In this document: positions 1 to 64,000 of the stretch, one piece after another | Position numbering within the stretch: position 1 is the stretch's first letter | Layout of the letters: every line of letters begins with the position of its first letter | Assembly (NCBI GenBank): GCA_027493775.1 | Contig: JAOSKE010000003.1 | Coordinates: 618,845 to 682,844 of the forward strand | Length of the DNA: 64,000 nucleotides | Direction: 5' to 3' | Source: Kiritimatiellia bacterium | Lineage (GTDB): Bacteria; Verrucomicrobiota; Kiritimatiellia; CAIVKH01 | Made by a program: the position numbers and the translations under genes | The notes under the pieces: model-generated | Database searches by the model: none | What the model saw: only the letters and a program-made list of their open reading frames with translations | What the model was told of the DNA's origin: nothing

Positions 1-1112
1 CGGCGGACCAATAGCCCCCGTAGCCCGGCGGCTGGCCCAGGTGTTCGCCGAACAGGATCGCGTCGTCGCGTGGGATCTCCGTGTTAAACAGACTGTCGCG
101 ATGGTTGTCCCAGTCGCTAAAGCCGCGCGACATATTGAACTGCCATTGGACATTGCCGGTGTAGCCGTTGTTGCTCGTGTTGTCGTCAAATGAGCCGAAA
201 AAATAATCCGGCACGTGCTTGACCGCGTCCAACCGCAGGCCGTCGGCCTTCGTTTTGGACATCAACCAGCGCACGGCGCGCAGGAGATAGCCGCCCACGT
301 CTTCCGAGAAAAAAATCCGGATAGGCGGCCAGCATCGCGGTGGTGATCCCGTTGTTCGTGCCAAACCCAACATAAACATTCTTATCGGTGTTACCGGCCC
401 AATCCCACGGGTCGCTGTAGGCGGGCGGCATATTGGTGTTCGGCATCCGATCATAGAACTCAGGATTGCTTGGGTGTCGGATAAATCGGGGCTTGGGATA
501 GCTGCTGCCCTCGGTGTAACCGAAGTTCCCGTTCGGATTCTCGTGGGCGATGTCAATCAGGTCGGAGAAGTTGAGGTACTGTACCTGCCACCCATCGTTC
601 CAGCTCCGCACGTTGTCCCACTTGCGATAAAAACCATCCGCCGTCACGCGCAGGTGAAAATCTTCCGGCACCATGCCCGGATACACATCCACCGGAGTAG
701 ATTCATTGTAACCCGGCACATCGAACGCGCGGTGGTTCATAATGTTGTCGAAATAGACGCGAATTCCGAAGCGGTGCGCCACTTCGACGAGATTGAGCAA
801 TTCCGCTTCAGTGCCATAGCGCGTTGCAACCGTGCTGCGCTGGTTGCGCCCGCCGATATCGAACGGATCCCACAAGTCATAGCCAACGGAAAGCCCACCG
901 CTGCCCTTGGTCGGCGGCGGGAGCCAGAGGGATGAATAGCCCGCCTCGGCCAATTCAGGGATTTTGTCGGCCATGTCGCGCCAGCTCGTATTGAAGAGTT
1001 GAAGCATTGCCTCTGCGCCCGCCGTCGAAGCGCCGACGGTCGTGAACAGGGCAAGCGCGAGAATGCGCAGCCCATTGAATTTGATTAGCTTATTCATGAT
1101 TTTTCCCGTCAA
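1..1112 (-). CDS. Secreted alpha-amylase family (GH13) glycosidase, 5' part. The gene runs off the window start and is frameshifted at an A7 run at 309-315.
   Basis: ORF 186-1112 has a signal peptide and GH13 region I (VYFDNIMNHR). The adjacent frame upstream of 300 encodes GLRLDAVKH (GH13 region II). Confidence 0.8.
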
Positions 1113-1306
1113 ACTCCAACCGCAAGGCCGACCCGAAAGAGATGAGCGCTACAGAACAGTGACCCATTTCAGCAACAAGTACACCAAAGCCCAAAAAATC
1201 GCAACGCTAAAACGTTTTACCTGCGCGTTTTTGTTGTCCTCTCTATTTTCGCCCCGCCCCCGAAGCTCCGCTTGCCATTTGGCGGCCACGCGGTTATAGC
1301 GGGCGC

Positions 1307-1936
1307 ATGGAAAACGTAGTCGAACTTCGACACCCGCTCGTCCAGCACCACCTTTGCGGGTTGCGCAACAAAGAAACACCGTCCTCCGAGTTCCGACAGG
1401 CGGTGAACCGGCTCTCCATCCTGCTTGCCTACGAGGCAACCAAGGACCTCGGGCTACAGGAAACAACCGTCCAAACCCCGCTCGCGACGGCCCGGGGGCA
1501 CACCCTTGCCAGGCGCATCGGACTGGTTCCCATCCTGCGCGCCGGACTGGGCATGGTGGAGCCGATCCTTAATTTAATACCCGAGGCGGAGGTCTGGCAC
1601 CTCGGTTTCTACCGCGACGAAAAACATTGCGACCGGTCGAGTACTATAAAAAGCTCCCCCGAACGCGCGGTGGATGTTGCGCTCGTACTCGATCCGATGC
1701 TCGCCACCGGCGGCTCCGCCGTCGCTGCAGTGCAGGCGGTGAAAAGCTGGGGCGCAAAGCAAGTCAAGCTCATCTCCATCATCGCCGCGCCCGAGGGTCT
1801 TCGCGTCATTCGCGAAGCCCACCCCGAAACCCTCATCTACACCTGTGCGATTGACTCGCATCTCGATGAAAACGGCTTCATCGTGCCCGGCCTCGGCGAC
1901 GCGGGCGACCGCACGTTCAACGCGCGCGCAAAATAA
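1307..1936 (+). CDS. upp: Uracil phosphoribosyltransferase
   Basis: Motifs VPILRAGLGM and VLDPMLATGGS. A 12-aa segment (1622-1660) is out of frame. The alternative frame gives RPVEYYKKLP, matching UPRTases, which implies a compensating -1/+1 indel pair at an A-run and a C5 run. Confidence 0.9.
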   Translation: MENVVELRHPLVQHHLCGLRNKETPSSEFRQAVNRLSILLAYEATKDLGLQETTVQTPLATARGHTLARRIGLVPILRAGLGMVEPILNLIPEAEVWHLGFYRDEKHCDRSSTIKSSPERAVDVALVLDPMLATGGSAVAAVQAVKSWGAKQVKLISIIAAPEGLRVIREAHPETLIYTCAIDSHLDENGFIVPGLGDAGDRTFNARAK

Positions 1937-1947
1937 AAAAGGGACCT

Positions 1948-2715
1948 ATGCGCAGCGTGGCTCTCCTTGCCCTCCTGATTCCCCTTCTCGCATTGACGGG
2001 TTGCAGCGCGACACAGAAGCCAGCGGCATCCGCCGACTACGAAATCCTGCGCATCCTCCCGCACGACGCCTCCGCGTTCACGCAGGGCCTGCTCTTCCAC
2101 GACGGAAAATTGTTTGAAAGCACCGGACTTTACGGCCAATCCACGTTGCGCGAGGTTGACCTCCAAACCGGCGAAATCGCCCGCAAACGCGCCCTGCCCC
2201 ACAACCTTTTTGGCGAAGGACTCGCGCTCTACTCGAACCGCCTCTATCAGCTCACCTGGCGCGAAAACATAATCCTGCTCTACGACGCAACGACATTCGA
2301 GACAACCGGATCGCTGCCGTGGAAAGGCCAGGGCTGGGGCCTCACGGCGTGGAGCAACCAGCTCATTGCAAGCGACGGCTCGGCGCAGCTCCGCTTTTAT
2401 GATCCGCAGACAATGAAGCTGCTCGGCGAAGTCACCGTCCGCGATCAGGGTCAACCCATCGCGCAACTGAACGAGCTTGAAATGGTCGAAGGCGAACTGC
2501 TGGCCAATATCTGGCGCGAAGACCGAGTCGCGCGGATTGATCCTTCCACCGGCAACGTACTCGGCTGGCTGGATTTTTCACCACTGGTTCCCGAGGGACT
2601 GCGCGCCTCGCGCGAAGCCGTGCTCAACGGCCTCGCCTACGACCCGGCGACGAAGCGACTCTTTGTAACCGGCAAAAACTGGCCGGTTCTCTACGAAATT
2701 CGCCTCAGCAAATAA
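1948..2715 (+). CDS. Glutamine cyclotransferase (plant/bacterial-type QC) lipoprotein
   Basis: Lipobox LALTGC. Beta-propeller QC family similarity over 255 aa. Confidence 0.75.
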   Translation: MRSVALLALLIPLLALTGCSATQKPAASADYEILRILPHDASAFTQGLLFHDGKLFESTGLYGQSTLREVDLQTGEIARKRALPHNLFGEGLALYSNRLYQLTWRENIILLYDATTFETTGSLPWKGQGWGLTAWSNQLIASDGSAQLRFYDPQTMKLLGEVTVRDQGQPIAQLNELEMVEGELLANIWREDRVARIDPSTGNVLGWLDFSPLVPEGLRASREAVLNGLAYDPATKRLFVTGKNWPVLYEIRLSK

Positions 2716-3355
2716 CGCACCGCTCTATTCCCCCTGAATCGCCATGCGCCATGCGCCTTTTCGCCAGCATTCGCATCAGCACGCCTGGGCCGCGATGCAG
2801 CCTGCTCTCGTTCAACTCCACGAGGTCCTTGCGCACTTCCAAAATCTCCGCGTCGGCAAAATCAGCGCGCAGGTTTTCCTCGGTTAACAATTTCGACCGA
2901 TCACGCGGACCGCCGGATTGGTACCGCAGTTGGTCGGCGTGAAAACCTTCCAACAAAAAGTAGCCGCCGGGCTTCAGCGAATTAAACATGGCGGCATGAA
3001 TCCGCGCACGGTCTTCTTCCGCGTGATGACAATAAATTGAAATCACCCAGTCGAACGACTCCGCGGGCCACGCCCACTCCCCCACATCCGCCAGCTCAAA
3101 AGCAACCTTCACACCGCGCTCCGCCGCGAGCTGACGCGCGCGATCCTGCGCTTCGCGGGAAAAGTCTATGGACAGCGCCTTCAGCCCCCGCTCCGCCAGC
3201 CAGACCGCGTTTCGCCCGCTGCCATCAGCGGGGAGCGCCGCGCACTGGCCGGGCTTGAGAAGCTCCTTCTTTTCCACCAAATAAAGACTTGGCGCCGTGC
3301 CATACGCATGACCGTCCTCGCGATAGCGCACATCCCACATTGTTGAATCACTCAT
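2705..3355 (-). CDS. Class I SAM-dependent methyltransferase
   Basis: Rossmann MTase motifs (ALDLGCG-like: AALPADGSGRNAVWLAERG; acidic loop SIDFS). Confidence 0.65.
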   Translation of the reverse strand: MSDSTMWDVRYREDGHAYGTAPSLYLVEKKELLKPGQCAALPADGSGRNAVWLAERGLKALSIDFSREAQDRARQLAAERGVKVAFELADVGEWAWPAESFDWVISIYCHHAEEDRARIHAAMFNSLKPGGYFLLEGFHADQLRYQSGGPRDRSKLLTEENLRADFADAEILEVRKDLVELNESRLHRGPGVLMRMLAKRRMAHGDSGGIERCVIC

Positions 3356-3651
3356 GCGTCCAATCTACGACATTTTGAATTTTTGCGCAGCGCGTTTTGC
3401 GATACCTTGCGCGAATGTCCTCCTGGCCAATTTGGGTTGCGATCATACTTCTGCTCGACGCAGGCATCGGCCTGTGGAACGCACACTGGCTCTCCCGCCT
3501 CATGCCGCCCCGCCACATTCTGCGCATCGCGATCATCGAAGCCGCCGTCGCCATCGCCCTGCTGGTCTGGTTTTTCCTCCGGCGTTATTAAACTCCAAAT
3601 TTGGAATCACGGCGCTTCCGCGCTCCCCGCAAATTCGCTATGCTCTCTTTT

Positions 3652-4669
3652 ATGGACGAAGCGGCATGGGCCAGCATCACAGACGAGGAGCTTCTGGAGA
3701 AAAACATCTCCGAGCTTCGGCCTGACCCTCGACGGCAGTGGACTACAGCCGTTTATCCAACAGCTCCACAATGAATTGAAGGCGCGAAATCTCGCATTCA
3801 TGCCGCCCTGCCACATCGGCGACGAGTGGTTTGTCCCGGTCGGCATCCCCGCGATCTTCATCCCGTTCTTTCTCGTCAACAACCGACTCCGGCGGCTGGA
3901 GCGAAAAATGATTCTCGAAGTCGAAGGCGAGACGCAGGAATGGTTCATGAAACTAATCCGGCACGAAGCGGCCCACGCCTATTCCTACGCCTACCGGCTC
4001 CAGCGCAAAAAGAAATGGCAGCAGACATTCGGACTCGCCTCGCAAAAAGACACCGGCTTCTACCGCCCCCGCCCCTACAGTCACTCGTTTGTCCTGCATC
4101 TCGACGACTGGTATGCGCAGGCGCATCCCGACGAAGATTTCGCCGAAACCTTCGCCGTCTGGCTCACCCCCGACCTCGATTGGCGGACGCGCTACAAGGG
4201 TTGGCGCGCCCTGCGAAAACTCGAATATATGGACGAGCTGATGGCCACTCTGGCGAATACGCCGCCGGTTCACCAGCCGGCCTACAAGGAAGAGGACTAC
4301 CATTGTCTTGATATCAAGTTATCTGACTACTACGCGGCAAAGCACAAACTGTATGAAGACACGTATCCTGATTTTTATGACGCCGACCTCCGCCTGCTCT
4401 TCGCCGGCGACGCGGCCGCGCCCGGCGCCCTGCGCGCGTCGGCGTATCTCCGCCGCTATCGCCGCGCGCTGGTGAACCACGTTTGCCAGTGGACGAATGA
4501 GCGAAAATATCGCGTGAATGAACTGCTTATGCGGCTGATCCGCCGATGCGATGATCTCAAGCTGTTTGCGCGTGCCGACGATCCAGTGCAAGGACAGCGC
4601 ACCGGGGCGTACCTCGCCACACTGGTTATGAGCTATCTCTTCACCGGAAAATTCAAACGCACCAAATGA
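3652..4669 (+). CDS. Putative zinc-dependent metallopeptidase (HEAAH motif; Peptidase_Mx-like). Frameshift near 3716-3721.
   Basis: N-terminus MDEAAWASITDEELLEKNISEL in frame 1 joins GLTLDGSGLQ...IRHEAAHAY (HExxH) in frame 2. The ORF 3383 upstream part is non-coding-like. Confidence 0.6.
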
Positions 4670-5684
4670 AGCATCCGCTCAAAGTCCTCGCGCTATTCGA
4701 TACGACTGGGCCGGTGGCGCCGGACAAGGATTTATCGGCGGAGCTGCAAACGCTGGATTGGAAAACCGAGGCGCATGTTCTCGCCGCGCTGAAAGAGCTG
4801 GGTCACGAAACGCAGTATATCCCGATCTTCGACGACCTCGCGCCGCTTCGCCAAAGAATCGCGACCTTCCGGCCCGACATCGTCTTTAACCTCGCCGACC
4901 AGTTTCGGAACAACCGCGCGTTCGATCAGAACATCGTTTCTCTTTTGGAAATGGAGGGCGTTCCCTTCACCGGCTGCGGCTCAGTTCCGCTGACGCTGTG
5001 CAAGCACAAGGGCGTATCAAAAAAATCCTCGCCTATCGCCGCATCCATGTGCCGGACTTCGAGCTGATTCCGCGGGGCCGCAAAAAAATTACCGCGCGCG
5101 GCCTGAAATTTCCGCTCCTAGCCAAACCGCTCAAGGAAGAAGCCTCCCTCGGCATCGCGCAGGCATCGCTCGTGCAAAATATCGAGCAGCTCACCGAGCG
5201 CGTCCGATTTATCCACGAAAAATTCGACAACGACGTGATCGCGGAAGAATACATTGACGGTCGCGAACTGTACGTCAGCCTTCTGGGAACCACGCGCCTG
5301 CAAATGTTCCCGATCCGGGAGCTGGTCTTCGGCGATGTCCCACCGGACAAGCCGAAGATCGCCACCTACAAGGCAAAGTGGGACGACGAATACCGGCATC
5401 GCTGGGGACTCGAAAATAAATTTCCGACCGACCTGGATCCGCTGATCGTCCGTAAGATCGAACACACGTGCAAACGAATCTACCGGTTGCTGATGATTGA
5501 CGGCTACGCGCGCCTGGACCTCCGCCTCGCCCCGTCCGGCGAAATTTATTTCCTCGAAGCCAATCCCAATCCCATGCTCGCCGCAGATGAAGATTTCGCC
5601 CAGTCCGCAGCCAAAGCCGACATCTCCTTTCCCCAACTGATCCAGCGCATCATCCGTCTCGGACTCAGTACAAATCGCGAATAA
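4666..5684 (+). CDS. ATP-grasp enzyme, D-Ala-D-Ala ligase/RimK-like. Frameshift at the A7 run 5019-5025.
   Basis: N-domain DIVFNLADQF...GSVPLTLCKHKGVSKK continues as ILAYRRIHVPDFELIP after a 1-nt shift. The ATP-grasp C-domain motifs ELYVSLLG and YFLEANPNP are present. Start overlaps the upstream peptidase stop (ATGA). Confidence 0.7.
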
Positions 5685-5791
5685 ATCACCGCTCGCGCAT
5701 TACGCAACAAGAAGAATCCTTGCGTCTGCATAGTTTTAAGCATAAAACCTCAAGCAGTTATGAGTTATTACGTATAAACCACGGAGCGGAT

Positions 5792-7120
5792 ATGCGGGAC
5801 GGCGGAGCCATGACAGCGTGGTGGAGGCGGAGGATCGCGGATTTGTGGACTGTTGCGGGCGGTTGGCCTGGACGCATCGTGACGGCGGGCTGCATGTGCA
5901 TCGCGTTCGGCTACTTTCTGATCGTCGCACTGATGATCTATGTCGGCGGGACCTGGGCGCGCGTCGTCTATGCGGAATGGCCCTATGCGCACATCGCGGG
6001 CGGAGTTGCATTTGCGCTTCTGGCCTGGGTTTTCGCGCGGGGATATCGCGAGTCATTCGCGGCGTGGCGGAAGCTGGGAGCGCGAATCTTGCTGGGCGTG
6101 GTCAGCCTCTTGTTATCATTTGCGATGGGCGAGGCGCTTTTGCGCATAAGCCTGCTACGCACACAGAAGGAGCAATCGCTCGACCGCCTGCGCGAATTGC
6201 GAAAACAAGGACGACCCCTGCCGGTCAGCAGCTCCCACCCTCTCGCCTACATCATCGAGCCGAGCGACAACGGGCGGGATGTCTATCAACTGCAGCCGAA
6301 TCTCTCTTTGGAGTTCGGTCACAAGACGCTGCGGACGAATGCGGACGGCATGCGCGCGGATCACGACTACCCCGTCGAGCGCCTGCCCAACAGTGTTCGC
6401 ATCGTCGGCATCGGCGATTCGGGAATGTTCGGCTGGAACACCGAGCAGGGCGAAAACTATATGGCCGTTCTCGAATCGCTGCTGAAGGCGCGCAGCGACG
6501 GGGTGACATACGAGGTTCTGAACCTCGCCGTTCCCGGATACAACACGCAATTGGAGGTGGAGCATCTGCGCGCGGTGGGTCTTAAATATCAACCGGACGT
6601 GGTCGTGCTCGGCTGGTGCGTCAATGATTACCAGTTGCCGATGTTTCTTATTGAGCAGTCCACCATTAAATACGCCTCAGGCTCCTATCTTCACAAACTC
6701 CTCTTCGACCGCGCTCACTTTGCGGAGGCGGTGAACGGCATCAATTTTCGCGATCTGCGCGACTACAACCCGGACAACGTGGCGCCCGAACTTCAGCACG
6801 GCGCAGGCGTGGAGGGCGTCCGGGAGGCGCTCTACGAGCTGCGCGAGATGGGCAATGAGCACAGCTTTTCCGTCCTCGTGTTCGGGCCGCTGAAGGAGAC
6901 GGAAATCGCGCTCTGCCGGGAGGTCGGGCTGCCATATTTTAACACCTATGACGGCATTCCGAGCGACTCCGTCCCTGCGGACTGGGCCGTTCACTTTATG
7001 CACCCGCGGCCCGAAGGGCATCGCGTGTTGGCCGAGCGGCTGGAGGGCGAGCTGTTGCGCTATGACTGGCTCGCGCCGTACAACAAGAAAAGCAAACCCG
7101 ATAAAATCGCGGATATTTAG
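5792..7120 (+). CDS. Membrane-anchored SGNH/GDSL-family hydrolase
   Basis: Three N-terminal TM helices. GDS block GIGDSGMFGW, catalytic His region HPRPEGH, RBS ggagcgg before ATG 5792. Confidence 0.7.
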   Translation: MRDGGAMTAWWRRRIADLWTVAGGWPGRIVTAGCMCIAFGYFLIVALMIYVGGTWARVVYAEWPYAHIAGGVAFALLAWVFARGYRESFAAWRKLGARILLGVVSLLLSFAMGEALLRISLLRTQKEQSLDRLRELRKQGRPLPVSSSHPLAYIIEPSDNGRDVYQLQPNLSLEFGHKTLRTNADGMRADHDYPVERLPNSVRIVGIGDSGMFGWNTEQGENYMAVLESLLKARSDGVTYEVLNLAVPGYNTQLEVEHLRAVGLKYQPDVVVLGWCVNDYQLPMFLIEQSTIKYASGSYLHKLLFDRAHFAEAVNGINFRDLRDYNPDNVAPELQHGAGVEGVREALYELREMGNEHSFSVLVFGPLKETEIALCREVGLPYFNTYDGIPSDSVPADWAVHFMHPRPEGHRVLAERLEGELLRYDWLAPYNKKSKPDKIADI

Positions 7121-7426
7121 GCGGGCAATCCGCTTTCCCGCGCCGGCAGGTTGGTGTATGCTGCGGGATATATGATCGCGTGGGCAGACCACATTCTCAA
7201 GAAGGCGCGCCGTCAAATCCGACTGCGAGAACCTCAGGTCTGCGCAATTTTTACGGGCGCGGCGACGGAGCGCATTGACGCTGAATACGACAGCGGAAAC
7301 CGGCTCATAAAATTGGTCATCCACACTAGGCAACGCTCGCTCTCCAAACGCCGCCGCGCTGAACGGTAGCGTTCGACTTCTTTCACACACCCAGTTGGCA
7401 ACGCGCACGTTCTGCCCTATCTTTGA

Positions 7427-10400
7427 ATGTTACGAGCTCCCATGGAGTTCCTTCTATCCGATAGAGACGCGAAAGGCTGGGCGGATTTTTTCCGTCGCGG
7501 GGGGACTTTTTGTGCCTTGACTCCGCCAGGCGCTGCGACGACGTGGCTCGCATGGTCGTTGTGGGAGCGATTCAAACGCCCGATTTTATTGGTCGCAGAT
7601 GGGCCGCGCTCGTTGGACCGCTTGTATCGCGATGCGCATTCATTCGCGGGAACACTCGCGCCACAACCCGCGTATTACCCCGCGTGGGAATCGCTCCCCG
7701 GCCACGGCGCACCGCCGCACGTTGACTTGCTCGGCGACCGCTTTGCAGCGCTCACCGCACTCGGTAGCTCAAGTCCACCAGCCATCACCCTCACTTGCGT
7801 ACAGGCATTGATGCAGCACGCACTCCCGCCGGATGCGCTGCGATTGCAACGCTCCATCCTTCAGTTGGGTCAGGAGTTGGAGCTGGACGCGTTTATCAAA
7901 CAGCTCGATGGCGAGGGCTTCTCGTTTTCGACCGAGGTGACGCAGAAAGGACAAGCGGCGATGCGCGGCGGCATTCTCGACCTCTGGCCGACAACGAGCG
8001 ATTGGCCTGTGCGCGTGGAGTTGTTCGGGAGCACGATTGATTCGCTGCGCACGTTTGATCCATCCGATCAAAAATCACGGAGCAAAATTAAATCCATCGA
8101 ACTCGCACCGGTACGCGAGCCGCTCGACCAGCTCACGGCCACCGTTTTCGACCACCTGCCTCGCGAGGCGATCATTGTTTGGCACGAGCGCGAACGAATT
8201 GCGCATCACGCGGCGCTCTACGATGAGGTGATCGGCGAAACGGCAACCGCCGAATACACCGTTTCATTTGAAGAGCTACGAAAGAAAAGCGGGGCGTGGG
8301 CGCAAATTGAATTGGTCTCCGTCGAATCAACACCCGGCGAGGCACGTGCGCTCGACTTTTCGCCATTCAGAAGGCGCACCCGATCTCGGCAGCGGTGTTT
8401 TGCCGCCGGATCAGGTGGAGCGGGAACGGCAACGCGTCGTTGCGGCGCTCAACACCCACGCGCAGGACGGCGGAACAGGCCGCCTCTACTTCAGCACACG
8501 CGGTGCGCGGGAACGCTTCTCGGAAACATTCGGGAAGCTGCTGCGCTCGAACGGTTCTTTTGAATTATTTGACGGCGGAATCTCTGAAGGCTTTGCGATT
8601 CCTTCGCAACAACTTCTCGTACTCGGTGAAGAAGATTTTTACGGACGACGCAAAGAAATTCGTGGCCATTACGACCCGCATAGAAAGCGACGTGGCCCGC
8701 GCCGTCATGCGGGGGATCGCGTGGCGGACTGGAGCGACCTCCAGCCGGGCGATTATGTCGTCCATGTGGATCACGGCATTGGAAAATACCTCGGCTTGTT
8801 TGATATCGAGTTCAACAAACAGCGTCAGGAGGTGCTGGCAATTGAATATGCCGACAAGGCAAAACTTTATCTTCCGGTGAGTCACACGCACCTGCTCAGC
8901 CGCTATGTGGGCGCAGGCAAGAGTCGGCCGGAACTGCACATCCTCGGCGGCAAACGCTGGACAAAGGAAAAGGCGGCGGCGCAAAAGCGGTGCAAGACCT
9001 CGCGGCGCAACTGCTGGAAACCCAGGCCCGACGCGATGCGCTTCCCGGACACGCGTTCCGGAAACGATACGCCGTGGCAGCACGAATTTGAGACCTCGTT
9101 CCCCTATCAGGAAACCGACGATCAAGAGCGCGCCATTGAAGAGGTAAAACACGACCTCGCCATCGCGCGGCCAATGGATCGCCTTGTCTGCGGCGATGTC
9201 GGCTACGGCAAAACCGAAGTGGCCATGCGCGCCGCTTTCAAGGTGGTGATGGGCGGCAAACAAGTCGCCCTCGTCTGCCCCACGACAATTCTCGCGCAAC
9301 AGCATTTCGACAGTTTTACAGAACGTATGGCGGCGTATCCGGTGCGAATCGAGCTGCTCAGTCGTTTCCAAACGCGCAAAGAGCAGAACGACATCGTGAA
9401 GCGCGCGAATGAGGGCAGCGTGGACATCGTTATCGGAACTCACCGCCTGTTGCAGGGCGATCTCACGTTCAAAGAGCTGGGGCTGGTCGTGGTGGATGAA
9501 GAGCAGCGCTTCGGCGTTGCGCACAAGGAGCACTTCAAACACTCCAATACGATGGTAGATATGCTGACGCTGACGGCCACGCCAATTCCACGCACGCTTT
9601 ATCTTAGTCTTACCGGCGCAAAAGACTTGAGCACGATTGAGACTCCACCACAGGAGCGACTTCCGGTTGAAACAATCGTAGTAGATTTGAGCGATGAAAC
9701 CGTGCGCACGGCCATTCTGCGCGAAATCAACCGCTCCGGCCAGGTCTTCTATCTGCACAACCGCGTGAACTCGATTCGCAAGATACAGGCGTGGTTGGAA
9801 CAACTCGTGCCTGAAGCACGGATTCGCGTCGCGCACGGAAGAATGCGCGAAGACGATCTCGCGGACGTAATGCGTTCGTTCGTGCGCGGCGAATGTGATG
9901 TGCTGCTCTGTACGACGATTATTGAAAGTGGATTGGATATTCCAAACGTCAACACGATCCTGATCGAACGCTCGGATCGTTTCGGACTCGCCGCATTGTA
10001 TCAACTACGCGGCCGCGTGGGCCGCTACAAACGCAAGGCCTACGCTTATTTCCTTCTCCCCCGCCATGCACGCCTACTCGACGACGCACGCAAGCGCATC
10101 GGCGCCATTCGCCGCTATTCCGCGCTCGGCGCAGGATTCCGCCTCGCGATGCGCGACCTGGAAATTCGTGGGGCGGGCAACTTGCTCGGCGCACAACAGA
10201 GCGGACACATCGCCTCGGTCGGTTTTGATCTGTACTGCCAACTGCTCAAGCGGACGGTCGCGGCGCTGAAAGGCGAGAAGCTGCCCACCATCATTGATTG
10301 CGAACTTCGACTGGGTTTCGTGGATTTGTCGCCACTGGCCACGGACGACGATATCGCCGCAGTCTTGCCCACCACCTTCGTCGAGGACGAAACGCTACGG

Positions 10401-10712
10401 CTCCGCGTGTACCGCGAAATTGCGTCCGCCTCCTCGCGCGAGGACCTGGATCGGACGCAAAGCGACCTGGCGGATCGCTATGGAAAACTACCTGCCCCGG
10501 TTGAACGCCTCATCGCTATTGCCCGCCTGCGTATCGCCGCATCGTTGCGCGGGTTGAAAAGCATCGAGGTGGAGGAGGACAAAGCAATGCTCTCTTTCGG
10601 ACGCGACCGCTTCTTTATGCCCGGCGGAAAATTCCCGCGCTTGCGCGGCGCGACGGTATCGGCGAAGTTGGAGGAATTGATGAAGCTTGTGAAAGGATCG
10701 AGGCCGTCGTGA
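7427..10712 (+). CDS. mfd: Transcription-repair coupling factor Mfd, interrupted by 3 single-base indels (near 8369, 8987, 9043)
   Basis: UvrB-like N-domains; RecG-like helicase motifs ([26 protein letters not shown]); C-terminal D7 domain. Frames re-join to match E. coli Mfd throughout. Confidence 0.9.
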
Positions 10713-11243
10713 ACATAAAATTTATTCTGAACACAGTCCTGGTGGCGATCATTACAAACGTCATTTATTTCCTCTGGGCTCGACACACCTTTCTGCCCGT
10801 AGGACTCGTCGCCGCCAGCGCGATTCTTTTGGGTGTGCTTCTTTTTGTGCTCGCCGCGTTGATTCGCGGCTTCACAAAGAACCGGGAAGACGCGGCGGCA
10901 AAATTGAGCCTTCGCATGACCACCGCCTCCGGCATTGTTTGCTTCACGCTTCTGGCATGCGTGCCTTTTGTCATCAAAACACAAGCCAACGACCTGCAAG
11001 CCGCGCGCACTCCGTGCCGAAACGCTGATTCCGCTGCTACAGGTGCGCATGGACTCCACCGGCGCGTACCCCAAGGACCTCGCCGAAGTTGCGGGCGACG
11101 AACCTCTGCCGTGGCTGCTCCTGGAGCCCGACGCCTATCGCAGCGACGGCGCTGGCTACATCCTGCAAATTCGTCACCCTGGCAACCCTTTCCTCGCCGA
11201 CGTCCGTCAGCACAACCAAACCCGCTGGCGCATTACTCAGTAG
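10709..11243 (+). CDS. Hypothetical membrane protein (2 TM). Probable frameshift near 11005.
   Basis: ATGA overlap with the mfd stop. The hydrophobic N-terminal half (frame 2) is followed by a plausible soluble C-terminal half in frame 0 (LIPLLQVRMDSTGAYPKDLAEV...). Confidence 0.35.
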
Positions 11244-11302
11244 CCAAACGCTTCACTTGAGCGCTCCGCGCATGTACGCGGAAAGTTGCGCACGGCCCCA
11301 AA

Positions 11303-11595
11303 TTTCTTCCGCGTGTTTCCGTGGTTTGGTGGGGCCGGAACGTTCACGATGAATCGTGACGTTACAAATTGAGTTATTATTCCCCTTCGGTCGCGAACCC
11401 TATCCCCCCCACGGCGCGCCTCAGTTTACCCGCTTGTGGAGGGCGGTCGCGCCCCACCAGCCACAACACAACCGTGAAGCACACAACAATTCCCCTTCCG
11501 CGTCCTTCCCGTGCTTTCCGTGGTTAAAAACCTTCACGTCATACGCCATGCGTTCTGCGTCTTTTGTGCCTTTTGTGGTTAAAAATCTTTCAGCC
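11303..11595. repeat. Mosaic hairpin repeat locus R1: one degenerate unit plus the conserved terminal segment. Same family as R2-R4.
   Basis: Shares ttattccccttcggtcg, ggcgcgcc...cgcgcccc acc, the core cgtgaagcacacaacaattcccctt ccgcgtcc...ttccgtggttaaaaac, and the terminal ccttcacgtcatacgc...gtcttttgtgccttttgtggttaaa (also at 49990-50063). Confidence 0.8.
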
Positions 11596-11626
11596 ATAAT
11601 TTCGGTCGCGCCCGACTATCTTTCCA

Positions 11627-11662
11627 AAAGACAAAAAAGCCCCCCGACTTGCGCCGGGGGGC
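11627..11662 (-). terminator. Rho-independent terminator for the 11687-13384 gene; bidirectional hairpin
   Basis: 9-bp GC stem agccccccg/cggggggct with an 8-nt loop, followed by a T6 run on the minus strand (aaaaaa on plus). Confidence 0.7.
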
Positions 11663-11686
11663 TTTTCGAATCATTTGGGGAAGCGA

Positions 11687-13384
11687 TTACTGCTTCTCAA
11701 TAATGTTCTTCGCGCGATCTTTTCCGCCGAGTCCGAAGGCCAGGCCGATCGCAAGCGCTGCGCCGCCGAGGACGGCGGTCACCGCAACAGTGACGATCTG
11801 CTCGCTGACGCCCAGCTCATCCAGCGCCATACCAGCGCCGAGGAAGACAATCGCGAAGCGCGCCACTTTTCCAAGCGTCGCTGCATACGGCGAGGCGCCC
11901 GCTGCCTGTGAGACGACGCCCGCAACAAAGTTGGCGAGGCTCAATGCGGCCAGCAGAATAATGATGCCGATGAAAAGACTCGGCAGGTAGCCGACAAACT
12001 GATCGGTCAATCCTGCGAGCTGGCCAAGGCCCAGCGAGGAGAACGCCTGCGACGCGACGAGCAGCAGGATGATGACCATCACCACTGTGCCGATGATCGC
12101 GGACAGAGACTGACGGCCCTCGCGCGGAGCGAGGAAATTCAGACCGATACGCGAAGGAAGCGTGTCGAAGCCAATCCCCGACAGAAGGTTCTGCACCAAC
12201 TGACGGACAAAACGCGCAACGGCATAGCCGATGAACACCACGACAGACGCGACAAGGATCGCCGGAATCGCGGCCAACACCTGCTCAAGCGTGTTGCGAA
12301 CTGGAACAGCAATCGCCTGAATCTGCAACGCATCGAGCGCAGAGATCACGATCGGCACAATCACGAATACGTACGCAATGAGCGCAGCCAAACCAGAAAG
12401 CTTCTGCTTGCCGAAGATGGCGCTAACGCCGAGACGCTCGGAGAGCTTGTCCGCGCCAGCGGCGGCGAGGAAGCTCGAAACAACTTCACGAACAATTACG
12501 GCGACAATGTTGCCGATGAGCAAAATGATCCCGGCGGCGATGATGTTCGGAATGAATGCCAGCGCCTTGGAAAGCATATCCTGCAACGGCGCAACGATCG
12601 CATCCTGGCCAAGGGCCTGGAGGAACGGAGGAACACCGAAAAGAAGGATAACATAGAACAGCAAACGGCCCGCGATCTGGGACGGCGGCTGTTTGCCGTC
12701 GCCCTTGACAAAGCGACCTGCGCGCTCATCAAACTTCAGCGCGGACAACAACTTCGCCAACGCGAAACGAGCAATGCTCGCAACGGCCCAATAGGCAAAG
12801 AGAATCACCGCAGCCTTCAACAGGCTTGGAACAACCTTCGCGATGCTATCCACGATGCCCTGAAGAGGACCCGCGACCATCTCAAGATTCAGCGCATTGA
12901 AAAACGCAACAAAGCCGATCAGCAGGATCACCCACTTGACCACGCCGCCGATGAGGTCGCCGACAGAGGCCATCGAGCCATCCGAGCGCTTCAAGAGGTT
13001 GTTCAGCCCCCAATCTTTCGCGGCGCGTTCATCAAGGCGCGTCAGATTGAAAAGCTTGCGAACCCCCGCGCCAACCAGCTTGGCCACAATCCAAAAGCCG
13101 AGCAGAAGCACAAGGGCCTTCACGAGCGTCGGCACGGCGGACATCGTGCGTTGCAGCATCGGCATAATTGCTTCCTGCCAAAGCTTGCGACCCTGTTCCA
13201 ACACCTCGCCACTGCCACTGCGCACGGCGCCACTCACATCAGCCACTGCGGAACCCACGCCCTGAACGACGTCCTTGCCCGTCTGGACTGGGGAAACCGC
13301 TTCAGTTTCCTGGGCCATCACCCCGGTCAAGCCACCCACGGCCAACCAGGCGAGTACGCCCCATATTAATGATCTATGTTTCAT
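11687..13384 (-). CDS. Membrane protein with conserved TM-helix repeats (mechanosensitive-channel-associated TM_helix family) and a signal peptide
   Basis: Start MKHRSLIWGVLAWLAVGG. About 10 TM segments with repeated LxxLGxDxxxxxPLxxxL modules. Confidence 0.65.
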   Translation of the reverse strand: MKHRSLIWGVLAWLAVGGLTGVMAQETEAVSPVQTGKDVVQGVGSAVADVSGAVRSGSGEVLEQGRKLWQEAIMPMLQRTMSAVPTLVKALVLLLGFWIVAKLVGAGVRKLFNLTRLDERAAKDWGLNNLLKRSDGSMASVGDLIGGVVKWVILLIGFVAFFNALNLEMVAGPLQGIVDSIAKVVPSLLKAAVILFAYWAVASIARFALAKLLSALKFDERAGRFVKGDGKQPPSQIAGRLLFYVILLFGVPPFLQALGQDAIVAPLQDMLSKALAFIPNIIAAGIILLIGNIVAVIVREVVSSFLAAAGADKLSERLGVSAIFGKQKLSGLAALIAYVFVIVPIVISALDALQIQAIAVPVRNTLEQVLAAIPAILVASVVVFIGYAVARFVRQLVQNLLSGIGFDTLPSRIGLNFLAPREGRQSLSAIIGTVVMVIILLLVASQAFSSLGLGQLAGLTDQFVGYLPSLFIGIIILLAALSLANFVAGVVSQAAGASPYAATLGKVARFAIVFLGAGMALDELGVSEQIVTVAVTAVLGGAALAIGLAFGLGGKDRAKNIIEKQ

Positions 13385-13562
13385 ATTTCTGCCTCCTGTT
13401 GTTAATTCAAGGAACGACGCCACCTCGTTCGTTCAATCTGCACGCTATCCAGAATGCAGGGTTGTGCAAGGTTTATTGCGCCGATTTTCCTGTTTTGAGG
13501 CAAAAAAACGGCTTAATTTGGCTTATTGGGCGCCAAAATTGACAAAAACGAGCAAAATTACG

Positions 13563-14894
13563 CTATTTTGCGCGAATTACCGCGAGGACCTCGTCGCGAT
13601 GCGCCCGCATCTGATCCTCCGCCTTCGCCTCAAGATTTAACCGAATCAACGGTTCGGTATTGGATGCGCGGACATTGAACCACCAATCGGCAAACTCGAC
13701 AGACAATCCATCCAGTTCCAACACGCGCCCCTGACTGGCGTAACGCTCGCGCAGTCGATTCAGAACCCTGCCCACATCGGCGACCTCGGAGTTGATCTCG
13801 CCGCTCGCGAAGTATCGGTGAATCGGAGCGATGAGTTCAGAAAGCGTCTTGTCGCCATGGCTGATCATATTCGCGACATAAATCGCGGCAAGCGCCGCGC
13901 TCTCGGTATAAAAATTGTCCTTAAAGTAATAGTGCCCGGACAACTCCCCCGCAAACACCGCATCCGCCTCGCGCATTTGCTGTTTGATGAACGCATGGCC
14001 CACGCGCGACATCATCGGGCGGCCGCCGTGTTCCTCAATAACCTCCTTCACCGCCCAACTGGAGCGGAGGTCATAAAAAATTGCCGCGTTCGGTTGGCGC
14101 TCCAACATCACCTGCGCCACCAATGCGGTGATCATATCGCTCGTCACGATATTCCCCTTCTCGTCCATAAATCCGATTCGATCTGCGTCCCCGTCAAAAT
14201 AAAGGCCGATATCGTAGTTGCCCGACTGGATTTTCTGGCGCAGCGCAGTCCACGTCTCCTCGTGCAGCGGGTTCGCTTCGTGATTGGGGAACGTGCCATC
14301 AAGTGTGTCGAATAGCGGATCAATTTCGAAGTTCTTCAACCCACGCAGCGCCTCGCCTTCACTAATGCCCATACCATTTGCGTAATCAATCGCCACCCGC
14401 AGCGGGCGCTTAATGTCCTCGAACTCGCGAACGCGCGCGACGTAATCGGCAACCACCTCGTGCTTCCGAAGGCTTCCCGACTGCGAAGCCGCCGTGAATT
14501 GATTTTTTAAAACAAGCTGCTCAATATCCTTGATTCCCGTTGCCCCGCTAATGGGAATCGCCTTCTCGCGACAAAGCTTAAATCCGTTCCATTCGGCGGA
14601 GTTGTGCGAGGCTGTGATCATGATGCTCGCATCCGCGCCGAGTGTACCGTTCGCGTAGTAGGTCATTGGCGTCGAAACGAGCCCAAGATCCACCACGTCC
14701 GCGCCCTGCTCCATCAGCCCTCGCGTCAACGCCTCAAACAGCGGAACCGAGTGCGGGCGCATGTCGCGACCAACGATGACGGTCTTGCAGCCGAGAAATG
14801 TCACGAACGCACGGCCAATTTTGTATGCCAAGTCTTCGTTCAGCGTTTCCCCATAAATTCCGCGGATGTCGTATGCCTTAAAAATACTCGCCAT
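13563..14894 (-). CDS. Phosphomannomutase/phosphoglucomutase (alpha-D-phosphohexomutase)
   Basis: Active-site TASHN, Mg loop FDGDADR, sugar-binding GELSGH. Intact over 443 aa. Confidence 0.9.
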   Translation of the reverse strand: MASIFKAYDIRGIYGETLNEDLAYKIGRAFVTFLGCKTVIVGRDMRPHSVPLFEALTRGLMEQGADVVDLGLVSTPMTYYANGTLGADASIMITASHNSAEWNGFKLCREKAIPISGATGIKDIEQLVLKNQFTAASQSGSLRKHEVVADYVARVREFEDIKRPLRVAIDYANGMGISEGEALRGLKNFEIDPLFDTLDGTFPNHEANPLHEETWTALRQKIQSGNYDIGLYFDGDADRIGFMDEKGNIVTSDMITALVAQVMLERQPNAAIFYDLRSSWAVKEVIEEHGGRPMMSRVGHAFIKQQMREADAVFAGELSGHYYFKDNFYTESAALAAIYVANMISHGDKTLSELIAPIHRYFASGEINSEVADVGRVLNRLRERYASQGRVLELDGLSVEFADWWFNVRASNTEPLIRLNLEAKAEDQMRAHRDEVLAVIRAK

Positions 14895-15049
14895 AATAAA
14901 AACTCCTATCGCTGAAACGGTGCGACTCTAGCCATCAACACGCAACCCCATCAAGCGCGAAAGCCCGCCCCCGATTCGCGGCTTGGCGCAGTACGCAATT
15001 TCTGCCACCACTCACTCAAATGCACAACTCACCAAGCTCGATCAGTGTC

Positions 15050-15931
15050 ATGACCTTCAATATGCGCTACGCCTCGGCAAAGGACGGCGCGGACGCATGG
15101 CGCAATCCCAACCAGCGCCCGAATCGCCGCGACGCCGCGAAGGCCATGCTCGCGCGCCACACGCCGGACCTCATCGGAATGCAGGAGGGAGAAGACGCGC
15201 AGTTGGAAGAACTGTTCGCCGACCTGCCGAATTACCAAGTGGAGCGCCAAAAACCAAGCGGCGGCGGCGGAAATGAGAATGCGGCGATTGCGTGGGATCC
15301 GAATACATTCGACCTGCTGGACCGCGGCGTATTTTCCCTCGGCCCCAGCCCCGGCCCGGACTACGCACTCACGAGCGGCGAGCCATTCGATCCCGATTCA
15401 TTTTATCCCGATCTAAAACTACCCTTCCCCCGTATCGCCCTCCGCTTGCTCTTTCGCCACCACGCAACCGGCCAGCAGTTTTATTTTTATTCAACCCACT
15501 TCGATCTGAACGAAGCGACGCAAACACAAAGCGCCGCACTCATCATCAAAGACACACAAGCCCGCACCACGCCACTCGCCATCGTATGCGGTGACTTCAA
15601 CAATCCACCCACCCACCGTGCCTGGCGGCTGTTCACCGGCGCAATCGAGTCCGATGGTGCGCGCGGCGATTTCACCGACTCGTGGATGGAGGCCAAGGCC
15701 TCAAATCCGCGCGAAGGAACCATGCACGACTTTCGCGGCGGAAGTGTCCCGGCGGACTGGCGGATAGATTGGATTTTGCATCGCGGCGGCTTCAAAACCG
15801 AATCCGCACAAATCATCTACGACGCCGAACGCGCAACCAATGCGATTACGAACCAGCCGCGTCTGCAATATCCATCCGATCACTATCCCGTCCTTGCACG
15901 GCTGCGTTTTCCCGCCGCAGCGAAACCATAA
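15050..15931 (+). CDS. Endonuclease/exonuclease/phosphatase (EEP) family protein
   Basis: MTFNMRY N-terminus; IGMQE, GDFN and SDHYPV motifs typical of EEP. Confidence 0.75.
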   Translation: MTFNMRYASAKDGADAWRNPNQRPNRRDAAKAMLARHTPDLIGMQEGEDAQLEELFADLPNYQVERQKPSGGGGNENAAIAWDPNTFDLLDRGVFSLGPSPGPDYALTSGEPFDPDSFYPDLKLPFPRIALRLLFRHHATGQQFYFYSTHFDLNEATQTQSAALIIKDTQARTTPLAIVCGDFNNPPTHRAWRLFTGAIESDGARGDFTDSWMEAKASNPREGTMHDFRGGSVPADWRIDWILHRGGFKTESAQIIYDAERATNAITNQPRLQYPSDHYPVLARLRFPAAAKP

Positions 15932-16070
15932 AAAGAAGAGCCCAAACCCGAAATTCGCGCTCATTCGCAGTAATCCCGCTGAAACGAGACACGTTTGTGG
16001 GACTATTCTGAAAAATAATCTGCGGGGAGTTTTGGGCCCGCGCGCAACGTTCCGCTTACATGGGCGATGG

Positions 16071-18535
16071 CTACGGCCACTGCACTTCAATGCGATAAAA
16101 GCGCGCGCTGGCAGGGCTCGAAAGATTGAGCTGGAGGGTGTTAATCGGCGGAGTTGCGAGGATATTGGAAATCGCGAGTTGGAAGTTATACAGAGTGTCG
16201 TCGGAATACCAAACGCTGTACTGCCGATTGCTGGCGCTGGGCCACACAATCTCAATTTGCGCGCCTTCTTGCGGCTCAAAACGGGAAAGCTGAAACAACG
16301 AATCGGGATCGGTCGGGTCCGTGCCTGCAACGTACTCGCCGTAGTCGCTCAAACCGTCTCCGTCAAAATCGTAAATCGAATTCAACACTTCAAGTGTGTC
16401 GAAGTAGTCCAGCTCCCATGAATCGGGGAGTCCATCGCCATCCATATCCGAATCCCCGGCGCCAGGCAGAGCAAACAGCTTCAAAACGCCGAGATGCTGG
16501 ACGCCGATGGCTGCGGAATCATTCGGAAGCACAGGCGCGGGCGGGGGTTCCACACACGACTGTCAAAAATCATCCCGCCGGAAAAAATGAATCCGCCAAA
16601 TGGCAGTGGACGATGCAACGCGGCAAGTGGAGCGTTTGGCAGAACATAATCGTAGGGCCGACCGCGCGGGATATTTGTGTTGCGATTTCCCAACTGATCG
16701 CTCGGCTGCATGGCGTCGCTAAAAACATTGGTGAGAACCGCCAGCGCGCTTTCGTTCCGGCTCGCCTGATTGAGATCTCCGGCAACGACAACAAAATCTG
16801 ACTCGGGCCAACCCATCTGCGCGACATAATTGGTGATCTGTCGCGCCTGATGTTCGCGACGGGCGCGGTCGGTTCCGCTGTCGCTCGCCTTCAAGTGTAC
16901 GCTCACCACGTGCAGCTTCTGCGTGCCTGGCAAATCAATCGTTGCCCACGCAAAATCACGATCAGCCAGCTCAAGGTCATCCCATTCACCGGCGTCAAGA
17001 ATCGGCCAGCGGCTGATGATCCCATTCGGCAAATCGCAGCCAGCATTCATGCTTTCAGCCGTGACGTACCAGCCGGGGCCGAATATCTCCTCGACTAGGT
17101 TGGAATAGGCCTCCATATCCGGCGCCTTGAATTCTTGAATCGCGATTACGTCCGGCGACATTCCGCGCAAGAGCCGCCGACTCGCGCCGACGTACTCCGG
17201 ATAACACACGCTAACCTGACTCGACAGGTTCGCCGCGGCAATTGAAAAACTGTTCCCGTCCAAAATGCGAACATGCGCACTGACCGGCGACGTAACTACG
17301 ATTCCCGCAACCGGAACGAGTTCAAGATCAAGCCACTCCGGGCCCTCAATTTCGTTATCCGGATACACCACGACATTAATCCACTGACTCGTCGGCCCGT
17401 TCGCAGTGAATGTCAATGTGGTTGGAAATATCTCAAGATCATCCGGCACCGACGCTGTACCCGAGACGGCGACCTGCAACACGCCATCGCCGGGTTTGTT
17501 CACGACCACCTCCAAACGCCCGGTGACCGGTGCCGTGTCTTCTCGCATCCACAACCAGTCTTCGGGGAAATGCGCCTCCAGCGGATTCGTAACGACGTTA
17601 ATCACGGACTCGACAATCGTAACGCCGTCCTTATCTGCGGCATAATATCGCGTTGTATAGACACCGATCGGCCCAGCTTCCGGCCATGCAAAAACACCCG
17701 CAGCATCCAAGACATCAAATGTTGCGCCCGATGGAATGTTGCTCGCGGTCAACGTGACGGGATCGCCATCGGTCGCTTGCGCCTGCACAGTCAGCCAGAA
17801 CGGATACCCTTCCCGAACAGTGTGCTCGCCCAACGGATACAACAGCGGCGGCACATCCACCCCGCCCGCGCGCAACGCGATAATCCATGCATTATTTTCC
17901 GGCGAATTCGCGACACCGGGCGACGCTTCAGTCGCGTAGGTATATCGCCAGTTTTTCGGATCGGAGAGATCGTCTTCAGCGCCGCCCAGAAATCGAACGG
18001 CGCGACCGCCGCCCGGCGATGGGATATACGGCGTATCCGGGCGACCAGCGAGATTATGAATTAGTTCTCCCTGTGCATTGCGCAGCGCGGGCGTGTCATC
18101 GGTATTGCTGTTTCCAAAATGCCCCTGTCCGGGCCACGAGCCAACTTCCAACAGAAGGCTCGAATCCAGTCCATCGAGAACAAGTGAGAAGTTAGAATTA
18201 TCCGTGTCCGGTGCGCCAGCGATCAATACGGAAGGGTCGGGGTCACCACCGTTGTAGATCACAATTAACGTTCCGGCCGGAATGGAGGCCCAAAACGGAA
18301 TGTCGGGAAATTGGATAAGCGGATGAAACGAGCCGTTATCAAAATCGCCCGCGCTCCACCCGCGCAGGTCAAGGTTCGGTTCGACAACAAGAATCTCGAA
18401 CCACTCCTTCATCCCGTTCTCGCCCTGCGAGAATTCGTTGACGATTGCTGGCAGCGTTCCGGCCGGTACAGCCCATCCCGTCACGACCGGCATCAGCAGT
18501 ATCGCAACCGCCCAGTGAGCGAAGAATTCAAGCAT
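16071..18535 (-). CDS. Secreted multidomain protein: lamin-tail domain (LTD), beta-rich middle region, EEP nuclease/phosphatase domain, and Ca-binding DxDGDG C-terminus. Frameshift near 16545.
   Basis: LTD (EWFEILV...IPAGTLIVIYNGG); EEP motifs (DVIAIQEF, VVAGDLN). The C-terminal ORF 16071-16553 continues the protein (DSDMDGDGLPDSWE). Confidence 0.7.
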
Positions 18536-18602
18536 GAACGGGCAATGCTAACAAAAATCTAACGCGCAACCCAAACCTTTAACGGCCAAATTTGCGCGAA
18601 GG

Positions 18603-19356
18603 TTATTTGCCGTAGATCTCGTCCAGACTGTCTGTGAAAGACACGCCAGCAAAAAATGTGGTGTGGTCGAAAAGCGGATCGGGGATTGGCTCGTTCACCG
18701 CGAGATTCGAGAGGCGCGTAGTTTCTGAAACGTTTTCGCTCCCCTGCGTCAGCTCCGCCTTTTGCAGCAGGGCAAACCAAACACCCGGCGCAGCTTCCTG
18801 AAAGTTTTCGTAGTCGTACGTCGCAAGGCGTTGCGTTTGGTTCGCATCGTTGAAAAATTCAATCCGTGCGAGACGGCCCTCGGCATCGAGGCTCAAAACA
18901 ACATGGCGGGGATCCGCCTGAATGCCGACGCGCGTTGGAAATTGTTCTGTGGCGGGCAGAGGCTCTTCCGGCTTTGCGCGAAGACGAAGCAGATGGTCCA
19001 TCGCTGTGCCGGGAACCTGGCGGAGAGAGATCAGCCAATCGCCTTCAAGTTTTGAAACGGGCAGCGAATAGCCCTTCGGATCGCCGTCAATGTAGCTGTA
19101 GAAATTTGTGCCGTCGGCGACAATGCGTCGGCGCGGTTGCGTCACTGCTTCGACATGCAGTCGGGTCCGGGCGCTTAAAATAAACGCGACTCAACCGACG
19201 CATACTGCCGCCCCCGCCAGCGGTGTCCCGGCGGATTTCGACCTGAACCGACTGCACCGCGTCATAAGACGCGATCAATTTATCCACCACCGATTCGGCT
19301 CTCGCAGATGTCGCAGCCAAGGCGAGTCCAAGCAGTCCAAACAACAACACATTCAT
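18603..19356 (-). CDS. LolA-like periplasmic/lipoprotein-sorting family protein with signal peptide. Frameshift near 19165 (C-run).
   Basis: The N-terminus MNVLLFGLLGLALAATSARA...VQVEIRRD lies in the upstream frame and joins RLHVEAVTQPRRRIVADGTNFYSY after a 1-nt shift. Confidence 0.55.
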
Positions 19357-19454
19357 CTCCACTATTGAGCACAGAGTTCTGAGATTACACAATGCCGAAA
19401 TGCCTCCGCGAACGTGTCTCGCTTCAGCGGGGTTATCGCGAATAAAGGCAAATT

Positions 19455-19964
19455 TCAGGTAATCCCGCGCGAGAGTAAAATTCCGATTACGAGCATGGCG
19501 ATTGAAAGCAGCAGGTTGAATCGCCCGAACCACATCGCAAGGCGACGGAGGCGGAGCGCTTGAGGAGAACCTGCGGCGATGACTTGCGCGTCGTTCGCGC
19601 GCAGACCGATAAACCAGTCGTGCACAACGCTGATCGCAAGGATACAGACAAAAATGAGCAGCTTGATCGCGAGCAGGTGTCCGTAGCCCGCACGCCAAAA
19701 TTCCGCCTTCACCCAAAGCTGTGGCCCCATTCCGCGCCCGATCAAATTCAACGCGCCGGTGGTAAGTAGAACGGCTAGGGCAACCCAGCCGACGAGGCGA
19801 AAGCAAAGGCCGGTGCTGTGGAGCAAGTCGCGCCGCAAACTCGCGTCATCCAACTTGCGAAGGCCGGGCACAAGAACCAAGGCCATGAACAACATTCCAC
19901 CGATCCACGCACAAGCGGCAAGCACATGAAAAATCAACGATGTAGCGTATAGCCCTATATGCAT
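19455..19964 (-). CDS. CopD-like integral membrane protein (4-5 TM), divergent from nsrR-nirK
   Basis: All-hydrophobic 169 aa with a CopD/DUF-type topology. Position next to the copper-enzyme cluster. Confidence 0.5.
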   Translation of the reverse strand: MHIGLYATSLIFHVLAACAWIGGMLFMALVLVPGLRKLDDASLRRDLLHSTGLCFRLVGWVALAVLLTTGALNLIGRGMGPQLWVKAEFWRAGYGHLLAIKLLIFVCILAISVVHDWFIGLRANDAQVIAAGSPQALRLRRLAMWFGRFNLLLSIAMLVIGILLSRGIT

Positions 19965-20066
19965 CTAAATCACTCGCAGAAAACAGCCAATTTATTGCCC
20001 AAGAACGCTTGACACCACTTCGTTGAAAACAATACTCGGCAATGCAGGTGGAGTGCCTGAATTTTT

Positions 20067-20492
20067 ATGTCCATCCTCTCCAAAAGCTGTATCTATGCGC
20101 TCCGTGCGACAATGTACACCGCGTGTCAAGGGACCGCTGGTGCGCTCGTGACTGTCCAGACGATGGCACAAGAACTGGACATCCCTTCGCATTACCTGAC
20201 CAAGGTGCTGGCGAAACTATCGCGGAAACGCATCATGAAATCGCAGCGCGGAAAGACCGGTGGCATGGCGCTGGCAAAGCCCGCGCAAAAAATCACGCTG
20301 CTGGAGATCGTTGAGGCCATTGATGGAAGAGAGCCGCTGGCTGGCTGCATCCTTGGCCCAACACACTGCACCGAACGTAAGCCCTGCCCTCTGCGCAAGT
20401 CGTGGATGGTGGAGCAAAAGCGCCTTGAAGCATTGTTCTCGAAAACACGCATTTCAGACATGGTCCGCAGCAAGGGCCGCATAAAACTGTAA
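20067..20492 (+). CDS. nsrR: Rrf2-family transcriptional regulator, NsrR-like (NO-sensing repressor)
   Basis: N-terminal wHTH of Rrf2. Three Cys cluster GCILGPTHCTERKPCPL for Fe-S. Directly upstream of nirK. Confidence 0.8.
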   Translation: MSILSKSCIYALRATMYTACQGTAGALVTVQTMAQELDIPSHYLTKVLAKLSRKRIMKSQRGKTGGMALAKPAQKITLLEIVEAIDGREPLAGCILGPTHCTERKPCPLRKSWMVEQKRLEALFSKTRISDMVRSKGRIKL

Positions 20493-20573
20493 CCCGCCGA
20501 GTCTCACTCGGCATCAAAATCAACCACGCACGAATTTTCAAAAAAAGAGGCACCAAAAAAGGGAGACCCCAAA

Positions 20574-22040
20574 ATGAAAGAACAGCGGACAAAACGTACA
20601 ACTCGCCATTTCCATCGCATCGCGCTTGCATTGAGCGCTGTGTTCCTCGCCGCAGCAGGCGCATCCGCTGCAGAGCTGCCGCGCGAAGAAGCCGTCCTGA
20701 CCCATGCGCCGAACGTGCCACCCCCCATCACGCGCCGCACCCCGGCAAAGGTTGTCATCAACTTGGAGGTCAAGGAACACATCGCCGAACTTGCGCCGGG
20801 CGTCGAATACACGTTCTGGACATTTGGCGGACAAGTTCCTGGTCCGTTTATGCGTATTCGCGAGGGTGACGAGGTGGAATTTCACCTGCACAATAATCCG
20901 GACAACAAGCTTCCGCACAACATTGACTTGCACGCGGTGACGGGCCCGGGCGGCGGCGCAGCCGCTTCCTTCACGGCGCCAGGGCGCAGCTCGCAGTTCA
21001 GCTTCAAGGCGCTCAAGCCCGGGCTGTACGTCTATCACTGCGCAACCGCGCCGGTCGGAATGCATATCGCGAACGGAATGTACGGGTTGATTCTCGTCGA
21101 GCCAGAGTTCGGATTGCCTCCGGTTGATCACGAATATTACCTAATGCAGGGTGAATTCTACACAGAAGGCGAATACGGCACACCCGGACTCCAGACGTTC
21201 TCCATGAACAAGGCGCTGGATGAGCGGCCCGACTATGTCGTCTTCAACGGCTCGGTCGGCTCGCTGACGGGTGACAATGCGATTCACGCAAAGACGGGTG
21301 AAACGGTTCGTCTCTACGTCGGAAACGGCGGCCCGAACCTGATCTCCTCGTTCCACGTGATCGGAGAAATTTTTGACACCGTCCACATTGAAGGCGGTGA
21401 TCGCCTCAATGCAAATGTCCAAACCACACTGGTTCCCGCCGGTGGCTCGGCCATCGTCGAGTTCTTTTGCGATGCCCCCGGCACGCTCACGCTCGTGGAT
21501 CACTCGATTTTCCGCGCATTCAACAAAGGTGCGCTCGGAATGTTGAAAGTCGAGGGCGAGCCGAATCTCACCGTCTTCTCGGGCAAGCAGCACGACTCGG
21601 TGTACCTGCCCGAAGGCCGCGAGCCGCCAAGCGACAATGGCCACGCCCTCGTGAGAACCGACCGCGAGCCGACGCTGACAGAACAGAAGCGTGCCGGCGA
21701 ATTGGTGTACAAGCAAACCTGCTTCGCCTGCCACCAGGCGAGCGGACAAGGTATTCCTAGCGTCTTCCCGCCACTGGCCAATTCGGATTATCTGAATGCC
21801 GACCCCGAGCGCGCAGTGGCCTATGTCATCTTCGGTCGCCAAGGCCCGATCACGGTTAACGGCGTGGACTACAACCAAATCATGACGCCGCAAAACCTCA
21901 ACAACGAGCAAATCGCCGATGTGGTCACCTATGTCCTCAACACCTGGGGCAACAAGAAAGGCCGCATCAGCGCAACGCGTGTACAGGAAATTCGTGACGG
22001 TGGTCCCGAGCCATTCGGCGCGGGCATCCACGCGGAGTAA
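20574..22040 (+). CDS. nirK: Copper-containing nitrite reductase NirK with C-terminal class I cytochrome c domain
   Basis: Signal peptide; type 1/type 2 Cu ligand motifs ([21 protein letters not shown]); C-terminal CFACHQ heme motif; RBS aagggaga. Confidence 0.9.
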
Positions 22041-22041
22041 G

Positions 22042-22821
22042 GTGAAGCGAATCGTCATCGCGCTGCTCTTCGCATCGCTGTGCGGTGGAGTCGAGGCCGC
22101 CTTTATCCAGGTGGATGCAGGCGTGTACCGTCCCATCTATAGTAATGAACCAGAGCAGCCGGTGGCGGCGTTTCTACTGGAGGAAGCGCAGGTGACGAAC
22201 GAGGAGTTCCTCCAGTTCGTCACGGAAAATCCGCGCTGGCAACGCAGCAAGGCGAGCAAGCTGTTTGTGGACGAACGCTATCTTGCAAATTGGACGGACG
22301 ACCTCACACCCGGAGTGAACGCACCGCTCAACCATCCCGTTACACAGGTCTCTTGGTTTGCCGCCCGCGCGTATGCGCAGTGGAAGGGTGCGCGCCTCCC
22401 CACCCTCGCCGAATGGGAATGGGCCGCGAGCGCGAGTGAGGATCGTGCAGATAGCCGAGGCGACACCAACTTCCTCGCGCGCATCCTCGCATGGTACGGC
22501 CGCCCGGCCAGCACAGGTACTCAGCCCGTGCGAAGCGTCTATAAAAATTTCTGGGGCGCGTGGGATATGCATGGACAAATTTGGGAGTGGGTCGAAGATT
22601 TCAACTCCGCCCTCGTCACCGGCGAATCGCGCAACGATTCCGCGTTAGAAGGCGGATTATTCTGCGGAAGCGGCGCAGCCGGAGCAGCGGATGTCGAGGA
22701 CTACGCAGCTTTTATGCGCTTCGCATTTCGCAGTAGCCTAAAAGCGAGGTATAGTACCTCCGCGCTCGGCTTCCGCTGTGCGCGGGATCTTCCGGCAGAC
22801 CTGAAAGAACCAACACAATGA
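22042..22821 (+). CDS. nirV: FGE-sulfatase/NirV-like protein (formylglycine-generating-enzyme fold), GTG start
   Basis: PF03781-like motifs (VTQVSWFAARAYAQWKG, LPTLAEWEWAA, GAWDMHGQIWEWVED). Conserved position after nirK. Confidence 0.75.
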   Translation: MKRIVIALLFASLCGGVEAAFIQVDAGVYRPIYSNEPEQPVAAFLLEEAQVTNEEFLQFVTENPRWQRSKASKLFVDERYLANWTDDLTPGVNAPLNHPVTQVSWFAARAYAQWKGARLPTLAEWEWAASASEDRADSRGDTNFLARILAWYGRPASTGTQPVRSVYKNFWGAWDMHGQIWEWVEDFNSALVTGESRNDSALEGGLFCGSGAAGAADVEDYAAFMRFAFRSSLKARYSTSALGFRCARDLPADLKEPTQ

Positions 22822-23420
22822 AAATACAGATCGTACTGATTATTTGCGCAGCGTTGAGTCTTCCGCTCTACGCACACGCAGCGGCGTGCTGCGCGACAGA
22901 CGACGTCGAAGGCGTCGCGCTCTCCGAACTGCCAGACGAGTCGCTCTATCAACTCGATTCCACTTGGACAAACGCCGAAGGCGCACCGATACACCTCTCC
23001 GATCTGCGCGGGCCACACCGTATCGTTGCGATGTTCTACTCAACCTGCACCCACGTCTGTCCCCTCATCGTCTCGAATATGAAACGTATCGAACGCGAAG
23101 TGCCCGCCGACGCGAATATCGAATTCACGCTCTTCTCGCTCGATCCCGAACGCGACACGCCTAAGGCGCTCCGCGAATTTGCACAACGCCAGAAAATTAC
23201 CGCACCCAACTGGAAAGTGCTGGCCGCGTCACAAGATAGCGTCCGCGAGCTCAGCGCCGTCCTCGGCGTCAACTATCGCACAGAGGCGGACGGCGAAATT
23301 GCCCACTCCACTCAGATCACCCTGCTGGACCACGACGGACGCATCGTTGCGCAACTGGCCAAAATGGATGACGACCCCGCGCCGATCATCGCGGCGCTTC
23401 AATCAGCTCATGAACACTAA
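22818..23420 (+). CDS. SCO1/SenC copper chaperone (thioredoxin fold)
   Basis: CTHVCP (CxxxCP) motif; His ligand region (EIAHSTQITLLD); signal peptide; ATGA overlap. Confidence 0.85.
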   Translation: MKIQIVLIICAALSLPLYAHAAACCATDDVEGVALSELPDESLYQLDSTWTNAEGAPIHLSDLRGPHRIVAMFYSTCTHVCPLIVSNMKRIEREVPADANIEFTLFSLDPERDTPKALREFAQRQKITAPNWKVLAASQDSVRELSAVLGVNYRTEADGEIAHSTQITLLDHDGRIVAQLAKMDDDPAPIIAALQSAHEH

Positions 23421-23465
23421 CAACACTACAACAGTTCGGAACGAAACCCCACACGAGGTGCGGGA

Positions 23466-24683
23466 ATGACCGCGCATTGGCGCGAATCGGAGCCATATCG
23501 GTTACTATTCCCCGTCGGCATCCTACTCGCTCTCATCGGCGTCGGTCTCTGGCCGCTCTTTTTATTCAAGATAACGACCACCTACCCCATCGTCGCGCAT
23601 CCGCGTCTGATGATCGAAGGTTTCTCCGCCTGCTTCATCCTCGGATTCCTCGGCACCGCCCTGCCCGTGATGTTGAACACCAAGCGGTTTCATCATTGGC
23701 AAATGTTCCTCTGGGCAGGTGGAATCGCGGCAGCGGCAGTTTTTCATCTCATGCTCCGTACGATGATCGGTGACATTGTCTTTGCCTCAACCATCCTCTT
23801 CTTCCTGAGCTGCGTCGCTGTACGCTTCGTACAACGACAGGACCGCCCGCCGCCGGGTCTGGTCACCGTCCTGCTCGGCCTCGCCTGCGCCGTCACCGGC
23901 TCAACAATGCAAGCCATCTACCGACACGACCCTTCCATGGGTCCGGTATTTTACAATCTCAGCCGCCTGCTCCTAAATCAGGCGTTCCTGCTATTGCCTG
24001 TCTTAGGTATTGCAGCATTTATTCTTCCCGTGTTCGTCGGCTACCCCCGTCGCCAATCGCCACCGGAGATGAACCGAACGCCCCACGCATGGCTGCTCGA
24101 AATGTTTTGGATGCTCGGCTTCGGACTCCTCATCATCGGCAGTGTAGTCATCGAAGCATTCGGCTTCATTCGCGAAGGCAATCTGATGCGCGGTTTTGTC
24201 CTGCTCATCTTCCTAGCTCGAAACCTACCTGTATTCCTCAAACAAAAAAATCCTGGCGCAGTGCCGTGGCTCACACGACTTTCTCTCCTCACACTGCCCG
24301 TCGGCTTCCTCGTCATTGGATTCATTCCTAACACCCCAATGGCCGGACTGCACATCCTCTACATCAGCGGACTCGCGCTTCTGATTCTATCCGTCGCAAC
24401 GCGCGTCATCACCGCGCACGGCGGATTCCAAAAACTATTCTTCGCGAAATGGCCCTTGCTCTGGTGGATATTCGCCCTCATCACCGCCGCGATGATCACC
24501 CGCGTCTCTGCGGAGTGGATTGGAAAAAGCCGCGCACTCGAACACTACGCCTACGCCGGGATCACCTGGATCATCGCCATCGCAATCTGGTTCAGCGCAA
24601 TGATTCGATGCCTCCTCAACATCGAACTTGAACCCCCCGCCCACCAAATCCAGATCAAGGGGCAACCCAAGCAGGGCATCTAG
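23466..24683 (+). CDS. nnrS: NnrS family membrane protein (NO-response heme-copper protein)
   Basis: About 12 TM helices with conserved His residues. Genomic context with nirK/nsrR. Confidence 0.8.
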   Translation: MTAHWRESEPYRLLFPVGILLALIGVGLWPLFLFKITTTYPIVAHPRLMIEGFSACFILGFLGTALPVMLNTKRFHHWQMFLWAGGIAAAAVFHLMLRTMIGDIVFASTILFFLSCVAVRFVQRQDRPPPGLVTVLLGLACAVTGSTMQAIYRHDPSMGPVFYNLSRLLLNQAFLLLPVLGIAAFILPVFVGYPRRQSPPEMNRTPHAWLLEMFWMLGFGLLIIGSVVIEAFGFIREGNLMRGFVLLIFLARNLPVFLKQKNPGAVPWLTRLSLLTLPVGFLVIGFIPNTPMAGLHILYISGLALLILSVATRVITAHGGFQKLFFAKWPLLWWIFALITAAMITRVSAEWIGKSRALEHYAYAGITWIIAIAIWFSAMIRCLLNIELEPPAHQIQIKGQPKQGI

Positions 24684-24715
24684 GTTCGGGAAAAAAATAC
24701 CCCCAACCATGAAAA

Positions 24716-25286
24716 GGTAGGGCCCGACCGCTGGGCGGGCCGGAACGTTAACGACAAATCCAAACGCACCATAATTGGATTATTCCCCTTCGGTCGTGAC
24801 CGCTGCACCCCTGCGGCGCGCCCAGCGGTCACGCCCTACCAAACACAGTGAAATCGTGAAGCACACAACAACTCGCTTTCCGCGTCCGTCCGCGCATTTC
24901 CGTGGTTAAAACTCTTATTCTCGTCCTCTGTAGCCGCCCGCGTTGAGGGCGGTCTTACCCCCCCGCGGTCAACGCCCGCGGCTACAGAGAATAACTATCA
25001 ATTGTGATTTAGGTAGGGCCCGACCGCTGGGCGGGCCGGAACGTTAACGATAAATTCAAACGCATCTGAATTGCGTTATTTCCCTTCGGTTGCAACCCAC
25101 ACACCCCCTGCGGCGCGCCCAGCGGTCACGCCCTACCAAACACAGTGAAATCGTGAAGCACACAACAACTCGCTTTCCGCGTCCGTCCGCGCATTTCCGT
25201 GGTTAAAACCCTTATTCTCGTCCCTCTGTAGCCGCCCGCGTTGAGGGCGGTCTTACCCCCCCCGCGGTCAACGCCCGCGGCTACAG
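24716..25286. repeat. Mosaic hairpin repeat locus R2: two tandem units (~296 and ~275 bp)
   Basis: Unit boundaries at ggtagggcccgaccgctgggcgggcc (24716, 25012). Each unit has a 26-nt inverted-repeat pair spaced ~90 nt, the conserved core cacagtgaaatcgtgaagcacacaacaa...ccgtggttaaaac, and a 20+ bp hairpin ctgtagccgcccgcg...cgcggctacag. Confidence 0.9.
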
Positions 25287-25353
25287 GACAAACACCCGAC
25301 GCACATTCCCCCCTTGACCTGGCCCTACGCGAAACGAGTACAGTCACCCACCG

Positions 25354-27750
25354 ATGACCGCTCGCCTCCTCTCATTCTTTTTTACTCCTCGCCTTGGCGA
25401 TTCCAACTCGCGCCAGCGTCATCGAATCCTTCCGCTATCCCGACAACAAAGCCGTCGCCACTGCATGGCGGGCAATCGCAAATGCGCCTGCGCCGGAACG
25501 CGCTGCGGATGGGGTCCTCTTCCACCTGCCATTCGATGGCGAACGCGAGCGGGTGTATTGGGATAAAACGGTCAGTCTCGATCTCTCGCGCGATATATCC
25601 TTCTGAACTCGAACTCACCTGCGAGCGGCCCGAAGCAATCCGCACGCTGATGATCTATCTCAAAAGCGGTGACGGCTGGTACGTCTGGGGTAGGTCGCTA
25701 AAAACTGCGGGACGACAACGCATCTCTCTCGCGCGACAGGACTTCTCGGTTGAAGGGAAACCCGCAGGTTGGAATAAAATTGAAGCGATTCGCATTTCTC
25801 CCTGGCGCGGTGCTGCGGTGGCGACACGCCTCACCTTACACCGCTTCGAAACGCGCTCAGATCAATTGCTCATCATTCGCTCCGAAAATTCAGCACCAAA
25901 TGCAACGGAACGAAACGTCGCCTCGCGCGCAACGGATCGCGTAAGCCGCTGGCTTGAGGACGTCGGCATTCGCCACGCGATTCTTCCCGAATCGCAGCTC
26001 ACAGCAGACCGATTACGCGGCGTGAAACTGGTCATCCTCCCCTACAACGCCCGCCCCACCGCAGCGCAACTCGCGCTCTATCGCGCACACATCAACGCGG
26101 GTGGAAAATTGATCGTCTGTTTCAGCGACAGCACAGAACTCGCAAACTTAATGGGCATCTCACTCGGCGAGGTCGTTTCACACCGCGAGCCGGGGCGTTG
26201 GGCCGGTTTTGCATTTGGCGATAGCGATGCAAAAGCGCTCCACATTCCCCAACACGTGTACCAACAGGCCTGGGGCATCCGCATCGCACAACCGCAAAAA
26301 GGGCGCGGTCGCGTCCTCGCCCGTTGGATGGATGCGACAGGAAAGGCACAGCCGGAACCTGCGTGGATCGCAACGGATCGCGGCTATTGGATGACGCAAA
26401 TTTTGCTCGATGACGACCGCGCAGGAAAAGAACAGCTACTGCTCGGCCTCGTCGCCGCACTAGAGCCAGGCGCTTGGAGCAGCGCCGCACAATACGCAGC
26501 GGCAAATGTCGGCAAAATTGACGGTTTCGCGAATTTTGTATCGGCAATAAACGGAATCCGAAGCCTCGCCGCCGGACACCCCGAGCGCGATGGAATAGAA
26601 ACCCTCCTCGCTCAAGCAGAGCGCGCACACCAAACGATGCTCACGGCGCTCGCGAAAAGCGATGCGGCGACCGCGCTCAACAGCGCACGAACAGCGCACG
26701 ACCAACTCACTCGCGCCTACAGCCGCGCACAACGCGCACCGGCGAAAGAGGTGCGCGGGGTGTGGGATCACGATGGCGTCGGCTGGTACCCCGGCGACTG
26801 GGATCGCACAGCACGCGATCTCAAGGCCGCCGGAATCAACACACTCTTCGTCAACACGCTTTGGGCCGGGCTCGCACACTATCCAAGTAAAATTGTTCCC
26901 GAATCACACACGTACCGCAAATTTGGGGATCAAATGAAAGCCGCGAGCGCGGCAGCGCGAAAGTATGGACTGGAAATTCACGCGTGGGTCGTCTTGTGGC
27001 AGATCAACAATGCGCCGCCGGAGTTTCAAGCGCAGATGCGCAAGGAAGGACGACTGCAACAAGCCGCCGACGGCACAAAACTCACCTGGCTCAACCCCGT
27101 CCTCGAAGCGAATCAACGTTACATGCTCTCCGCAATCGAAGAACTTGCGCGAAATTACGACCTCGACGGCATCCACCTCGACTACGTGCGCTATCCGGAC
27201 GCAAACGCCGACTTCTCGCCCGCCACCCGCGCCGCTTTCGGAACGCTCACTCGGTCGCGCATCCGGCGCATGGCCCGCCTCAGTGCGCAACGGCGGAGCG
27301 AACCAGGATCGCTTCCGCACATGGCGCGCAGGAGTCATCACGGATTTTGTGAAGGCAACGCGACGCAGCCTGAAGCAAATCAAACCGGACCTAAAACTCT
27401 CCGCCGCAGTCTGGGGCGGCTATCCCGATACCATCGCCTCTATCGGACAGGACTGGGGCGCGTGGCTCCGCGATGGGCAGTTCGATTTTGTGTGCCCCAT
27501 GAACTACGCCGATGACACGTACAAATTTTCCGCGCTAACGCAAAAACAGGTCACCCTGCCCGGGGCCAAAAATCGGATTATCCCCGGTATAGGCGTAACC
27601 GCCGCAGAAAGCCAACTCAGCGCAGATAAAGTCATCGAACAAATCGCCATCGCCCGTCGTCTCGGCACCCCCGGCTTCGCCCTCTATAAATTGAGTCAAA
27701 CCCTGCGCGAAGAGACGCTGCCGATATTAAGCGAAGGCACGACGAAATAA
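25354..27750 (+). CDS. Secreted glycoside-hydrolase-like family 10 (GHL10/DUF187-type) protein, interrupted by 3 indels (T6 run 25378-25383; near 25600; near 27245)
   Basis: The signal peptide MTARLLSFF|LLLALAIPTRASV is reconstructed across the T-run. GHL10 motifs GIHLDYVRYP and FDFVCPMNYADD. The C-terminal ORF 26965-27750 continues the protein. Confidence 0.6.
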
Positions 27751-27856
27751 AGCCGCTCGGCAAAAACAGTCGTTTGCCCAAAATGCTTTCAATCCGCCGC
27801 CGCGCTTCGTATGCTCTCGACGACTTTAACGATTTCCTTTGATTTAGGAGACCCGC

Positions 27857-28591
27857 GTGGCAACGCAACGAAAAACTAAACCGGCTTACCGCCGAATCAT
27901 GCTCAAGCTCAGCGGCGAGGCATTTCACAACAACAAGACCGGCGAGAGCCTCGACCCCGAGATTCTTAAGACGGTTGCGCTCCAGATTAAGAAAGTACGC
28001 GCACTCGGTGTACAAGTTGCCGTCGTTATCGGCGGCGGCAATATCTTCCGTGGCATCACCGCGCAAAAATGCGGTGTGGACCGCACCACCGGCGATTATA
28101 TGGGAATGCTCGCGACGGTCATTAACTCCCTCGCGCTTCAATCCACCCTCGAGTCGAACGGCGTTCAGACTCGCGTCCTCACCGCGATCAATATGCCCGC
28201 CGTTGCGGAACCGATGATCCGCCGTCGCGCGATGCGACACCTCGAAAAAAATCGCGTCGTAATTTTCGCCGCCGGCACCGGCAACCCCTACTTTTCAACC
28301 GACAGCGCCGCTGCCCTGCGCGCCAGCGAAATCGGCGCGGATGTCGTGCTCAAGGCGACCAAGGTGGACGGCATTTATACCGCAGACCCCAACAAGGATC
28401 CGAAAGCCAAGCGATACACCAAACTCACCTACCTTGAGGCCCTCACCCAGCAGCTCAAGGTGATGGACGCCGCCGCATTTTCGCTGTGTCAGGAAAACAA
28501 AATTCCAATTCTTGTATTCAACTTCTTCGAGAAAAACGAAATCCTGCGCGCCGTCACCGGGAAGACGGTTGGCACGCTAGTAACGGAGTAA
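27857..28591 (+). CDS. pyrH: UMP kinase
   Basis: Full-length match to PyrH ([29 protein letters not shown]). Confidence 0.95.
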
Positions 28592-28595
28592 AAGT

Positions 28596-29159
28596 ATGGA
28601 AACGATTGATGAAATTCTATTGGACGCTGAAGACAAGATGGACAAAGCCATCGCGCGCTTGCAGCAGGACTTCGCCGGCCTACGCACAGGCAAAGCCTCC
28701 CCCGCCCTGGTTGAAAACATCGGCGTGGAATACTACGGCGCGACCACTCGACTGAAAGAGCTCGCCGGCATCGCCACTCCCGAACCGCGCCTGATCGTCA
28801 TCACGCCCTTCGATCCCACCTCGCGCGACGCCATCTGCCGCGCCATCCTCGCCTCGAACATCGGACTCACCCCCGTTGACGATGGTCGCGTCATTCGCGT
28901 CCCGATTCCCGAGTTGAGCGAAGAGCGCCGCAAAGACCTCGTCAAAGTTGCCAAACGCAACGCTGAAGACGCCCGTATCGCAATCCGCGGCAACCGCCGC
29001 GATGCCAATGAACTCGTCAAAGGCCTGAAAAAAGCCTCCAAGATCGGCGAAGACGAAGAAAAACGCGGTATTGATGAAGTCCAAAAACTCACGGACGGCT
29101 ACATCAAAAAAATAGACAACCTCGTCGCCGCGAAAGAAAAAGACATCTTGGAAGTCTGA
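28596..29159 (+). CDS. frr: Ribosome recycling factor
   Basis: Canonical Frr sequence. The pyrH-frr gene order is conserved. Confidence 0.95.
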   Translation: METIDEILLDAEDKMDKAIARLQQDFAGLRTGKASPALVENIGVEYYGATTRLKELAGIATPEPRLIVITPFDPTSRDAICRAILASNIGLTPVDDGRVIRVPIPELSEERRKDLVKVAKRNAEDARIAIRGNRRDANELVKGLKKASKIGEDEEKRGIDEVQKLTDGYIKKIDNLVAAKEKDILEV

Positions 29160-29306
29160 CGATTCGCACAGCGCATGGCGCCGGAGAAAAGGCAGAAGGC
29201 CGGAACCTGAAACCTGAAAGACGGCTTGGTTAACACGCCCGCGTGTTTACTGAACGTGGCAGCGGACGTTTAAGAATTCATGCCCATTCGCGACAATCCC
29301 GCTGAA

Positions 29307-29345
29307 GCAGGACAAGTTCGCGCAATTCCTGCTGGATTTTTGATT
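29307..29345 (+). terminator. Possible rho-independent terminator after frr
   Basis: Stem gcagga/tcctgc (6-7 bp) with a 14-nt loop, followed by ggattttt. Weak. Confidence 0.3.
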
Positions 29346-29381
29346 GCGCAACTCAAAGAATGGACAGCGCGCGCCCTCGCC

Positions 29382-31094
29382 CTACTGCTGCTTCTGCAAC
29401 AAGGCGCCGGGGGCGAGGTCGCCCAGGGTCGCTTTGTCTAGGTCGGTCCAGAAGGTGCCGGGGCCAGCGTGGAGGATGTTGATCTTCAAATCTTTGTTCA
29501 AGTTGTCCGCAAATTGCCATAGCGCGTAAGAAGTGGGGTCGTTAAATGCGCGGGCTTTTAGCTCCAAGCCCTTCGCCTTCTCGCCTTCTACCAGCGTCGT
29601 GATCTTCGCCTGGGCCTCGCCAAGAGTCCGCGTTTTTTCCGCGAGAACATCGGCGGTGCTTTTTCCTATTTCAGCAACAGTGCGCGCGGCTTCAGCTTGG
29701 ATTTCCGCGACGGTTTTTTCTTTGTCGGCATTAATCTGCGCCTTGATTCGCTCGGTCTCCTGCGCAACGACGCCGCGATTCTGATCAATCAAGCTCAACT
29801 GAATATTCAACTCGGACTGCCGCTTGGCCGTATTCTGCTTCTCTTTGTTCGTCAAATCCTGCTCGACGGCAATGCTGGCCTGCTGAATTGGATCAAGAAT
29901 TTGCATCGGCACGTTCACATGGCTGATGAGAGCGTTGTGTATGACGATGTTCTTCTCAGCGAGAATCTTGGCCAGTGCGTCGGTTAGCTCGTTCTGAAAT
30001 TTCTCACGGCCCTCGCCGACAATGAAATCCTTCGCGCGATACGCGGAGCCTTTCAAACGCGAAACGGAAAGAATCTGCGGCATCAAAATTTTATCCACGA
30101 CCGCGGGCAAATCGCCGTAGCTCTGGAAAATCCACGCAATATTCCCAGGAACCAGCTCGAATTCCACCGTCATATCCAAGCTGATGTTGAACCCATCGCG
30201 CGAGGGGAACTCAACCAACTGACCCAAACTCAACACCGCCTCCGAAATACTTGGCTGCGCCGGATACACGCCCGCCCGCGCTGCGGCTGGCGCGACTTCA
30301 TCCAGACCCCAATCGCCGGACACATCGCGCTTTCGGCTTCCTTCCTCCCGGGCGCGGTCGGCGAGATAGCCAAGACGCTGTTCCTTCTGTTCTTCCAATG
30401 CGGCGGCCTGCAATACATCCATCGCCTTGTTCTGCGACTGAATCTGCCGCTTCATAATCACCTCGCCGCCGCTCTTTCCGAGGAGAGAGACCTGATTCAA
30501 TCCGATTTCAACGACGTCAACCTTCATCTCCTTCGGATTCACGTAATAAAGCCCCGGCTGAAGAATGGCCTTCCGAACACCTTTTTGATTCGGAGCCGCG
30601 AACCTTCCTTCCGGTGCCTGCTCGCCGGAGAGTCCGGTCATAACGCCGACGTAACCGATCGGAACGCTGATCGCGTCAACGATATCAATCTGATAGCCGT
30701 AGGGATTCAACCGGTACTTGCCGGGGCCGAGCGCACCGCGCCAAATGCCCTTCTGTCCGCGCTCTGCAATGAACTCGCCTTCGGGCAGATTTGCGCCGAC
30801 CTTCGCCGTGACAATGCCGACCTTGCCAGGCGGGATGATTGTCACCGGCTTAATCTCCACTCGGTAGTAGTACGGATTCAGAAAATAGCGGCCCTCGCCG
30901 AGAACTTCCTCGCGAATACCCTGCTGCCCTTCCTTCGCAAGAATTTGATCGGGCGGCAGCGCCTCGCCCTTGTTCGCGCGGACAACCGCCATCTCGTCAG
31001 GGTTCACATAGAATCGGCAAAAGCCCCATTCCCAAATAAACCAAGCGAGACCGACAACAAGGAGAGGCATCAAAATGACGGAAAACTTTTTCAT
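29382..31094 (-). CDS. SPFH/band-7 (flotillin-like) domain protein with N-terminal TM anchor and long coiled-coil
   Basis: The N-terminal TM is followed by repeated beta-rich modules, an SPFH domain, and an Ala/Glu/Lys-rich coiled coil (AEIQAEAARTVAEIGK...). Confidence 0.8.
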   Translation of the reverse strand: MKKFSVILMPLLVVGLAWFIWEWGFCRFYVNPDEMAVVRANKGEALPPDQILAKEGQQGIREEVLGEGRYFLNPYYYRVEIKPVTIIPPGKVGIVTAKVGANLPEGEFIAERGQKGIWRGALGPGKYRLNPYGYQIDIVDAISVPIGYVGVMTGLSGEQAPEGRFAAPNQKGVRKAILQPGLYYVNPKEMKVDVVEIGLNQVSLLGKSGGEVIMKRQIQSQNKAMDVLQAAALEEQKEQRLGYLADRAREEGSRKRDVSGDWGLDEVAPAAARAGVYPAQPSISEAVLSLGQLVEFPSRDGFNISLDMTVEFELVPGNIAWIFQSYGDLPAVVDKILMPQILSVSRLKGSAYRAKDFIVGEGREKFQNELTDALAKILAEKNIVIHNALISHVNVPMQILDPIQQASIAVEQDLTNKEKQNTAKRQSELNIQLSLIDQNRGVVAQETERIKAQINADKEKTVAEIQAEAARTVAEIGKSTADVLAEKTRTLGEAQAKITTLVEGEKAKGLELKARAFNDPTSYALWQFADNLNKDLKINILHAGPGTFWTDLDKATLGDLAPGALLQKQQ

Positions 31095-32630
31095 TATTTG
31101 CCTCCATCCGCAGCGGGGTTGAACGGCTTGAAAATACCACCAAGCCCGGAAGCATCATCACTGCTCAGTACCGTTTCGATTTGCGGCGCGATCTTCTCGT
31201 AAAAAACGTAACGCGCATAATTCTGCCCCGTCCCAAACGCCTGCACGCGACTCCGAATTACCGCCGCCTCGGCCTCATTGTTCAGCTTGATCACATCGCG
31301 ATCGGCACTCGCTCTGGACAACAGCGCCGCCGCCTGCGACTTCGCGGCCTCCGCTCCAAGTTTAGCCACCTCAAGTTCGCGATTCGCCGCGATGACCTGG
31401 ACGTCCTGCCCCTGCTGGGCAAGAAGCACGGCGCGCTTCTGGACCCGTCTCCGCGTCAACCCGTTCCTTGCTCTGCTGCGCAAGCATCTCCTGTTTCACC
31501 AACTCGGCCTGAGACTTCGCCTGCTCCGTCTGCTGGTCGAGTTTAATTGCATTTTGCACCGCAACCTCGCGGTCGCGGATGATACTCGCGATTTGATCGG
31601 GCGTCTGAATATTGCGGATCAATACCGAACGAATCGCCACGCCCCAATCCGCGCTCTTATCCTTCAAATGCGCCTCCAGACTATTCTGAAACTGCTGACG
31701 CGTTTCGCCCACAATAAAGTTAATCGCCGGATGCTTGCTGCCTTCGATACGACTGAACCCGCGAGCGCGCGGAAGAATGACCTTCTTGACCACATCCCCC
31801 ATATCGCCGACGCGATGCGTGATAAGCGCCGCGTTATCGCGCGTAATAGCAAATTCGAGCGTACCCTCGACGAGCACGGTGAACCCGTCCATGGTCAGGA
31901 AGCTGATCGCGTCATCGCCACTGAGTTCGAAACGCTGACTTTGCAACGTCACCTCTGCGACACTCACAATGTACGGATTGAGGTAGTACGTGCCCGGATC
32001 GAGTGTTCCGCTGATCACCCCTTTCATATTCTCGCCCACCAAAAAGGTATTCGTGGCGTCCGCCGGCAAATCGCCGTTCAGAACGTCCCCACCCGTCAGA
32101 TGTGTAACCACCCCCACGCTACCCGGCTTGATCGTAATCGCATCGAACAGATCAACGCGATACGCATAAGGATTAACGCGATGTTTGCCCGGCCTTAAAA
32201 CCTCTTCGAGGATGCCCTTAAATCCCTCGGGCGCGAGAATCTCGCCCGGCGGCAAATCCTTTCCGTACAACCGCGTCAGCACGCCCAGTTTGCCTGCGGG
32301 AATATCCGTAATTTTTGAAATGTGCCAACCCCACGTGTACGGATTTTTGAAATAGCGTCCCTCCGCAAGCACCTCGAGTTGAATTCCTCGCTGACTCGGC
32401 TCCGTCGCAATAATCTCGCCCGACGGCAACGTATCGCCCGTTTTATGAATTAAAATTGCGATTTGATCCGACCGCGGCTCAATCCGGCAATAAAACCAGA
32501 AAAAGATCGGCAGAAACAGAAACAGCGCGATCACAATCACCGGCATCAGCGCGCCCCCCTGAAACACCCCCACCCCGCGAGCGCTCCGAGGCGGCAACTG
32601 CGGAGGCATATTTTGTTGGCCAACAGTCAT
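31094..32630 (-). CDS. SPFH/band-7 domain protein, paralog of the downstream gene. Frameshift near 31450.
   Basis: Same architecture as 29382-31094. Its stop overlaps the downstream start (TAATG). RBS ggaggg before ATG 32630. The C-terminal 129-aa ORF continues the coiled coil. Confidence 0.75.
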
Positions 32631-32928
32631 AAAACCCTCCCGTACAACCAATGCTCAAGTTCCGGCAAGTTTGATATTTTTTACCCCATCAATCAATGCG
32701 AAACAAAGCCCCCTCACAGCGCTTCTCCCCAAAACTTCCAACTCCTGGAAACCCATCCCAAAACTACTTCCAAGGCTTGGAAACATACGTGGCCCACGGT
32801 CGGTACTTGTTTATTTAAGAACCGAGAGAGCGCGCACACGACGCCCCGCTCTTCTCGACGCGCCCGTGAAGGGCGCGAAGATCACGTTCCGACACCGGAC
32901 CCTTCTTGCTCGAATCAATCTCGTTTAT

Positions 32929-33528
32929 TTACACCATATGAGCGCGAATGAAATTGCCGAGCGTAATGCGGTGAACTTTCAGATGGCGAGCAGCACGGGT
33001 ATAGGAGAACCCTCGCTTGAGTAGACGAGCGATTTCCTCCTCCCGACCAGTAAGTTTTACACGAGCACTTTTGCGTCCTTTGGGACGGCCGAGCGTCACA
33101 CCCTCTGCGCGTCTACGGGCAAGAGCCTCTTTAGTTCGTTGGGAAACAAGGTTGCGTTCGATTTCTGCCGTGAGCGCGAACGCGAATGCCAAGACTTTGC
33201 TACTGATATCAGCCCCAAGGCGATAGTTATCCTTGATGGTCCAAACCTGTACCTCTCGTTTTAGGCACTGGTTAAGGATATCCATAATCATTAAAAGCGA
33301 GCGTCCAAGTCGAGATAGTTCGGCGCAAATTAAGACATCGCCCTTTTGCAAACTCGCCAGAAGTTTGCCGAGTTTGCGTTTTTCTGGTTCCTTGCTGCCG
33401 GAAATAGTCTCCTCAAGCCAAATACCCACAGCGATGTTTTGCCGGTTACAGAAGCAATTAATTTCGTAGCGCTGGTTTTCAACGGTCTGTTTATCGGTAC
33501 TCACACGGATATAGCCATAAACCATCAT
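32929..33528 (-). CDS. Serine recombinase, resolvase/invertase family (DNA invertase)
   Basis: N-terminal catalytic domain YIRVSTDKQ with a Ser nucleophile. C-terminal HTH. 199 aa, typical of Hin/Gin/Pin invertases. Confidence 0.9.
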   Translation of the reverse strand: MMVYGYIRVSTDKQTVENQRYEINCFCNRQNIAVGIWLEETISGSKEPEKRKLGKLLASLQKGDVLICAELSRLGRSLLMIMDILNQCLKREVQVWTIKDNYRLGADISSKVLAFAFALTAEIERNLVSQRTKEALARRRAEGVTLGRPKGRKSARVKLTGREEEIARLLKRGFSYTRAARHLKVHRITLGNFIRAHMV

Positions 33529-33582
33529 GCTGCTCCTTTAATTATTTAAGTGAACAGCAAGATAGTGCAGTTTAGCAAAAAG

Positions 33583-33606
33583 GAGCCTTTTTGTTCGACA
33601 GAATGC
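33583..33606. repeat. Inverted repeat IR-1, left copy: 24 bp, perfect match to 35383-35406 on the opposite strand
   Basis: gagcctttttgttcgacagaatgc versus the reverse complement of gcattctgtcgaacaaaaaggctc. Confidence 0.9.
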
Positions 33607-33839
33607 TATCACTTGCACCTTCCCCGCCGATGGTTCCAGCTGGACTATCCTAAACCCCATCGAGCTGAGCATTAAACGCAAGATCGACATGATCGGCATC
33701 CCGCTGAAAGATTGGGATATCTCCATTAACTACGGCATTAAAACAGGCTTCAACGATGCCTTCATCATCGACGAGGCCAAGCGCAATGAAATCCTCGCTG
33801 GCTGCAAGACCGACGACGAGCGCAAGCGCACTGTCGAAC

Positions 33840-33894
33840 TAATACGACCCATTCTTCGCGGCCGGGACATCAAACGGTACGCGTATAGTTGGGC
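33840..33894. repeat. Inverted repeat IR-2, left copy: 55 bp, 5 mismatches versus 35095-35149
   Basis: taatacgacccattcttcgcggccgggacatcaaacggtacgcgtatagttgggc versus the reverse complement of 35095-35149. Encodes LIRPILRGRDIKRYAYSWA in both cassettes. Confidence 0.9.
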
Positions 33895-34409
33895 GGGGCT
33901 ATATCTCATCGCCACGCATAATGGAATTCCCGAAAAAGGCATTCCGAGGGTCGAAATCACAAAATACCCAGCCGTTAAGAAACACCTCGATTTCCATTGG
34001 CCCAAGATCAAAGCCAGAGCCGATCAAGGAGACACCCCTTATAATCTTCGTAGCTGCGCTTATATGGACGATTTTTCTAAACCGAAAATCGTGTGGGGAA
34101 ATTTGGCTTTGGCGGCACAGTTCTCAGCGGCACCCGCTGGCATGTTCATTAATGCGCCGTGTCCGATGATTGTCCCGTTTGACGGATATTTGCTTGCCAT
34201 CCTCAATTCAAAACTTGGCGATTGGTATATCCGACATCTAGGCGTAACACGCAACGGAGGCTATTTCGAATACAAACCGATGTTCATTGAACAACTGCCC
34301 GTTCCAGAAACGCAATCAAATACTGCCGAAAGGCTCTCGATATTAGCCAAAGATCCTACTGTAGAGGGCCAAGCCGAAATCGATCAGATCGTATTTGAAC
34401 TTTTCCACC

Positions 34410-37400
34410 TTACCCGTGCGGAAATCGACTGCTTAGAAACTCAGTCTCTTCGCGGTTAAGCCCGTAGTAATTAGCAATTTGTACATTTATCTTGCGTTGC
34501 CCTTCAGTGGTTGTTTTGCTCAATTCAGCGCGAATAATTTCAGTAATAGCCCCTTGCTTTTCGAGCGGCTGAATTGGTACGGGCAAGAGTTCGACATGTT
34601 GCCGCAACCAGCGCCAGCCGGTTTCATCAAGGCGGTTGCAAATCATGTCGAGATAGAAGAGGAGAGCCTTGCTGTTTAGAAACGCGAGGAGCCATTCATA
34701 CCCGACGCAATTTTTCGTTACTTCTCCCATTGTTAGAATGTAGCCTGTGTTTCCCACAAAATGACGGTCCCCGTTGAAGGTGAAAGCATTACCAGTCCGT
34801 GCCAGTTCCGCCCACACGATTTTCGGTTTAGAAAAATCGTCCCAATAATCTATCTGGTCTTGGGTCTCGAACCATTGATTGCCAGTTTTTTTACGCGACT
34901 TGTCCAAATTCTTTTCATTTACCGAAAGACCATGCGCAAGTATATGCGCTTTAACTGATTGTTTTTCCGCCGCTGTAAGTGTTTGCCCGGTTTGCCGTAA
35001 CTTCGGATAGAATCCGTACAGAAACTTTTTTACAGCGGGGTATTTGTCGATATCAACGTGCAACGCCGGGAATGTTCCTATAACATATAACTCAGCCCAG
35101 CTGTACGCATACCGTTTGATGTCCCTGCCGCGAAGAATCGGTCGTATTAATTTGGCAGTACGGTTATGCTCGTCAGCATCCATACAATTGCCAAGGATTT
35201 CATTGCGTTTTTCCTCGTCAATAATAAACGCATCGTTGTATCCAGTGAGAATACCACGGTAGATTTTTACATCCCAATTTTTTAGTGGGACTCCTTTCGC
35301 CTCTATCTTGCGTTTGATTGCTTGCTCAAGCGGGGTGAGAATCACCCAACTCGCGCCATCAGCAGGAAATGCACAAGGAGTTGCATTCTGTCGAACAAAA
35401 AGGCTCAAATTATCGCAGCTGGCATTGGTGGCGGTGACGGCGTGAGTTTCTGTGTTTTTTGCGCCGTTTGTGCTGTTGTTTTTCTCATAAAGCAGAATGT
35501 TGGTATCGACGGTGGCGGACGCAAATATTTTCTGACCCGCAAAATCAATGAGGGTTTTGGGTCGAGTATTAGCAGCAAGAAACTTGCGAAGAGACGCGCC
35601 GTAACCGGTCCGCATCCATTTGTTCGAAGTAATGAAACACAAGTATCCATTATTCTGCAGTAACTGCCACGCGCGTTCGTAAAAAAGTGTGTAGATATCG
35701 CCAGTACGCTCAAAAGTCTGAAAACCGAGGTCTTTGTAGAGGCTTGCCAGTCCACCTCGTTTGCTCTGGAGCTGGACATAAGGCGGATTGCCGATCACGA
35801 TATCGAAACCTTTTCCGAGCGAACTTCCGAACATCCAATGAGGATCAAAGAAGTCAGAAGATGCCTGCGGATCGAAAGGATCCCAAGTAGCGATGTGTTC
35901 GGCTTTCTTGGATGAGCCGAGGCTTTCGGCAAGCAACCTGCTGAGTTTTTTGCGTAGGTCTTTGATCTTGCGTTGCAGGGCAAGTTTCTGGTCTCGGCGC
36001 TGGATACCGAAATGGCTGTGGTATAGATCGTCGATTTCTGATTCGATCTTATAGATCTCGGGATTCACGAGTGCCAGCTGGTTCATCTTCGGCAGACCGA
36101 TGAGCGTATTGGCGACAACAAACTTGGTTTCCAGATTGGGCAGTGGGCGAATGCCGTGGTTTTGCTTCTTATTCCGATTGGTCTTTTGATCGCAGACGAG
36201 GGAGATAAAAAAGCGGAGCTTCGATATCTGGATGGCGATGGGCTGGATGTCCACACCGAAGAGACAGTTTTCGATGAGGTAGAGCTTACGACCGTAGTCG
36301 TCCTCGTTGTCGGCGAAGTCCCGCTCGATGGCTTCGATGGCAGCTTCTCGCGCGGAGGAATCGGGAATCTTCGCGGCGGCGGCGATCTGGAGTTGCTTCC
36401 AGCGCGCGTTGTCCGGGGTCGAGTTTGTGGATGACAAACACAAGTTTGTGCAGCATCCCCATCGGGAAGGCTCCGGAGCCACAGGCGGGATCGAGAATCT
36501 TACAGGTGTGGATGGCATCGAGCAGGGCAGCGATTTCGCGCTCATAAAACGGGTGTTCGCGCTCGGTGTAGGCGAAGAGGATGTCGAGGCCAGCCCGTGC
36601 GTCCTTTTCCGCCAAGCCGCACCCCGCCAACGCACCGACAAGGTGGGCCTTGAGCGATTCGTCCACCATGTATTCGACGATGGGGCGCGGGGTGTAGAAA
36701 GAGCCGGTTTGCTTGCGAGCGGTGCTCTTGGTTTCCTCGTTATAGGAGGCGAGCAGATTCTCGAAGACCTTGCCGAGCAATTCGGGATCGAGGGCGATTT
36801 CCTGATCGATCGGGGTATTCTCGACAATGGTAAATTTGTAACGGTTTAGAATAGGGATCAGGCCGGTGACTTTTTCCGCCCTACGCTGTCTGTCGTCATA
36901 GATGTCGGAAAGGTCTGCCGTTTCGCCGCTGTCGAAAAAAAGGCGGTCGGGAACGTGGGGGCGTTTGCTGGCATTGCGGGAGAAGCCGTCGAGGTAGAGT
37001 TTTTTGTCGGTACTTTCCTCGGTGCGGTCGAGACATTCAAAAAGCCCGCCGTTGAGAAAAGGAATGTCCGCAAAGAGAGCGATGGCCTCGTCAGGCGAGC
37101 AAGCGAAGAGCTTTTCATAGCGATAGAGGTTGTTGATGTCGTACGTAGTTCTGTTCTTCGCGAAGCCTTCGTCCATGGCGAAAACGCGATAAGGCTTCCC
37201 GTTACTGTCCTTGCCCATACGCTGATTTAGCGTGGCGAAGAAAAGGTTTTGTAGAATGGCCAGGTAGTAGCTGGAACAGGTCTCGCTTTCAGGATCGAAT
37301 CCCTTGAGTATTTTGGCAAGGTCGGTGGGATGGAAAAGTTTCTCCGGGATAAGATTCTTTTCCTTGAGGAACCAGCAGAAAATAAGCCGGGTAAGCAGAC

Positions 37401-38187
37401 GAATAAGGCCCGTGGCGCGGCGCTTTTCATCATCTGGCTCCAAGTCGGCGGGAAACTCAACTTGCGGGAGTGCCCAGAAATACCAGTTGGCCAGCTCACG
37501 GTAAAAACGCTCATTAAGCAGTTCGACGTTAAAAATCTGCTCCCAAGCGGCGTGTAAGGTGTCGAAGTCGGTGATGAGCAGTTTCTTCGGATGGACGAGA
37601 TTAGGCAGCGCCAGGGAATCGAGAATGTCGAGGTGGCCGCGGTGGGGTTGGGCGAAGTTGATATCGCGTATGATGGTGGCCTTTTCGAGGACATCTTTGC
37701 TCTCGTCGTTTTTGTTTCGGCGGCGATTGATGACGGCAATGGTGAGTCGGCTCTGGTGCTTGAAGATCACCATGACGGGCATGGGGAAAAGACGATTGAT
37801 CTGTCGGGCGATGGCGGAGAATTTACCTCGGGCGTATTCGCCACCATTTAGCTCGATGGCGACGAAGACGTAGGATTTGAGCAGACCGCGTTGAACGGAG
37901 TCGTCGGTGAACAGACTCAACTCGCGGCTGAGCTCCTGATCGGTAAGCTGGAAAAGAAGATCAGCGGTCTTCCATTCATCGAAAAGGGCTTTTTTCTCGT
38001 CAAAGGTGTGGCCGGAGCCGAAGAGATCGAGAAATGCCTGCGGCGAGGAGCCGGCACCGGCAATCGACCTCTTGCTCCCGTAGCCCAGCCTGTTTAAGAG
38101 CGCCGTGGCGGCTTTCGCCAATGGTTGGGCGCCAAATTCGGCAAGCGCCTTGACGATGGCGTGTTTCGTGTCGTGAACAGTAGGCAT
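34410..38187 (-). CDS. Type IIG restriction-modification enzyme (MmeI/PglX-like fused endonuclease-N6-adenine methyltransferase-TRD). Frameshift at the G4 run near 36416.
   Basis: MTase motif I DPACGSGAF and motif IV NPPY. The C-terminal specificity domain contains IR-1 and IR-2. The N-terminal 633-aa ORF and C-terminal 805-aa ORF join at ...VFVIHKLDP|DNARWKQLQ. Confidence 0.8.
35095..35149. repeat. Inverted repeat IR-2, right copy, inside the expressed Type IIG gene
   Basis: See IR-2 left copy. Confidence 0.9.
35383..35406. repeat. Inverted repeat IR-1, right copy, inside the expressed Type IIG gene
   Basis: See IR-1 left copy. Confidence 0.9.
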
Positions 38188-38189
38188 GA

Positions 38190-39065
38190 CTAGGCTTTCT
38201 TCTTCCGCAGTTTCCTGGCGCTCAACGGCGTGGCCTTCTTCATGCCCTGCGAAAGGCCCAGATAGTTCTCCGAAGAGATGACCTTGCGGCCGCTCTTCTT
38301 CTCGAGTTCGCGGCGGGCGTTGCCGGCCACCGCGCCGCCGTCCTGGGCGGCGGTCTCGTTTTCTGGGAAACCCTGGGCGTCGCGGGTGCGGGTGATCTCA
38401 GTGGTGGCGGCTTCGCCGAGCATCGAGAAGATCAACTCCAGGGCGGTCATGTGGTCGCGCAGGTTCTGGCGGGCCAGTCCCTTGAGTTCGGCATACTCGG
38501 AAGGCGTCAGGCCGAAGGCGGCCTTTGAGATTTCCGCGGTGAGGATGGCGTATTCGCGCTGTTCCTTGACGCCCCGCCTCTTCCATTCGTCGGTTAGTTC
38601 GTCGCGGATGGCGATGGAGCGCATCCGCTTTTCGATCCAATCGTCGGAGTAGCCCTTGGCCTTATAGAGGGCTCGGGTCCGTTTGGTGGCGAGTTCGGGG
38701 TCTTCGATCTCCTGGATGCGCTCATAGCCGACCTTGGCGAGCCACCGCTTGAACGGCTCGGCTTTGGGGCTGGGGATGGATTGGATGATCCGAAACAGGC
38801 CTTCCGCATTGGCGCAGTTAAGATTTTGTGGACCGCCAGCCGTCTGGATCGAAAGGGGGTGGACAATTTGTCCATACCCTTTGGCCAGCTCGGGATCGCG
38901 GCGGCGAACCTTGTTCAGGTAATCGGTTGGATCGGCCGCGTCGGTCAGCGCGGCAACCACATCCACTACGACAAACCACCATTCGTTGTTGTGGATGGCG
39001 CGGCGGATTTCTTTGCGATGGAACAGCGCAATGCGTGTTTCAGGATTGGGTGTAATGTCTGGCAT
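38190..39065 (-). CDS. dinD: DinD-like DNA-damage-inducible protein with Bro-N domain
   Basis: Bro-N motif KEIRRAIHNNEWWFVVVDVVAALT and DinD-like central region. 3 nt downstream of the helicase gene. Confidence 0.7.
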   Translation of the reverse strand: MPDITPNPETRIALFHRKEIRRAIHNNEWWFVVVDVVAALTDAADPTDYLNKVRRRDPELAKGYGQIVHPLSIQTAGGPQNLNCANAEGLFRIIQSIPSPKAEPFKRWLAKVGYERIQEIEDPELATKRTRALYKAKGYSDDWIEKRMRSIAIRDELTDEWKRRGVKEQREYAILTAEISKAAFGLTPSEYAELKGLARQNLRDHMTALELIFSMLGEAATTEITRTRDAQGFPENETAAQDGGAVAGNARRELEKKSGRKVISSENYLGLSQGMKKATPLSARKLRKKKA

Positions 39066-39067
39066 GG

Positions 39068-42000
39068 TCAGGATTTCTCCGGGGCTTTGATGACGAGCCA
39101 GGTGACGAGGTCGAAGTCGTCGCCGGCGGAGGTCGGCGATTCGGCCGCCGACGGCAACACGGCGTTACGACCGGCCTGGAGCGCAGACGCTGCGCGTTTT
39201 CGGAAGGTGTGCTCGATGGAGGCCAGCGCCTTCTTAAGCAGGCTGTCGTAGTGGCTCATGTCCGTACCGTCTTTCGTGTGCTTGTCGAACAGGTTGCAGA
39301 GCTCATCGAAAGCGGTCGTTTCGCCAGCTGCCAGATCACGAAGCAACAGCATGGACTCCTTCGGCTGGGCGAAACTGAAGCGAACCATGCCGTCGTCATG
39401 GACATAGACGATGTAGTACGGGACGAGCGGATTCAGATTGGTCGTATCCGCCGGTTTATCTGACTCCCTTTTCTCGACCGCCGCTCGATGTCGCAGGCAG
39501 AACAACACGCCCGGACGGACCCTCGCAAACAAGTCTTCCTTCGTCGGAACCACGGCATAAAGCCCCTCTCCCGCCTCCTCAAGGGCAGCTCGGTTGGTTT
39601 CCAAATACTGCAACAGATCGAGCCTAAACTCATCCAGCGAAAAGTCTGTCAGTGAGACAGAATCATCAAGATCACTCAGGTCGAGAATCTCGTCCTTGAG
39701 CCGCTTGAGCTGGCGATCCCGGAACAGGAGGTCTTCCTTAATAAGCTCCTGTAGTTGATCAGGATCGAGCAGATTATCGCTTTGAGTAGCCGACAAATCC
39801 ACCAGTGCCATACGTGCTTCCACGCGCATTTTTATTCCGAGGTACTGATCCAAATCGGATACAGGCCAAAAATTTACGAGTTGGACAGAGTCGTTACGGG
39901 AGCCGATTCGATCAATACGGCCAAAGCGCTGGATGATGCGCACCGGGTTCCAATGGATGTCATAGTTAATCAGAAGGTCACAATCCTGGAGGTTCTGTCC
40001 TTCAGAAATACAATCGGTTGCAATCAGTAGATCAATTTCCTCGTTCTGGTTGGGAAATCTCTGCATTTGCTCAGCTCTGCGCTTCGCGCGGGGCGCAAAA
40101 TTAGTCAAAATATCATCGTAATCTGTTGCTCCCAGACTGGCGGCATTGCCCCCGTCTCCACACACGAGGCCCACGTGGATATTGAGTTCGCTCCTCGCCC
40201 ACGGCTCAAGGTGTTCATGTAAATAACGGGCTGTATCGGCAAAGGCAGTGAAAACAAGAACCTTCTTATTTTTCTCTCCATCGCGATTGGTTGAAGGTTC
40301 GCGAACTTTCGTCTCTATAAATTCTTTTAATTTCGCGAGTTTTCCATCGCGTTTGACTGTAACGGCTTCCGTTTTTTCGAGTAGATATTGCAGCTGTGTT
40401 CGGTCATTGCGCACGGCCTTGAGCCATTCCGGCAACTTTAGATGTTTAAGATGTATGCGCCGATGGCCACCGATTGTGAACTCCTCTTCATCAAAATCAG
40501 GGTCTTCAAAAAGTTCCGGAGTCAGTTGCTCGTAGCTCATCTGCGAGTTGTCGTTGGAATGCGCCTCAAAAAGGGTGATTTTTTCTTCGATCTCACCAAT
40601 TTTTTTGATCGTTCGCTTTAGCGTCCACCGGAAGGAGTCCACGGAACTCTCCAGCCGCTTAAGGAGGTTCACCTTCATCATGGCAATGAGGATGCGTTCG
40701 CGCCCTTCCTGTGTAAACGCGCCTAGTATCTTTGCCTCATAGCGCTCCCGTACACTGGGAGGTAAATCGTCGCGCAAGTAGTGAGTGGGGTGATACAAGG
40801 CGAGGCGAAGAGCGTTAATTTCACGGTCCAATTGCTCGAATGACAGAAAGTGTTGTTGCAAGTCTATCGGCGCATGAACGGCCCTCGGCGGTGGGCGTTG
40901 CGGAAAGCCACCCAACTCTTTCATTTCGTCCTTGTAGTATCTGGCTACCTGCTTGCGTGAACGAGCGATACTGAGGCCATCGAGTAGTCTAAAAAAGTCG
41001 CCACCTATGCCCGAAAGTAAATCGCGCGTCTTGCGATCTTCCGGAGGCCTTTTTGCCCATGCGGTGAATTGCATCTGCGCCTGGCGCGAGGTTTCTTTTA
41101 CCGATGCAATATCAAGCTTCTCGGCAAAGGCGGTATCTGCGAAATCGTCGCGAGCGACGTCACCTCCGGCGATAAACGAAATCTGGTTGCGAAGATCCGC
41201 CAACTGATTATTCACAGGTGTCGCAGAAAGCAGCAGAACTTTGGTATGTACGCCGGCTGCAATAATGTCCTCCATTAGACGCTGGTAGCGGCTGCGACGG
41301 GGCGCGGCGTCCCCCTCACGCTGCGTTGCAAGCTTGTTATTGCGGAAGTTGTGAGACTCATCAATTACGACCAAGTCGTAGCCGCCCCAATTCAGAGTGT
41401 CCAAATATAAACCATTGACCTCCCCTTTCTCGCGAGAAAGGTCCGTATGATGAAGAACATCGTATCGAAACTTGTCATCAGCAAACGGGTTGAGTGAGCT
41501 GGGGCTGCGATAGATAGTCCAGTTCCGGCCGAGCTTTTTTGGACAGAGCACTAAAACTCGCTCATTCCGCAATTCGAAATATTTTATTACGGCTAGAGCA
41601 GTGTATGTCTTCCCCAGACCAACGCTGTCCGCCAAAATACAGCCGCTGTAATCGAGGATTTTATTGATAGCAGCCTTTGCGCCGTCTTTCTGAAATGAAA
41701 AAAGGGTCTTCCAGATATGGGTGTCTGGGAGCGCTGTTTGCCGTAAACTCTGATCGAGATCGCGGGCAACAGCCAAGTAATCGCGAAAGAGATGAAACAG
41801 CGTGAGGTAGTAGATGAACTGTGGGGGGTGGTTGGCGTAAAGCTGACCGAGATAATCCAGAACTTCCTGTTTTACGTCTTGAACAAGCGCATCATCATTC
41901 CAAAGTTCATAAAACCATCTTTTTAAGTCTTGGCGATCACGGTCACTATCAACTACGAGGTTTAACTCGATATTGCTGTTGGCGTGCGTGAGACCGAGCT

Positions 42001-42443
42001 CCATGCACGGTGAAATTTGAACTGCCGAGCATCGCATGTTCCACACCGCCTTTGGCGATGTGGTACATTTTGCCGTGCAGCAGTTGGGCGTGGCGCACTG
42101 ATCGGATATTCACTTTTTGCTCAATCCAGTTTGCGCAATCTCGAGCCACCCTTTTTTGCTCCAACTTTTGGCTCAGTTGTAGGCCCCTCTCATTGAGGAC
42201 AAACGCCTTCGTTGCGGTTTTATCTGGATCGAGAGACTTGATGAATCGCGGCTCACCGAAAAGGAAATCGAGGTGCCCTATCTGGTCAAGATGCTCACGC
42301 AATGCATCGTAGGCGTAAATCGTAAAATAGGCCGAGACAACCGAGAGACTAGAGCCTGATTTTATTTTCTCTCGCAAGAATTCCGCAACAATGCCGCGAT
42401 GATAGTTGTCGCGAATACCAGTTATGGGAAGCGATACCGTCAT
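39068..42443 (-). CDS. PLD-family (HKD) nuclease domain fused to SNF2-family helicase. Frameshift near 42002.
   Basis: N-terminal HxK...GSSNFT motif (LLHGKMYHI...GSSNFT). SNF2 motifs DSVGLGKT, DESHNFRN, LLSATPVNN, and helicase-C QRFGRIDRIGS. Both ORFs join at ...NFTVHG|ELGLTHANS. Confidence 0.8.
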
Positions 42444-42624
42444 TTAGCCTGCTTCATGCGTACAACACACCATATTCCCTAGTGCCTGATATTCGCACAG
42501 ACATTTGTCATTTGCCAGACCTCTTGCACAAAGCCAGCTCCCGCGCATGAATCGTTCATGCGTATAGCATTCTTTACCCTTGTCGTAAAGACTTCTAATG
42601 GGTCGGACAATTCACGGTTGAGTT

Positions 42625-43278
42625 TTGTTCCCGACAATCTACGCTGGAACGATGTTGACGATGAGAAATAGGGGGGTGACGGGGTTTGAGGTGTTGGCCG
42701 ACGATGTGCCAGCGTTGTGCTGGCCGACGGGGCGACGGGACTTGTTCTCTAATTCAGGGGAGTATGTGGCGAGGACGCGGGTGAATCCGGAGTATGGGCG
42801 GCCAGGGTGGACGCGGGATTGTGGAAAGCGGTTTCATCGTGGAGTGGATATCGCGCCGATTCGTGTTCGCTCCGCAGGTCGTACCGTGACAGTGCTGTTC
42901 TCCGATTGTCAAACGGGACACGAGTTTCCAAGTGTGGAGGAGGCGTGGGTTCCCGAGGATGAGGTGTTCGCCGTGTTGCCAGGGCGGGTGGTCGAGTGGA
43001 ATGGGGTGGAATCAAAATCGGATTTTGGTCTCTACGTGGTCTTGGAACACGCGTCGCAAAATATGTTCACACTGTATGGTCATCTGGCATCGGTCGGTGT
43101 TGAAGAAGGCGCGGATGTAAGCGCAGGAATGCGATTGGGGGGAATGGGACAGACGAGTCGTAGCGCGGATGCGCGGAATTGGATGGCCATTGCACCGCAT
43201 CTGCATTTCGAGGTGGTTACAGGTTCGGGGAATGCGTACGATCCACTGGAGTTTTTACAACGCGGATTGCCGCGATAG
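42625..43278 (+). CDS. M23 family metallopeptidase (LytM domain)
   Basis: HxxxD (FHRGVDIAP) and HxH (PHLHFEV) zinc-ligand motifs. Confidence 0.8.
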   Translation: MFPTIYAGTMLTMRNRGVTGFEVLADDVPALCWPTGRRDLFSNSGEYVARTRVNPEYGRPGWTRDCGKRFHRGVDIAPIRVRSAGRTVTVLFSDCQTGHEFPSVEEAWVPEDEVFAVLPGRVVEWNGVESKSDFGLYVVLEHASQNMFTLYGHLASVGVEEGADVSAGMRLGGMGQTSRSADARNWMAIAPHLHFEVVTGSGNAYDPLEFLQRGLPR

Positions 43279-43285
43279 GGTTTGA

Positions 43286-43759
43286 ATGAGAAGTATGAAA
43301 ATTAGCGCGTCAAAAATTAATCTGGTTCAGTTGCATTCCGAGGATTGGTTGGAGGTGCGTCCGCTGATTCGGGCGTTCTACAAATATTTCGGCTATCGCT
43401 TTTCAGAGCAAAAACAAGGCCGCGCGTTCCGTGAATTGCTGGCGGATGAAACGATCGGCGCTGCGCTGTTGATCCGGGTCGAGGAGGAGGCGGTCGGCTA
43501 TATCGTGCTGACGCGGGGCTGGAGTATTGAGCACGGCGGGCCGGTGGCGTTGGTGGACGAGTTGTTCGTCGCAAGTGGATTTAGAAACCAGGGCGTGGGC
43601 AGTCGCGTCCTGCGCCTGTTGCGCCAACACGCGCGCAGGATGGGGATACGGAGATTGTTCCTCGAAGTGGAATCCTACAACCCCCGCGCAAAGGCGCTCT
43701 ACGCGCGCACGGGTTATCGCGATACGAAACGGACGTTGATGAGAATGAACACCGATTAA
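43286..43759 (+). CDS. GNAT family N-acetyltransferase
   Basis: Acetyl-CoA binding motif RNQGVGSRVL and GNAT fold length. Confidence 0.8.
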   Translation: MRSMKISASKINLVQLHSEDWLEVRPLIRAFYKYFGYRFSEQKQGRAFRELLADETIGAALLIRVEEEAVGYIVLTRGWSIEHGGPVALVDELFVASGFRNQGVGSRVLRLLRQHARRMGIRRLFLEVESYNPRAKALYARTGYRDTKRTLMRMNTD

Positions 43760-43936
43760 GGGGGCGGAAGGCTGAAACCCGAGGAATGGTTGGTGGGTTG
43801 ATGAGGGCGGATTGCCCACAAGGGATACGGAAGACGCAAAAAATACGTCCTCCGCCACCTCGTGCGGCAGGAGCGAGGGACCGTGGATACGCAATTAGAC
43901 CTTGCCCGGAATGGGCGGGGAAGTGAACATAGGTGT

Positions 43937-44940
43937 ATGGCTAAAGAACAGGATGTGGCGGCGGTCCCGCTGGAATGGGTCGGGCCGGTGATGTTTTCGG
44001 GGCCGGAGATTTCAGGCGAGGCGCTGCTGCCGTTGGCGACCTACGAGTCGCCGTTGTGGCCCTCGGTAAATCGGGGAGCGCGGGTGACGCGCGAGATCGG
44101 TGGGCTTTCTGTTGTGGTGGTTTCGGAATGTATGACGCGCTCAATCGCGGTGGAGGCGGAGAGCGCTGCCGCAGTCGCAGAAGTGGCACGGGCGTTGCCG
44201 GGGCTGATGGAGGATATGCGGAGAGTGACCGCGACGACGAGTCGCTTTGCACAACTTCAAGAGGTGCATACGCAAATCGTCGGACGGGTGTTGTTTATCC
44301 GATTCTCGTTCACGACGGGAGATGCGTCGGGTCATAATATGGCGACAAAGGCTGCGGATGCGCTGATGGCGTGGCTATTGGAAACGTACCCGCGCCTGGA
44401 TTACGTTTCGATTTCCGGGAACGTTTGCACGGATAAAAAAGTTTCGGCCGTGAACGGAATTTTGGGCCGCGGCAAATATGTCATAGCCGAGGCAGTCATC
44501 CCTGCGGCGACGTGCGAAAAGCGCTTGCGGACGACGGCGGCGAAGATCGCGGATTTGAATCTCAAAAAAATTGGATCGGCACATCGCTTGCCGGCGGCGT
44601 TCGTTCCGCAAATGCGCACTTTGCAAATATGCTCCTGGCGTTCTACCTCGCGACGGGGCAGGACGCAGCGAATATCATTGAAGGCTCGCAGGGGTTCGTC
44701 CACACCGAGGCGCGTGAGGACGGTTCCCTCTATTTTTCGTGTACGCTGCCGAACCTGATTATGGGGTCGGTCGGCAACGGGAAGGGTCTCGATTTTGTGC
44801 AACGCAATTTGGAGCGGCTCGGATGCGCGGAGGAACGAGCGGCGGGCGCAAATGCGCGGCGACTCGCAGCGCTTTGCGCGGCGGCGGTATGGTGTGGGGA
44901 GCTTTCTTTGCTAGCCGCGCAGACAAATCCGGGGAGCTGA
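43937..44940 (+). CDS. mvaA: 3-hydroxy-3-methylglutaryl-CoA reductase (class I catalytic domain). Frameshift at the A7 run 44564-44570.
   Basis: Motifs VPLEWVGPV, TTGDASGHNM (DAMGMNM-like), and GTSLAGGVRSANAHFANMLLAFYLATGQDAAN in the second frame. Confidence 0.8.
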
Positions 44941-44998
44941 TGCGGGCGCATGTAAAATTAGAACGGAAATCCCGGAGGTAATTGGGTATAGTGCCGAC

Positions 44999-46150
44999 AT
45001 GACGAAACCAGGCCCCAAACGTTCGTTGCGCGGCGGACAGCGGTATCCGCGCACGTTGCGTCCGACATCGGCTGCCGAACCAAAGAAGGCGCTGGCCGTT
45101 CGCGATACGACAAACCAGCGGAAGCTGGAGCACATTAAGATTATTAGTGAGGATGAGGGGACGGATCGCCGCAAATACTATTTTGATCAAATCCGACTTC
45201 GCCATCGGGCGCTACCGGAGATCAACTTGGAGGAAGTGGAAACCTCCGTCGAGTTTATGGGCAAGCGGCTTGCGTGTCCGTTGCTGATCTCCGGGATGAC
45301 GGGCGGAGACGATCCGGCGATGGTGCGGATCAATCAAAACCTCGCGGAGGCGGCGGAGCTTCGGCAGGTCGCAATGAGCGTCGGTTCACAGCGCGTGTTC
45401 TTCACCAACCCGAAGGCGCGGGCGAGTTTTGCACTGCGCGAGATTGCTTCGACCACTCTGCTGTTCGCAAATCTCGGCGCGGTACAACTGAACAAGGGCT
45501 TTGGAATCGAAGAGTGTCGCGACGCGGTGAACATGCTCGACGCAGATGCGCTGTATCTCCATCTGAATCCACTGCAAGAAGCGGTGCAGCCGGAGGGCGA
45601 CACGCAGTTTGGCGGGCTGATCGAAAAAATCGGTGGAATTTCATGGGCGTTGAATAAGCCGGTAATTTTGAAGGAGGTCGGCGCGGGAATTTCTCGCGAG
45701 GATGTGAAGTTGGCGATTCCGCGCGGGATTCGCTTTATTGATGTCGCGGGAAGCGGTGGCACGTCGTGGAGCAGAATCGAGCATCATCGCCGGGCGGACG
45801 ACGACAACGACGACGCGGGTCTGCTCTTTCAAGACTGGGGCATCCCCACCCCACGCGCACTTTGGGAGCTTCGCGATTTGCGTTCGGAAGTAACGTTAAT
45901 TGCATCGGGTGGAATCCGCTCGGGTATTGATGTGGCGAAGGCGCTGATTCTCGGCGCATCGCTTTGCGGGCTGGCCGCTCCATTTTTGAAGCCCGCGCAG
46001 GAGTCTGCGGACGCGGTGATGGCAGTGATTGACCGCCTGCGTCACGAATTGAGAATCGCAATGTTTCTGCTGGGTGTTCGGCGCGTGGCCGATCTGATCG
46101 GAAACACAAAGTTGCTGCTCGATCTCCCCTTCGCTGAGAACGCGCCATGA
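44999..46150 (+). CDS. fni: Isopentenyl-diphosphate delta-isomerase, type 2 (FMN-dependent)
   Basis: IDI-2 motifs (HIKIISEDEG..., LISGMTGG, GIRFIDVAGSGGTSW, ASGGIRSG). Confidence 0.85.
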   Translation: MTKPGPKRSLRGGQRYPRTLRPTSAAEPKKALAVRDTTNQRKLEHIKIISEDEGTDRRKYYFDQIRLRHRALPEINLEEVETSVEFMGKRLACPLLISGMTGGDDPAMVRINQNLAEAAELRQVAMSVGSQRVFFTNPKARASFALREIASTTLLFANLGAVQLNKGFGIEECRDAVNMLDADALYLHLNPLQEAVQPEGDTQFGGLIEKIGGISWALNKPVILKEVGAGISREDVKLAIPRGIRFIDVAGSGGTSWSRIEHHRRADDDNDDAGLLFQDWGIPTPRALWELRDLRSEVTLIASGGIRSGIDVAKALILGASLCGLAAPFLKPAQESADAVMAVIDRLRHELRIAMFLLGVRRVADLIGNTKLLLDLPFAENAP

Positions 46151-47316
46151 ACGTCGGTATAGACGCGATTCATTTCTATTCGTCGAACTACTTTATGGAC
46201 CTCCGCACGCTCGCGGGCGTGCGGAATGTGGACCCCGACAAGTACACGGTCGGCATCGGCCAAGAGAAAATGGCCATTCCTCCGCCGGACGAGGACATCA
46301 TCACGATGGCCGCAAGCGCGGCGCATCCGCTGATCGAGCGCGACGGGAAGGACAACATTGAGCTGTTGTTATTTGCCACGGAGTCGGGGATTGACCAATC
46401 GAAGGCGGGCGGAATTTTCGTACACGGCCTGTTGGACCTGCCCGCGCGTTGCCGTGTCGTGGAATTGAAAGAGGCCTGCTACAGCGGCACCGCCGCGTTG
46501 CAACTGGCCTGTTCCGCAGTGGCGCGCAATCCGAAGACGCGCGCGTTGGTCATCGCTGCAGATGTTGCGCGGTATGAACTGGCGAGTCCGGGCGAGCCGA
46601 CGCAGGGCTGCGGCGCGGTGGCCATGCTGGTGACCGCGAACCCGCGCATCCTGGCGATTGACCCCGAGGTTGGACTCTTCACGTCTGACGTGATGGATTT
46701 CTGGCGGCCAAACTATCGCGATCAGGCGGTGGTGGACGGCAAGTATTCGACGCGCGTTTATTTGCAGGCGCTACAAGACTGCTGGAAACAGTATTGCGAA
46801 GAATCGGGCCGAGGCTTCTCTGACATCCATCGCTTTTGCTACCACCTCCCCTTCACGCGCATCGCGGAAAAGGCGCACGAGCGACTGGCGCGGGCGAGTG
46901 GCGTGACGGTGACGCCGGAGCAGATCGCACAGCAAGTGGGCATCTCGCTGGATTACAACAAAATCATGGGGAACAGCTATGCCGCATCGCTCTACGTTGG
47001 CTTATGCTGCTTGTTGGACAACGAGATGGAAGACCTTTCGGCAAAGCGCATCGGCCTTTTCAGCTACGGTTCGGGGTGCGTTGCGGAATACTTCAGCGGC
47101 GTAGTCCAGTCGGGTTATCGCGACCGCCTTTTGACGGACTCGCACCACGTATTGCTGGAAAATCGAACGGAACTGACATATCGGCAATACGAGGATATCT
47201 ACAATCTAGCCTTTCCAACGGATGGCGGAGGGCATACCTTCTCTCGGTATCGCACGGGGGGCTATCGCCTTGCAGGGGTGAAGGACCACAAGCGACTTTA
47301 CGAAGCAGTATTATGA
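46147..47316 (+). CDS. mvaS: HMG-CoA synthase
   Basis: Thiolase-fold with catalytic Cys EACYSGT and bacterial MvaS-like length. ATGA overlaps with neighbours. Confidence 0.9.
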   Translation: MNVGIDAIHFYSSNYFMDLRTLAGVRNVDPDKYTVGIGQEKMAIPPPDEDIITMAASAAHPLIERDGKDNIELLLFATESGIDQSKAGGIFVHGLLDLPARCRVVELKEACYSGTAALQLACSAVARNPKTRALVIAADVARYELASPGEPTQGCGAVAMLVTANPRILAIDPEVGLFTSDVMDFWRPNYRDQAVVDGKYSTRVYLQALQDCWKQYCEESGRGFSDIHRFCYHLPFTRIAEKAHERLARASGVTVTPEQIAQQVGISLDYNKIMGNSYAASLYVGLCCLLDNEMEDLSAKRIGLFSYGSGCVAEYFSGVVQSGYRDRLLTDSHHVLLENRTELTYRQYEDIYNLAFPTDGGGHTFSRYRTGGYRLAGVKDHKRLYEAVL

Positions 47317-48317
47317 TCGCAATTGCGCCGGGAAAATTGATTTTGAGTGGGGAGCACGCGGTGGTCTATGGCCGCCCCGCGCTCGCAATGGCTATTGATC
47401 GCTGTGCGCAGTCCATCATCGCGCCCGGACAGGCTGACCTGGTTTCGTTCAATCTGCTCGACTTGAAGGAGCACGATTCCTTCACCCTTCGCGCACTCGG
47501 CGAGATGCACTCGCGCCTGCTGCGGAACTACCAACTCTTCCTCAACGGCGAACTCGGCATCCGCGACGTGCTGCACAAACCAATCGAGCTGTTTGAATTC
47601 GCGTTCATCACATTGCTTGACGGCTTGCGCCTCAAGTTCGGTGGCGGCATTGATATTCAAACGCAATCCAACATTCCCATCGGCTGTGGAATGGGTTCGT
47701 CAGCGGCGACGGTGTTGAGCATGCTCCGCGCCATCGGCCACTACTTCCGTGTGGAGTTTCGGCCCGATTGGTTTCTGAAATACAGCATGGATGCAGAGAA
47801 GCTGCAACACGGTTTCCCCAGCGGCGTGGATTCTTATATTTCGCTGCACGGCGGCTGCGCATTGTTTCGCAACGGCGAGGCCGAATCGGTTCCCCTCCCC
47901 CGCCTTCGCCTCTACTTGGTGAACACGGGGACACCGACCGCGACAACGGGCGAATGCGTTGTTGAGGTGAAGAACAATTTTGCGAACGATCCGATTTGGA
48001 ACGACTTCGAGGCTGTGACGCTGGAACTTGAAAAGGCGCTGCGCGCGAACGACCACGAGACCTTCCAACAAATGATCGGAGCGAATCAGCGCCTTCTTGA
48101 ACGTATCGGCGTCGTGCCTGAAAAAGTGCAGCATTTTGCCAAAATGATTGAGGCGACGGGTGGCGCGGCGAAAATTTGCGGCGCGGGTTCCGTGCTCGGC
48201 GATAACGGCGGGCTGCTCCTCGTCATTGCGGAAAACCCGCCCGTTGAGCTTTGCCGCGAATACGGCTACGAGCTGCTTACCGTCCGCGGCGACCCCCTCG
48301 GCGCGCGAATCGTCTAA
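47313..48317 (+). CDS. mvk: Mevalonate kinase (GHMP kinase)
   Basis: APGKLILSGEHAVVYG and GHMP motif GCGMGSSAA. Confidence 0.85.
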   Translation: MIAIAPGKLILSGEHAVVYGRPALAMAIDRCAQSIIAPGQADLVSFNLLDLKEHDSFTLRALGEMHSRLLRNYQLFLNGELGIRDVLHKPIELFEFAFITLLDGLRLKFGGGIDIQTQSNIPIGCGMGSSAATVLSMLRAIGHYFRVEFRPDWFLKYSMDAEKLQHGFPSGVDSYISLHGGCALFRNGEAESVPLPRLRLYLVNTGTPTATTGECVVEVKNNFANDPIWNDFEAVTLELEKALRANDHETFQQMIGANQRLLERIGVVPEKVQHFAKMIEATGGAAKICGAGSVLGDNGGLLLVIAENPPVELCREYGYELLTVRGDPLGARIV

Positions 48318-48332
48318 CGCGCTCGGGCGACA

Positions 48333-49262
48333 ATGCCTTCCGATCCGATCATCGCATCCGCGCCCGGCAGTCTGATGTTGCTTGGCGAACACGCTGTCTT
48401 GCACGGACGCCGCGCATTGGTTGCGGCGATCAATCAACGCCTGCGCGTGACGCTGATTCCGCGAACCGATTCCAAGGTTGAAATAGAATCCGCTCTCGCA
48501 CACCACGCGACAACCTTGGAACAACTCACTCCGCACCCGCAACTGCGCTTCATCATGGAAGCGGTAACCCGCGCACGGGCCAATTTTTCGTCCGGATTCA
48601 CACTGCAAATTGCGTCCGATTTTTCGCACACCATCGGCTTCGGCTCCTCCGCAGCAGTGACCGTGGCAACGGTTGCGGTGTTACAAAAATACTACGCGAA
48701 TAATTTTTATCTCGATGCGATTTGCGACGAAGCCATCGCAGTCATTCGCGCAGTTCAAGGTCGAGGCTCCGGCGCAGACGTCGCTGCGAGTACGTATGGC
48801 GGTGTCGTAGCCTATCGCGCCACCCCGCGCGAAGCGCTCAAACTCGACACACCTCTTACACTTTGCGCCGTGTACGCAGGATACAAGACCCCCACGCCCG
48901 AAGTAATTCGGCGCGTGGATGAGATGTGGAGCGGGAGGCAGGCGGCGCTCGCAATAATTTATGGCCAAATGGATACATGCAGCGCCGAAGGAATCGCCGC
49001 GTTGGAGAAAAACGACCACGCCGAGTTTGGGCGGGTACTAAATCGCGGCCAACGATTGATGGAAGAGTTGGGTGTGAATACGCCTGAGCTGGAACAAATC
49101 ATCCGCGCGCTACGCGCAGACGCTGGAATTTCCGGTGCAAAAATTTCGGGATCGGGAATGGGCGATTGCGCAATTGGATTAGGTGAACTGAAGAAGGCCC
49201 TTGAGGGTTTTGATCCGATTCAGATCAGGACATCGCCAAACGGCGTGAGTATAAGCCCATAA
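48333..49262 (+). CDS. GHMP kinase, probable phosphomevalonate kinase
   Basis: APGSLMLLGEHAVLHG; GFGSSAA; C-terminal SGSGMGDCAIGL, resembling PMK SGAGGGDCG. Confidence 0.65.
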   Translation: MPSDPIIASAPGSLMLLGEHAVLHGRRALVAAINQRLRVTLIPRTDSKVEIESALAHHATTLEQLTPHPQLRFIMEAVTRARANFSSGFTLQIASDFSHTIGFGSSAAVTVATVAVLQKYYANNFYLDAICDEAIAVIRAVQGRGSGADVAASTYGGVVAYRATPREALKLDTPLTLCAVYAGYKTPTPEVIRRVDEMWSGRQAALAIIYGQMDTCSAEGIAALEKNDHAEFGRVLNRGQRLMEELGVNTPELEQIIRALRADAGISGAKISGSGMGDCAIGLGELKKALEGFDPIQIRTSPNGVSISP

Positions 49263-49291
49263 TCGGGGCGAATCCTCTTCAACTGTGTGAA

Positions 49292-50063
49292 GGTAGGGCC
49301 CGACCGCTGGGCGGGCCGGCACGTTCACGATGAACCCACACGCAACAAATTGGGGCATTCCCCTTCGGTTGCAATCCCGACATCTCACGCGGTGCGCCTG
49401 GCAGTCGCGCCCTACCAACCACAGTGAAATCGTGAAGCACACAACAATTCCCCTTCCGCGTACTTCCGCGCATTTCCGTGGTTAAAACCCTTAATCTCGC
49501 CCCGCGGTCAACGCCCGCGGCTACAGAGAATAACTATCAATTGTGATTTAGGTAGGGCCCGACCGCTGGGCGGGCCGGAACCTTTGCGACAAATCACACA
49601 CGCACCCAAATTGAGGTATTCCCTTCGGTTGCAATCCCGACATCTCACGCGGCGCGCCTGGCAGTCGCGCCCTACCAACCACAGTGAAATCGTGAAGCAC
49701 ACAACAATTCCCCTTCCGCGTACTTCCGCGCATTTCCGTGGTTAAAACTCTTAATCTCGCCCCGCGGTCAACGCCCGCGGCTACAGAGAATAACTATCAA
49801 TTGTGATTTAGGTAGGGCCCGACCGCTGGGCGGGCCGGAACCTTTGCGACAAATCACACACGCACCCAAATTGAGGCATTCCCCTTCGGTTGCAATCCCG
49901 ACATCCCCCGCGGCGCGCCTGGCAGTCGCGCCCTACCAACCACAGTGAAATCGTGAAGCACACAACAATTCCCTTTCCGCGTTCTTCCGCGCTTTCCGTG
50001 GTTAAAAACCCTTCACGTCATACGCTAAGCGTTTTGTGTCTTTTGTGCCTTTTGTGGTTAAAT
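49292..50063. repeat. Mosaic hairpin repeat locus R3: three tandem units (259, 260, ~253 bp) ending in the conserved terminal segment
   Basis: Units begin at ggtagggcccgacc (49292, 49551, 49811). Units 1-2 are ~97% identical. The core cacagtgaaatcgtgaagcacacaacaattcccctt ccgcgtacttccgcgcatttccgtggttaaaac is conserved with R2. Confidence 0.9.
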
Positions 50064-50110
50064 TTTCCCCACCCTCTTGCGGCCGTGCTACGACCGCTTC
50101 TGTAAGAAAG

Positions 50111-51791
50111 CTATTTCTTCCCTACCTTCGCCCATGCGTCTTTGAGGGTCACAGTGCGACTGAAGGCGGGTCTGCCCGGAGCCGAGTCAATGGCGTCTGC
50201 GACAAAATAACCCAGGCGCTCGAACTGGAACTGTTCCCCCGGCTTCGCCTCTGCGAGGGAAGGCTCTAAGAACGCGGTGACCGTCTTTAGCGAATCGGGA
50301 TTTAGCAATTCCGTGAAGTCCTTGCCCTCCTCCGCGTCTGGCTGCTCAACCGTGAATAGCCGGTCATAGAGGCGCGTCTCCGCTTTATGCGTGGAGGCGG
50401 CGGGCACCCAGTGAATGGTGCCTTTGACCTTGATCTGCGCTTCCGGCGGGGTCCCAGCGGCAGGTAATTCCCGACACGGTTCCATCGTCATTTTTTTCGA
50501 CACCGGTGCAGGTGAGAAAACCAGCATAGCGAATACGAACAGTTTTGCCGGGTGAGAGACGAAAATACTTTGGCGGCGGCACTTCCATAAAGTCGTCGCG
50601 CTCGATAAACAGTTTTGCGCCGAACGGAATTTGACGCGCACCAGCGGAGGGGTCTTCCGGGTTGTTCGTCGCCTCGACGCTCGTCGGAAGGTCACCTGCA
50701 TTTTCTATTGTAACAGGAAGGGGCTGAAGCACCGCCATACGGCGCTGTGCGGTCTTGTTTAGCGCCTGTCGGATGCAATACTCCAACAATGCGACATCGG
50801 TTAAACTCTCGTATTTCGTGATTCCGATTTCTTCGCAGAACGCGCGGATGGCCTCGGGCGGCACTCCACGACGGCGCAGGCCGGAGATCGTCGGCATACG
50901 TGGGTCGTCCCAACCGTTCACGAGTTTCTTCTGCACCAATTCGAGCAATTTTCGTTTGCTCATCACGGTGTAGGTCAGATTCAGCCGGGCAAATTCGATT
51001 TGGCGCGGGCGGGTGGTGAGTCCTTCAAGGTGATCCACGACCCAGTCATAGAGCGGGCGATGAACTTCGAACTCGAGCGTGCAGAGGGAGTGCGTGATCC
51101 CTTCGAATGCATCCTCCAGCGGGTGCGCGAAGTCGTACATCGGATAAATACACCAATCGTCGCCGGTCAGATAATGGCGTTCGCGCATAATTCGATACAG
51201 CACAGGGTCACGCAGGTGGATATTCGGCGACGCCATATCAATTTTGGCGCGAAGGCAAAGCGTGCCATCTGGAAATTCGCCTGCGCGCATACGCGCGAAG
51301 AGATCGAGATTTTCTTCGACGCTCCGATTGCGATACGGACTCTCTTTCCCCGGTCGCGTCGGCGCGCCGCGATATTCCTTCCACTCCTCTTGTGTCAACT
51401 CACACACATAGGCGTTGCTTTTTCGGATCAGGTCACGCGCGACTTCGTACATTCGTTCGAAGTAGTGAGAGGAGTAGAAAAAGTGCTCGCCCCAGTCCCA
51501 GCCCAACCAGCGAACATCCTTTTTGATATTCTCGACGTACTCCACCGATTCCTTTGCCGGGTTCGTATCGTCCATTCGCAGATGACAGATTCCGCCAAAC
51601 TCCTGCGCCATTCCGAAATCCAGACAGATCGCCTTCGCGTGTCCGATATGCAAGTACCCATTCGGCTCCGGCGGAAATCGCGTGACCACCTTCCCGCCAT
51701 TTTTGCCGGCCTTCACGTCCTCCGAAATCATTTCGCGGATAAAGTGCATCGGCTTCGGGGATGCCGTTGAATCGTTAGGGCTATCGCTCAT
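50111..51791 (-). CDS. glnS: Glutamine--tRNA ligase. Frameshift near 50450 (G/C run).
   Basis: HIGH motif ([13 protein letters not shown]), KMSKS-region VMSKR, and a C-terminal anticodon-binding domain aligning to E. coli GlnRS (KVKGTIHWV...RLYDRLF). Confidence 0.9.
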
Positions 51792-51928
51792 AATTAAAAC
51801 CTGTAAAAGTCGCGTTGTTTTAGCCCCTACCCCAGTTTAGCGGAAGCAAAATGCGTCCACTCCACGCATCCCGACAATTTGAACGTGACAAGACCCGGTG
51901 TAGAATGGCACAAGGGCCTTATCACATC

Positions 51929-52005
51929 GGGCGTATAGCTCAGTTGGCTAGAGCACTTCCTTGACATGGAAGGGGTCACAGGTTCAAGTCCTGTTACGCC
52001 CACCA
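51929..52005 (+). tRNA. tRNA-Val (anticodon GAC) with encoded CCA
   Basis: Cloverleaf: acceptor gggcgta/tacgccc; D-arm agctcagttggctagagc; anticodon loop ttGACat; T-arm ggttcaagtcc; discriminator A, then CCA. Confidence 0.9.
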
Positions 52006-52017
52006 GCCTTTACCTGC

Positions 52018-52446
52018 TCCAACTATAGCGGCCGCGGCTATAGAAGAAACAGCCAGCTCCCTCTATCTCCATCCCTTTCCGCGTAATTCCGTGGTTCAAA
52101 CTCTTAATCCACTGTAGCCGCCCGCGCTGAGGGCGGTATGTTTACGATTTATCTCGCTGTTCCATATCGGCTTATTATTTCCCTTCGGTCGTGATCCTCA
52201 CAACCTCCGCGGCGCGCCCGACGGTCACGCCCTACCAGTTACGGTCAAATCGTGAACCACACAACAATTTGCATTCTGCGTTCTTCCGCGTAATTCCGTG
52301 GTTCAAACTCTTAATCTCATCCACTGTAGCCGCCCGCGCTGAGGGCGGCATGTTTACGATTTATCTCGCTGTTCCAAATCGAGTTATCATTCCCCTTCGG
52401 TTGTAAATCCCACAACTCACCCCGCGGTCAGCGCCCGCGGCTACAG
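52018..52446. repeat. Mosaic hairpin repeat locus R4, immediately 3' of tRNA-Val: two divergent units with the hairpin-B halves split to the array ends
   Basis: Contains ctgtagccgcccgcgctgagggcgg (x2), ttcccttcggt, ggcgcgcccgacggtcacgccctacc, the core gtgaaccacacaacaatttgcattctgcgttcttccgcgtaattccgtggttcaaac, and terminal ccccgcggtcagcgcccgcggctacag. Confidence 0.85.
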
Positions 52447-53043
52447 GGCAAACAGCTGGGTCGGACGATTAGGTTTAGCGCGAGCCGAAGGTGTCAGTCC
52501 TCACTTTCGGTGGTTTCTGTAACGCAAAGGTCGCAAGGTCCGCAATCGAAGCGAATCGAAATATGCATTAAATGTGCGCAAGGATCGGGAAGATGCATGG
52601 CGCGAAATTAAGCGCACGGGCCAAAATTTCCAAGGGTTGGAAGTCTTGTCCGAAAGGACTTCCAAGGGTTGGAAATTCTCCGCGAACTCATCCCGTGTTG
52701 GCGGGATTTACGCGAATTTGTACAAAATGAGGGCGCGAAATTTTGGCCCGCGCGCAACTTATTGGCAGAGCGCTGATTGCGGTTTTTTATTGGGAAAATC
52801 CCCTGTTAATAACTCGCGCCGAGGCGAAAAACCTTGCTTCGCAACTTGCTATGGTTGAATGAATTGTAGAAAGTTTAAGAAACTTCTTGTCTGCCACAAC
52901 CTGTGGGGGTAGTTGTTAGGCTCCGTTTAGGGATACACCAATACGTTGTGGTTGTAAATCTGAGCGAAACCGCCCTAAACAACGCTGAAAACGGGTCTTA
53001 GGGTCAAATTTATTGTCACTTTCAAGGGAGAAGGAGTCTGCAA

Positions 53044-55965
53044 ATGTTGGAGAGTCGCGCGAGTACAAATCGGGTGGAGGAAAAACACAGTGCAACGGCG
53101 TCGCGCAAGGTGGGCGCTTCAAAGACTCGCAAGGCCGCAGGCAAGGGGCTCTCGGTACAGCGCGTGTTCAGCACTGCGGGCGTCAGTGCGTTCGATCAAA
53201 TCAAATGGGAACGGCGCACGGCGACGATTACCGATGACAAGGGCAACCCGATTTTCGAGCAAAAGAACATCGAGGCGCCAGCGAGCTGGTCCATGCTCGC
53301 GACGAACATCGTTGCGTCGAAATATTTTTATGGCGATGTCACCAAATCCGAGCGCGAGTTTTCGGTTCGCCAGTTGATTCATCGCGTGGTGCGCACCATC
53401 GCGGACTGGGGACTGAAGGATGGATACTTTGCGTCGGAAGAGGACGCAGAAGTTTTCTACGAGGAATTGGTGTTTCTCTGCGTGAATCAATACGGCGCAT
53501 TTAATTCGCCGGTCTGGTTTAACTGCGGTCTCTATCAGCAGTACGGCGTGGGGAAGGACGCAGGGCCGGGCAACCAGTTCTACAATCGCGCAACGGGCAA
53601 GGTCGAAATGGCCCCGTCGCAATACGAATATCCGCAGTGCTCGGCGTGCTTCATTCAGCATGTGAACGACACGATGGAAGACATCATGGAATTGGCGCGA
53701 GCGGAGGCCATGCTCTTCAAATACGGCAGCGGAAGCGGCACGGATTTATCAACGCTCCGCTCCACTCGCGAAAAACTTTCCGGCGGCGGTCGCCCGAGCG
53801 GTCCCCTCTCTTTTCTTCGCGTGTACGACGCAGTGGCGGGCGTGGTGAAGTCGGGCGGTAAGACGCGGCGCGCGGCGAAAATGAATACGCTGAAGATATG
53901 GCACCCGGACATCAAAGAGTTCATTGACGCGAAGTCGAACGAAGAAAAGAAGGCGTGGGCCCTGATTGAGCAGGGCTATGACGGCAACTTCAATGGCGAG
54001 GCATACGCTTCCGTCGCGTTCCAAAACGAGAATCTCAGCGTGCGTGTATCGGATGATTTCATGTGCGCGGTGGAGGAGGATCGCGACTGGACGACGCGCT
54101 GGGTGACAGACCCAAACAAAGCCGGGCCGACGTATAAGGCGCGTGAGCTGATCAAGGGCATGGCGGAGGGGACGTGGGTTTGCGGCGACCCCGGCATTCA
54201 GTATGAGGATACGATTCAACGCTGGCACACCTGCAAAAATGACGGGCCGATCAATTCGAGCAACCCGTGCAGCGAATATATGTTTCTGGATGACACGTCG
54301 TGTAACCTTGCGTCGTTGAACTTGATGAAGTTCATGGATGACGGGCGCTTCGCCATCAAGCGATTCAGAGCCGCAACGGAAATTTTCATCATGGCGCAGG
54401 AAATCATTGTGGATAACGCGAGCTATCCCACACACGACATCGCGCTGAACAGTCACATCTACCGCACGCTTGGCCTCGGCTACGCGAACCTCGGCAGTCT
54501 TCTGATGTCGCAAGGGCTTCCCTACGATAGCGATGAGGGACGTTCGATGGCCGCTGCGATCACGGCCATTATGCACTGCAGCGCTTACGCGCAATCTGCG
54601 CGGATTGCAGAGAAGCTGCAGCCGTTTGAGGCCTACGCGCGGAATCGCGAGCCGATGCTGAAAGTGATTGAGCAGCACCGCGACGCAACGCGCAAAATCG
54701 GCGCGGCGTGCCCGGCGTATTTGCGCGAGGCCGCGCAGCAGTGCGCGGATGAGGCGCTCGATCTCGGTCGTCGCTTTGGCTATCGCAACGCGCAGGTGAC
54801 GGTGCTGGCGCCGACCGGCACCATTGGATTTCTAATGGATTGTGACACAACCGGCGTCGAGCCGGACATCGCGCTGGTGAAGTACAAGCTGCTCGCCGGC
54901 GGCGGAATGTTGAAGCTCGTCAATCGTACGGTCGGTCAGGCGCTGGCCAAACTCGGCTACGACGAGAAGGCCATCGAGGGAATCGTCAAACACATTGACG
55001 AACAGGACACGATTGAAGGTGCGCCGGGACTGAAGGAGGAGCATCTGGCTGTCTTCGATTGCGCATTCAAACCGCGTAATGGAAAGCGCTTCATCGCCTA
55101 TCAGGCGCACTTGAAAATGATGGCGGCGGCGCAGCCGTTCCTTTCCGGCGCGATTTCGAAGACCGTCAATATGCCGCACGAGGCGACGGTTGAGGAAATT
55201 ATGCAGACCTACATGGATGGATGGAAAATGGGCATCAAGGCTCTCGCCATCTACCGCGATGGCTGCAAGCGCAGCCAGCCGGTCAACACGGGCAAAGAGG
55301 AGAAGAAGCTCGAAGCGGTTGCAGTTGCGCCAGCCAAACAGGAGCGCCACGGCTCAAACGGCAATGGCTCGAAGATTCGTCCGCTGCGCCGCCGGATGCC
55401 GAGCACACGCCGCTCGGTCACACACAAGTTCGACATCGCGGGGCACGAAGGCTATCTCACTGTCGGTCTCTACGACGACGGAACGCCCGGCGAGATGTTC
55501 ATCATCATGGCCAAGGAGGGCAGCACCGTGGGCGGACTTATGGATGCCCTCGGCACGGCCATTTCGATGTGCCTGCAATACGGCGTTCCTGTGAAATCGC
55601 TCGTCGAAAAATTTGCGCACACGCGTTTTGAGCCGAGTGGATTTACGAAAAACCCGGATATTCCGATTGCGAAGTCGCTCCCCGATTACATCTTCCGTTG
55701 GCTCGGCGCGACCTTTCTCGACGGCTACAAAGAGCCATCGGCAGCAAAGCCGTTAACGCTGGACTCCGGCGACGCGGCGGTCACTTCGGACGCGGGCGCA
55801 AGCTCTAGCTCCAGCGACACCGTCTCCTCGCCCACACGCGTGGATGATCAGTTCCAGCACTTCCAGGAAGACGCCCCAGCCTGCGACAACTGCGGCTCCA
55901 TCACCGTCCGCAATGGGACGTGCTACAAGTGCTTCAACTGCGGAAACTCAATGGGTTGTTCGTGA
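53044..55965 (+). CDS. nrdJ: Adenosylcobalamin-dependent ribonucleoside-diphosphate reductase (class II, NrdJ), 973 aa, intact
   Basis: Class II RNR motifs (active-site NPCSE with Cys, thiyl loop) and a C-terminal Zn-ribbon CxxC...CxxC. Confidence 0.9.
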   Translation: MLESRASTNRVEEKHSATASRKVGASKTRKAAGKGLSVQRVFSTAGVSAFDQIKWERRTATITDDKGNPIFEQKNIEAPASWSMLATNIVASKYFYGDVTKSEREFSVRQLIHRVVRTIADWGLKDGYFASEEDAEVFYEELVFLCVNQYGAFNSPVWFNCGLYQQYGVGKDAGPGNQFYNRATGKVEMAPSQYEYPQCSACFIQHVNDTMEDIMELARAEAMLFKYGSGSGTDLSTLRSTREKLSGGGRPSGPLSFLRVYDAVAGVVKSGGKTRRAAKMNTLKIWHPDIKEFIDAKSNEEKKAWALIEQGYDGNFNGEAYASVAFQNENLSVRVSDDFMCAVEEDRDWTTRWVTDPNKAGPTYKARELIKGMAEGTWVCGDPGIQYEDTIQRWHTCKNDGPINSSNPCSEYMFLDDTSCNLASLNLMKFMDDGRFAIKRFRAATEIFIMAQEIIVDNASYPTHDIALNSHIYRTLGLGYANLGSLLMSQGLPYDSDEGRSMAAAITAIMHCSAYAQSARIAEKLQPFEAYARNREPMLKVIEQHRDATRKIGAACPAYLREAAQQCADEALDLGRRFGYRNAQVTVLAPTGTIGFLMDCDTTGVEPDIALVKYKLLAGGGMLKLVNRTVGQALAKLGYDEKAIEGIVKHIDEQDTIEGAPGLKEEHLAVFDCAFKPRNGKRFIAYQAHLKMMAAAQPFLSGAISKTVNMPHEATVEEIMQTYMDGWKMGIKALAIYRDGCKRSQPVNTGKEEKKLEAVAVAPAKQERHGSNGNGSKIRPLRRRMPSTRRSVTHKFDIAGHEGYLTVGLYDDGTPGEMFIIMAKEGSTVGGLMDALGTAISMCLQYGVPVKSLVEKFAHTRFEPSGFTKNPDIPIAKSLPDYIFRWLGATFLDGYKEPSAAKPLTLDSGDAAVTSDAGASSSSSDTVSSPTRVDDQFQHFQEDAPACDNCGSITVRNGTCYKCFNCGNSMGCS

Positions 55966-56123
55966 GGGTAAGACTTCGGTGAACGGGTCGGCGCGGCGCA
56001 CTGCTGGCGCCCGACCTTCACGGAGAAGCAACCGGCGAGCTTGAGCCGGGCCTTGCGCGGCGGACATGCAAAATACGCCTTCGCTTTTCACGCCCCTGCG
56101 AGTGATTTTTGGAGAGAGAGACT

Positions 56124-57212
56124 TTACTTCTGCCGTTGGATGCGAAGATGGGCGATGATTTGTTGGTCGGCGCGGCCAAAGGGGTATTGATCCATCTCAT
56201 CCAGCGTCACCCAGCGCCAATCCGCGCAATGAATCGCGCGGGGACGGCCGCGAAGCAGGCGACAGGCATGCGCGTGAAGGTCCATGGTGAAGTGACTGAA
56301 GGCGTGACGGACGGTAATGAGATGGTTGCCGACAGCAATATCAATACCCATCTCTTCCTTTAGCTCACGCGCGATGCACTGCTCAATGGTTTCATCAGAC
56401 TCCTGCTTGCCGCCGGGAAATTCCCACAGTCCGCCAAGCATGGAGGTTTCCTGCCGTTGCGCGATGAGGATGCGACCGCTCTTGTTCACGACAACAGCAG
56501 CACCGACGTGTTTGTGTGGCGCTTTTTTCTTACGCGTCTTGCGGGGGTATTGTTCAGGATCGCCCTCCGCAAAGGCCCGACAAAACTTCTTTAGCGGACA
56601 GACGGCGCACAAAGGTTTGCGCGGGGTGCAAACCGTCGCACCGAGTTCCATCAATGCTTCGTTGAACTCACCGGCCCGACCCTTGGGCAAAAGTTCATTG
56701 GCCAGCGCCTGTAACTTTTTTCGCGCGCGCAGTTTTGTGACATCGTCTTCAAGCGCCGTCAGCCGACTGAGCACGCGGATGATATTTCCATCCAACGTGG
56801 CCGCGTTATGACCAAACGCCAAACTTCCAATTGCGGCAGCGCTGTACGGGCCAATGCCGGGCAGTGCGCGGATATCTGACAGCTCACGCGGAAAACGTCC
56901 GCCGTGTTTAGCGACGATCCGTTTTGCTGCGGCGTGGAGGTGACGGGCGCGTGTGTAGTAGCCGAGGCCTTCCCATTGCTTCAACACATCGCGAAGCGGC
57001 GCGGCAGCGAGCGCACGAATGGTGGGAAAGTGTTCGAGAAATCGGGTGTAATAACCGATTGCCTGGTCCACGCGGGTTTGTTGCAGCATGACCTCTGCGA
57101 GCCACACGCGATAGGGCGTTCTATTTTTTCGCCACGGCAGATCGCGGAGATTTATGGCGAACCAGCGCAACAACGAATTTTGCAGACGGCGCTTTGGAAG
57201 GGGGAGCGTCAT
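56124..57212 (-). CDS. mutY: A/G-specific adenine DNA glycosylase MutY with C-terminal NUDIX-like domain
   Basis: HhH-GPD domain (LPGIGPYSAAAI), 4Fe-4S Cys cluster (CTPRKPLCAVCPLKKFC), NUDIX box GGLWEFPGGK. Confidence 0.9.
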   Translation of the reverse strand: MTLPLPKRRLQNSLLRWFAINLRDLPWRKNRTPYRVWLAEVMLQQTRVDQAIGYYTRFLEHFPTIRALAAAPLRDVLKQWEGLGYYTRARHLHAAAKRIVAKHGGRFPRELSDIRALPGIGPYSAAAIGSLAFGHNAATLDGNIIRVLSRLTALEDDVTKLRARKKLQALANELLPKGRAGEFNEALMELGATVCTPRKPLCAVCPLKKFCRAFAEGDPEQYPRKTRKKKAPHKHVGAAVVVNKSGRILIAQRQETSMLGGLWEFPGGKQESDETIEQCIARELKEEMGIDIAVGNHLITVRHAFSHFTMDLHAHACRLLRGRPRAIHCADWRWVTLDEMDQYPFGRADQQIIAHLRIQRQK

Positions 57213-57220
57213 GCGCGCGG

Positions 57221-57760
57221 TCAGTAGAGATTGTACGCGGGGTCTTGGGCGCGGCGTTGCTGTTGATCGGAAAAACTGACCGCGTGGGTGCCGCTGCTCG
57301 TCGCAATTTCCTTCGGGCCTTCAACCGTTCGCAACGAACCATCCACCTGCCACACGAACCCGCGATTTTCGATTTCGTTTGATCGCTCCACCCACGTGTA
57401 GGTGAAGCTAACTTCAAACCGATTTGCGGCGCGGCGCTGGAGTTGCCATCGTGGAAACAGCGCCTGTCCACTGGGCGAGGTGAGTTGGCGATCAATCCAA
57501 TTCACGACCGTCCCCTCGCCTTCCGGCGCCACTTGCTCTTGAACCAGCTCAAAAACATCCGTCTCATTCATCGTGACAACCGGGCCGGAGGGCGCTGAAT
57601 CGTCCCCCGCCCCCGGCTGATAGACGCGGCTGGTATCGGCGGAAGGCCCGCATCCCATCAGCAGCAAGGCGGCCACGACCGGCACGGGCCAACACGCGGA
57701 AATGCGCGCACCTGAACGGCAACTCTTCACGCCGCCAGTGTACCCAACGCCCGCCGCGAC
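57221..57760 (-). CDS. Hypothetical lipoprotein
   Basis: Lipobox LLLMGCG, then a soluble 150-aa domain. The ORF upstream of the signal peptide is probably not translated, so the start is uncertain. Confidence 0.4.
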   Translation of the reverse strand, partial: VAAGVGYTGGVKSCRSGARISACWPVPVVAALLLMGCGPSADTSRVYQPGAGDDSAPSGPVVTMNETDVFELVQEQVAPEGEGTVVNWIDRQLTSPSGQALFPRWQLQRRAANRFEVSFTYTWVERSNEIENRGFVWQVDGSLRTVEGPKEIATSSGTHAVSFSDQQQRRAQDPAYNLY

Positions 57761-57854
57761 GCAACGCGCATAACCAAATTTTAGCGGAATCAGGATACGT
57801 GATTGACCCGCGCGGGTCGGTTGCCCTACGCTACTCGGGTAAATCGGAGTTGCT

Positions 57855-58739
57855 ATGGCTGACGAACAAAATCTCCCGGGCGACAATGCGCCGCCGAAAC
57901 CGAAATTGAACCTCCCAAGCACGGGAGCGCCTCCGCGTGGCGCGGTGCCGCCCATCCAAATTCGCGCAGGCGAAAAAAAGGCTGAGACCACGCGCATTGA
58001 CCTGAAGATGGCGACGCCGCCCATTGCGACGGTCGGCGATACGCAGCAGGTTCAACCCGATGCCGAGCCAGCGAAGCCGACGATTCGTGTTGAGTCCGCG
58101 CCGAAAAAGACCGAGACACAAAAGGTCGGGCCGGCCGCGCTCAACACCACCATGCGCGTAGAAGTTGCGGATTCGCCGAAATCGAAAACAACCCGCATTG
58201 ACATTCCCGCCGAGGCTTTTCAAAAGGCGCCGGGCGCTCCATCGCGCGGGCAGGTTCCGCAGGGCGCGGAGGATGTTTTTAAGCGCACGACAATTCCTGT
58301 CGGCATTCCCACTCCGCCGCCGACCGCTGCGGGTAAACCGAAAACCATCAGCATCAAGCGCCCCGCAACCGCCGCAGCGCCAGCCATTTCGCCCGCAGAC
58401 AAGGCCGTTGCTGACGCAAAGAAGAGCGAGACCGCGCGTATTGATCTACCGGCAGACGTCGGCGGCGAGCGTCCGGCGACTCGCCCCAAAACCATTCGTA
58501 TTAAACGTCCGGATGGAACATCCGCCCGCAAGGCGCTGACCATCGCGCGACCGGATGAAGCCGCCTCCGCCCCCGAGCAACGCCCGCTGAGTATTGAGGG
58601 GATCGAGGATGAAGGAGAAGAGATCGGAAGCGTCTTTTCCGTACTGACACTGGTTGCCACAATTTTTGTCGGCATTCTGCTGTACGTGCTGGCGGCGCAA
58701 TCCATCGCTCCGAACCTGCCCTGGCCGGGACGCCTCTAA
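57855..58739 (+). CDS. Pro/Ala/Lys-rich repetitive protein with C-terminal TM anchor
   Basis: Five copies of a K(K/S)xET(T/A)RIDL-type motif and a C-terminal hydrophobic segment VFSVLTLVATIFVGILLYVLAA. Confidence 0.5.
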   Translation: MADEQNLPGDNAPPKPKLNLPSTGAPPRGAVPPIQIRAGEKKAETTRIDLKMATPPIATVGDTQQVQPDAEPAKPTIRVESAPKKTETQKVGPAALNTTMRVEVADSPKSKTTRIDIPAEAFQKAPGAPSRGQVPQGAEDVFKRTTIPVGIPTPPPTAAGKPKTISIKRPATAAAPAISPADKAVADAKKSETARIDLPADVGGERPATRPKTIRIKRPDGTSARKALTIARPDEAASAPEQRPLSIEGIEDEGEEIGSVFSVLTLVATIFVGILLYVLAAQSIAPNLPWPGRL

Positions 58740-58795
58740 TCCCCGTCCGCGTAAGGTTTGCGAGCGTCGTTCGACCTACTTTAAAAGGAGCTTTT

Positions 58796-59122
58796 ATGTC
58801 TGCTATTTCTCATGTGAACGCTTCAAGCTGGGCCACCGAAGTCACCGAATCGGCCACGCCGGTCTTGGTTGATTTTTGGGCCGAGTGGTGCGGCCCGTGC
58901 CGTGCGATCGCACCGGTGCTGGAAGAGTTGAGCGCCGAAATGAGCGCACGCGTAAAAATTGTTAAGGTGAACGTGGACGAAGCTCCCGATCTCGCCCAAC
59001 AATTCAACATCCGCTCTATCCCCACCCTGCTCGTTTTCAAAGGCGGCAACGTTGTCGGGCAAATGGTCGGCGCGATGCCGAAGTCTGCGTTGAAGGCGAA
59101 AATTGAAGAGCTAATCGCGTAG
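58796..59122 (+). CDS. trxA: Thioredoxin
   Basis: WAEWCGPCR active site, 108 aa, RBS aaaaggag. Confidence 0.95.
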   Translation: MSAISHVNASSWATEVTESATPVLVDFWAEWCGPCRAIAPVLEELSAEMSARVKIVKVNVDEAPDLAQQFNIRSIPTLLVFKGGNVVGQMVGAMPKSALKAKIEELIA

Positions 59123-59276
59123 TCGCTTCACATCTCTTCGCGTGATGCCGGGACAGGTTCCGTCCCAAAAATCATTGTTGTCCGCTTGCCCACTAGCCCG
59201 ACGAGGGCGTCGGGCCTCGGCGGTTTTTGGTGCATCCGCCTCCGACCTTCAGCTCTCCCGCCTCATCTTTCCTGCG

Positions 59277-60346
59277 CTATTCGGCGGGCTTAACGTGGTG
59301 CGTCTCAGCGGCTTTGGCGCGAATTTTCTCCACGAGCGATTTCTGCATCTCCGGATCGTTCTTCAAGTTCTCGCGCACTGCCTCGCGGCCCTGGCCCAAC
59401 TGCTGGCCGTCCATGGACAACCACGAGCCGCGCTTTTCAAAAAGACCGTATTGCATCGCTGCATCCACAATGGAACCGGTCCAGGAAATGCCTTCCGCGT
59501 AAAGAATATCGAACTCCGCCTCGGTGAAGGGCGGCGCGACTTTGTTCTTCACAACCTTCACTTTCGTGCGGTTGCCATACACCTTGCCGGTGGGGTCTTT
59601 GAGCGCGCCAATGCGACGCACATCAAGACGCACGGAGGAGTAGAATTTTAGCGCGCGACCACCGGGCGTTGTTTCGGGATTACCGAACATCACGCCGATT
59701 TTCTCGCGAATCTGATTGGTAAAAATGCAGCAGGTCTTCGAGCGATTAATCGCGCCGGTCAATTTGCGGAGTGCTTGCGACATCAAGCGAGCCTGCAAAC
59801 CGACGTGCGAATCGCCCATCGCGCCCTCAAGCTCCGCGCGCGCGGCGCGAGCGCGGCGACGGAGTCCACAACAACCACGTCCAGCGAATTGCTTTTCACC
59901 AGCGTCTCCGTGATTTGCAGCGCCTCTTCGCCAGAATTCGGCTGGGAGACGAGCAATTCATCGAGATTCACGCCGATTTTCCGCGCATAAACCGGGTCCA
60001 GCGCATGCTCCGTATCAATAAATGCGGCAAGCCCGCCGGCTTTCTGGGCGTTCGCGATGATGTGTAGAACCAGCGTTGTTTTTCCGGATGACTCGGGGCC
60101 ATAGACTTCAACCACGCGCCCGCGCGGCACGCCGCCGACGCCAATCGCGAGATCGAGGGTGAGTGCGCCGGTGGAAATGGCCGGGACGGAAACGGCCTGA
60201 TCTTCATCGCCGAGGCGCATGATCGCGCCGTCGCCAAATTCCTTTTGGATTTGCGCCAGCACCGCACTCAGTGCGGCAGGCATTTTCTTGTCGTCTTTGG
60301 TTTCTTTGCTGTCCTTGGCGTCTTTGGCAGAGCTTTTCGGCGGCAT
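59277..60346 (-). CDS. recA: Recombinase RecA. 1-nt indel in a (CG)n tract near 59835-59845.
   Basis: Walker [11 protein letters not shown]1/L2 loops. Frames join at [13 protein letters not shown]|[21 protein letters not shown], matching E. coli RecA. Confidence 0.95.
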
Positions 60347-60447
60347 GGTGAACCTCTTTCAGAAGTTTATTGTGGGCATAGATTTCGCGGTTTTGCGTCC
60401 ACTCACGCAACCGCAACACGGCTTCAATGTATAGCTCCGATCCGGCC

Positions 60448-61686
60448 TCAAGTCAACGCGCGGACACCGGCCTGTCGGCGAAGCAAATCAAGCGCCATTT
60501 GGGAGCTTCTTTCTTTGATCGTTTCGCGTGGGCCGGTGAAATGGAATTCCCTTGCCACGTCCCCATTGGCGGATGCGCACGCGATATAGACTAGGCCAAC
60601 GGGTTTCAATTCCGTGCCGCCGCCCGGCCCGGCAATGCCGGTGATGCCGAGACCAAAATCGGCGCCGAACCGCTCACGAACACCCCCGGCCATCGCAAGG
60701 GCGACTTCAGCGCTCACCGCGCCGACGCGTTCGATTAATTCGGCAGGCACGCCGAGATCGCGAACCTTCGAAGCATTTGCATAAGCGATCACACCGCCGA
60801 GAAAAATCTCGGAACTGCCCGGAACATTCGTCAGACGATGGCCGACCAGTCCACCCGTGCAGGATTCGGCCGTCGCCACCGTCGCGCCCATTCTGCGCAG
60901 CAGATCAACAAGAACGAGCTCCAGCTCAATCTGGGATTCGGCATAAATCCATTCGCCCAAACGCTCGCGCACAATGGCGACCGCGCACGCGTGTTCGGCA
61001 GATGCGCCGGGAAGGGCGGACAGACGCAGCTCCACGGAAGCCGGTCGCGCACAGTACGCAACACTCACGCCCGTCCCCGGAAAATTGTCTTCGGGGAGAA
61101 GCCGGACAACATCGGATTCGCCAATGCCGACCATCTCGAATACCTGCTGCAACGGCTGCTCTTCCACAAGCGCGCGGAGGCGCGGCACGATATGATCCAC
61201 GAGAACCGCTTCAAACTCGCGTGGCGGGCCGGGCAGCAAGAATATTAATTTGTCTCGCCAGGCAATCATCTCGCCGGGCGCAAGGCCGACGCGGTTGGAC
61301 AACACCTCTGCGCCGGACAAAATCAGGGCATTGCGGGAAACGGCTTCGCTCCACATCCGATTCGTTCGCGCATAGCGCTGACGAATCCCCGCGCGCGTGT
61401 CTTCGTGAATCACAAGCTCTGCGCCAATCGCATCTGCGACGGCGTCCCGCGTGATGTCGTCCGATGTCGCGCCGAGGCCGCCGCTCACAACGACAATGGA
61501 CGCGCGTGTCAGCGCCTCCGTGACGGCGGCGGACAAAACGGCGCGTTCATCCGGGATCGTCGTATCGCGCGCGAGAGAGAGGCCGAGCAGGGCAAGATGC
61601 TGCGCAAGCAATTGCGCGTGCGTATTGACCGTGCGGCCGGATAGCAGTTCGGCTCCGGTCGAGACCAGCTCGACCGTCGGGTTCAT
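60448..61686 (-). CDS. cinA: CinA (competence/damage-inducible protein A; MoCF-binding plus PncC-like NMN deamidase domain)
   Basis: N-terminal MoCF-biosynthesis fold (VELVSTGAELLSG) and C-terminal CinA domain. Classic cinA-recA operon. Confidence 0.9.
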   Translation of the reverse strand: MNPTVELVSTGAELLSGRTVNTHAQLLAQHLALLGLSLARDTTIPDERAVLSAAVTEALTRASIVVVSGGLGATSDDITRDAVADAIGAELVIHEDTRAGIRQRYARTNRMWSEAVSRNALILSGAEVLSNRVGLAPGEMIAWRDKLIFLLPGPPREFEAVLVDHIVPRLRALVEEQPLQQVFEMVGIGESDVVRLLPEDNFPGTGVSVAYCARPASVELRLSALPGASAEHACAVAIVRERLGEWIYAESQIELELVLVDLLRRMGATVATAESCTGGLVGHRLTNVPGSSEIFLGGVIAYANASKVRDLGVPAELIERVGAVSAEVALAMAGGVRERFGADFGLGITGIAGPGGGTELKPVGLVYIACASANGDVAREFHFTGPRETIKERSSQMALDLLRRQAGVRALT

Positions 61687-62657
61687 TTCGCGTATCCGCG
61701 CGGATTGGCCTGATGCCACTTCCAGGCATGTTCAATGATGGTGCGCAAATCCGGATACTTCGGCTTCCAGCCGAGCACCGTGTGCGCCTTCGTTGCGGAG
61801 GCAATCAGGCGCGGCGGATCACCGGGGCGGCGCGGGGCCACCTCTGCCTTGATTGGCTTGCCCGTAACCTCGCGCGCAACGTCCACCACCTGCTTCACCG
61901 AGTAGCCATCGCCATTGCCCAGATTGAATGGGCCGCTCACGTCTTTCTCCAGCGCGAGGATGTGCGCTTGTGCGAGGTCGGCAATGTGAATGTAGTCACG
62001 CACGCAAGTGCCGTCCGGCGTGGGATAGTCGTCGCCGAAGATCATGACCTTTTCCTGTCGCCCCTGCGCAACGAAAAGGACGTTCGGGATGATGTGCGAT
62101 TCCGGATCATGGTGCTCGCCGAACTTTTTCCGTCGCGCCTGCGGCATTGAAATAGCGCAGAAAAACAGATCGGGTCCCGTCGCGTTCATCGCGCCAACGC
62201 AGAACCTTTTTCGGAACAGCAGCTTCGATTCGCCGTACGGATTCGTCGGCTTCTGGGGCAAATCCTCGTGCATCGGCATCGTCTCGGGGACGCCATAGGT
62301 GGCGCAGGTGGACGAGAAAATAATTTTCGGCACGCCCGCCGCCTTCATCGCATCGGCAAGGTTAATACCGCCGACGACGTTGTTGCGGAAATACAACTGC
62401 GGGTCCTGCATGGACTCGCCGACCAACGCAAATGCCGCGAAGTGAACCACCGCATCGGGGCGCACCGAGCGCATTGCGGCGATAATGGAATCGCGCTCGC
62501 GCAAATCGCCTTCGATCACCCGCGCACGAGTGTCCACGGCGTCGCGATGACCACGCTCAAAATTATCGAAGACCACAACCTCGTGCCCCTGATTGAGCAA
62601 CAGCTCACTGGTCACGCTTCCGATATATCCGGCGCCGCCGGTAACAAGGACTTTCAT
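61683..62657 (-). CDS. galE: UDP-glucose 4-epimerase
   Basis: MKVLVTGGAGYIGS NAD-binding, YxxxK catalytic motif (YGESKLLFRK), 324 aa. Confidence 0.9.
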   Translation of the reverse strand: MKVLVTGGAGYIGSVTSELLLNQGHEVVVFDNFERGHRDAVDTRARVIEGDLRERDSIIAAMRSVRPDAVVHFAAFALVGESMQDPQLYFRNNVVGGINLADAMKAAGVPKIIFSSTCATYGVPETMPMHEDLPQKPTNPYGESKLLFRKRFCVGAMNATGPDLFFCAISMPQARRKKFGEHHDPESHIIPNVLFVAQGRQEKVMIFGDDYPTPDGTCVRDYIHIADLAQAHILALEKDVSGPFNLGNGDGYSVKQVVDVAREVTGKPIKAEVAPRRPGDPPRLIASATKAHTVLGWKPKYPDLRTIIEHAWKWHQANPRGYAK

Positions 62658-62705
62658 AATTAATCAACCCTACGAATGGGCGTGCGTTTCAGCCAGCAAA
62701 AAGCG

Positions 62706-63182
62706 TCACGCATCCGGAGCGGCGTCATCATCCTCCGGCTGGTCTTCTTTCGCCTGCGCCTGTTCCAAGGCCCAGGTCATATCCTGCGCTTTGTCCCACA
62801 CACTGCGCGCGACGAAAATCGGGCAGTCGTGCTGCACCGCGATGGCAAAAGTGTCGCTCGGGCGGGCGTCAATTTCGAGGATGTTCCGCCCCAGCTCATT
62901 TTCTTGTTTCAGAAAAAGGCGGGCAAAGAAGGTGTCGTCCTTCAGGTCGTTCACGACCACCTTCTGCACCTGTGCGCCAAGTCCGGCAAAAATGTTCGCG
63001 ATCAGATCATGCGTCAGCGGACGCGGCGGCTTCATCTTGCGCAACGAGAGTGAAATCGCCGCGCCGATGTGCGGATCAACGAAAATCGCGATGGTCTTGC
63101 TCCCGGCGCCCAGAAAGACCCCCACTCCGGTGGGTGTGGGAACCAGACCGCGAATTTCCACCTTTAGATCGTCATCCGGCAC
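62706..63182 (-). CDS. Bifunctional nuclease family protein (BFN/DUF151)
   Basis: Conserved BFN motifs (GVGVFLG, IFVDPHIGAAI, RPSDTFAIA). Confidence 0.7.
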   Translation of the reverse strand: MPDDDLKVEIRGLVPTPTGVGVFLGAGSKTIAIFVDPHIGAAISLSLRKMKPPRPLTHDLIANIFAGLGAQVQKVVVNDLKDDTFFARLFLKQENELGRNILEIDARPSDTFAIAVQHDCPIFVARSVWDKAQDMTWALEQAQAKEDQPEDDDAAPDA

Positions 63183-63311
63183 GACTCACATATCCTGCGT
63201 GATGTAATAGATCATATAAAAAATACCACCGATCAGAATCGCTGATAGAAAGGTATCCATACGCTCACTGTATCGCAACTGCCGACGGTCAACAACCGTC
63301 CTCGATTAAAA

Positions 63312-64000
63312 TCAGCTTGTTCCCCTGCCCGTGATTCGGAATTCCAGCGCGCCCTCGCGCTCGCGCGAAAGATCCGCCAGCACATGATCCCCCGCTGAAA
63401 CGCGGCCATCGAGTATTTCCGTAGCCAGCGCATCCATCACCTTGCGCTGCAGGACACGCTTGAGCGGACGAGCGCCGAAAGCCGGGTCGTATCCGTCCGA
63501 AGCAAGCGACTGCTTCGCCGCCGGGGTCAGCTCCAATTCAATCTTCTGCCCCTCCAGATTGCGGCGCAACCGCGCAAGCTGAATATCCACAATGCGGCCC
63601 AACTGCTCGCGAGAGAGCGCCTGGAAGATAATCGTTTCATCCACGCGATTCAGGAACTCCGGACGGAACGCGCTGCGCAACACCTCCCGCACACGCGCCT
63701 CCATCTGCTCATACGCGGGGTCGTCCGGCGTAATATCCGGACGGTCTGCAAGCGTTTCCAAGATGATCGTTCCTCCTAGGTTCGAGGTCATAATGATTAA
63801 CGTATTGCGAAAATCCACCGTGCGCCCCTGCCCGTCTGTCAGGCGACCGTCATCAAGAATTTGCAGCAGGACATTGAAGACATCCGGATGCGCCTTCTCG
63901 ATTTCGTCGAAAAGAACAACCGAGTAAGGCTTTCGCCGAATGTGTTCGGTCAGGTAGCCGCCTTCATCATAGCCGACATATCCGGGAGGCGCGCCGAGCA
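63312..64000 (-). CDS. clpB: Chaperone ClpB, C-terminal part. The gene continues beyond the window end.
   Basis: AAA+ NBD2 sensor and C-terminal domain ([24 protein letters not shown]). The frame stays open to position 64000. Confidence 0.9.

Follow-up and report, generated by a model that had tools for sequence, protein, structure and literature searches.

Does the small serine recombinase that lies beside a restriction–modification gene in an uncultured Kiritimatiellia bacterium (Kiritimatiellota) rewrite the specificity of that gene, or is the truncated gene copy between them an inert duplicate? We addressed this question in a window of 64,000 nucleotides, the whole stretch of DNA that was analysed, together with metagenome contigs of the same species and related loci in other phyla. 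The locus is very probably an active invertase-driven specificity shufflon in a restriction–modification gene. The switch is genuine and has flipped in nature; its kind was already described in 2023 by Milman, Yelin and Kishony (NAR 2023; PMC9881135).

All the features listed by an earlier, sequence-only reading were recovered at their positions. The recombinase (32929–33528, minus strand), identified there as a serine invertase, is a 199-residue Mpi-family small serine DNA invertase. Its residues 3–144 match Pfam Resolvase (2.3e-34), and the protein scores 315.5 bits against the NCBIfam equivalog 'master DNA invertase Mpi family', for which the cut-off is 272. The YIRVSTDKQ catalytic-serine motif is seen in the translation, and the C-terminal HTH gives only a weak Pfam match. 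In public assemblies, the protein is called from the second Met and comprises 198 residues (MCZ7593003.1).

The expressed gene (34410–38187, minus strand) encodes an N6-adenine methyltransferase of the Eco57I type, whose N-terminal domain is nuclease-like and whose C terminus carries a TaqI_C target-recognition domain (TRD). The gene that had been placed here is indeed present, but it is frameshifted in the window, a point that had been missed: its length of 3,778 nt is not a multiple of 3, and an extra C at 36415–36418 (+1 frameshift) divides it into two ORFs. Once one C is removed, the protein has 1,258 residues. The label 'MmeI-like' is not supported by the sequence. The Pfam MmeI_Mtase score (21.1) is below the cut-off of 27, the other MmeI domains are unmatched and MmeI is not among the PDB profile matches; the methyltransferase–TRD half is nearest to CamA, BseCI and TaqI. 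The PglX NCBIfam model is also unmatched by the methyltransferase (19 bits; cut-off 500). The N-terminal domain has a nuclease-like fold only, with the usual lysine replaced by N.

It had also been stated that the locus lacks BREX or Type I partner genes. None is present, but the statement is misleading, because the gene string includes, upstream, an HKD(PLD)–SNF2 helicase gene (39068–42443, minus strand; PADLOC 'HKD+Snf2' 7.7e-123; Pfam SNF2-rel_dom and Helicase_C). In the window, this gene is split by an extra A at 42000, which leaves the PLD domain in a separate ORF (41949–42443); in contigs L001, L002 and L004 it is whole (1,124 residues; PLDc_2, SNF2 and Helicase_C). A gene for a 291-residue Bro-N domain protein (38190–39065, minus strand; Pfam Bro-N 2.2e-13; PADLOC PDC-S13 1.9e-114) separates the helicase gene from the methyltransferase gene, with a 2-nt gap on either side. 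Gaps of only 2 nt suggest that the helicase, Bro-N and methyltransferase/TRD genes probably form one operon. In 66 of 80 related loci, a helicase is encoded upstream of the methyltransferase. A Bro-N homologue was found in only 5 of the 80, and between the two genes in 2 of those, so Bro-N is probably an accessory gene.

Convergent with the expressed gene is a start-less silent TRD cassette (33566–34459, plus strand). Its frame runs uninterrupted from 33566 up to a stop codon at 34459, its first start codon is an ATG at 33689 and it matches TaqI_C (1.4e-12). The cassette is a paralogue of expressed residues ~958–1258, and the 3′ ends of the two TRDs overlap by 50 nt (34410–34459), as had been described. 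Positions 33583–33904 are homologous to 35406–35085 at 72% identity along the whole stretch.

A scan of the whole window for strong inverted repeats at most 6 kb apart returned three nested pairs and no others. IR-1 (silent arm 33583–33606; expressed arm 35383–35406, encoding SLFVRQNA) consists of 24-nt arms that are exact reverse complements (24/24), with zero chance matches expected (100 shuffles). IR-2 (silent arm 33840–33894; expressed arm 35095–35149, encoding LIRPILRGRDIKRYAYSW) has 5 mismatches in 55 nt and is part of a longer repeat of 95 nt with 82% complementarity. Both are identity peaks inside paralogous coding sequence, and both agree with the two nested pairs reported from the sequence alone. 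The third pair had been overlooked. IR-3 (silent arm 34060–34097; expressed arm 34811–34848) spans 38 nt at 95% identity, of which 32 nt are exact (34066–34097 and 34811–34842); zero chance matches are expected here too. The repeats delimit variable segments A1 (35150–35382), B1 (34843–35139) and C1 (34410–34810) in the expressed gene and A2 (33607–33839), B2 (33850–34065) and C2 (34098–34459) in the cassette. Because there are three nested pairs, eight alleles are possible instead of the four at most that had been proposed, and all 8 A/B/C combinations are unbroken ORFs of 1,218–1,258 residues.

Direct evidence for TRD shuffling between gene and cassette, the central idea of the sequence-only reading, was obtained from natural populations. 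The sample comprised about 45 Logan metagenome contigs of the same species, which carry the Bro-N and invertase proteins and are 98.3–100% identical to the window, and A/B states were read from a diagnostic-site map of the contigs. All four A/B combinations were found. Expressed A1B1 with silent A2B2 is present in the window, L002, L004 and L015. L013, L014 and four similar places have A1B1 in the silent slot, from which expressed A2B2 follows; in L014, the sequence of window positions 34811–35406 adjoins the invertase at 100% identity. A1B2 is the expressed pair in L008–L010 and A2B1 in L006 and L007, with the matching silent A1B2 in L019. The displaced segment occupies the silent slot every time, which is what inversion predicts and gene conversion does not. 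The flank type changes across the 24-nt tract of IR-1 in L005–L007 and in L013, L014 and L019. At IR-2, the switch in L006–L010 and L019 falls between the diagnostic sites that bound the 10-mer TAATACGACC (33840–33849 in the silent arm; 35140–35149 in the expressed arm).

Logan assemblies are built with k = 31. L005 and L018 both terminate exactly 30 nt (k−1) in, after IR-1 plus 6 nt of A2, and L019 terminates 30 nt past the start of the shared IR-2 tract. With k = 31 assumed, these three contig ends imply that both junctions, and thus both orientations, were present within one sample. Given that the data are metagenome contigs, the variants could be fixed differences among co-occurring strains as opposed to ongoing switching, and all IR-2 recombinant junctions could derive from one historical inversion.

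The outer edge of the silent arm of IR-1 contains the palindrome CAAAAAGG-AG-CCTTTTTG (33576–33593), read from the sequence. Arm identity at IR-1 starts 1 nt before its AG, and in a natural deletion variant the junction falls within AG+CCTTTTTG. We infer that this palindrome is the crossover/cleavage site, with AG as the central dinucleotide. The putative crossover dinucleotides of the three pairs are AG, AC and GA, within sites of the form [A/T-rich]-KG-NN-C(G/C)-[A/T-rich]; one enzyme would serve three site pairs with apparently different cores. In hix and gix, identity between partner sites begins at the core, and the candidate sites (A-tract/GG – 2 nt – CC/T-tract) resemble them in this respect. 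The invertase is likewise similar to the Hin/Gin/Cin/Min-type and Mpi enzymes, being a serine recombinase of ~200 residues with a C-terminal HTH, whereas those systems switch promoters or tail-fibre genes.

The same design is found in Bacteroidota, Spirochaetota and Elusimicrobiota. An inverted TRD copy lies directly downstream of the gene in 9 of 80 related loci, and 6 of these 9 carry an invertase 60–65% identical to that of the window. In these relatives, islands of arm identity mark the three codon positions seen in the window, and the DNA there is similar (GAGCGATTTT..., CTTATACGACCGATT and GGACGATTTTTCTAAGCC...). All related shufflon loci share the codons of the IR-3 island (DDFSKPKIVW). 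A Bacteroides uniformis locus (L102–L104; cassette protein P0167) combines a solitary Eco57I/TaqI_C enzyme with a TRD cassette and a resolvase on a mobilisable element. As in the window, its convergent, start-less cassette of ~300 residues (TaqI_C) adjoins a small serine invertase (64% identical), and the codon positions of its three identity islands match those of the window, as do the 32-nt boundaries of IR-3. It differs in the N terminus of the enzyme (DUF7149/DUF7814), in the absence of the helicase neighbour, in its relaxase, primase and integrase genes and in the strand of the invertase, which is opposite to the enzyme gene there and the same as the enzyme gene in the window.

Programmed inversions in this enzyme type have been confirmed by long reads, so the claim that they are rarely documented for Type IIG enzymes was overstated (PMC9881135). 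In that study, the long-read-confirmed cases come from Actinobacteria, Bacteroidetes, Firmicutes and Proteobacteria, 'Eco57I methylase' is 16-fold enriched among inversion targets, the annotation 'Mpi family serine recombinase' is enriched at such loci and some loci have an adjacent PLD+SNF helicase. Its programmed inversions include those in Type II RM enzymes described as 'homologous to Cj0031' and neighboured by a PLD+SNF helicase CDS, in Bacteroides ovatus (CP083813.1, 5322008–5329826) and CP044495.1 (PMC9881135). These loci share with ours a large single-chain Eco57I-type methyltransferase/TRD gene that inverts with a partial inverted paralogue, a PLD–SNF2 helicase gene next door and a recombinase nearby. 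They differ in phylum and in the Bro-N gene found here between helicase and methyltransferase, and they are documented by long reads of culture, whereas our evidence consists of metagenome contigs; our Bacteroidales comparison used family members from our own scan in place of the B. ovatus protein itself. The BREX type 1 pglX shufflon of Lacticaseibacillus rhamnosus (NC_013198.1; PMC9881135) also uses nested inversions, which trade part of a PglX-type adenine methyltransferase for that of a silent, incomplete copy beside a recombinase, but it is accompanied by the BREX set (BrxA/B/C, PglZ and BrxL). Its variable region is in mid-protein, before a constant C terminus, so that one inversion alone leaves a truncated intermediate; in our locus, each inversion brings its own C terminus and stop codon, so no truncated intermediate arises. 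In the Type I hsdS shufflon of Bacteroides fragilis (BF9343_1757-60), four inverted repeats give eight specificities (PMC7641763). The hsdS shufflons similarly place inverted repeats, in frame, between modules that code for TRDs, and they too draw eight combinations from a single expression site and silent modules. However, HsdM and HsdR are distinct from their specificity subunit, the recombinases implicated are of the tyrosine type and two half-TRDs each read one half-site, whereas in our locus TRD and methyltransferase form one chain, with the TRD divided into three exchangeable pieces.

These observations must be set against other readings. If the cassette were a decaying TRD duplicate and the repeats merely conserved protein motifs, nothing would invert. 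It is true that the repeats fall on the family's most conserved peptides (SLFVRQN, LIRPILRGRDIKRY and DDFSKPKIVW), and a 24-nt exact run within 320 nt at uniform 72% identity has by our own estimate a chance of roughly 0.1, which is not vanishingly rare. Decay is nevertheless extremely improbable, given that contigs with flanks 99.4–100% identical to the window show reciprocal exchange exactly at IR-1 and IR-2, that the cassette has 297 codons without a stop, that the 32-nt repeat of IR-3 lies amid no other detectable nucleotide homology and that the cassette-plus-invertase design is repeated across phyla. Misassembly of the variants in de Bruijn graphs at the repeats is just as improbable. 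The same junctions appear in independent runs (SRR8427159/61, SRR34578577/80/81, SRR23375771, SRR29243421 and SRR6800325), and the exact runs of IR-1 (24 nt) and IR-2 (≤16 nt) are shorter than k−1 = 30, so they share no nodes and permit no chimeric paths. K-mer assembly did produce all of the contigs, and none of the short-read contigs runs past the 32-nt exact repeat of IR-3, which exceeds k−1; two further searches found no same-species contig crossing it.

The mosaics might instead reflect RecA-dependent homologous recombination or inter-strain exchange, with the invertase serving another target. The exchange tracts, of 24 nt and 10 nt, are considered too short for efficient RecA recombination, and longer identical runs in IR-2 (16 and 12 nt) were passed over. 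Moreover, the products are reciprocal, distant relatives share the nucleotide at which arm identity sets in (GAGC...) and a same-clade invertase is adjacent both in 6 of the 9 related cassette loci and in the separately found B. uniformis locus. Mpi of B. fragilis acts on 13 distant regions (PMC4747536), and adjacency alone is therefore no proof of a role for the invertase; on balance we consider RecA recombination or inter-strain exchange very improbable and the neighbouring invertase the likely catalyst of the exchanges. A system that is dead in this genome, its methyltransferase and helicase frameshifts marking a shufflon relic, is very improbable. A natural lineage (L001, L003 and L020) has lost the entire invertible region, but over 23.8 kb all differences of the window from L002 and L015 are single-base indels, 9 in number, with 0 substitutions. 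Errors in a long-read consensus typically look like this, and the methyltransferase frameshift is almost certainly an assembly error. The indel at 44571 truncates even a housekeeping HMG-CoA reductase ORF (298 residues versus 366 in the contigs), the SPFH gene is shorter in the window (426 versus 511 residues), probably through an indel at 31446, and the methyltransferase and helicase genes are both whole in public contigs.

An invertase-driven shufflon would operate as follows. Only the TRD joined to the methyltransferase would be expressed, alongside a convergent, start-less copy of its last ~300 codons. The adjacent Mpi-family invertase would recombine the three nested, in-frame site pairs, presumably including IR-3, each inversion trading everything distal of its site between the expressed and silent slots, and segments A, B and C would thereby combine into eight full-length enzymes. 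Specificity would probably change with the swapped segments: each enzyme would methylate its own DNA motif and, with the helicase–nuclease or its own nuclease-like domain, restrict that motif. If this is true, a clonal population would be mixed in its susceptibility to phages and plasmids.

The layout proposed in the sequence-only reading agrees closely with our gene calls and alignments. The invertase is a minus-strand ORF (32929-33528; 199 amino acids; Pfam Resolvase, 2.3e-34), and a 37-nt gap separates its end from the frame of the start-less cassette, which is open on the plus strand from 33566 to a stop at 34459, lacks any start codon upstream of 33689 and gives a TaqI_C match (1.4e-12). 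The 50-nt convergent overlap between the cassette and the methyltransferase gene on the minus strand (34410-38187) is present at 34410-34459. Both inverted-repeat pairs claimed to link cassette and gene are there as well: IR-1 (33583-33606 versus 35383-35406) is a perfect 24-mer, with 0 matches expected by chance, and IR-2 (33840-33894 versus 35095-35149), which has mismatches at 5 of 55 nt, is embedded in a longer repeat (95 nt, 82% complementary). Because 33583-33904 and 35406-35085 are homologous, with 72% identity overall, IR-1 and IR-2 are peaks of identity inside paralogous coding sequence. A third pair, IR-3 (34060-34097 versus 34811-34848; 38 nt at 95% identity, 32 nt exact), had been overlooked; it is an island of identity in DNA that is otherwise unalignable between the arms. 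The target gene and its inverted partial paralogue have three nested inverted-repeat pairs in common. The only other inverted repeat in the window with arms no more than 6 kb apart is weak (720-750 and 4896-4926; 31 nt, 81% complementary).

The invertase and methyltransferase genes belong to a defence island (32929-42443) flanked by SPFH, frr and pyrH (UMP kinase) genes at one end and by peptidase M23, GNAT and mevalonate-pathway genes at the other; the window proteins are MCZ7592999 to MCZ7593011 in NCBI. The G+C content of the invertase–cassette–TRD part (33000-36000) is 47-49%, compared with 52-56% where the methyltransferase gene is constant and 56-60% in the flanking housekeeping genes, which fits an origin of this module in foreign DNA of lower G+C. 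The mevalonate cluster that adjoins the island (43862-49262) encodes HMG-CoA reductase, an FMN-dependent dehydrogenase family protein, HMG-CoA synthase and two GHMP kinases.

In the window, a single surplus C at 36415-36418 interrupts the methyltransferase gene (3,778 nt); its deletion restores a 1,258-amino-acid protein. Compared over 23.8 kb with L002 and L015, two otherwise identical same-species contigs from Logan metagenomes, the window exhibits nine single-base indels (25383, 25604, 27241, 29230, 31446, 36418, 42000, 44571 and 44935) and no substitutions. The indel at 36418 breaks the methyltransferase and that at 42000 breaks the helicase (39068-42443), whereas in the public contigs the helicase is intact at 1,124 amino acids and the methyltransferase frame is open. 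The indel at 44571 lies inside the HMG-CoA reductase ORF, which spans 298 amino acids in the window versus 366 in the contigs; the SPFH gene is likewise shorter (426 versus 511 amino acids), probably owing to the indel at 31446. The methyltransferase frameshift is almost certainly an assembly error, and we regard both defence genes as unbroken in the organism itself. As the pattern of the nine indels looks like long-read consensus error, further ORFs in the window may be falsely split.

The corrected methyltransferase matches Eco57I (7.1e-40), TaqI_C (4.1e-10) and N6_Mtase in Pfam, carries the PADLOC label REase_MTase_IIG (2.3e-122) and has the NPPY motif of gamma-class N6-adenine methyltransferases (N800-P801-P802-Y803, invariant) fused to the TRD. 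Solved structures matched by the family profile include CamA (7lni; 5e-50 over residues 783-1188), BseCI and TaqI, as well as BpuSI (7.5e-11); in PglX and BrxX, the methyltransferase core alone was matched. The DUF4391 match stays below threshold (27.6 bits versus 29.9). The earlier description of the enzyme as MmeI-like found no support in the sequence: MmeI_Mtase, the one MmeI domain model to match, also falls below threshold (21.1 versus 27), and MmeI is absent from the PDB profile matches at E ≤ 0.01. Membership of the MmeI family of Type IIG/IIL enzymes was rejected, the N-terminal, helicase-like, TRD and C-terminal MmeI models all being unmatched.

The companion statement, that BREX and Type I partner genes are absent, was upheld. 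For BREX type 1, the NCBIfam PglX model stays below its cut-off (19.1 versus 500 bits), and the neighbours are non-BREX, with BrxA/B/C, PglZ and BrxL not among them. Class 1 DISARM was likewise rejected (DISARM_DrmD, 143 bits versus 610; PADLOC DrmMI, 1.2e-19; no DrmA or DrmB (DUF1998) among the called neighbours), as was a Type I hsdS shufflon, since TRD and methyltransferase form one polypeptide and the island has neither hsdR nor a separate hsdS. Upstream of the methyltransferase gene, with 2-nt gaps, lies a Bro-N protein gene (38190-39065) assigned to the candidate defence family PDC-S13 by PADLOC (1.9e-114), followed by the helicase gene, labelled HKD+Snf2 (7.7e-123); the copy of the helicase in L001, another same-species contig, has PLDc_2, SNF2-rel_dom and Helicase_C domains. 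The enzyme is better described as an Eco57I-type methyltransferase/TRD protein with a nuclease-like N-domain that would work beside an HKD-SNF2 helicase; the label of a stand-alone, MmeI-like Type IIG enzyme suits it poorly.

Natural recombinants of this locus exist in public metagenomes. The Bro-N and invertase proteins were found on ~45 Logan contigs at 98.3-100% identity to the window, of which 20 (L001-L020) were fetched. We denote the segments between repeats A, B and C, copy 1 being expressed and copy 2 silent in the window, and A/B states were read by mapping the positions at which one arm differs from the other. The window, L002, L004 and L015 have A1B1 expressed and A2B2 silent. In L013, L014 and four similar places, A1B1 is silent, which implies that A2B2 is expressed; in L014, window positions 34811-35406 adjoin the invertase at 100% identity. 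L008-L010 express A1B2. Finally, L006 and L007 express A2B1, and L019 carries the corresponding silent A1B2. At the contig level, four of four A/B states are therefore present across the metagenome samples. The displaced segment is invariably found in the opposite slot, as inversion predicts and gene conversion does not. Switch points fall inside the 24-nt tract at IR-1 and, at IR-2, within the interval set by the diagnostic sites on either side of TAATACGACC (33840-33849 and 35140-35149).

Chimeric paths through the assembly graph are impossible from the IR-1 and IR-2 tracts, both of which are shorter than k − 1 = 30 (we take the Logan assemblies to have used k = 31). L005 and L018 both end exactly 30 nt into the sequence formed by IR-1 and 6 nt of A2, and L019 ends 30 nt past the start of the shared IR-2 tract. 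If k is 31, these ends suggest a node reached from two different flanks, with both junctions in one sample. Every contig halts at IR-3, whose 32-nt exact repeat is longer than k − 1. A scan of JGI metagenomes for the IR-3 32-mer returned a single match, in a different organism, and no same-species contig crossing the repeat; a protein search with the TRD tail likewise found no same-species protein crossing it, the best match being 60% identical. With the segments assembled in silico, eight of eight A/B/C combinations are in frame, giving proteins of 1,218, 1,231, 1,245 or 1,258 amino acids, B1 and B2 being unequal in length. The two copies are identical at 47 of 77 residues in A, 35 of 104 aligned positions in B and 32 of 132 in C. 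The original observation is upheld and enlarged. Natural recombinants support operation of a shufflon at IR-1 and IR-2, and exchange at IR-3 is plausible.

The invertase matches the Mpi-family equivalog model NF009949 (NCBIfam) at 315.5 bits against a cut-off of 272, with residues 2-198 aligned to positions 1-197 of 203. Its catalytic Resolvase domain spans residues 3-144 (Pfam, 2.3e-34), the translation contains the active-site serine motif YIRVSTDKQ, and a weak HTH_23 match lies at the C terminus (residues 165-195). Public gene calls begin at the second Met, giving 198 rather than 199 amino acids. The reciprocal exchanges at IR-1 and IR-2 and the co-occurrence of this clade with cassettes indirectly support it as the putative catalyst of inversion between its cognate repeats. 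In L016 and L017 (SRR34578571 and SRR34578581), the 27 nt 5′ of the invertase (positions 1-27 of both contigs; AAATCACACGGAAAAGCCGGAAGAACC) precede its ribosome-binding site, correspond to the window from ~33547 onward and match nothing in the window; the contigs end there. This suggests another structural variant beside the invertase, such as an insertion or rearrangement.

The repeat boundaries also yield a model of the crossover sites. The silent arm of IR-1 starts within a perfect palindrome, CAAAAAGG-AG-CCTTTTTG (33576-33593), of which the expressed arm has only the inner half in common. With a common C(G/C)(A/T)TT element as the anchor for aligning all three sites, arm identity begins 3 nt upstream at IR-1 and IR-3, and the exchange interval of IR-2 terminates at the element. 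From this alignment, AG, AC and GA are the predicted crossover dinucleotides in sites of the form [A/T-rich]-KG-NN-C(G/C)-[A/T-rich], which we take to resemble hix and gix sites. Unlike core dinucleotides would block out-of-register recombination between non-partner sites. In five same-species contigs, L001 (13600-13730), L003, L011, L012 and L020, from runs SRR29564161, SRR29564163 and SRR29564175, window positions 33584-35395 are absent. The deletion fuses 35396 to 33583 at an 8-nt direct repeat, CCTTTTTG, placing the junction on the palindromic IR-1 site, and takes out both TRD copies, so that a 942-amino-acid methyltransferase is followed directly by the invertase. Either recombination by the invertase in the wrong orientation or replication slippage may account for it.

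Profile scanning, with each species represented by one genome, turned up at least 564 relatives spread over many phyla, and 80 loci were kept. The HKD-SNF2 helicase lies upstream in 66 of the 80, and a Bro-N homologue was detected in five, in two of which it sits between helicase and methyltransferase. An inverted TRD copy lies directly downstream of the gene in nine (L026, L046, L048, L063, L078, L090, L093, L096 and L100) and far upstream in L049. In six of the nine (Bacteroidales, Treponema and Elusimicrobiota), an invertase with 60-65% identity to that of the window is present as well. In several Bacteroidales and Opitutales MAGs, the match reaches the contig end within the TRD. Bacteroidales members (L046, L049, L054, L057, L059, L076, L084, L095 and others) align only from query residue ~205-219 onward and therefore either lack the N-terminal nuclease-like (DUF4391-like) domain or encode it separately; ~1.3 kb separates the helicase match from the methyltransferase match in those loci.

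In the seven loci compared in detail (L046, L063, L078, L090, L093, L096 and L100), the peaks of arm identity share their three codon positions with those of the window, and the DNA there is similar: GAGCGATTTTGT... at IR-1, CTTATACGACCGATTCT at IR-2 and GGA(C/G)GATTTTTCTAAGCCAAAAAT at IR-3. In L100, with arms merely 41% identical, the sole IR-2 island is ATACGACCGATT. The exact IR-3 32-mer of the window recurs at 541-572 of L101, a JGI contig from another organism with TRD segments A and B 70% identical, which hints that the DNA sequence itself is constrained or that transfer was recent. The best matches to the TRD tail are hundreds of stand-alone ORFs of 296-340 amino acids with TaqI_C only (P0135-P0254, for example P0152 and P0167), which carry the database name 'class I SAM-dependent DNA methyltransferases'. 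P0167 (9001-9921 of L102), the single example examined in its genomic context, proved to be a silent TRD cassette that has no methyltransferase domain, and the name therefore probably reflects systematic misannotation. At this Bacteroides uniformis locus, as in the window, the cassette lies beside a resolvase (64% identical to that of the window) and converges with an Eco57I/TaqI_C enzyme (1,252 amino acids), and IR-3 has the same 32-nt boundaries; unlike in the window, the enzyme has a different N terminus, has no helicase and lies on a mobilisable element.

These comparisons raise the possibility that the invertase, the start-less TRD copy and the three in-frame sites form a self-contained, horizontally portable 'specificity-shuffling module'. 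Such a module would have been grafted onto at least two restriction–modification chassis, the HKD-SNF2-partnered enzyme described here and the solitary DUF7149/DUF7814 enzyme of the mobilisable Bacteroides element. The site DNA is conserved at synonymous positions even between phyla (for example, ATA-CGA-CC and GGA(C/G)GATTTTTCTAAGCC). AG, AC and GA would each key one site pair, such that one invertase performs in-register exchanges only, and the 33584-35395 deletion would record a rare event in which that enzyme recombined in the wrong orientation, leaving an irreversible OFF state. Taken whole, with keyed sites and OFF state included, this portable-module reading is tentative, and we think it somewhat likelier to fail in some part than to hold.

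Milman, Yelin and Kishony (NAR 2023; PMC9881135) reported programmed inversions, confirmed by long reads, at 11 Type II restriction–modification loci. These include 'Cj0031 homologues' beside phospholipase D and SNF helicase coding sequences (B. ovatus CP083813.1; CP044495.1) as well as solitary ones, and homologues of the B. ovatus locus with inverted repeats occur in three phyla. In that study, 'Eco57I restriction-modification methylase' was 16-fold enriched among inversion targets, as was 'Mpi family serine-type recombinase' among target neighbours (16-fold). The window locus resembles their class b, with repeats common to the target coding sequence and an inverted partial paralogue, an adjacent recombinase and a PLD-SNF2 neighbour, and on these features it belongs to a kind already described. 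A 2026 study of BREX diversity (PMC12839542) contains nothing on this system. Novelty is modest, and the most interesting remainder is the conserved three-site module with its predicted site model.

The locus extends invertase-driven specificity switching of single-chain restriction–modification enzymes to the Kiritimatiellota, a little-studied PVC phylum, as a case in which public metagenomes already display four of four A/B states. Its exchange intervals are precise (24 nt at IR-1 and 10 nt at IR-2), and it offers a testable site model for an Mpi-family invertase working within coding sequence. Loci of this design fragment short-read assemblies; in this family, many MAG contigs stop inside the TRD. 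Long-read MAGs fix one arbitrary isoform of such loci. Methylation-motif binning or strain typing would be confounded by a locus of this kind.

Follow-up and report, generated by a model that had tools for sequence, protein, structure and literature searches.

Results

The window, a stretch of 64,000 nt from a long-contig Kiritimatiellae MAG, carries an island at 32929-42443 whose neighbours are mevalonate-pathway, Band_7 and RRF genes (Table 1). Three co-directional minus-strand genes, for a PLD (HKD) nuclease fused to an SNF2 ATPase, a Bro-N protein and an Eco57I-type methylase, are separated by gaps of exactly 2 nt (39066-39067 and 38188-38189), in agreement with the tight three-gene linkage claimed in an earlier sequence-only reading. 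That reading had also described these genes and the invertase as one lower-GC block; the PLD-SNF2 gene (0.512), the methylase gene (0.46-0.545) and the invertase gene (0.49) do lie below the flanks (0.57), but the Bro-N gene, at 0.606, lies above them. No further nuclease genes were found in the island. The remaining window ORFs of at least 400 aa are all housekeeping, and neither drmA/drmB nor further large defence genes were seen elsewhere in the window among these ORFs and the island gene table, which bears out the claimed absence of drmA/drmB.

Table 1. Features of the island, with positions counted from the first letter of the window.
Feature	Position	Strand	Basis or remarks
HKD(PLD)-nuclease/SNF2-ATPase gene	39068-42443	-	ORFs; 1124 aa once the base at 42000 is removed; Pfam and PADLOC PDLC01075
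Single inserted A, CATGG[A]GCTC on the coding strand, immediately following the GSSNFT motif	42000	-	Alignment to L001 and L002
HKD/PLD nuclease domain, one copy, aa ~80-182; H123, K125, GSSN at 140-143	41897-42206	-	Pfam and orthologue alignment
SNF2 ATPase core, aa ~191-847; GLGKT, DESH and QRFGRIDRIG motifs	39902-41872	-	Pfam and orthologue alignment
C-terminal ~275 aa of the PLD-SNF2 protein	39068-39901	-	No Pfam match; PADLOC HKD+Snf2 model spans to aa 1117
Bro-N protein, 291 aa, PDC-S13 family, accessory gene in the inter-gene slot	38190-39065	-	Pfam and PADLOC
DUF4391-fused Eco57I-type N6-adenine methylase with TaqI_C recognition domain	34410-38187	-	1258 aa once the extra C at 36415 is removed
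1-nt insertion, C4 instead of C3, in the methylase gene	36415	-	Absent in L001 and L002
Probable N-terminal DUF4391 domain, restriction-endonuclease-like fold, aa 1-200 of the methylase	37588-38187	-	
Spare, silent recognition-domain cassette in inverted orientation to the methylase gene	33689-34459	+	TaqI_C 48.9 bits; PADLOC Type IIG C-terminal match
Inverted repeats, spare versus expressed recognition domain	33815-35174	.	95 nt, 82% (33815-33909 / 35080-35174); 38 nt, 95% (34060-34097 / 34811-34848)
Serine invertase (Resolvase and HTH)	32929-33528	-	Pfam Resolvase 119 bits

Pfam searches with the PLD-SNF2 protein matched PLDc_2 (33.8 bits, cutoff 27; aa 80-181), RE_NgoFVII (aa 109-182), SNF2-rel_dom (41.8 bits) and Helicase_C (59.4 bits), and the fusion of PLD nuclease and SNF2 helicase predicted from the sequence therefore holds. 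In PADLOC the model PDLC01075 ('C3a139, HKD+Snf2') matched aa 95-1117 with positions 85-946 of a 948-position profile (E = 1.9e-125, 418 bits). Among NCBIfam models none came near its cutoff with this protein (DrmD, for example, reached 143 bits against 610); no curated characterised family fits, as had been expected when the fusion was placed outside the named systems. The PDB sequence search returned generic SNF2 remodellers and methylase cores alone, and Foldseek comparison of a 540-aa N-half model with the PDB gave no match with E below 0.02. Across the orthologue alignment the HKD residues H, K and N are kept in 71-72 of 80 sequences, and SNF2 motifs I and II together with seven of the ten motif VI positions are invariant in all 80. 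Homologues linked to the methylase fusion retain H, K and N throughout, save for one K-to-R change, whereas the HKD motif is degenerate in all eight homologues linked to Type III systems, where Res is present or expected. The Type III-linked branch keeps the SNF2 and DUF4391 pair despite its dead HKD; such persistence, a counterpoint to the system proposed in the Discussion, would mean that what the pair conserves is a role other than cleavage as such.

The methylase protein matched Eco57I (137 bits), N6_Mtase (52 bits) and TaqI_C (40 bits) in Pfam, and its translation shows NPPY and DPACGSGAF motifs. It thus combines a gamma-class N6-adenine methylase and a recognition domain in one chain, as Type IIG/IIL enzymes do, and PADLOC Type IIG models scored 318-408 bits; the MmeI-specific Pfam model gave 21 bits, below its cutoff of 27. 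The N-terminal domain, probably a DUF4391 and the link to the PLD-SNF2 partner that the earlier reading had missed, scored 27.6 bits against DUF4391 (PF14335) where the Pfam cutoff is 29.9, and hhalign aligned it to seven standalone DUF4391 proteins with 86.7% probability (E = 4.4e-6). NCBI names the shortened methylase ORF 'DUF4391 domain-containing protein', and the fused domain occupies the same gene position as free DUF4391. Within this domain position 76 is D/E in 38 of 40 sequences and position 112 in 37 of 40; there is no ExK lysine, position 114 being K in 9 of 40 only. Free-standing DUF4391 has no acidic residue matching D76, as read from the A2 alignment in a region outside the hhalign match. 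The best structural match of the N-domain is the Type IIL enzyme DrdV, and the acidic residues at 76 and 112 together with this match are a second counterpoint to the proposed system, in that the N-domain could be an active nuclease and the protein a self-sufficient Type IIG/IIL enzyme.

Pairing of the two genes was counted in the genome loci with at least 1.5 kb of sequence downstream of the PLD-SNF2 gene (n = 69). A DUF4391-methylase gene lay directly downstream on the same strand in 60 of these; of the remaining nine, five had standalone DUF4391 followed by Type III Mod, and three of the other four had the methylase elsewhere in the locus. PLD-SNF2 was found upstream of the methylase in 63 of 65 metagenome loci, for which the search had started from the methylase N-half, and many of the gaps in these loci were -9 to +30 nt. 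The nuclease-helicase and methylase genes, which often overlap, are nearly obligate partners, and the conserved linkage to methylase genes suggested beforehand is upheld by this survey. Relatives were encoded in at least 595 of 600 pattern-matched stretches from GTDB species genomes, among the matches listed, and the taxa include Verrucomicrobiota, Planctomycetota, Chloroflexota, Pseudomonadota, Bacteroidota, Bacillota and one methanogen. The pair lies beside GmrSD, ABC-type ATPases, YhcG, Fic and similar genes and is also found on plasmids, company and locations typical of defence islands. A phage collection yielded only five distant matches, so the module is not mainly phage-borne. A distant branch, with the order PLD-SNF2, standalone DUF4391, Type III Mod and Res, is present in 88 of 5426 E. 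coli genomes, with many of its members on plasmids.

The Bro-N gene had been taken for a DinD-like member of a conserved module. Its Bro-N domain is confirmed (Pfam, 51.1 bits, aa 19-111), but the protein is not DinD proper, since the E. coli DinD model NF008573 gave 16.4 bits against a cutoff of 242 over a C-terminal segment only. It belongs rather to the PADLOC single-gene defence candidate PDC-S13 (E = 1.9e-114, 379.8 bits, aa 9-279 against positions 4-277 of 286). Module membership did not survive the survey of loci, in which the gene was present in none of 80 other genome loci and, at a different position, in 2 of 80 metagenome loci. Homologues elsewhere lie inside a type I-B cas operon and beside a DUF86/nucleotidyltransferase gene pair, and a core role was rejected on the strength of these unrelated defence contexts and the absence from the 80 genome loci. 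In about one locus in three, the space between the core genes is occupied by unrelated accessory genes, including a true DinD (352.7 bits, NF008573) in the same slot of locus L051. Judged by this distribution, the Bro-N gene is an independent accessory hitchhiker that landed in a recurrent insertion slot between the core genes.

Discussion

On balance, the island probably encodes a putative two-component, ATP-dependent, restriction-modification-like defence system with add-ons. The 1258-aa protein, with its gamma-class Eco57I-type N6-adenine methylase, TaqI_C and DUF4391 domains, would be the specificity and modification subunit, and the 1124-aa protein, with one HKD (PLD) domain and an SNF2 ATPase, the motor and nuclease subunit. 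The methylase protein would mark host sites and, at an unmethylated site, recruit or license its PLD-SNF2 partner through DUF4391; the SNF2 motor would then translocate along double-stranded DNA with ATP, and two single-HKD domains would join into one active site and cut. Pairing of the HKD domains for cleavage is predicted from the established chemistry of the PLD nucleases Nuc and BfiI, in which two single-HKD domains form one active site. The proposal is supported by the domains of both proteins, their conserved catalytic motifs and the near-obligate pairing of the genes, by the recurrence of the PLD-SNF2 and DUF4391 pair beside a different methylase class and by the hhalign link between fused and free DUF4391. 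Current annotation divides the pair into a 'Type IIG enzyme' and a 'helicase-related protein'. Should HKD-SNF2 prove to be the true restriction subunit, many database 'Type IIG' calls would represent half of a two-protein ATP-dependent system, and the cleavage predictions made for them would be wrong. The architecture itself is already noticed, in the PADLOC 'HKD+Snf2' model and, at two loci, by Milman et al. 2023 (PMC9881135), mentions that had escaped the sequence-only reading. Literature on PDC-S13, DUF4391, HKD+Snf2, Eco57I/SNF2, PLD/SNF2/Type III, HKD+Snf2 with Argonaute and BrxR/WYL with Snf2 yielded no paper naming or testing the pair.

Instead, the 1258-aa protein might be self-sufficient as a Type IIG/IIL restriction-modification enzyme, using its own PD-(D/E)xK-like N-domain for cleavage, with the PLD-SNF2 protein as an auxiliary or second-line effector, one that for example breaks down DNA once a first cut is made or works against anti-restriction. 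The acidic residues D/E76 and E/D112, conserved in at least 92% of sequences, agree with such an enzyme, as do the PADLOC Type IIG scores of up to 408 bits and the name Cj0031-like Type II that Milman et al. give to enzymes of this kind (PMC9881135). This explanation is nevertheless unlikely, given the missing ExK lysine and the D76 equivalent that free DUF4391 lacks on the same reading of the A2 alignment; near-obligate and often overlapping pairing would be unexpected for an optional helper, and the HKD has been retained in just those loci that have no other dedicated nuclease gene.

Neither large gene is continuous in the window: the PLD-SNF2 gene reads as ORFs of 164 aa (41949-42443) and 992 aa (39068-42046) in different frames and the methylase gene as ORFs of 633 and 805 aa. 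The earlier reading had overlooked both frameshifts and treated 39068-42443 as a single ORF of ~1120 aa, which the insertion at 42000 breaks. Were both frameshifts real inactivating mutations, the system would be dead here and the locus a decaying restriction-modification island. Loss of restriction systems is common, and the insertion at 42000 sits outside any homopolymer, so a real mutation is conceivable; a dead system is nonetheless improbable. With the base at 42000 taken out, the gene encodes 1124 aa that match the PLD-SNF2 protein P0001 at 100% identity. P0001 is unbroken in two independent short-read assemblies from near-identical strains, and in these the methylase gene is uninterrupted too. 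Locus L002 is 99.96% identical to the window, differing over 7.9 kb by one substitution and by two indels, the sole alignment gaps, at 42000 and 36415. Over a 20-kb overlap with L001 the window has four more 1-nt indels, all at short nucleotide runs, two of them in HMG-CoA reductase (44563 and 44930), one in the Band_7 gene (31444) and the fourth immediately beyond the called genes (29227). The housekeeping-gene indels and the two intact short-read assemblies led us to reject real pseudogenes as the main reading. On the same comparisons both frameshifts are most likely assembly errors of the long-contig MAG, and the system is therefore probably intact in the organism.

By programmed inversion, the serine invertase and the inverted spare cassette would swap the recognition domain and hence the specificity of the methylase; in Milman et al. 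2023 (PMC9881135) long reads confirmed the same architecture as an inversion target. The pair might on this basis be mainly an epigenetic switch (a phasevarion), in which inversion shifts the methylome and expression while the PLD-SNF2 protein serves in chromosome maintenance and not in defence. The spare cassette, inverted repeats and invertase would suit such a role, and phase-varied Cj0031-type enzymes alter gene expression according to the title of ref. 45 in PMC9881135. It is very improbable all the same, since an invertase was detected in just 3 of 80 genome loci, the pair keeps defence-island company and plasmid locations, and conservation of an active nuclease motif points to DNA cutting.

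Membership of DISARM, BREX, Hma/BR, Type I, Type III and Type ISP was considered, and each class was rejected for want of a defining feature. Class 1 DISARM (DrmA, DrmB, DrmC, DrmD and DrmMI) resembles the island in its PLD nuclease, SNF2 helicase and adenine methylase classes, a resemblance on which the sequence-only reading had drawn and which goes no further than these shared domain classes. Weak matches to DrmD (PADLOC 123 bits; NCBIfam NF038317 143.2 bits) and DrmMI (68 bits), with the shared classes, speak for a reduced or variant DISARM in which DrmC and DrmD are fused and DrmMI is added. Such a system is hardly credible: the NF038317 score lies far under its cutoff of 610, the PADLOC HKD+Snf2 model fits far better, nuclease and helicase are one protein here, the defining DrmA helicase and DrmB (DUF1998) are missing from the island and the whole window, and the pair is found again at more than 120 loci, whose flanks were screened solely for methylase, Bro-N, invertase, ATPase and GmrSD homologues. 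DrmMI genes can also be inversion targets (PMC9881135). As to BREX, the methylase scored 74 bits against PglX (NF033452, cutoff 500), and PglZ and BrxC are absent from the island and window. Type ISP enzymes hold all functions in one polypeptide, whereas here motor-nuclease and methylase are separate genes and there is no Mrr domain. Single-chain Type IIL/IIG enzymes (MmeI, DrdV, BpuSI and C. jejuni Cj0031) work alone, in contrast to a methylase that is almost always paired with HKD-SNF2 and whose N-domain is DUF4391 with no clear ExK motif.

SauUSI, a Type IV enzyme, likewise couples a single-HKD nuclease at its N-terminus to an ATP-dependent motor and must dimerise to cut. It joins its PLD nuclease and SF2 helicase to a recognition domain, but is modification-dependent, has no partner methylase and carries a motor outside the SNF2 family; no SauUSI match was seen in the PDB sequence search. 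In the Type-2 BREX-related (BR)/Hma systems, too, the effector joins an HKD nuclease at its N-terminus to an SNF2 helicase and has an N6-adenine methylase as partner; these systems are built around a DUF499 AAA+ ATPase together with a DUF3780 gene, and a restriction-modification-like action is proposed for the effector (Rakesh & Krishnan 2026, PMC12839542). The island shares the fusion and the methylase but has no DUF499 or DUF3780 gene, nor has the window; the BR/Hma methylase is BrxXI-like and without DUF4391, and the PADLOC HmaA model gave 83.6 bits on the PLD-SNF2 protein against 418 for 'HKD+Snf2'.

A broader reading, tentative and somewhat short of an even chance, is that PLD-SNF2 and DUF4391 form a portable motor module that attaches to unrelated methylases, either fused (Eco57I-type) or free (Type III Mod). 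DUF4391 would then be an adaptor or licensing domain and not a cutter, and the two-gene form a distinct, unnamed class of ATP-dependent restriction-modification with HKD-SNF2 as sole restriction subunit and the junction as a built-in slot for accessory immunity. The DUF4391 link between the branches, the loss of HKD with Type III Res and the accessory slot offer testable hypotheses on the coupling of methylase and motor-nuclease, and the E. coli relative, present in 88 complete genomes, makes experiments practical. The Type III-linked operons, such as those of the E. coli H5 chromosome, Acinetobacter sp. NEB149 pMsp65 and Phaeobacter porticola pP97_c, are annotated, though no paper naming or testing them was found. 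They share with the island a PLD-SNF2 protein homologous over its full length at ~40% identity (408 bits with the same PADLOC model), a DUF4391 module immediately after it and then a methylase, and an insertion slot for accessory genes. They differ in that DUF4391 is a separate protein of 225-266 aa, the HKD is degenerate in all eight homologues examined, and the methylase is a beta-class Type III Mod accompanied by a Res nuclease-helicase, a combination absent from the window and confined to this distant branch.

Gene organization of the island

Four co-directional genes on the minus strand, encoding an HKD (PLD) nuclease/SNF2 ATPase protein (PLD-SNF2), a Bro-N protein, an Eco57I-type N6-adenine methylase and a serine invertase, are bounded by housekeeping genes on both sides, with the mevalonate pathway, a GNAT acetyltransferase and an M23 peptidase on one flank and two Band_7 genes, RRF and UMP kinase on the other. 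The nuclease-helicase fusion claimed in an earlier, sequence-only reading of this DNA is real, and the 2-nt intergenic gaps it reported are exact. Two inverted-repeat pairs lie within the methylase recognition domain (95 nt at 82%; 38 nt at 95%), and together with the invertase and an inverted silent cassette they look like a programmed-inversion specificity switch. Part of this region is skipped by L001, a short-read contig of a near-identical strain, as heterogeneity there would predict.

Features of the island and of related loci
Feature	Sequence	Coordinates	Strand	Pfam domains
PLD/HKD-SNF2 gene	window	39068-42443	minus	PLDc_2, SNF2-rel_dom, Helicase_C
Bro-N gene	window	38190-39065	minus	Bro-N
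Eco57I-type methylase gene	window	34410-38187	minus	Eco57I, N6_Mtase, TaqI_C, near-threshold DUF4391
Serine invertase	window	32929-33528	minus	Resolvase
Spare recognition-domain cassette, inverted, silent	window	33689-34459	plus	
Region resembling a specificity switch	window	32929-35174		
Region skipped by contig L001	window	33584-35395		
Mfd-like (TRCF) ORF, 814 aa	window	8268-10712		
ABC ATPase	L003	8513-12080		SMC_N/AAA_15/AAA_23 type
ABC ATPase	L005	17069-18739		SMC_N/AAA_15/AAA_23 type
Free-standing methylase N-domain copy, 294 aa	L027	13542-14427		DUF4391-like
Bro-N homologue	L169	7007-7903		

Pairing of PLD-SNF2 with a methylase

With PLD-SNF2 as query, 80 loci were taken from species-representative genomes, and 69 of the loci include 1.5 kb or more of downstream sequence. 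A methylase homologue, N-domain included, lies directly downstream on the same strand in 60 of these 69 loci. Five others have a free DUF4391 gene and then a Type III Mod gene in this position, with Res within the fetched range in three of the five, and three of the four leftover loci have the methylase at another place in the locus. The reverse search of metagenome contigs with the N-terminal half of the methylase placed PLD-SNF2 upstream on the same strand in 63 of the 65 loci having at least 1.5 kb of upstream sequence, and the spacing between the two genes in the metagenome loci is often −9 to +30 nt. Linkage in other genomes, which the sequence-only reading had named as the test of its module, is thus conserved for PLD-SNF2 and the methylase.

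The same reading had overlooked a DUF4391 domain at the methylase N-terminus. Residues 1-200 match Pfam DUF4391 just under threshold, and profile-profile comparison of the N-terminus with seven free DUF4391 proteins gave a probability of 86.7% (E 4.4e-6). The free DUF4391 genes occupy the same place as the fused domain, immediately after PLD-SNF2, and their operons go on with Type III Mod and Res. This shared position and the profile match indicate that PLD-SNF2 and DUF4391 travel as a pair, which, as judged from sequence, appears to attach to two unrelated methylase classes, DUF4391 being fused in one case and a free protein in the other. Operons of this distant, Type III-linked branch were found on Acinetobacter and Phaeobacter plasmids, and a homologue belonging to it is present in 88 of 5426 complete E. 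coli genomes; on the E. coli H5 chromosome (L171) the locus adjoins tRNA-Thr and begins with a gene for an HTH regulator.

In roughly one locus in five (the two tabulated and ∼15 more), the gene after the methylase encodes an ABC ATPase of the SMC_N/AAA_15/AAA_23 type (∼557 aa), with GmrSD sometimes next. The window lacks this ATPase, which may represent either an optional third component or part of a neighbouring system.

Candidate restriction subunit

When the window PLD-SNF2 protein is aligned with 79 orthologues (80 sequences in all), motifs I and II of SNF2 are invariant, as are seven of ten motif VI positions, and the H, K and N of HKD are kept in 71-72 sequences. In all eight Type III-linked homologues of this small sample (L074, L077, L078, L081, L084, L085, L086 and L087) the catalytic H, K and N are lost, for example by a change of H to Q, with the ATPase motifs invariant; the fetched sequence around three of the eight contained no Res gene. 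Homologues linked to the fused methylase all retain the HKD residues, save for one K-to-R change. HKD thus persists where the island has no further dedicated nuclease gene, whereas the branch bearing Type III Res has lost it. Of the comparative evidence, this contrast argues most strongly for PLD-SNF2 as the restriction subunit of the two-gene form. We consider it reasonably probable that the two genes encode a two-component restriction-modification system in which PLD-SNF2 has this role.

The main rival, that the methylase protein cuts alone with PLD-SNF2 as a helper, is unlikely. The methylase protein shares the layout of Type IIG/IIL enzymes, and the fold of its DUF4391 N-domain is probably restriction-endonuclease-like, the scores being weak. 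An acidic residue (D/E) is conserved at N-domain position 76 in 38 of 40 sequences and at position 112 in 37 of 40, and the N-domain has no ExK lysine. As read from an alignment in which the correspondence lies beyond the hhalign-matched region, the acidic residue matching D76 is missing in free DUF4391.

The Bro-N gene and a recurrent insertion slot

The Bro-N gene, wrongly taken as a module partner in the sequence-only reading, has no counterpart in any of the 80 other genome loci. Two metagenome loci have a 77%-identical copy downstream of the methylase, not between the core genes. Other homologues were found on an Arcobacter cloacae plasmid (pACLO, L169), flanked by cas4 and cas1b within a type I-B CRISPR-Cas operon (44% identity), and on a Parabacteroides plasmid, adjoining a DUF86/nucleotidyltransferase gene pair. 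Along its full length the window protein matches PDC-S13, a single-gene candidate in PADLOC (380 bits); DinD proper was rejected, since NF008573 scored 16.4 bits (cutoff 242) and matched the C-terminal segment alone. The GC content of the gene is 0.606, compared with 0.51-0.545 for its neighbours.

An insert of 0.5-2.6 kb separates the two core genes in roughly one locus in three (23 of 67 measurable genome loci and 22 of 63 metagenome loci). The occupants include YhcG/DUF1016 (six loci), AlbA_2 or DUF4062 with HATPase_c_4 (five loci), a small protein lacking a domain assignment that is common to two loci, a true DinD (352.7 bits, L051), and one case each of Fic, KilA-N, ORF6N, Uma2 and a zinc-ribbon protein. 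Across loci L006-L167 the junction acts as a hot spot for repeated insertion, and the window Bro-N gene is one among many unrelated occupants of the slot. The E. coli branch has the same insertion habit, but between DUF4391 and Mod, where L171 carries genes for an 'ATP-dependent nuclease' and a DUF2130 protein. At L027 the slot holds a free-standing copy of the methylase N-domain and the downstream methylase keeps its own; the free copy may have arisen by duplication or be a remnant.

Frameshifts in the core genes

Neither large gene is a single ORF in the window; the sequence-only reading had missed the two frameshifts. The PLD-SNF2 gene is broken at 42000 by an A inserted directly after the GSSNFT motif, and the methylase gene at 36415, where a run of three C carries a fourth. 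Once the base at 42000 is deleted, the translation matches P0001 at 100% identity, P0001 being the intact PLD-SNF2 protein encoded uninterrupted on two short-read (Logan) contigs of near-identical strains, L001 and L002. Over 7.9 kb, L002 and the window share 99.96% identity and differ by one substitution and only the 42000 and 36415 indels. L001 is 99.66% identical, and relative to it the window has four further 1-nt indels, all at short nucleotide runs: those at 44563 and 44930 break HMG-CoA reductase into three ORFs, that at 31444 breaks a Band_7 gene into two, and that at 29227 lies just beyond the called genes. Given the intact short-read copies and these extra indels, assembly error is the most likely cause of the frameshifts, and a genuine double knockout of PLD-SNF2 and the methylase is improbable. 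A 633-aa truncated methylase ORF from a Kiritimatiellae MAG (867-kb contig) carries the NCBI name 'DUF4391 domain-containing protein'. On these comparisons the window assembly appears indel-prone, which calls for caution with its other split genes. Mfd is usually longer than 814 aa, and the Mfd-like ORF may be another gene cut by an assembly indel.

Comparison with known systems

A search with the PLD-SNF2 protein returned at least 8000 relatives, a large and well conserved family; the best 120 of these matches share at least 73% identity and come from many phyla. No NCBIfam model reached its cutoff with PLD-SNF2 (DrmD, 143 bits against 610; 'phospholipD_antiphage', 130 against 1100; DpdE, 96 against 500), and no solved structure of a close relative was found. 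One PADLOC model fits well, PDLC01075 ('C3a139, HKD+Snf2'), at 418 bits over nearly the whole length; the PADLOC models for DrmD and HmaA scored 123 and 84 bits.

DISARM, BREX, Type I, Type III and Type ISP systems each miss a defining feature at the locus, as do the DUF499-centred BREX-related/Hma systems (PMC12839542). The central finding holds, and characterised systems do not explain the PLD-SNF2/methylase pair. A literature search found no paper naming or testing the pair. The fusion of HKD to SNF2 ATPases in restriction-modification contexts was noted long ago (PMC3417536), and Milman et al. (2023) described two inversion-targeted 'Cj0031-like Type II' genes, each adjoining a PLD+SNF gene (PMC9881135). 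Glimpsed before in this way and not categorically new, the pair is best filed as a variant of ATP-dependent restriction-modification.

Follow-up and report, generated by a model that had tools for sequence, protein, structure and literature searches.

Tandem intergenic arrays in an uncultured Kiritimatiellia genome as probable clusters of GTAG-tagged REPs with conserved linkers

The passages of Corneloup et al. (2021, PMC8266576) drawn on here define REPs as palindromes of 20-50 nt preceded by GTAG, describe the BIME as a REP and an inverted REP joined by a linker and often present in consecutive tandem copies, and give the cognate RAYT gene as usually single-copy. GTAG REPs are reported from eight phyla, including the PVC superphylum, in which Opitutus terrae is highly enriched, in the sections of Di Nocera et al. 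(2013, PMC3733652) on which we rely. According to the same sections, these REPs have stems of 6-9 bp, include GTGG variants and fall into subfamilies that differ by complementary changes; they form head-to-head dimers with spacers of 20-100 bp as well as tail-to-tail dimers, many of them being heterodimers. Where spacers are conserved, their ends are often complementary; dimers also recur as tandem clusters, and the elements prefer sites downstream of ORFs (PMC3733652). For P. fluorescens SBW25, the portions of Bertels and Rainey (2011, PMC3116915) cited here report REPINs in tandem clusters that reach ~700 bp, and dispersed arrays in which two REP families alternate with fixed spacers of 112 and 72 bp.

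Here we report an analysis of four repeat arrays in a 64-kb stretch of DNA (the window) from an uncultured Kiritimatiellia genome. Window-encoded proteins match, at full identity, GenBank entries (MCZ7592994 to MCZ7593014) of a Kiritimatiellia MAG, located on a contig of 867,608 bp. We conclude, with a probability of roughly 0.8, that the arrays are clusters of GTAG-tagged REPs in inverted pairs, tandemly copied together with conserved linkers. The family is a known kind of bacterial repeat (GTAG-REP, REPIN, BIME-type). A preliminary description of this DNA had listed four arrays with a near-identical core of ~70 nt, a terminal segment common to two of them and intergenic positions often between convergent genes, and each of these observations stands. 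The arrays lie at 11303-11595 (L1), 24716-25286 (L2), 49292-50063 (L3) and 52018-52446 (L4), all on the + strand, and share a core of ~73 nt, a spacer of ~75 nt that contains TTCCCCTTCGG, and two kinds of arm; the terminal segment occupies 11532-11583 and 50011-50062. Against shuffles of the window, CGTGAAGCACACAACAA gave 7 matches (0.16 expected), TTCCGTGGTTAAAAC with up to three mismatches gave 11 (1.4 expected; 9 of the 11 inside arrays), ATTCCCCTTCGGT gave 14 (1.8 expected), and the right arm of the hairpin that the preliminary description had called B gave 5 (0 expected). The tandem period is 296-297 nt in L2, 260-261 nt in L3 (2.8 copies with 94% match by TRF) and 207-212 nt in L4.

All four arrays are intergenic, each downstream of a + strand gene or tRNA, and convergent gene pairs flank L1 and L3. 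The upstream neighbour of L1 is an unannotated + strand ORF, and a strong bidirectional terminator-like hairpin follows the array at 11634-11667. L2 lies between two + strand genes, an NnrS gene and a glycosyl-hydrolase-like gene, while L3 is flanked by the last gene of a mevalonate operon (+) and by GlnRS (-). L4 starts ~13-16 nt past tRNA-Val(GAC), with a class II ribonucleotide reductase gene on its other flank; a terminator-like hairpin comes after the array at 52484-52511. Among GTDB species representatives the closest relative of the GlnRS is only 71% identical, and no syntenic empty site was at hand to compare with. The arrays yield spurious ORFs.

The preliminary description had spoken of interchangeable palindromic arms. 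The arms are real, but besides serving as halves of long hairpins each arm folds on itself as a GTAG-tagged palindrome, that is, a small REP in which GTAG stays unpaired ahead of a perfect GC stem of 6 bp, a loop of 7 or 9 nt and the return stem. Scanning the whole window for GT[AG]G followed directly by a GC-rich 6-bp stem returned 41 matches (17 in shuffles), 21 of them inside the four arrays; the ~20 outside equal the shuffle expectation of 17. Nineteen copies are canonical (23-25 nt, GTAG and a perfect 6-bp stem) and two are variants (one with GTGG, one with a stem mismatch), all of them in arrays. Overall, the window holds 22 REPs at the four loci, of the following four types:

A1, + strand: GTAG-GGCCCG-ACCGCTGGG-CGGGCC, 5 copies
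A2, - strand: GTAG-GGCG[C/T]G-loop-CGCGCC, 5 canonical copies, 1 copy with a stem mismatch and 1 GTGG variant with a 29-nt loop
B1, + strand: GTAG-CCGCCC-GCGYTGA-GGGCGG, 4 copies
B2, - strand: GTAG-CCGCGG-GCGYTGA-CCGCGG, 5 copies

The strand rule is strict, types A1 and B1 always lying on the + strand and types A2 and B2 always on the - strand. All four stem types are self-complementary, and when folded as single-stranded DNA all five sequence types gave the same stem with GTAG unpaired. By inspection, A and B arms can be aligned with each other through GTAG, the GC stem and a CGCTG-like loop. In the local stems of the 19 canonical copies, none of the 114 bp is mismatched and 3 are G:T pairs, whereas the long arm-to-arm pairing of a REP with its inverted partner (iREP; A1 with A2, B1 with B2) contains 3-4 mismatches per dimer. 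Most of these mismatches coincide with compensated pair flips between the partner types, GGCCCG/CGGGCC in A1 becoming GGCGCG/CGCGCC in A2, and CCGCCC/GGGCGG in B1 becoming CCGCGG/CCGCGG in B2. The small hairpins are therefore the conserved units, and the long REP:iREP hairpin is a by-product of the inverted arrangement.

The REPs are arranged as head-to-head heterodimers, in which a + strand REP is paired with a different, inverted REP on the - strand. Within dimers lies the ~75-nt spacer (I), between dimers the ~73-nt core, and the composite units are tandemly reiterated; four kinds of dimer (A1-I-A2, B1-B2, B1-I-A2 and B1-I-B2) occur in tandem with periods of 207-297 nt. With pc for a partial core (3' end only) and T for the terminal segment, L2 reads (A1-I-A2)-core-(B1-B2)-linker, twice; L3 reads (A1-I-A2)-core-B2-linker, twice, then (A1-I-A2)-core-T; L4 reads mini-palindrome, pc, (B1-I-A2)-core-(B1-I-B2); and L1 reads pc, (A1'-I-A2')-core-T. 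The features are as follows:

11303-11595, +: array L1, a partial core, one degenerate REP/iREP dimer, core and terminal segment
11303-11328, +: partial core, 3' end only, TTCCGCGTGTTTCCGTGGTT
11329-11338, +: truncated A1-type REP, GTGG variant with the hairpin deleted, GTGGGGCCGG
11339-11412, +: spacer I, with TTCCCCTTCGG at 11380-11390
11413-11457, -: A2-type iREP, GTGG variant, stem GGCGCG/CGCGCC, loop enlarged to 29 nt
11458-11531, +: core
11532-11583, +: terminal segment T, three 9-nt TTTTGTG repeats, ending GGTTAAA
24716-25286, +: array L2, two units of A1-I-A2, core, B1-B2
24717-24741, +: REP A1, GTAGGGCCCGACCGCTGGGCGGGCC
24742-24814, +: spacer I
24815-24839, -: iREP A2, GTAGGGCGTGACCGCTGGGCGCGCC
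24840-24912, +: core
24930-24952, +: REP B1, GTAGCCGCCCGCGTTGAGGGCGG
24963-24985, -: iREP B2, GTAGCCGCGGGCGTTGACCGCGG
24988-25012, +: inter-unit linker, AGAATAACTATCAATTGTGATTTAG
25013-25037, +: second REP A1
25038-25111, +: second spacer I
25112-25136, -: second iREP A2
25137-25209, +: second core
25228-25250, +: second REP B1
25262-25284, -: second iREP B2
49292-50063, +: array L3, three 260-nt units of A1-I-A2, core, (B2, linker), closed by T
49293-49317, +: unit 1, REP A1
49318-49390, +: unit 1, spacer I
49391-49415, -: unit 1, iREP A2 with one C.A stem mismatch, GTAGGGCGCGACTGCCAGGCGCACC
49416-49488, +: unit 1, core
49502-49524, -: unit 1, iREP B2 with no B1 partner
49527-49551, +: first inter-unit linker
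49552-49576, +: unit 2, REP A1
49577-49650, +: unit 2, spacer I
49651-49675, -: unit 2, iREP A2, GTAGGGCGCGACTGCCAGGCGCGCC
49676-49748, +: unit 2, core
49762-49784, -: unit 2, iREP B2
49787-49811, +: second inter-unit linker
49812-49836, +: unit 3, REP A1
49837-49911, +: unit 3, spacer I
49912-49936, -: unit 3, iREP A2
49937-50008, +: unit 3, core
50011-50062, +: terminal segment T
52018-52446, +: array L4, mini-palindrome, partial core, B1-I-A2, core, B1-I-B2
52023-52043, no strand: mini-palindrome, CTATAGCGGCCGCGGCTATAG
52076-52101, +: partial core, 3' end only
52114-52136, +: REP B1, GTAGCCGCCCGCGCTGAGGGCGG
52137-52210, +: first spacer I
52211-52235, -: iREP A2, part of a hybrid B1/A2 dimer
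52236-52308, +: core
52326-52348, +: second REP B1
52349-52421, +: second spacer I
52422-52444, -: iREP B2, GTAGCCGCGGGCGCTGACCGCGG

The mini-palindrome of L4 is probably a collapsed B1/B2 dimer, in which CTGTAG/CTACAG would have become CTATAG/CTATAG. The spacer has conserved ends and a variable middle. In the core, TTCCCC precedes three TTCCGYG motifs 10 nt apart; the core ends in GGTTAAAAC and is 80-100% identical among the four loci. The terminal segment shared by L1 and L3, with its three TTTTGTG repeats at 9-nt spacing and its 3' end GGTTAAA, looks as if it were the core's 3' half after C-to-T substitutions.

This anatomy agrees with the BIME/REP-type mosaic that the preliminary description had proposed as one reading: GTAG followed by a short GC palindrome, alternation of REP and inverted REP, heterodimers, conserved linkers, tandem units and extragenic sites. 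With the GTAG-REP superfamily the arrays share the unpaired GTAG (GTGG in one variant), the 6-bp GC stem and loop, complementary stem changes between subfamilies, extragenic positions downstream of ORFs and between tandem or convergent genes, and head-to-head heterodimers with spacers of 20-100 bp, complementary spacer ends and tandem dimer clusters. A PVC host is also already on record, namely O. terrae, in whose genome intragenic GTAG-18 repeats encode VGPALAAG according to the cited sections of PMC3733652. The A1 translation is VGPDRWAG, which suggests, by back-translation only, that the O. terrae GTAG-18 repeat and A1 have the same GTAGGGCC head. The arrays differ from the superfamily in host, Kiritimatiellia not being among those named in the cited parts of the REP literature (PMC3733652, PMC8266576), and in their linkers (spacer and core), which are long, show strong conservation and are dispersed along with the REPs.

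Like the REPINs of SBW25, the inverted REP doublets and their spacer can form a long hairpin and occur in near-identical tandem copies; like the SBW25 arrays, they show two alternating REP families, fixed long spacers and one orientation per region. The REP sequences and the host are other ones, however, and the dimers described here are heterodimers with interrupted long-range pairing. The BIMEs of E. coli, built from Y and Z REPs, likewise combine two inverse REP types, conserved linkers and consecutive tandem copies, as set out in the cited passages of PMC8266576. E. coli REPs are, in contrast, longer imperfect palindromes with a bulge, their linkers do not exceed ~30 nt, and binding of IHF, gyrase and Pol I is documented. 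E. coli BIMEs are extragenic and usually co-transcribed at the 3' ends of operons.

Inverted repeats of 23-25 nt around an insert of ~75 nt, with a total length of ~125 nt, are also what a MITE would look like, and the preliminary description had offered this alternative; in that case an insertion sequence that has undergone deletion would have left its terminal inverted repeats as the long arms, and a classical DDE transposase would have moved the units. Reading the flanks of the four arrays revealed no target-site duplication, however, and the left and right arms are consistently of different types, each with its own local hairpin. Moreover, the arms carry the GTAG tag of REPs rather than being terminal repeats of the IS type, a hybrid B1/A2 dimer and spacer-less B1/B2 pairs are present, and the unit shows no similarity to plasmid or phage records (blastn of one unit against both collections). 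We consider a MITE origin very improbable. A similar geometry, with imperfect hairpin modules of ~125 nt in one orientation and conserved internal mismatches, would be expected of integron attC clusters lacking an integrase (CALIN) and carrying short non-coding cassettes. Here, though, the arms end in GTAG/CTAC instead of the core sites RYYYAAC/GTTRRRY, no GTTRRRY is found at unit boundaries, and, as read from the sequence, GGTTAAAAC of the core does not match GTTRRRY. The same 'cassette' is also repeated at four separate intergenic loci, and cassette ORFs are absent, which makes the attC reading extremely improbable.

The preliminary description had also raised the possibility of a repeated small-RNA gene. 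The arrays would in that case be tandem copies of a structured RNA gene whose functional part is the core or the spacer (with its C-rich UUCCCCUUC motif), the GC hairpins forming part of the structure. Such a gene would fit the strong identity of the core over four loci and the single orientation of all arrays. RNAalifold predicted a long hairpin, a 7-bp stem joining the complementary spacer ends, where 88% of cells are paired, and a core helix that hardly varies; several G:U pairs fit a + strand RNA. The covariation of the spacer stem does not exceed controls, however, 137 of 500 shuffles reaching the observed score, and the few changes in the predicted core helix are uncompensated. The local compensation of the REP stems, furthermore, breaks the long hairpin, as independent REPs predict and a rod-like fold does not. 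Across the whole window, tRNA-Val was the sole Rfam match at the gathering score; at E<=5, L3 had none and L2 only two chance-level matches (E 4 and 4.8), neither pointing to a relevant family. Promoter-like and terminator-like sites occur in the arrays at the frequency seen in shuffles, with none conserved across units, and the spacer contains only a weak TTNACG-N16-CAWAAT-like pattern that does not reach significance. Core and spacer were also not found outside this organism (see below). Taken together, these results lead us to regard the small-RNA gene as decidedly unlikely. Pairing of the 5' part of the spacer with the 5' part of the core (GTTCACGAT with ATCGTGAA) was considered and rejected for want of compensatory changes. 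Overall, folding is more stable for the - strand; this fits the higher G content of that strand and does not speak for a function.

If the arrays are REP clusters, as we favour, published work on the family suggests how they may have arisen. The REPs, as non-autonomous DNA, would depend in trans on an HUH tyrosine transposase encoded in single copy (RAYT, also TnpA-REP), an enzyme that would bind the folded single-stranded hairpin together with the GTAG tag, cleave, and rejoin the strand nearby. Array growth may reflect tandem duplication or else strand transfer from one REP to the next on a given strand. Because the clusters lie just after genes, and at L1 and L4 the order is gene, array and terminator-like hairpin, they are probably transcribed as 3' UTRs, a plausible reading at those two loci. 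Stable hairpins in 3' UTRs can slow 3' exonucleases, and such an effect could be a by-product or an adopted use. Both RAYT mobilisation and mRNA stabilisation are inferred here from the published family.

A RAYT gene, for which the preliminary description had proposed a search elsewhere in the genome, was not found within the window by tblastn with E. coli YafM as query or by regular expressions for the HUH and Y motifs. On a metagenome contig (L123), a 209-aa HUH/Y protein accompanies one A-type REP. This protein matches NCBIfam NF047646 (REP-associated tyrosine transposase) with an E value of 1e-12 and PDB 4er8 (TnpA-REP); it was undetected in the Pfam search, has 470 homologues, many of them annotated RayT, and an identical protein carries the NCBI label Verrucomicrobia. 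Three further contigs (L226-L228) encode the same RAYT protein family. As in our arrays, the setting is the PVC superphylum and the repeats are tandem GTAG-REP heterodimer units, of ~115-143 nt, flanking the RAYT gene in all four cases; they differ in that the cognate REPs, GTAGCGGCGAACTGGCGTTCGCCG and GTAGCGGCGGACTGGGGTCCGCCG, form a family (GTAGCGGCG...) that is neither A nor B and is not accompanied by a core-like linker. These contigs show that the REPtron architecture exists in the PVC superphylum; they do not identify the enzyme for A/B-type REPs. A link between A-type REPs and a RAYT clade was tried and dropped, L123 being the only such case among the metagenome loci and its own flanking REPs belonging to another family. 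At another locus (L209), the C-terminal remnant of a RAYT has A-type REPs on its flanks; a protein search with this remnant as query returned nothing. A further candidate for a REP-flanked element (L095) was rejected as an inverted duplication of a carboxylase gene, probably an assembly artefact.

The A-type REP (GTAGGG-stem-ACCGCYGGG-stem-CC) has a very wide distribution among environmental metagenomes: a degenerate pattern for it matched at least 120 JGI metagenome contigs, and among the A-type matches listed the 25-mer GTAGGGCGCGACCGCCGGGCGCGCC accounts for 81. Also among the matches listed, an inverted partner motif lies within 200 nt of ~35% of A-type copies, mostly at 28-60 nt. The metagenomic partners keep the loop and carry other self-complementary stems, in at least six further variants, among them GGACGG/CCGTCC, GGGCGG/CCGCCC, GGCGGG/CCCGCC, GGCTGG/CCAGCC and GGACAG/CTGTCC; exact B2 matches were those on L199, L214 and L217 among the matches listed. 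Profiles of core and spacer searched with nhmmer, on the other hand, matched only the window and Logan contigs of the same organism, and the exact core pattern had 0 matches in 185,579 reference genomes and 0 in JGI metagenomes. Either the core is confined to this lineage, or neither the reference-genome nor the JGI collection includes the organism. Protein searches for further copies with the spurious-ORF translations of the repeat returned nothing.

Logan short-read contigs carrying the mevalonate kinase or NnrS gene were retrieved from 17 named SRA runs. All retrieved contigs with the upstream genes end 55, 121 or 59-61 nt past the stop codon, and the commonest break points lie no more than 3 nt from the end of the first REP. 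Such breaks are the signature of a multi-copy sequence and indicate that the repeat is multi-copy in the genome; they also show that every sample seen has arrays at these sites. In practical terms, the arrays break all retrieved short-read assemblies of this organism at the same nucleotide; its genome, from an uncultured member of the Kiritimatiellia, has turned up in no fewer than 17 public sequencing runs.

Most REP linkers in the literature are shorter and less conserved than the spacer (~75 nt) and core (~73 nt) described here, and the REP model alone gives no reason for this conservation. The core may be a linker specific to this lineage, much as E. coli BIMEs have conserved linker motifs of their own, and proteins may bind to it. 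It is also conceivable, although unlikely, that the core (three TTCCGYG motifs, ending in GGTTAAAAC) and the spacer (with its conserved UUCCCCUUCGG) together form a functional cassette spread through the genome by the REPs, either a platform for protein binding on DNA or a C-rich regulatory RNA module placed in many 3' UTRs.

With these arrays, the Kiritimatiellia join the hosts of repeats of the GTAG-REP, REPIN and BIME type. The partner types, with their compensated differences, provide a clean natural example of conservation that acts on the small hairpins and not on the long REP:iREP hairpin, as would fit recognition of folded single-stranded REPs by a RAYT. If core and spacer were indeed a functional cassette, they would represent REP-mediated dispersal of a regulatory element, and the point of wider interest is the reason why a non-palindromic core of 73 nt accompanies the REPs.

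The 25-nt A-type REP GTAGGGCGCGACCGCCGGGCGCGCC, a GTAG-tagged palindrome with a 6-bp GC stem, has at least 81 exact matches in JGI metagenome contigs (L091-L210), among them L123, which carries the NCBI label Verrucomicrobia; such conservation of the 25-mer is unusually broad for a REP. The loop of the plus-strand form, A1, differs between strains: L001 (3955-3980, GACCGCCGGG), a contig of a strain from a different sample, has C where the window (49292-49317, GACCGCTGGG) has T, and C is the commonest metagenomic loop variant among the matches listed. In another metagenome contig, L095 (1796-3743), a biotin-carboxylase-like gene is present as an inverted duplication between two A-type REPs, with identical flanks on both; this arrangement is most likely an artefact of metagenome assembly at the REP.

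Two of the window's arrays are closed by a terminal segment, T, and both lie between convergent genes.

11532-11583, terminal segment T, first copy
50011-50062, terminal segment T, second copy

T has three TTTTGTG motifs and a final GGTTAAA; the core, the conserved linker that separates REP dimers, has in its 3' half three TTCCGYG motifs and a final GGTTAAAAC. By its sequence, T reads like the core 3' half with every motif C replaced by T.

Elsewhere in the window, two overlapping minus-strand ORFs in different frames (50111-51791) make up a split glutaminyl-tRNA synthetase gene.

50385-51791, minus strand, ORF with the catalytic domain and first anticodon-binding domain
50111-50701, minus strand, ORF with the C2 domain

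The GenBank accessions of its neighbours run consecutively (MCZ7593013, MCZ7593014), and the gene therefore has no protein annotation there; the split represents either a frameshift or pseudogene, or else a long-read assembly error. G+C content is 0.47-0.54 at 32000-42000, against 0.56-0.61 in the remainder, and cumulative GC skew reaches its minimum near 34-36 kb; this segment could be an acquired island or mark a change of skew regime. The window also has a further, unrelated pair of 44-nt direct repeats (AATTCGCGCTCATTCGCAGTAATCCCGCTGAAAC...; 15952-15995 and 29275-29318), which are 77% identical.

Genes for REP-associated tyrosine transposases (RAYTs) were found on metagenome contigs that are relatives of a Verrucomicrobia MAG.

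L123, 5850-6900, RAYT gene and flanking REP arrays
L226-L228, about 1370-3300, RAYT gene and flanking REP arrays

On both sides of these genes lie tandem arrays, with units of about 115-143 nt, of GTAGCGGCGAACTGGCGTTCGCCG / GTAGCGGCGGACTGGGGTCCGCCG heterodimers. A Pfam-A search of this RAYT family returned no domain, and the NCBIfam RAYT family NF047646 matched it with a score below the curated cut-off. In L209 (7197-7400), a Y1-transposase-like ORF, present as a C-terminal fragment (..LDYICANPVRAGL..), lies between A-type REPs themselves; the fragment may be a remnant of the RAYT belonging to the A-type REP family.
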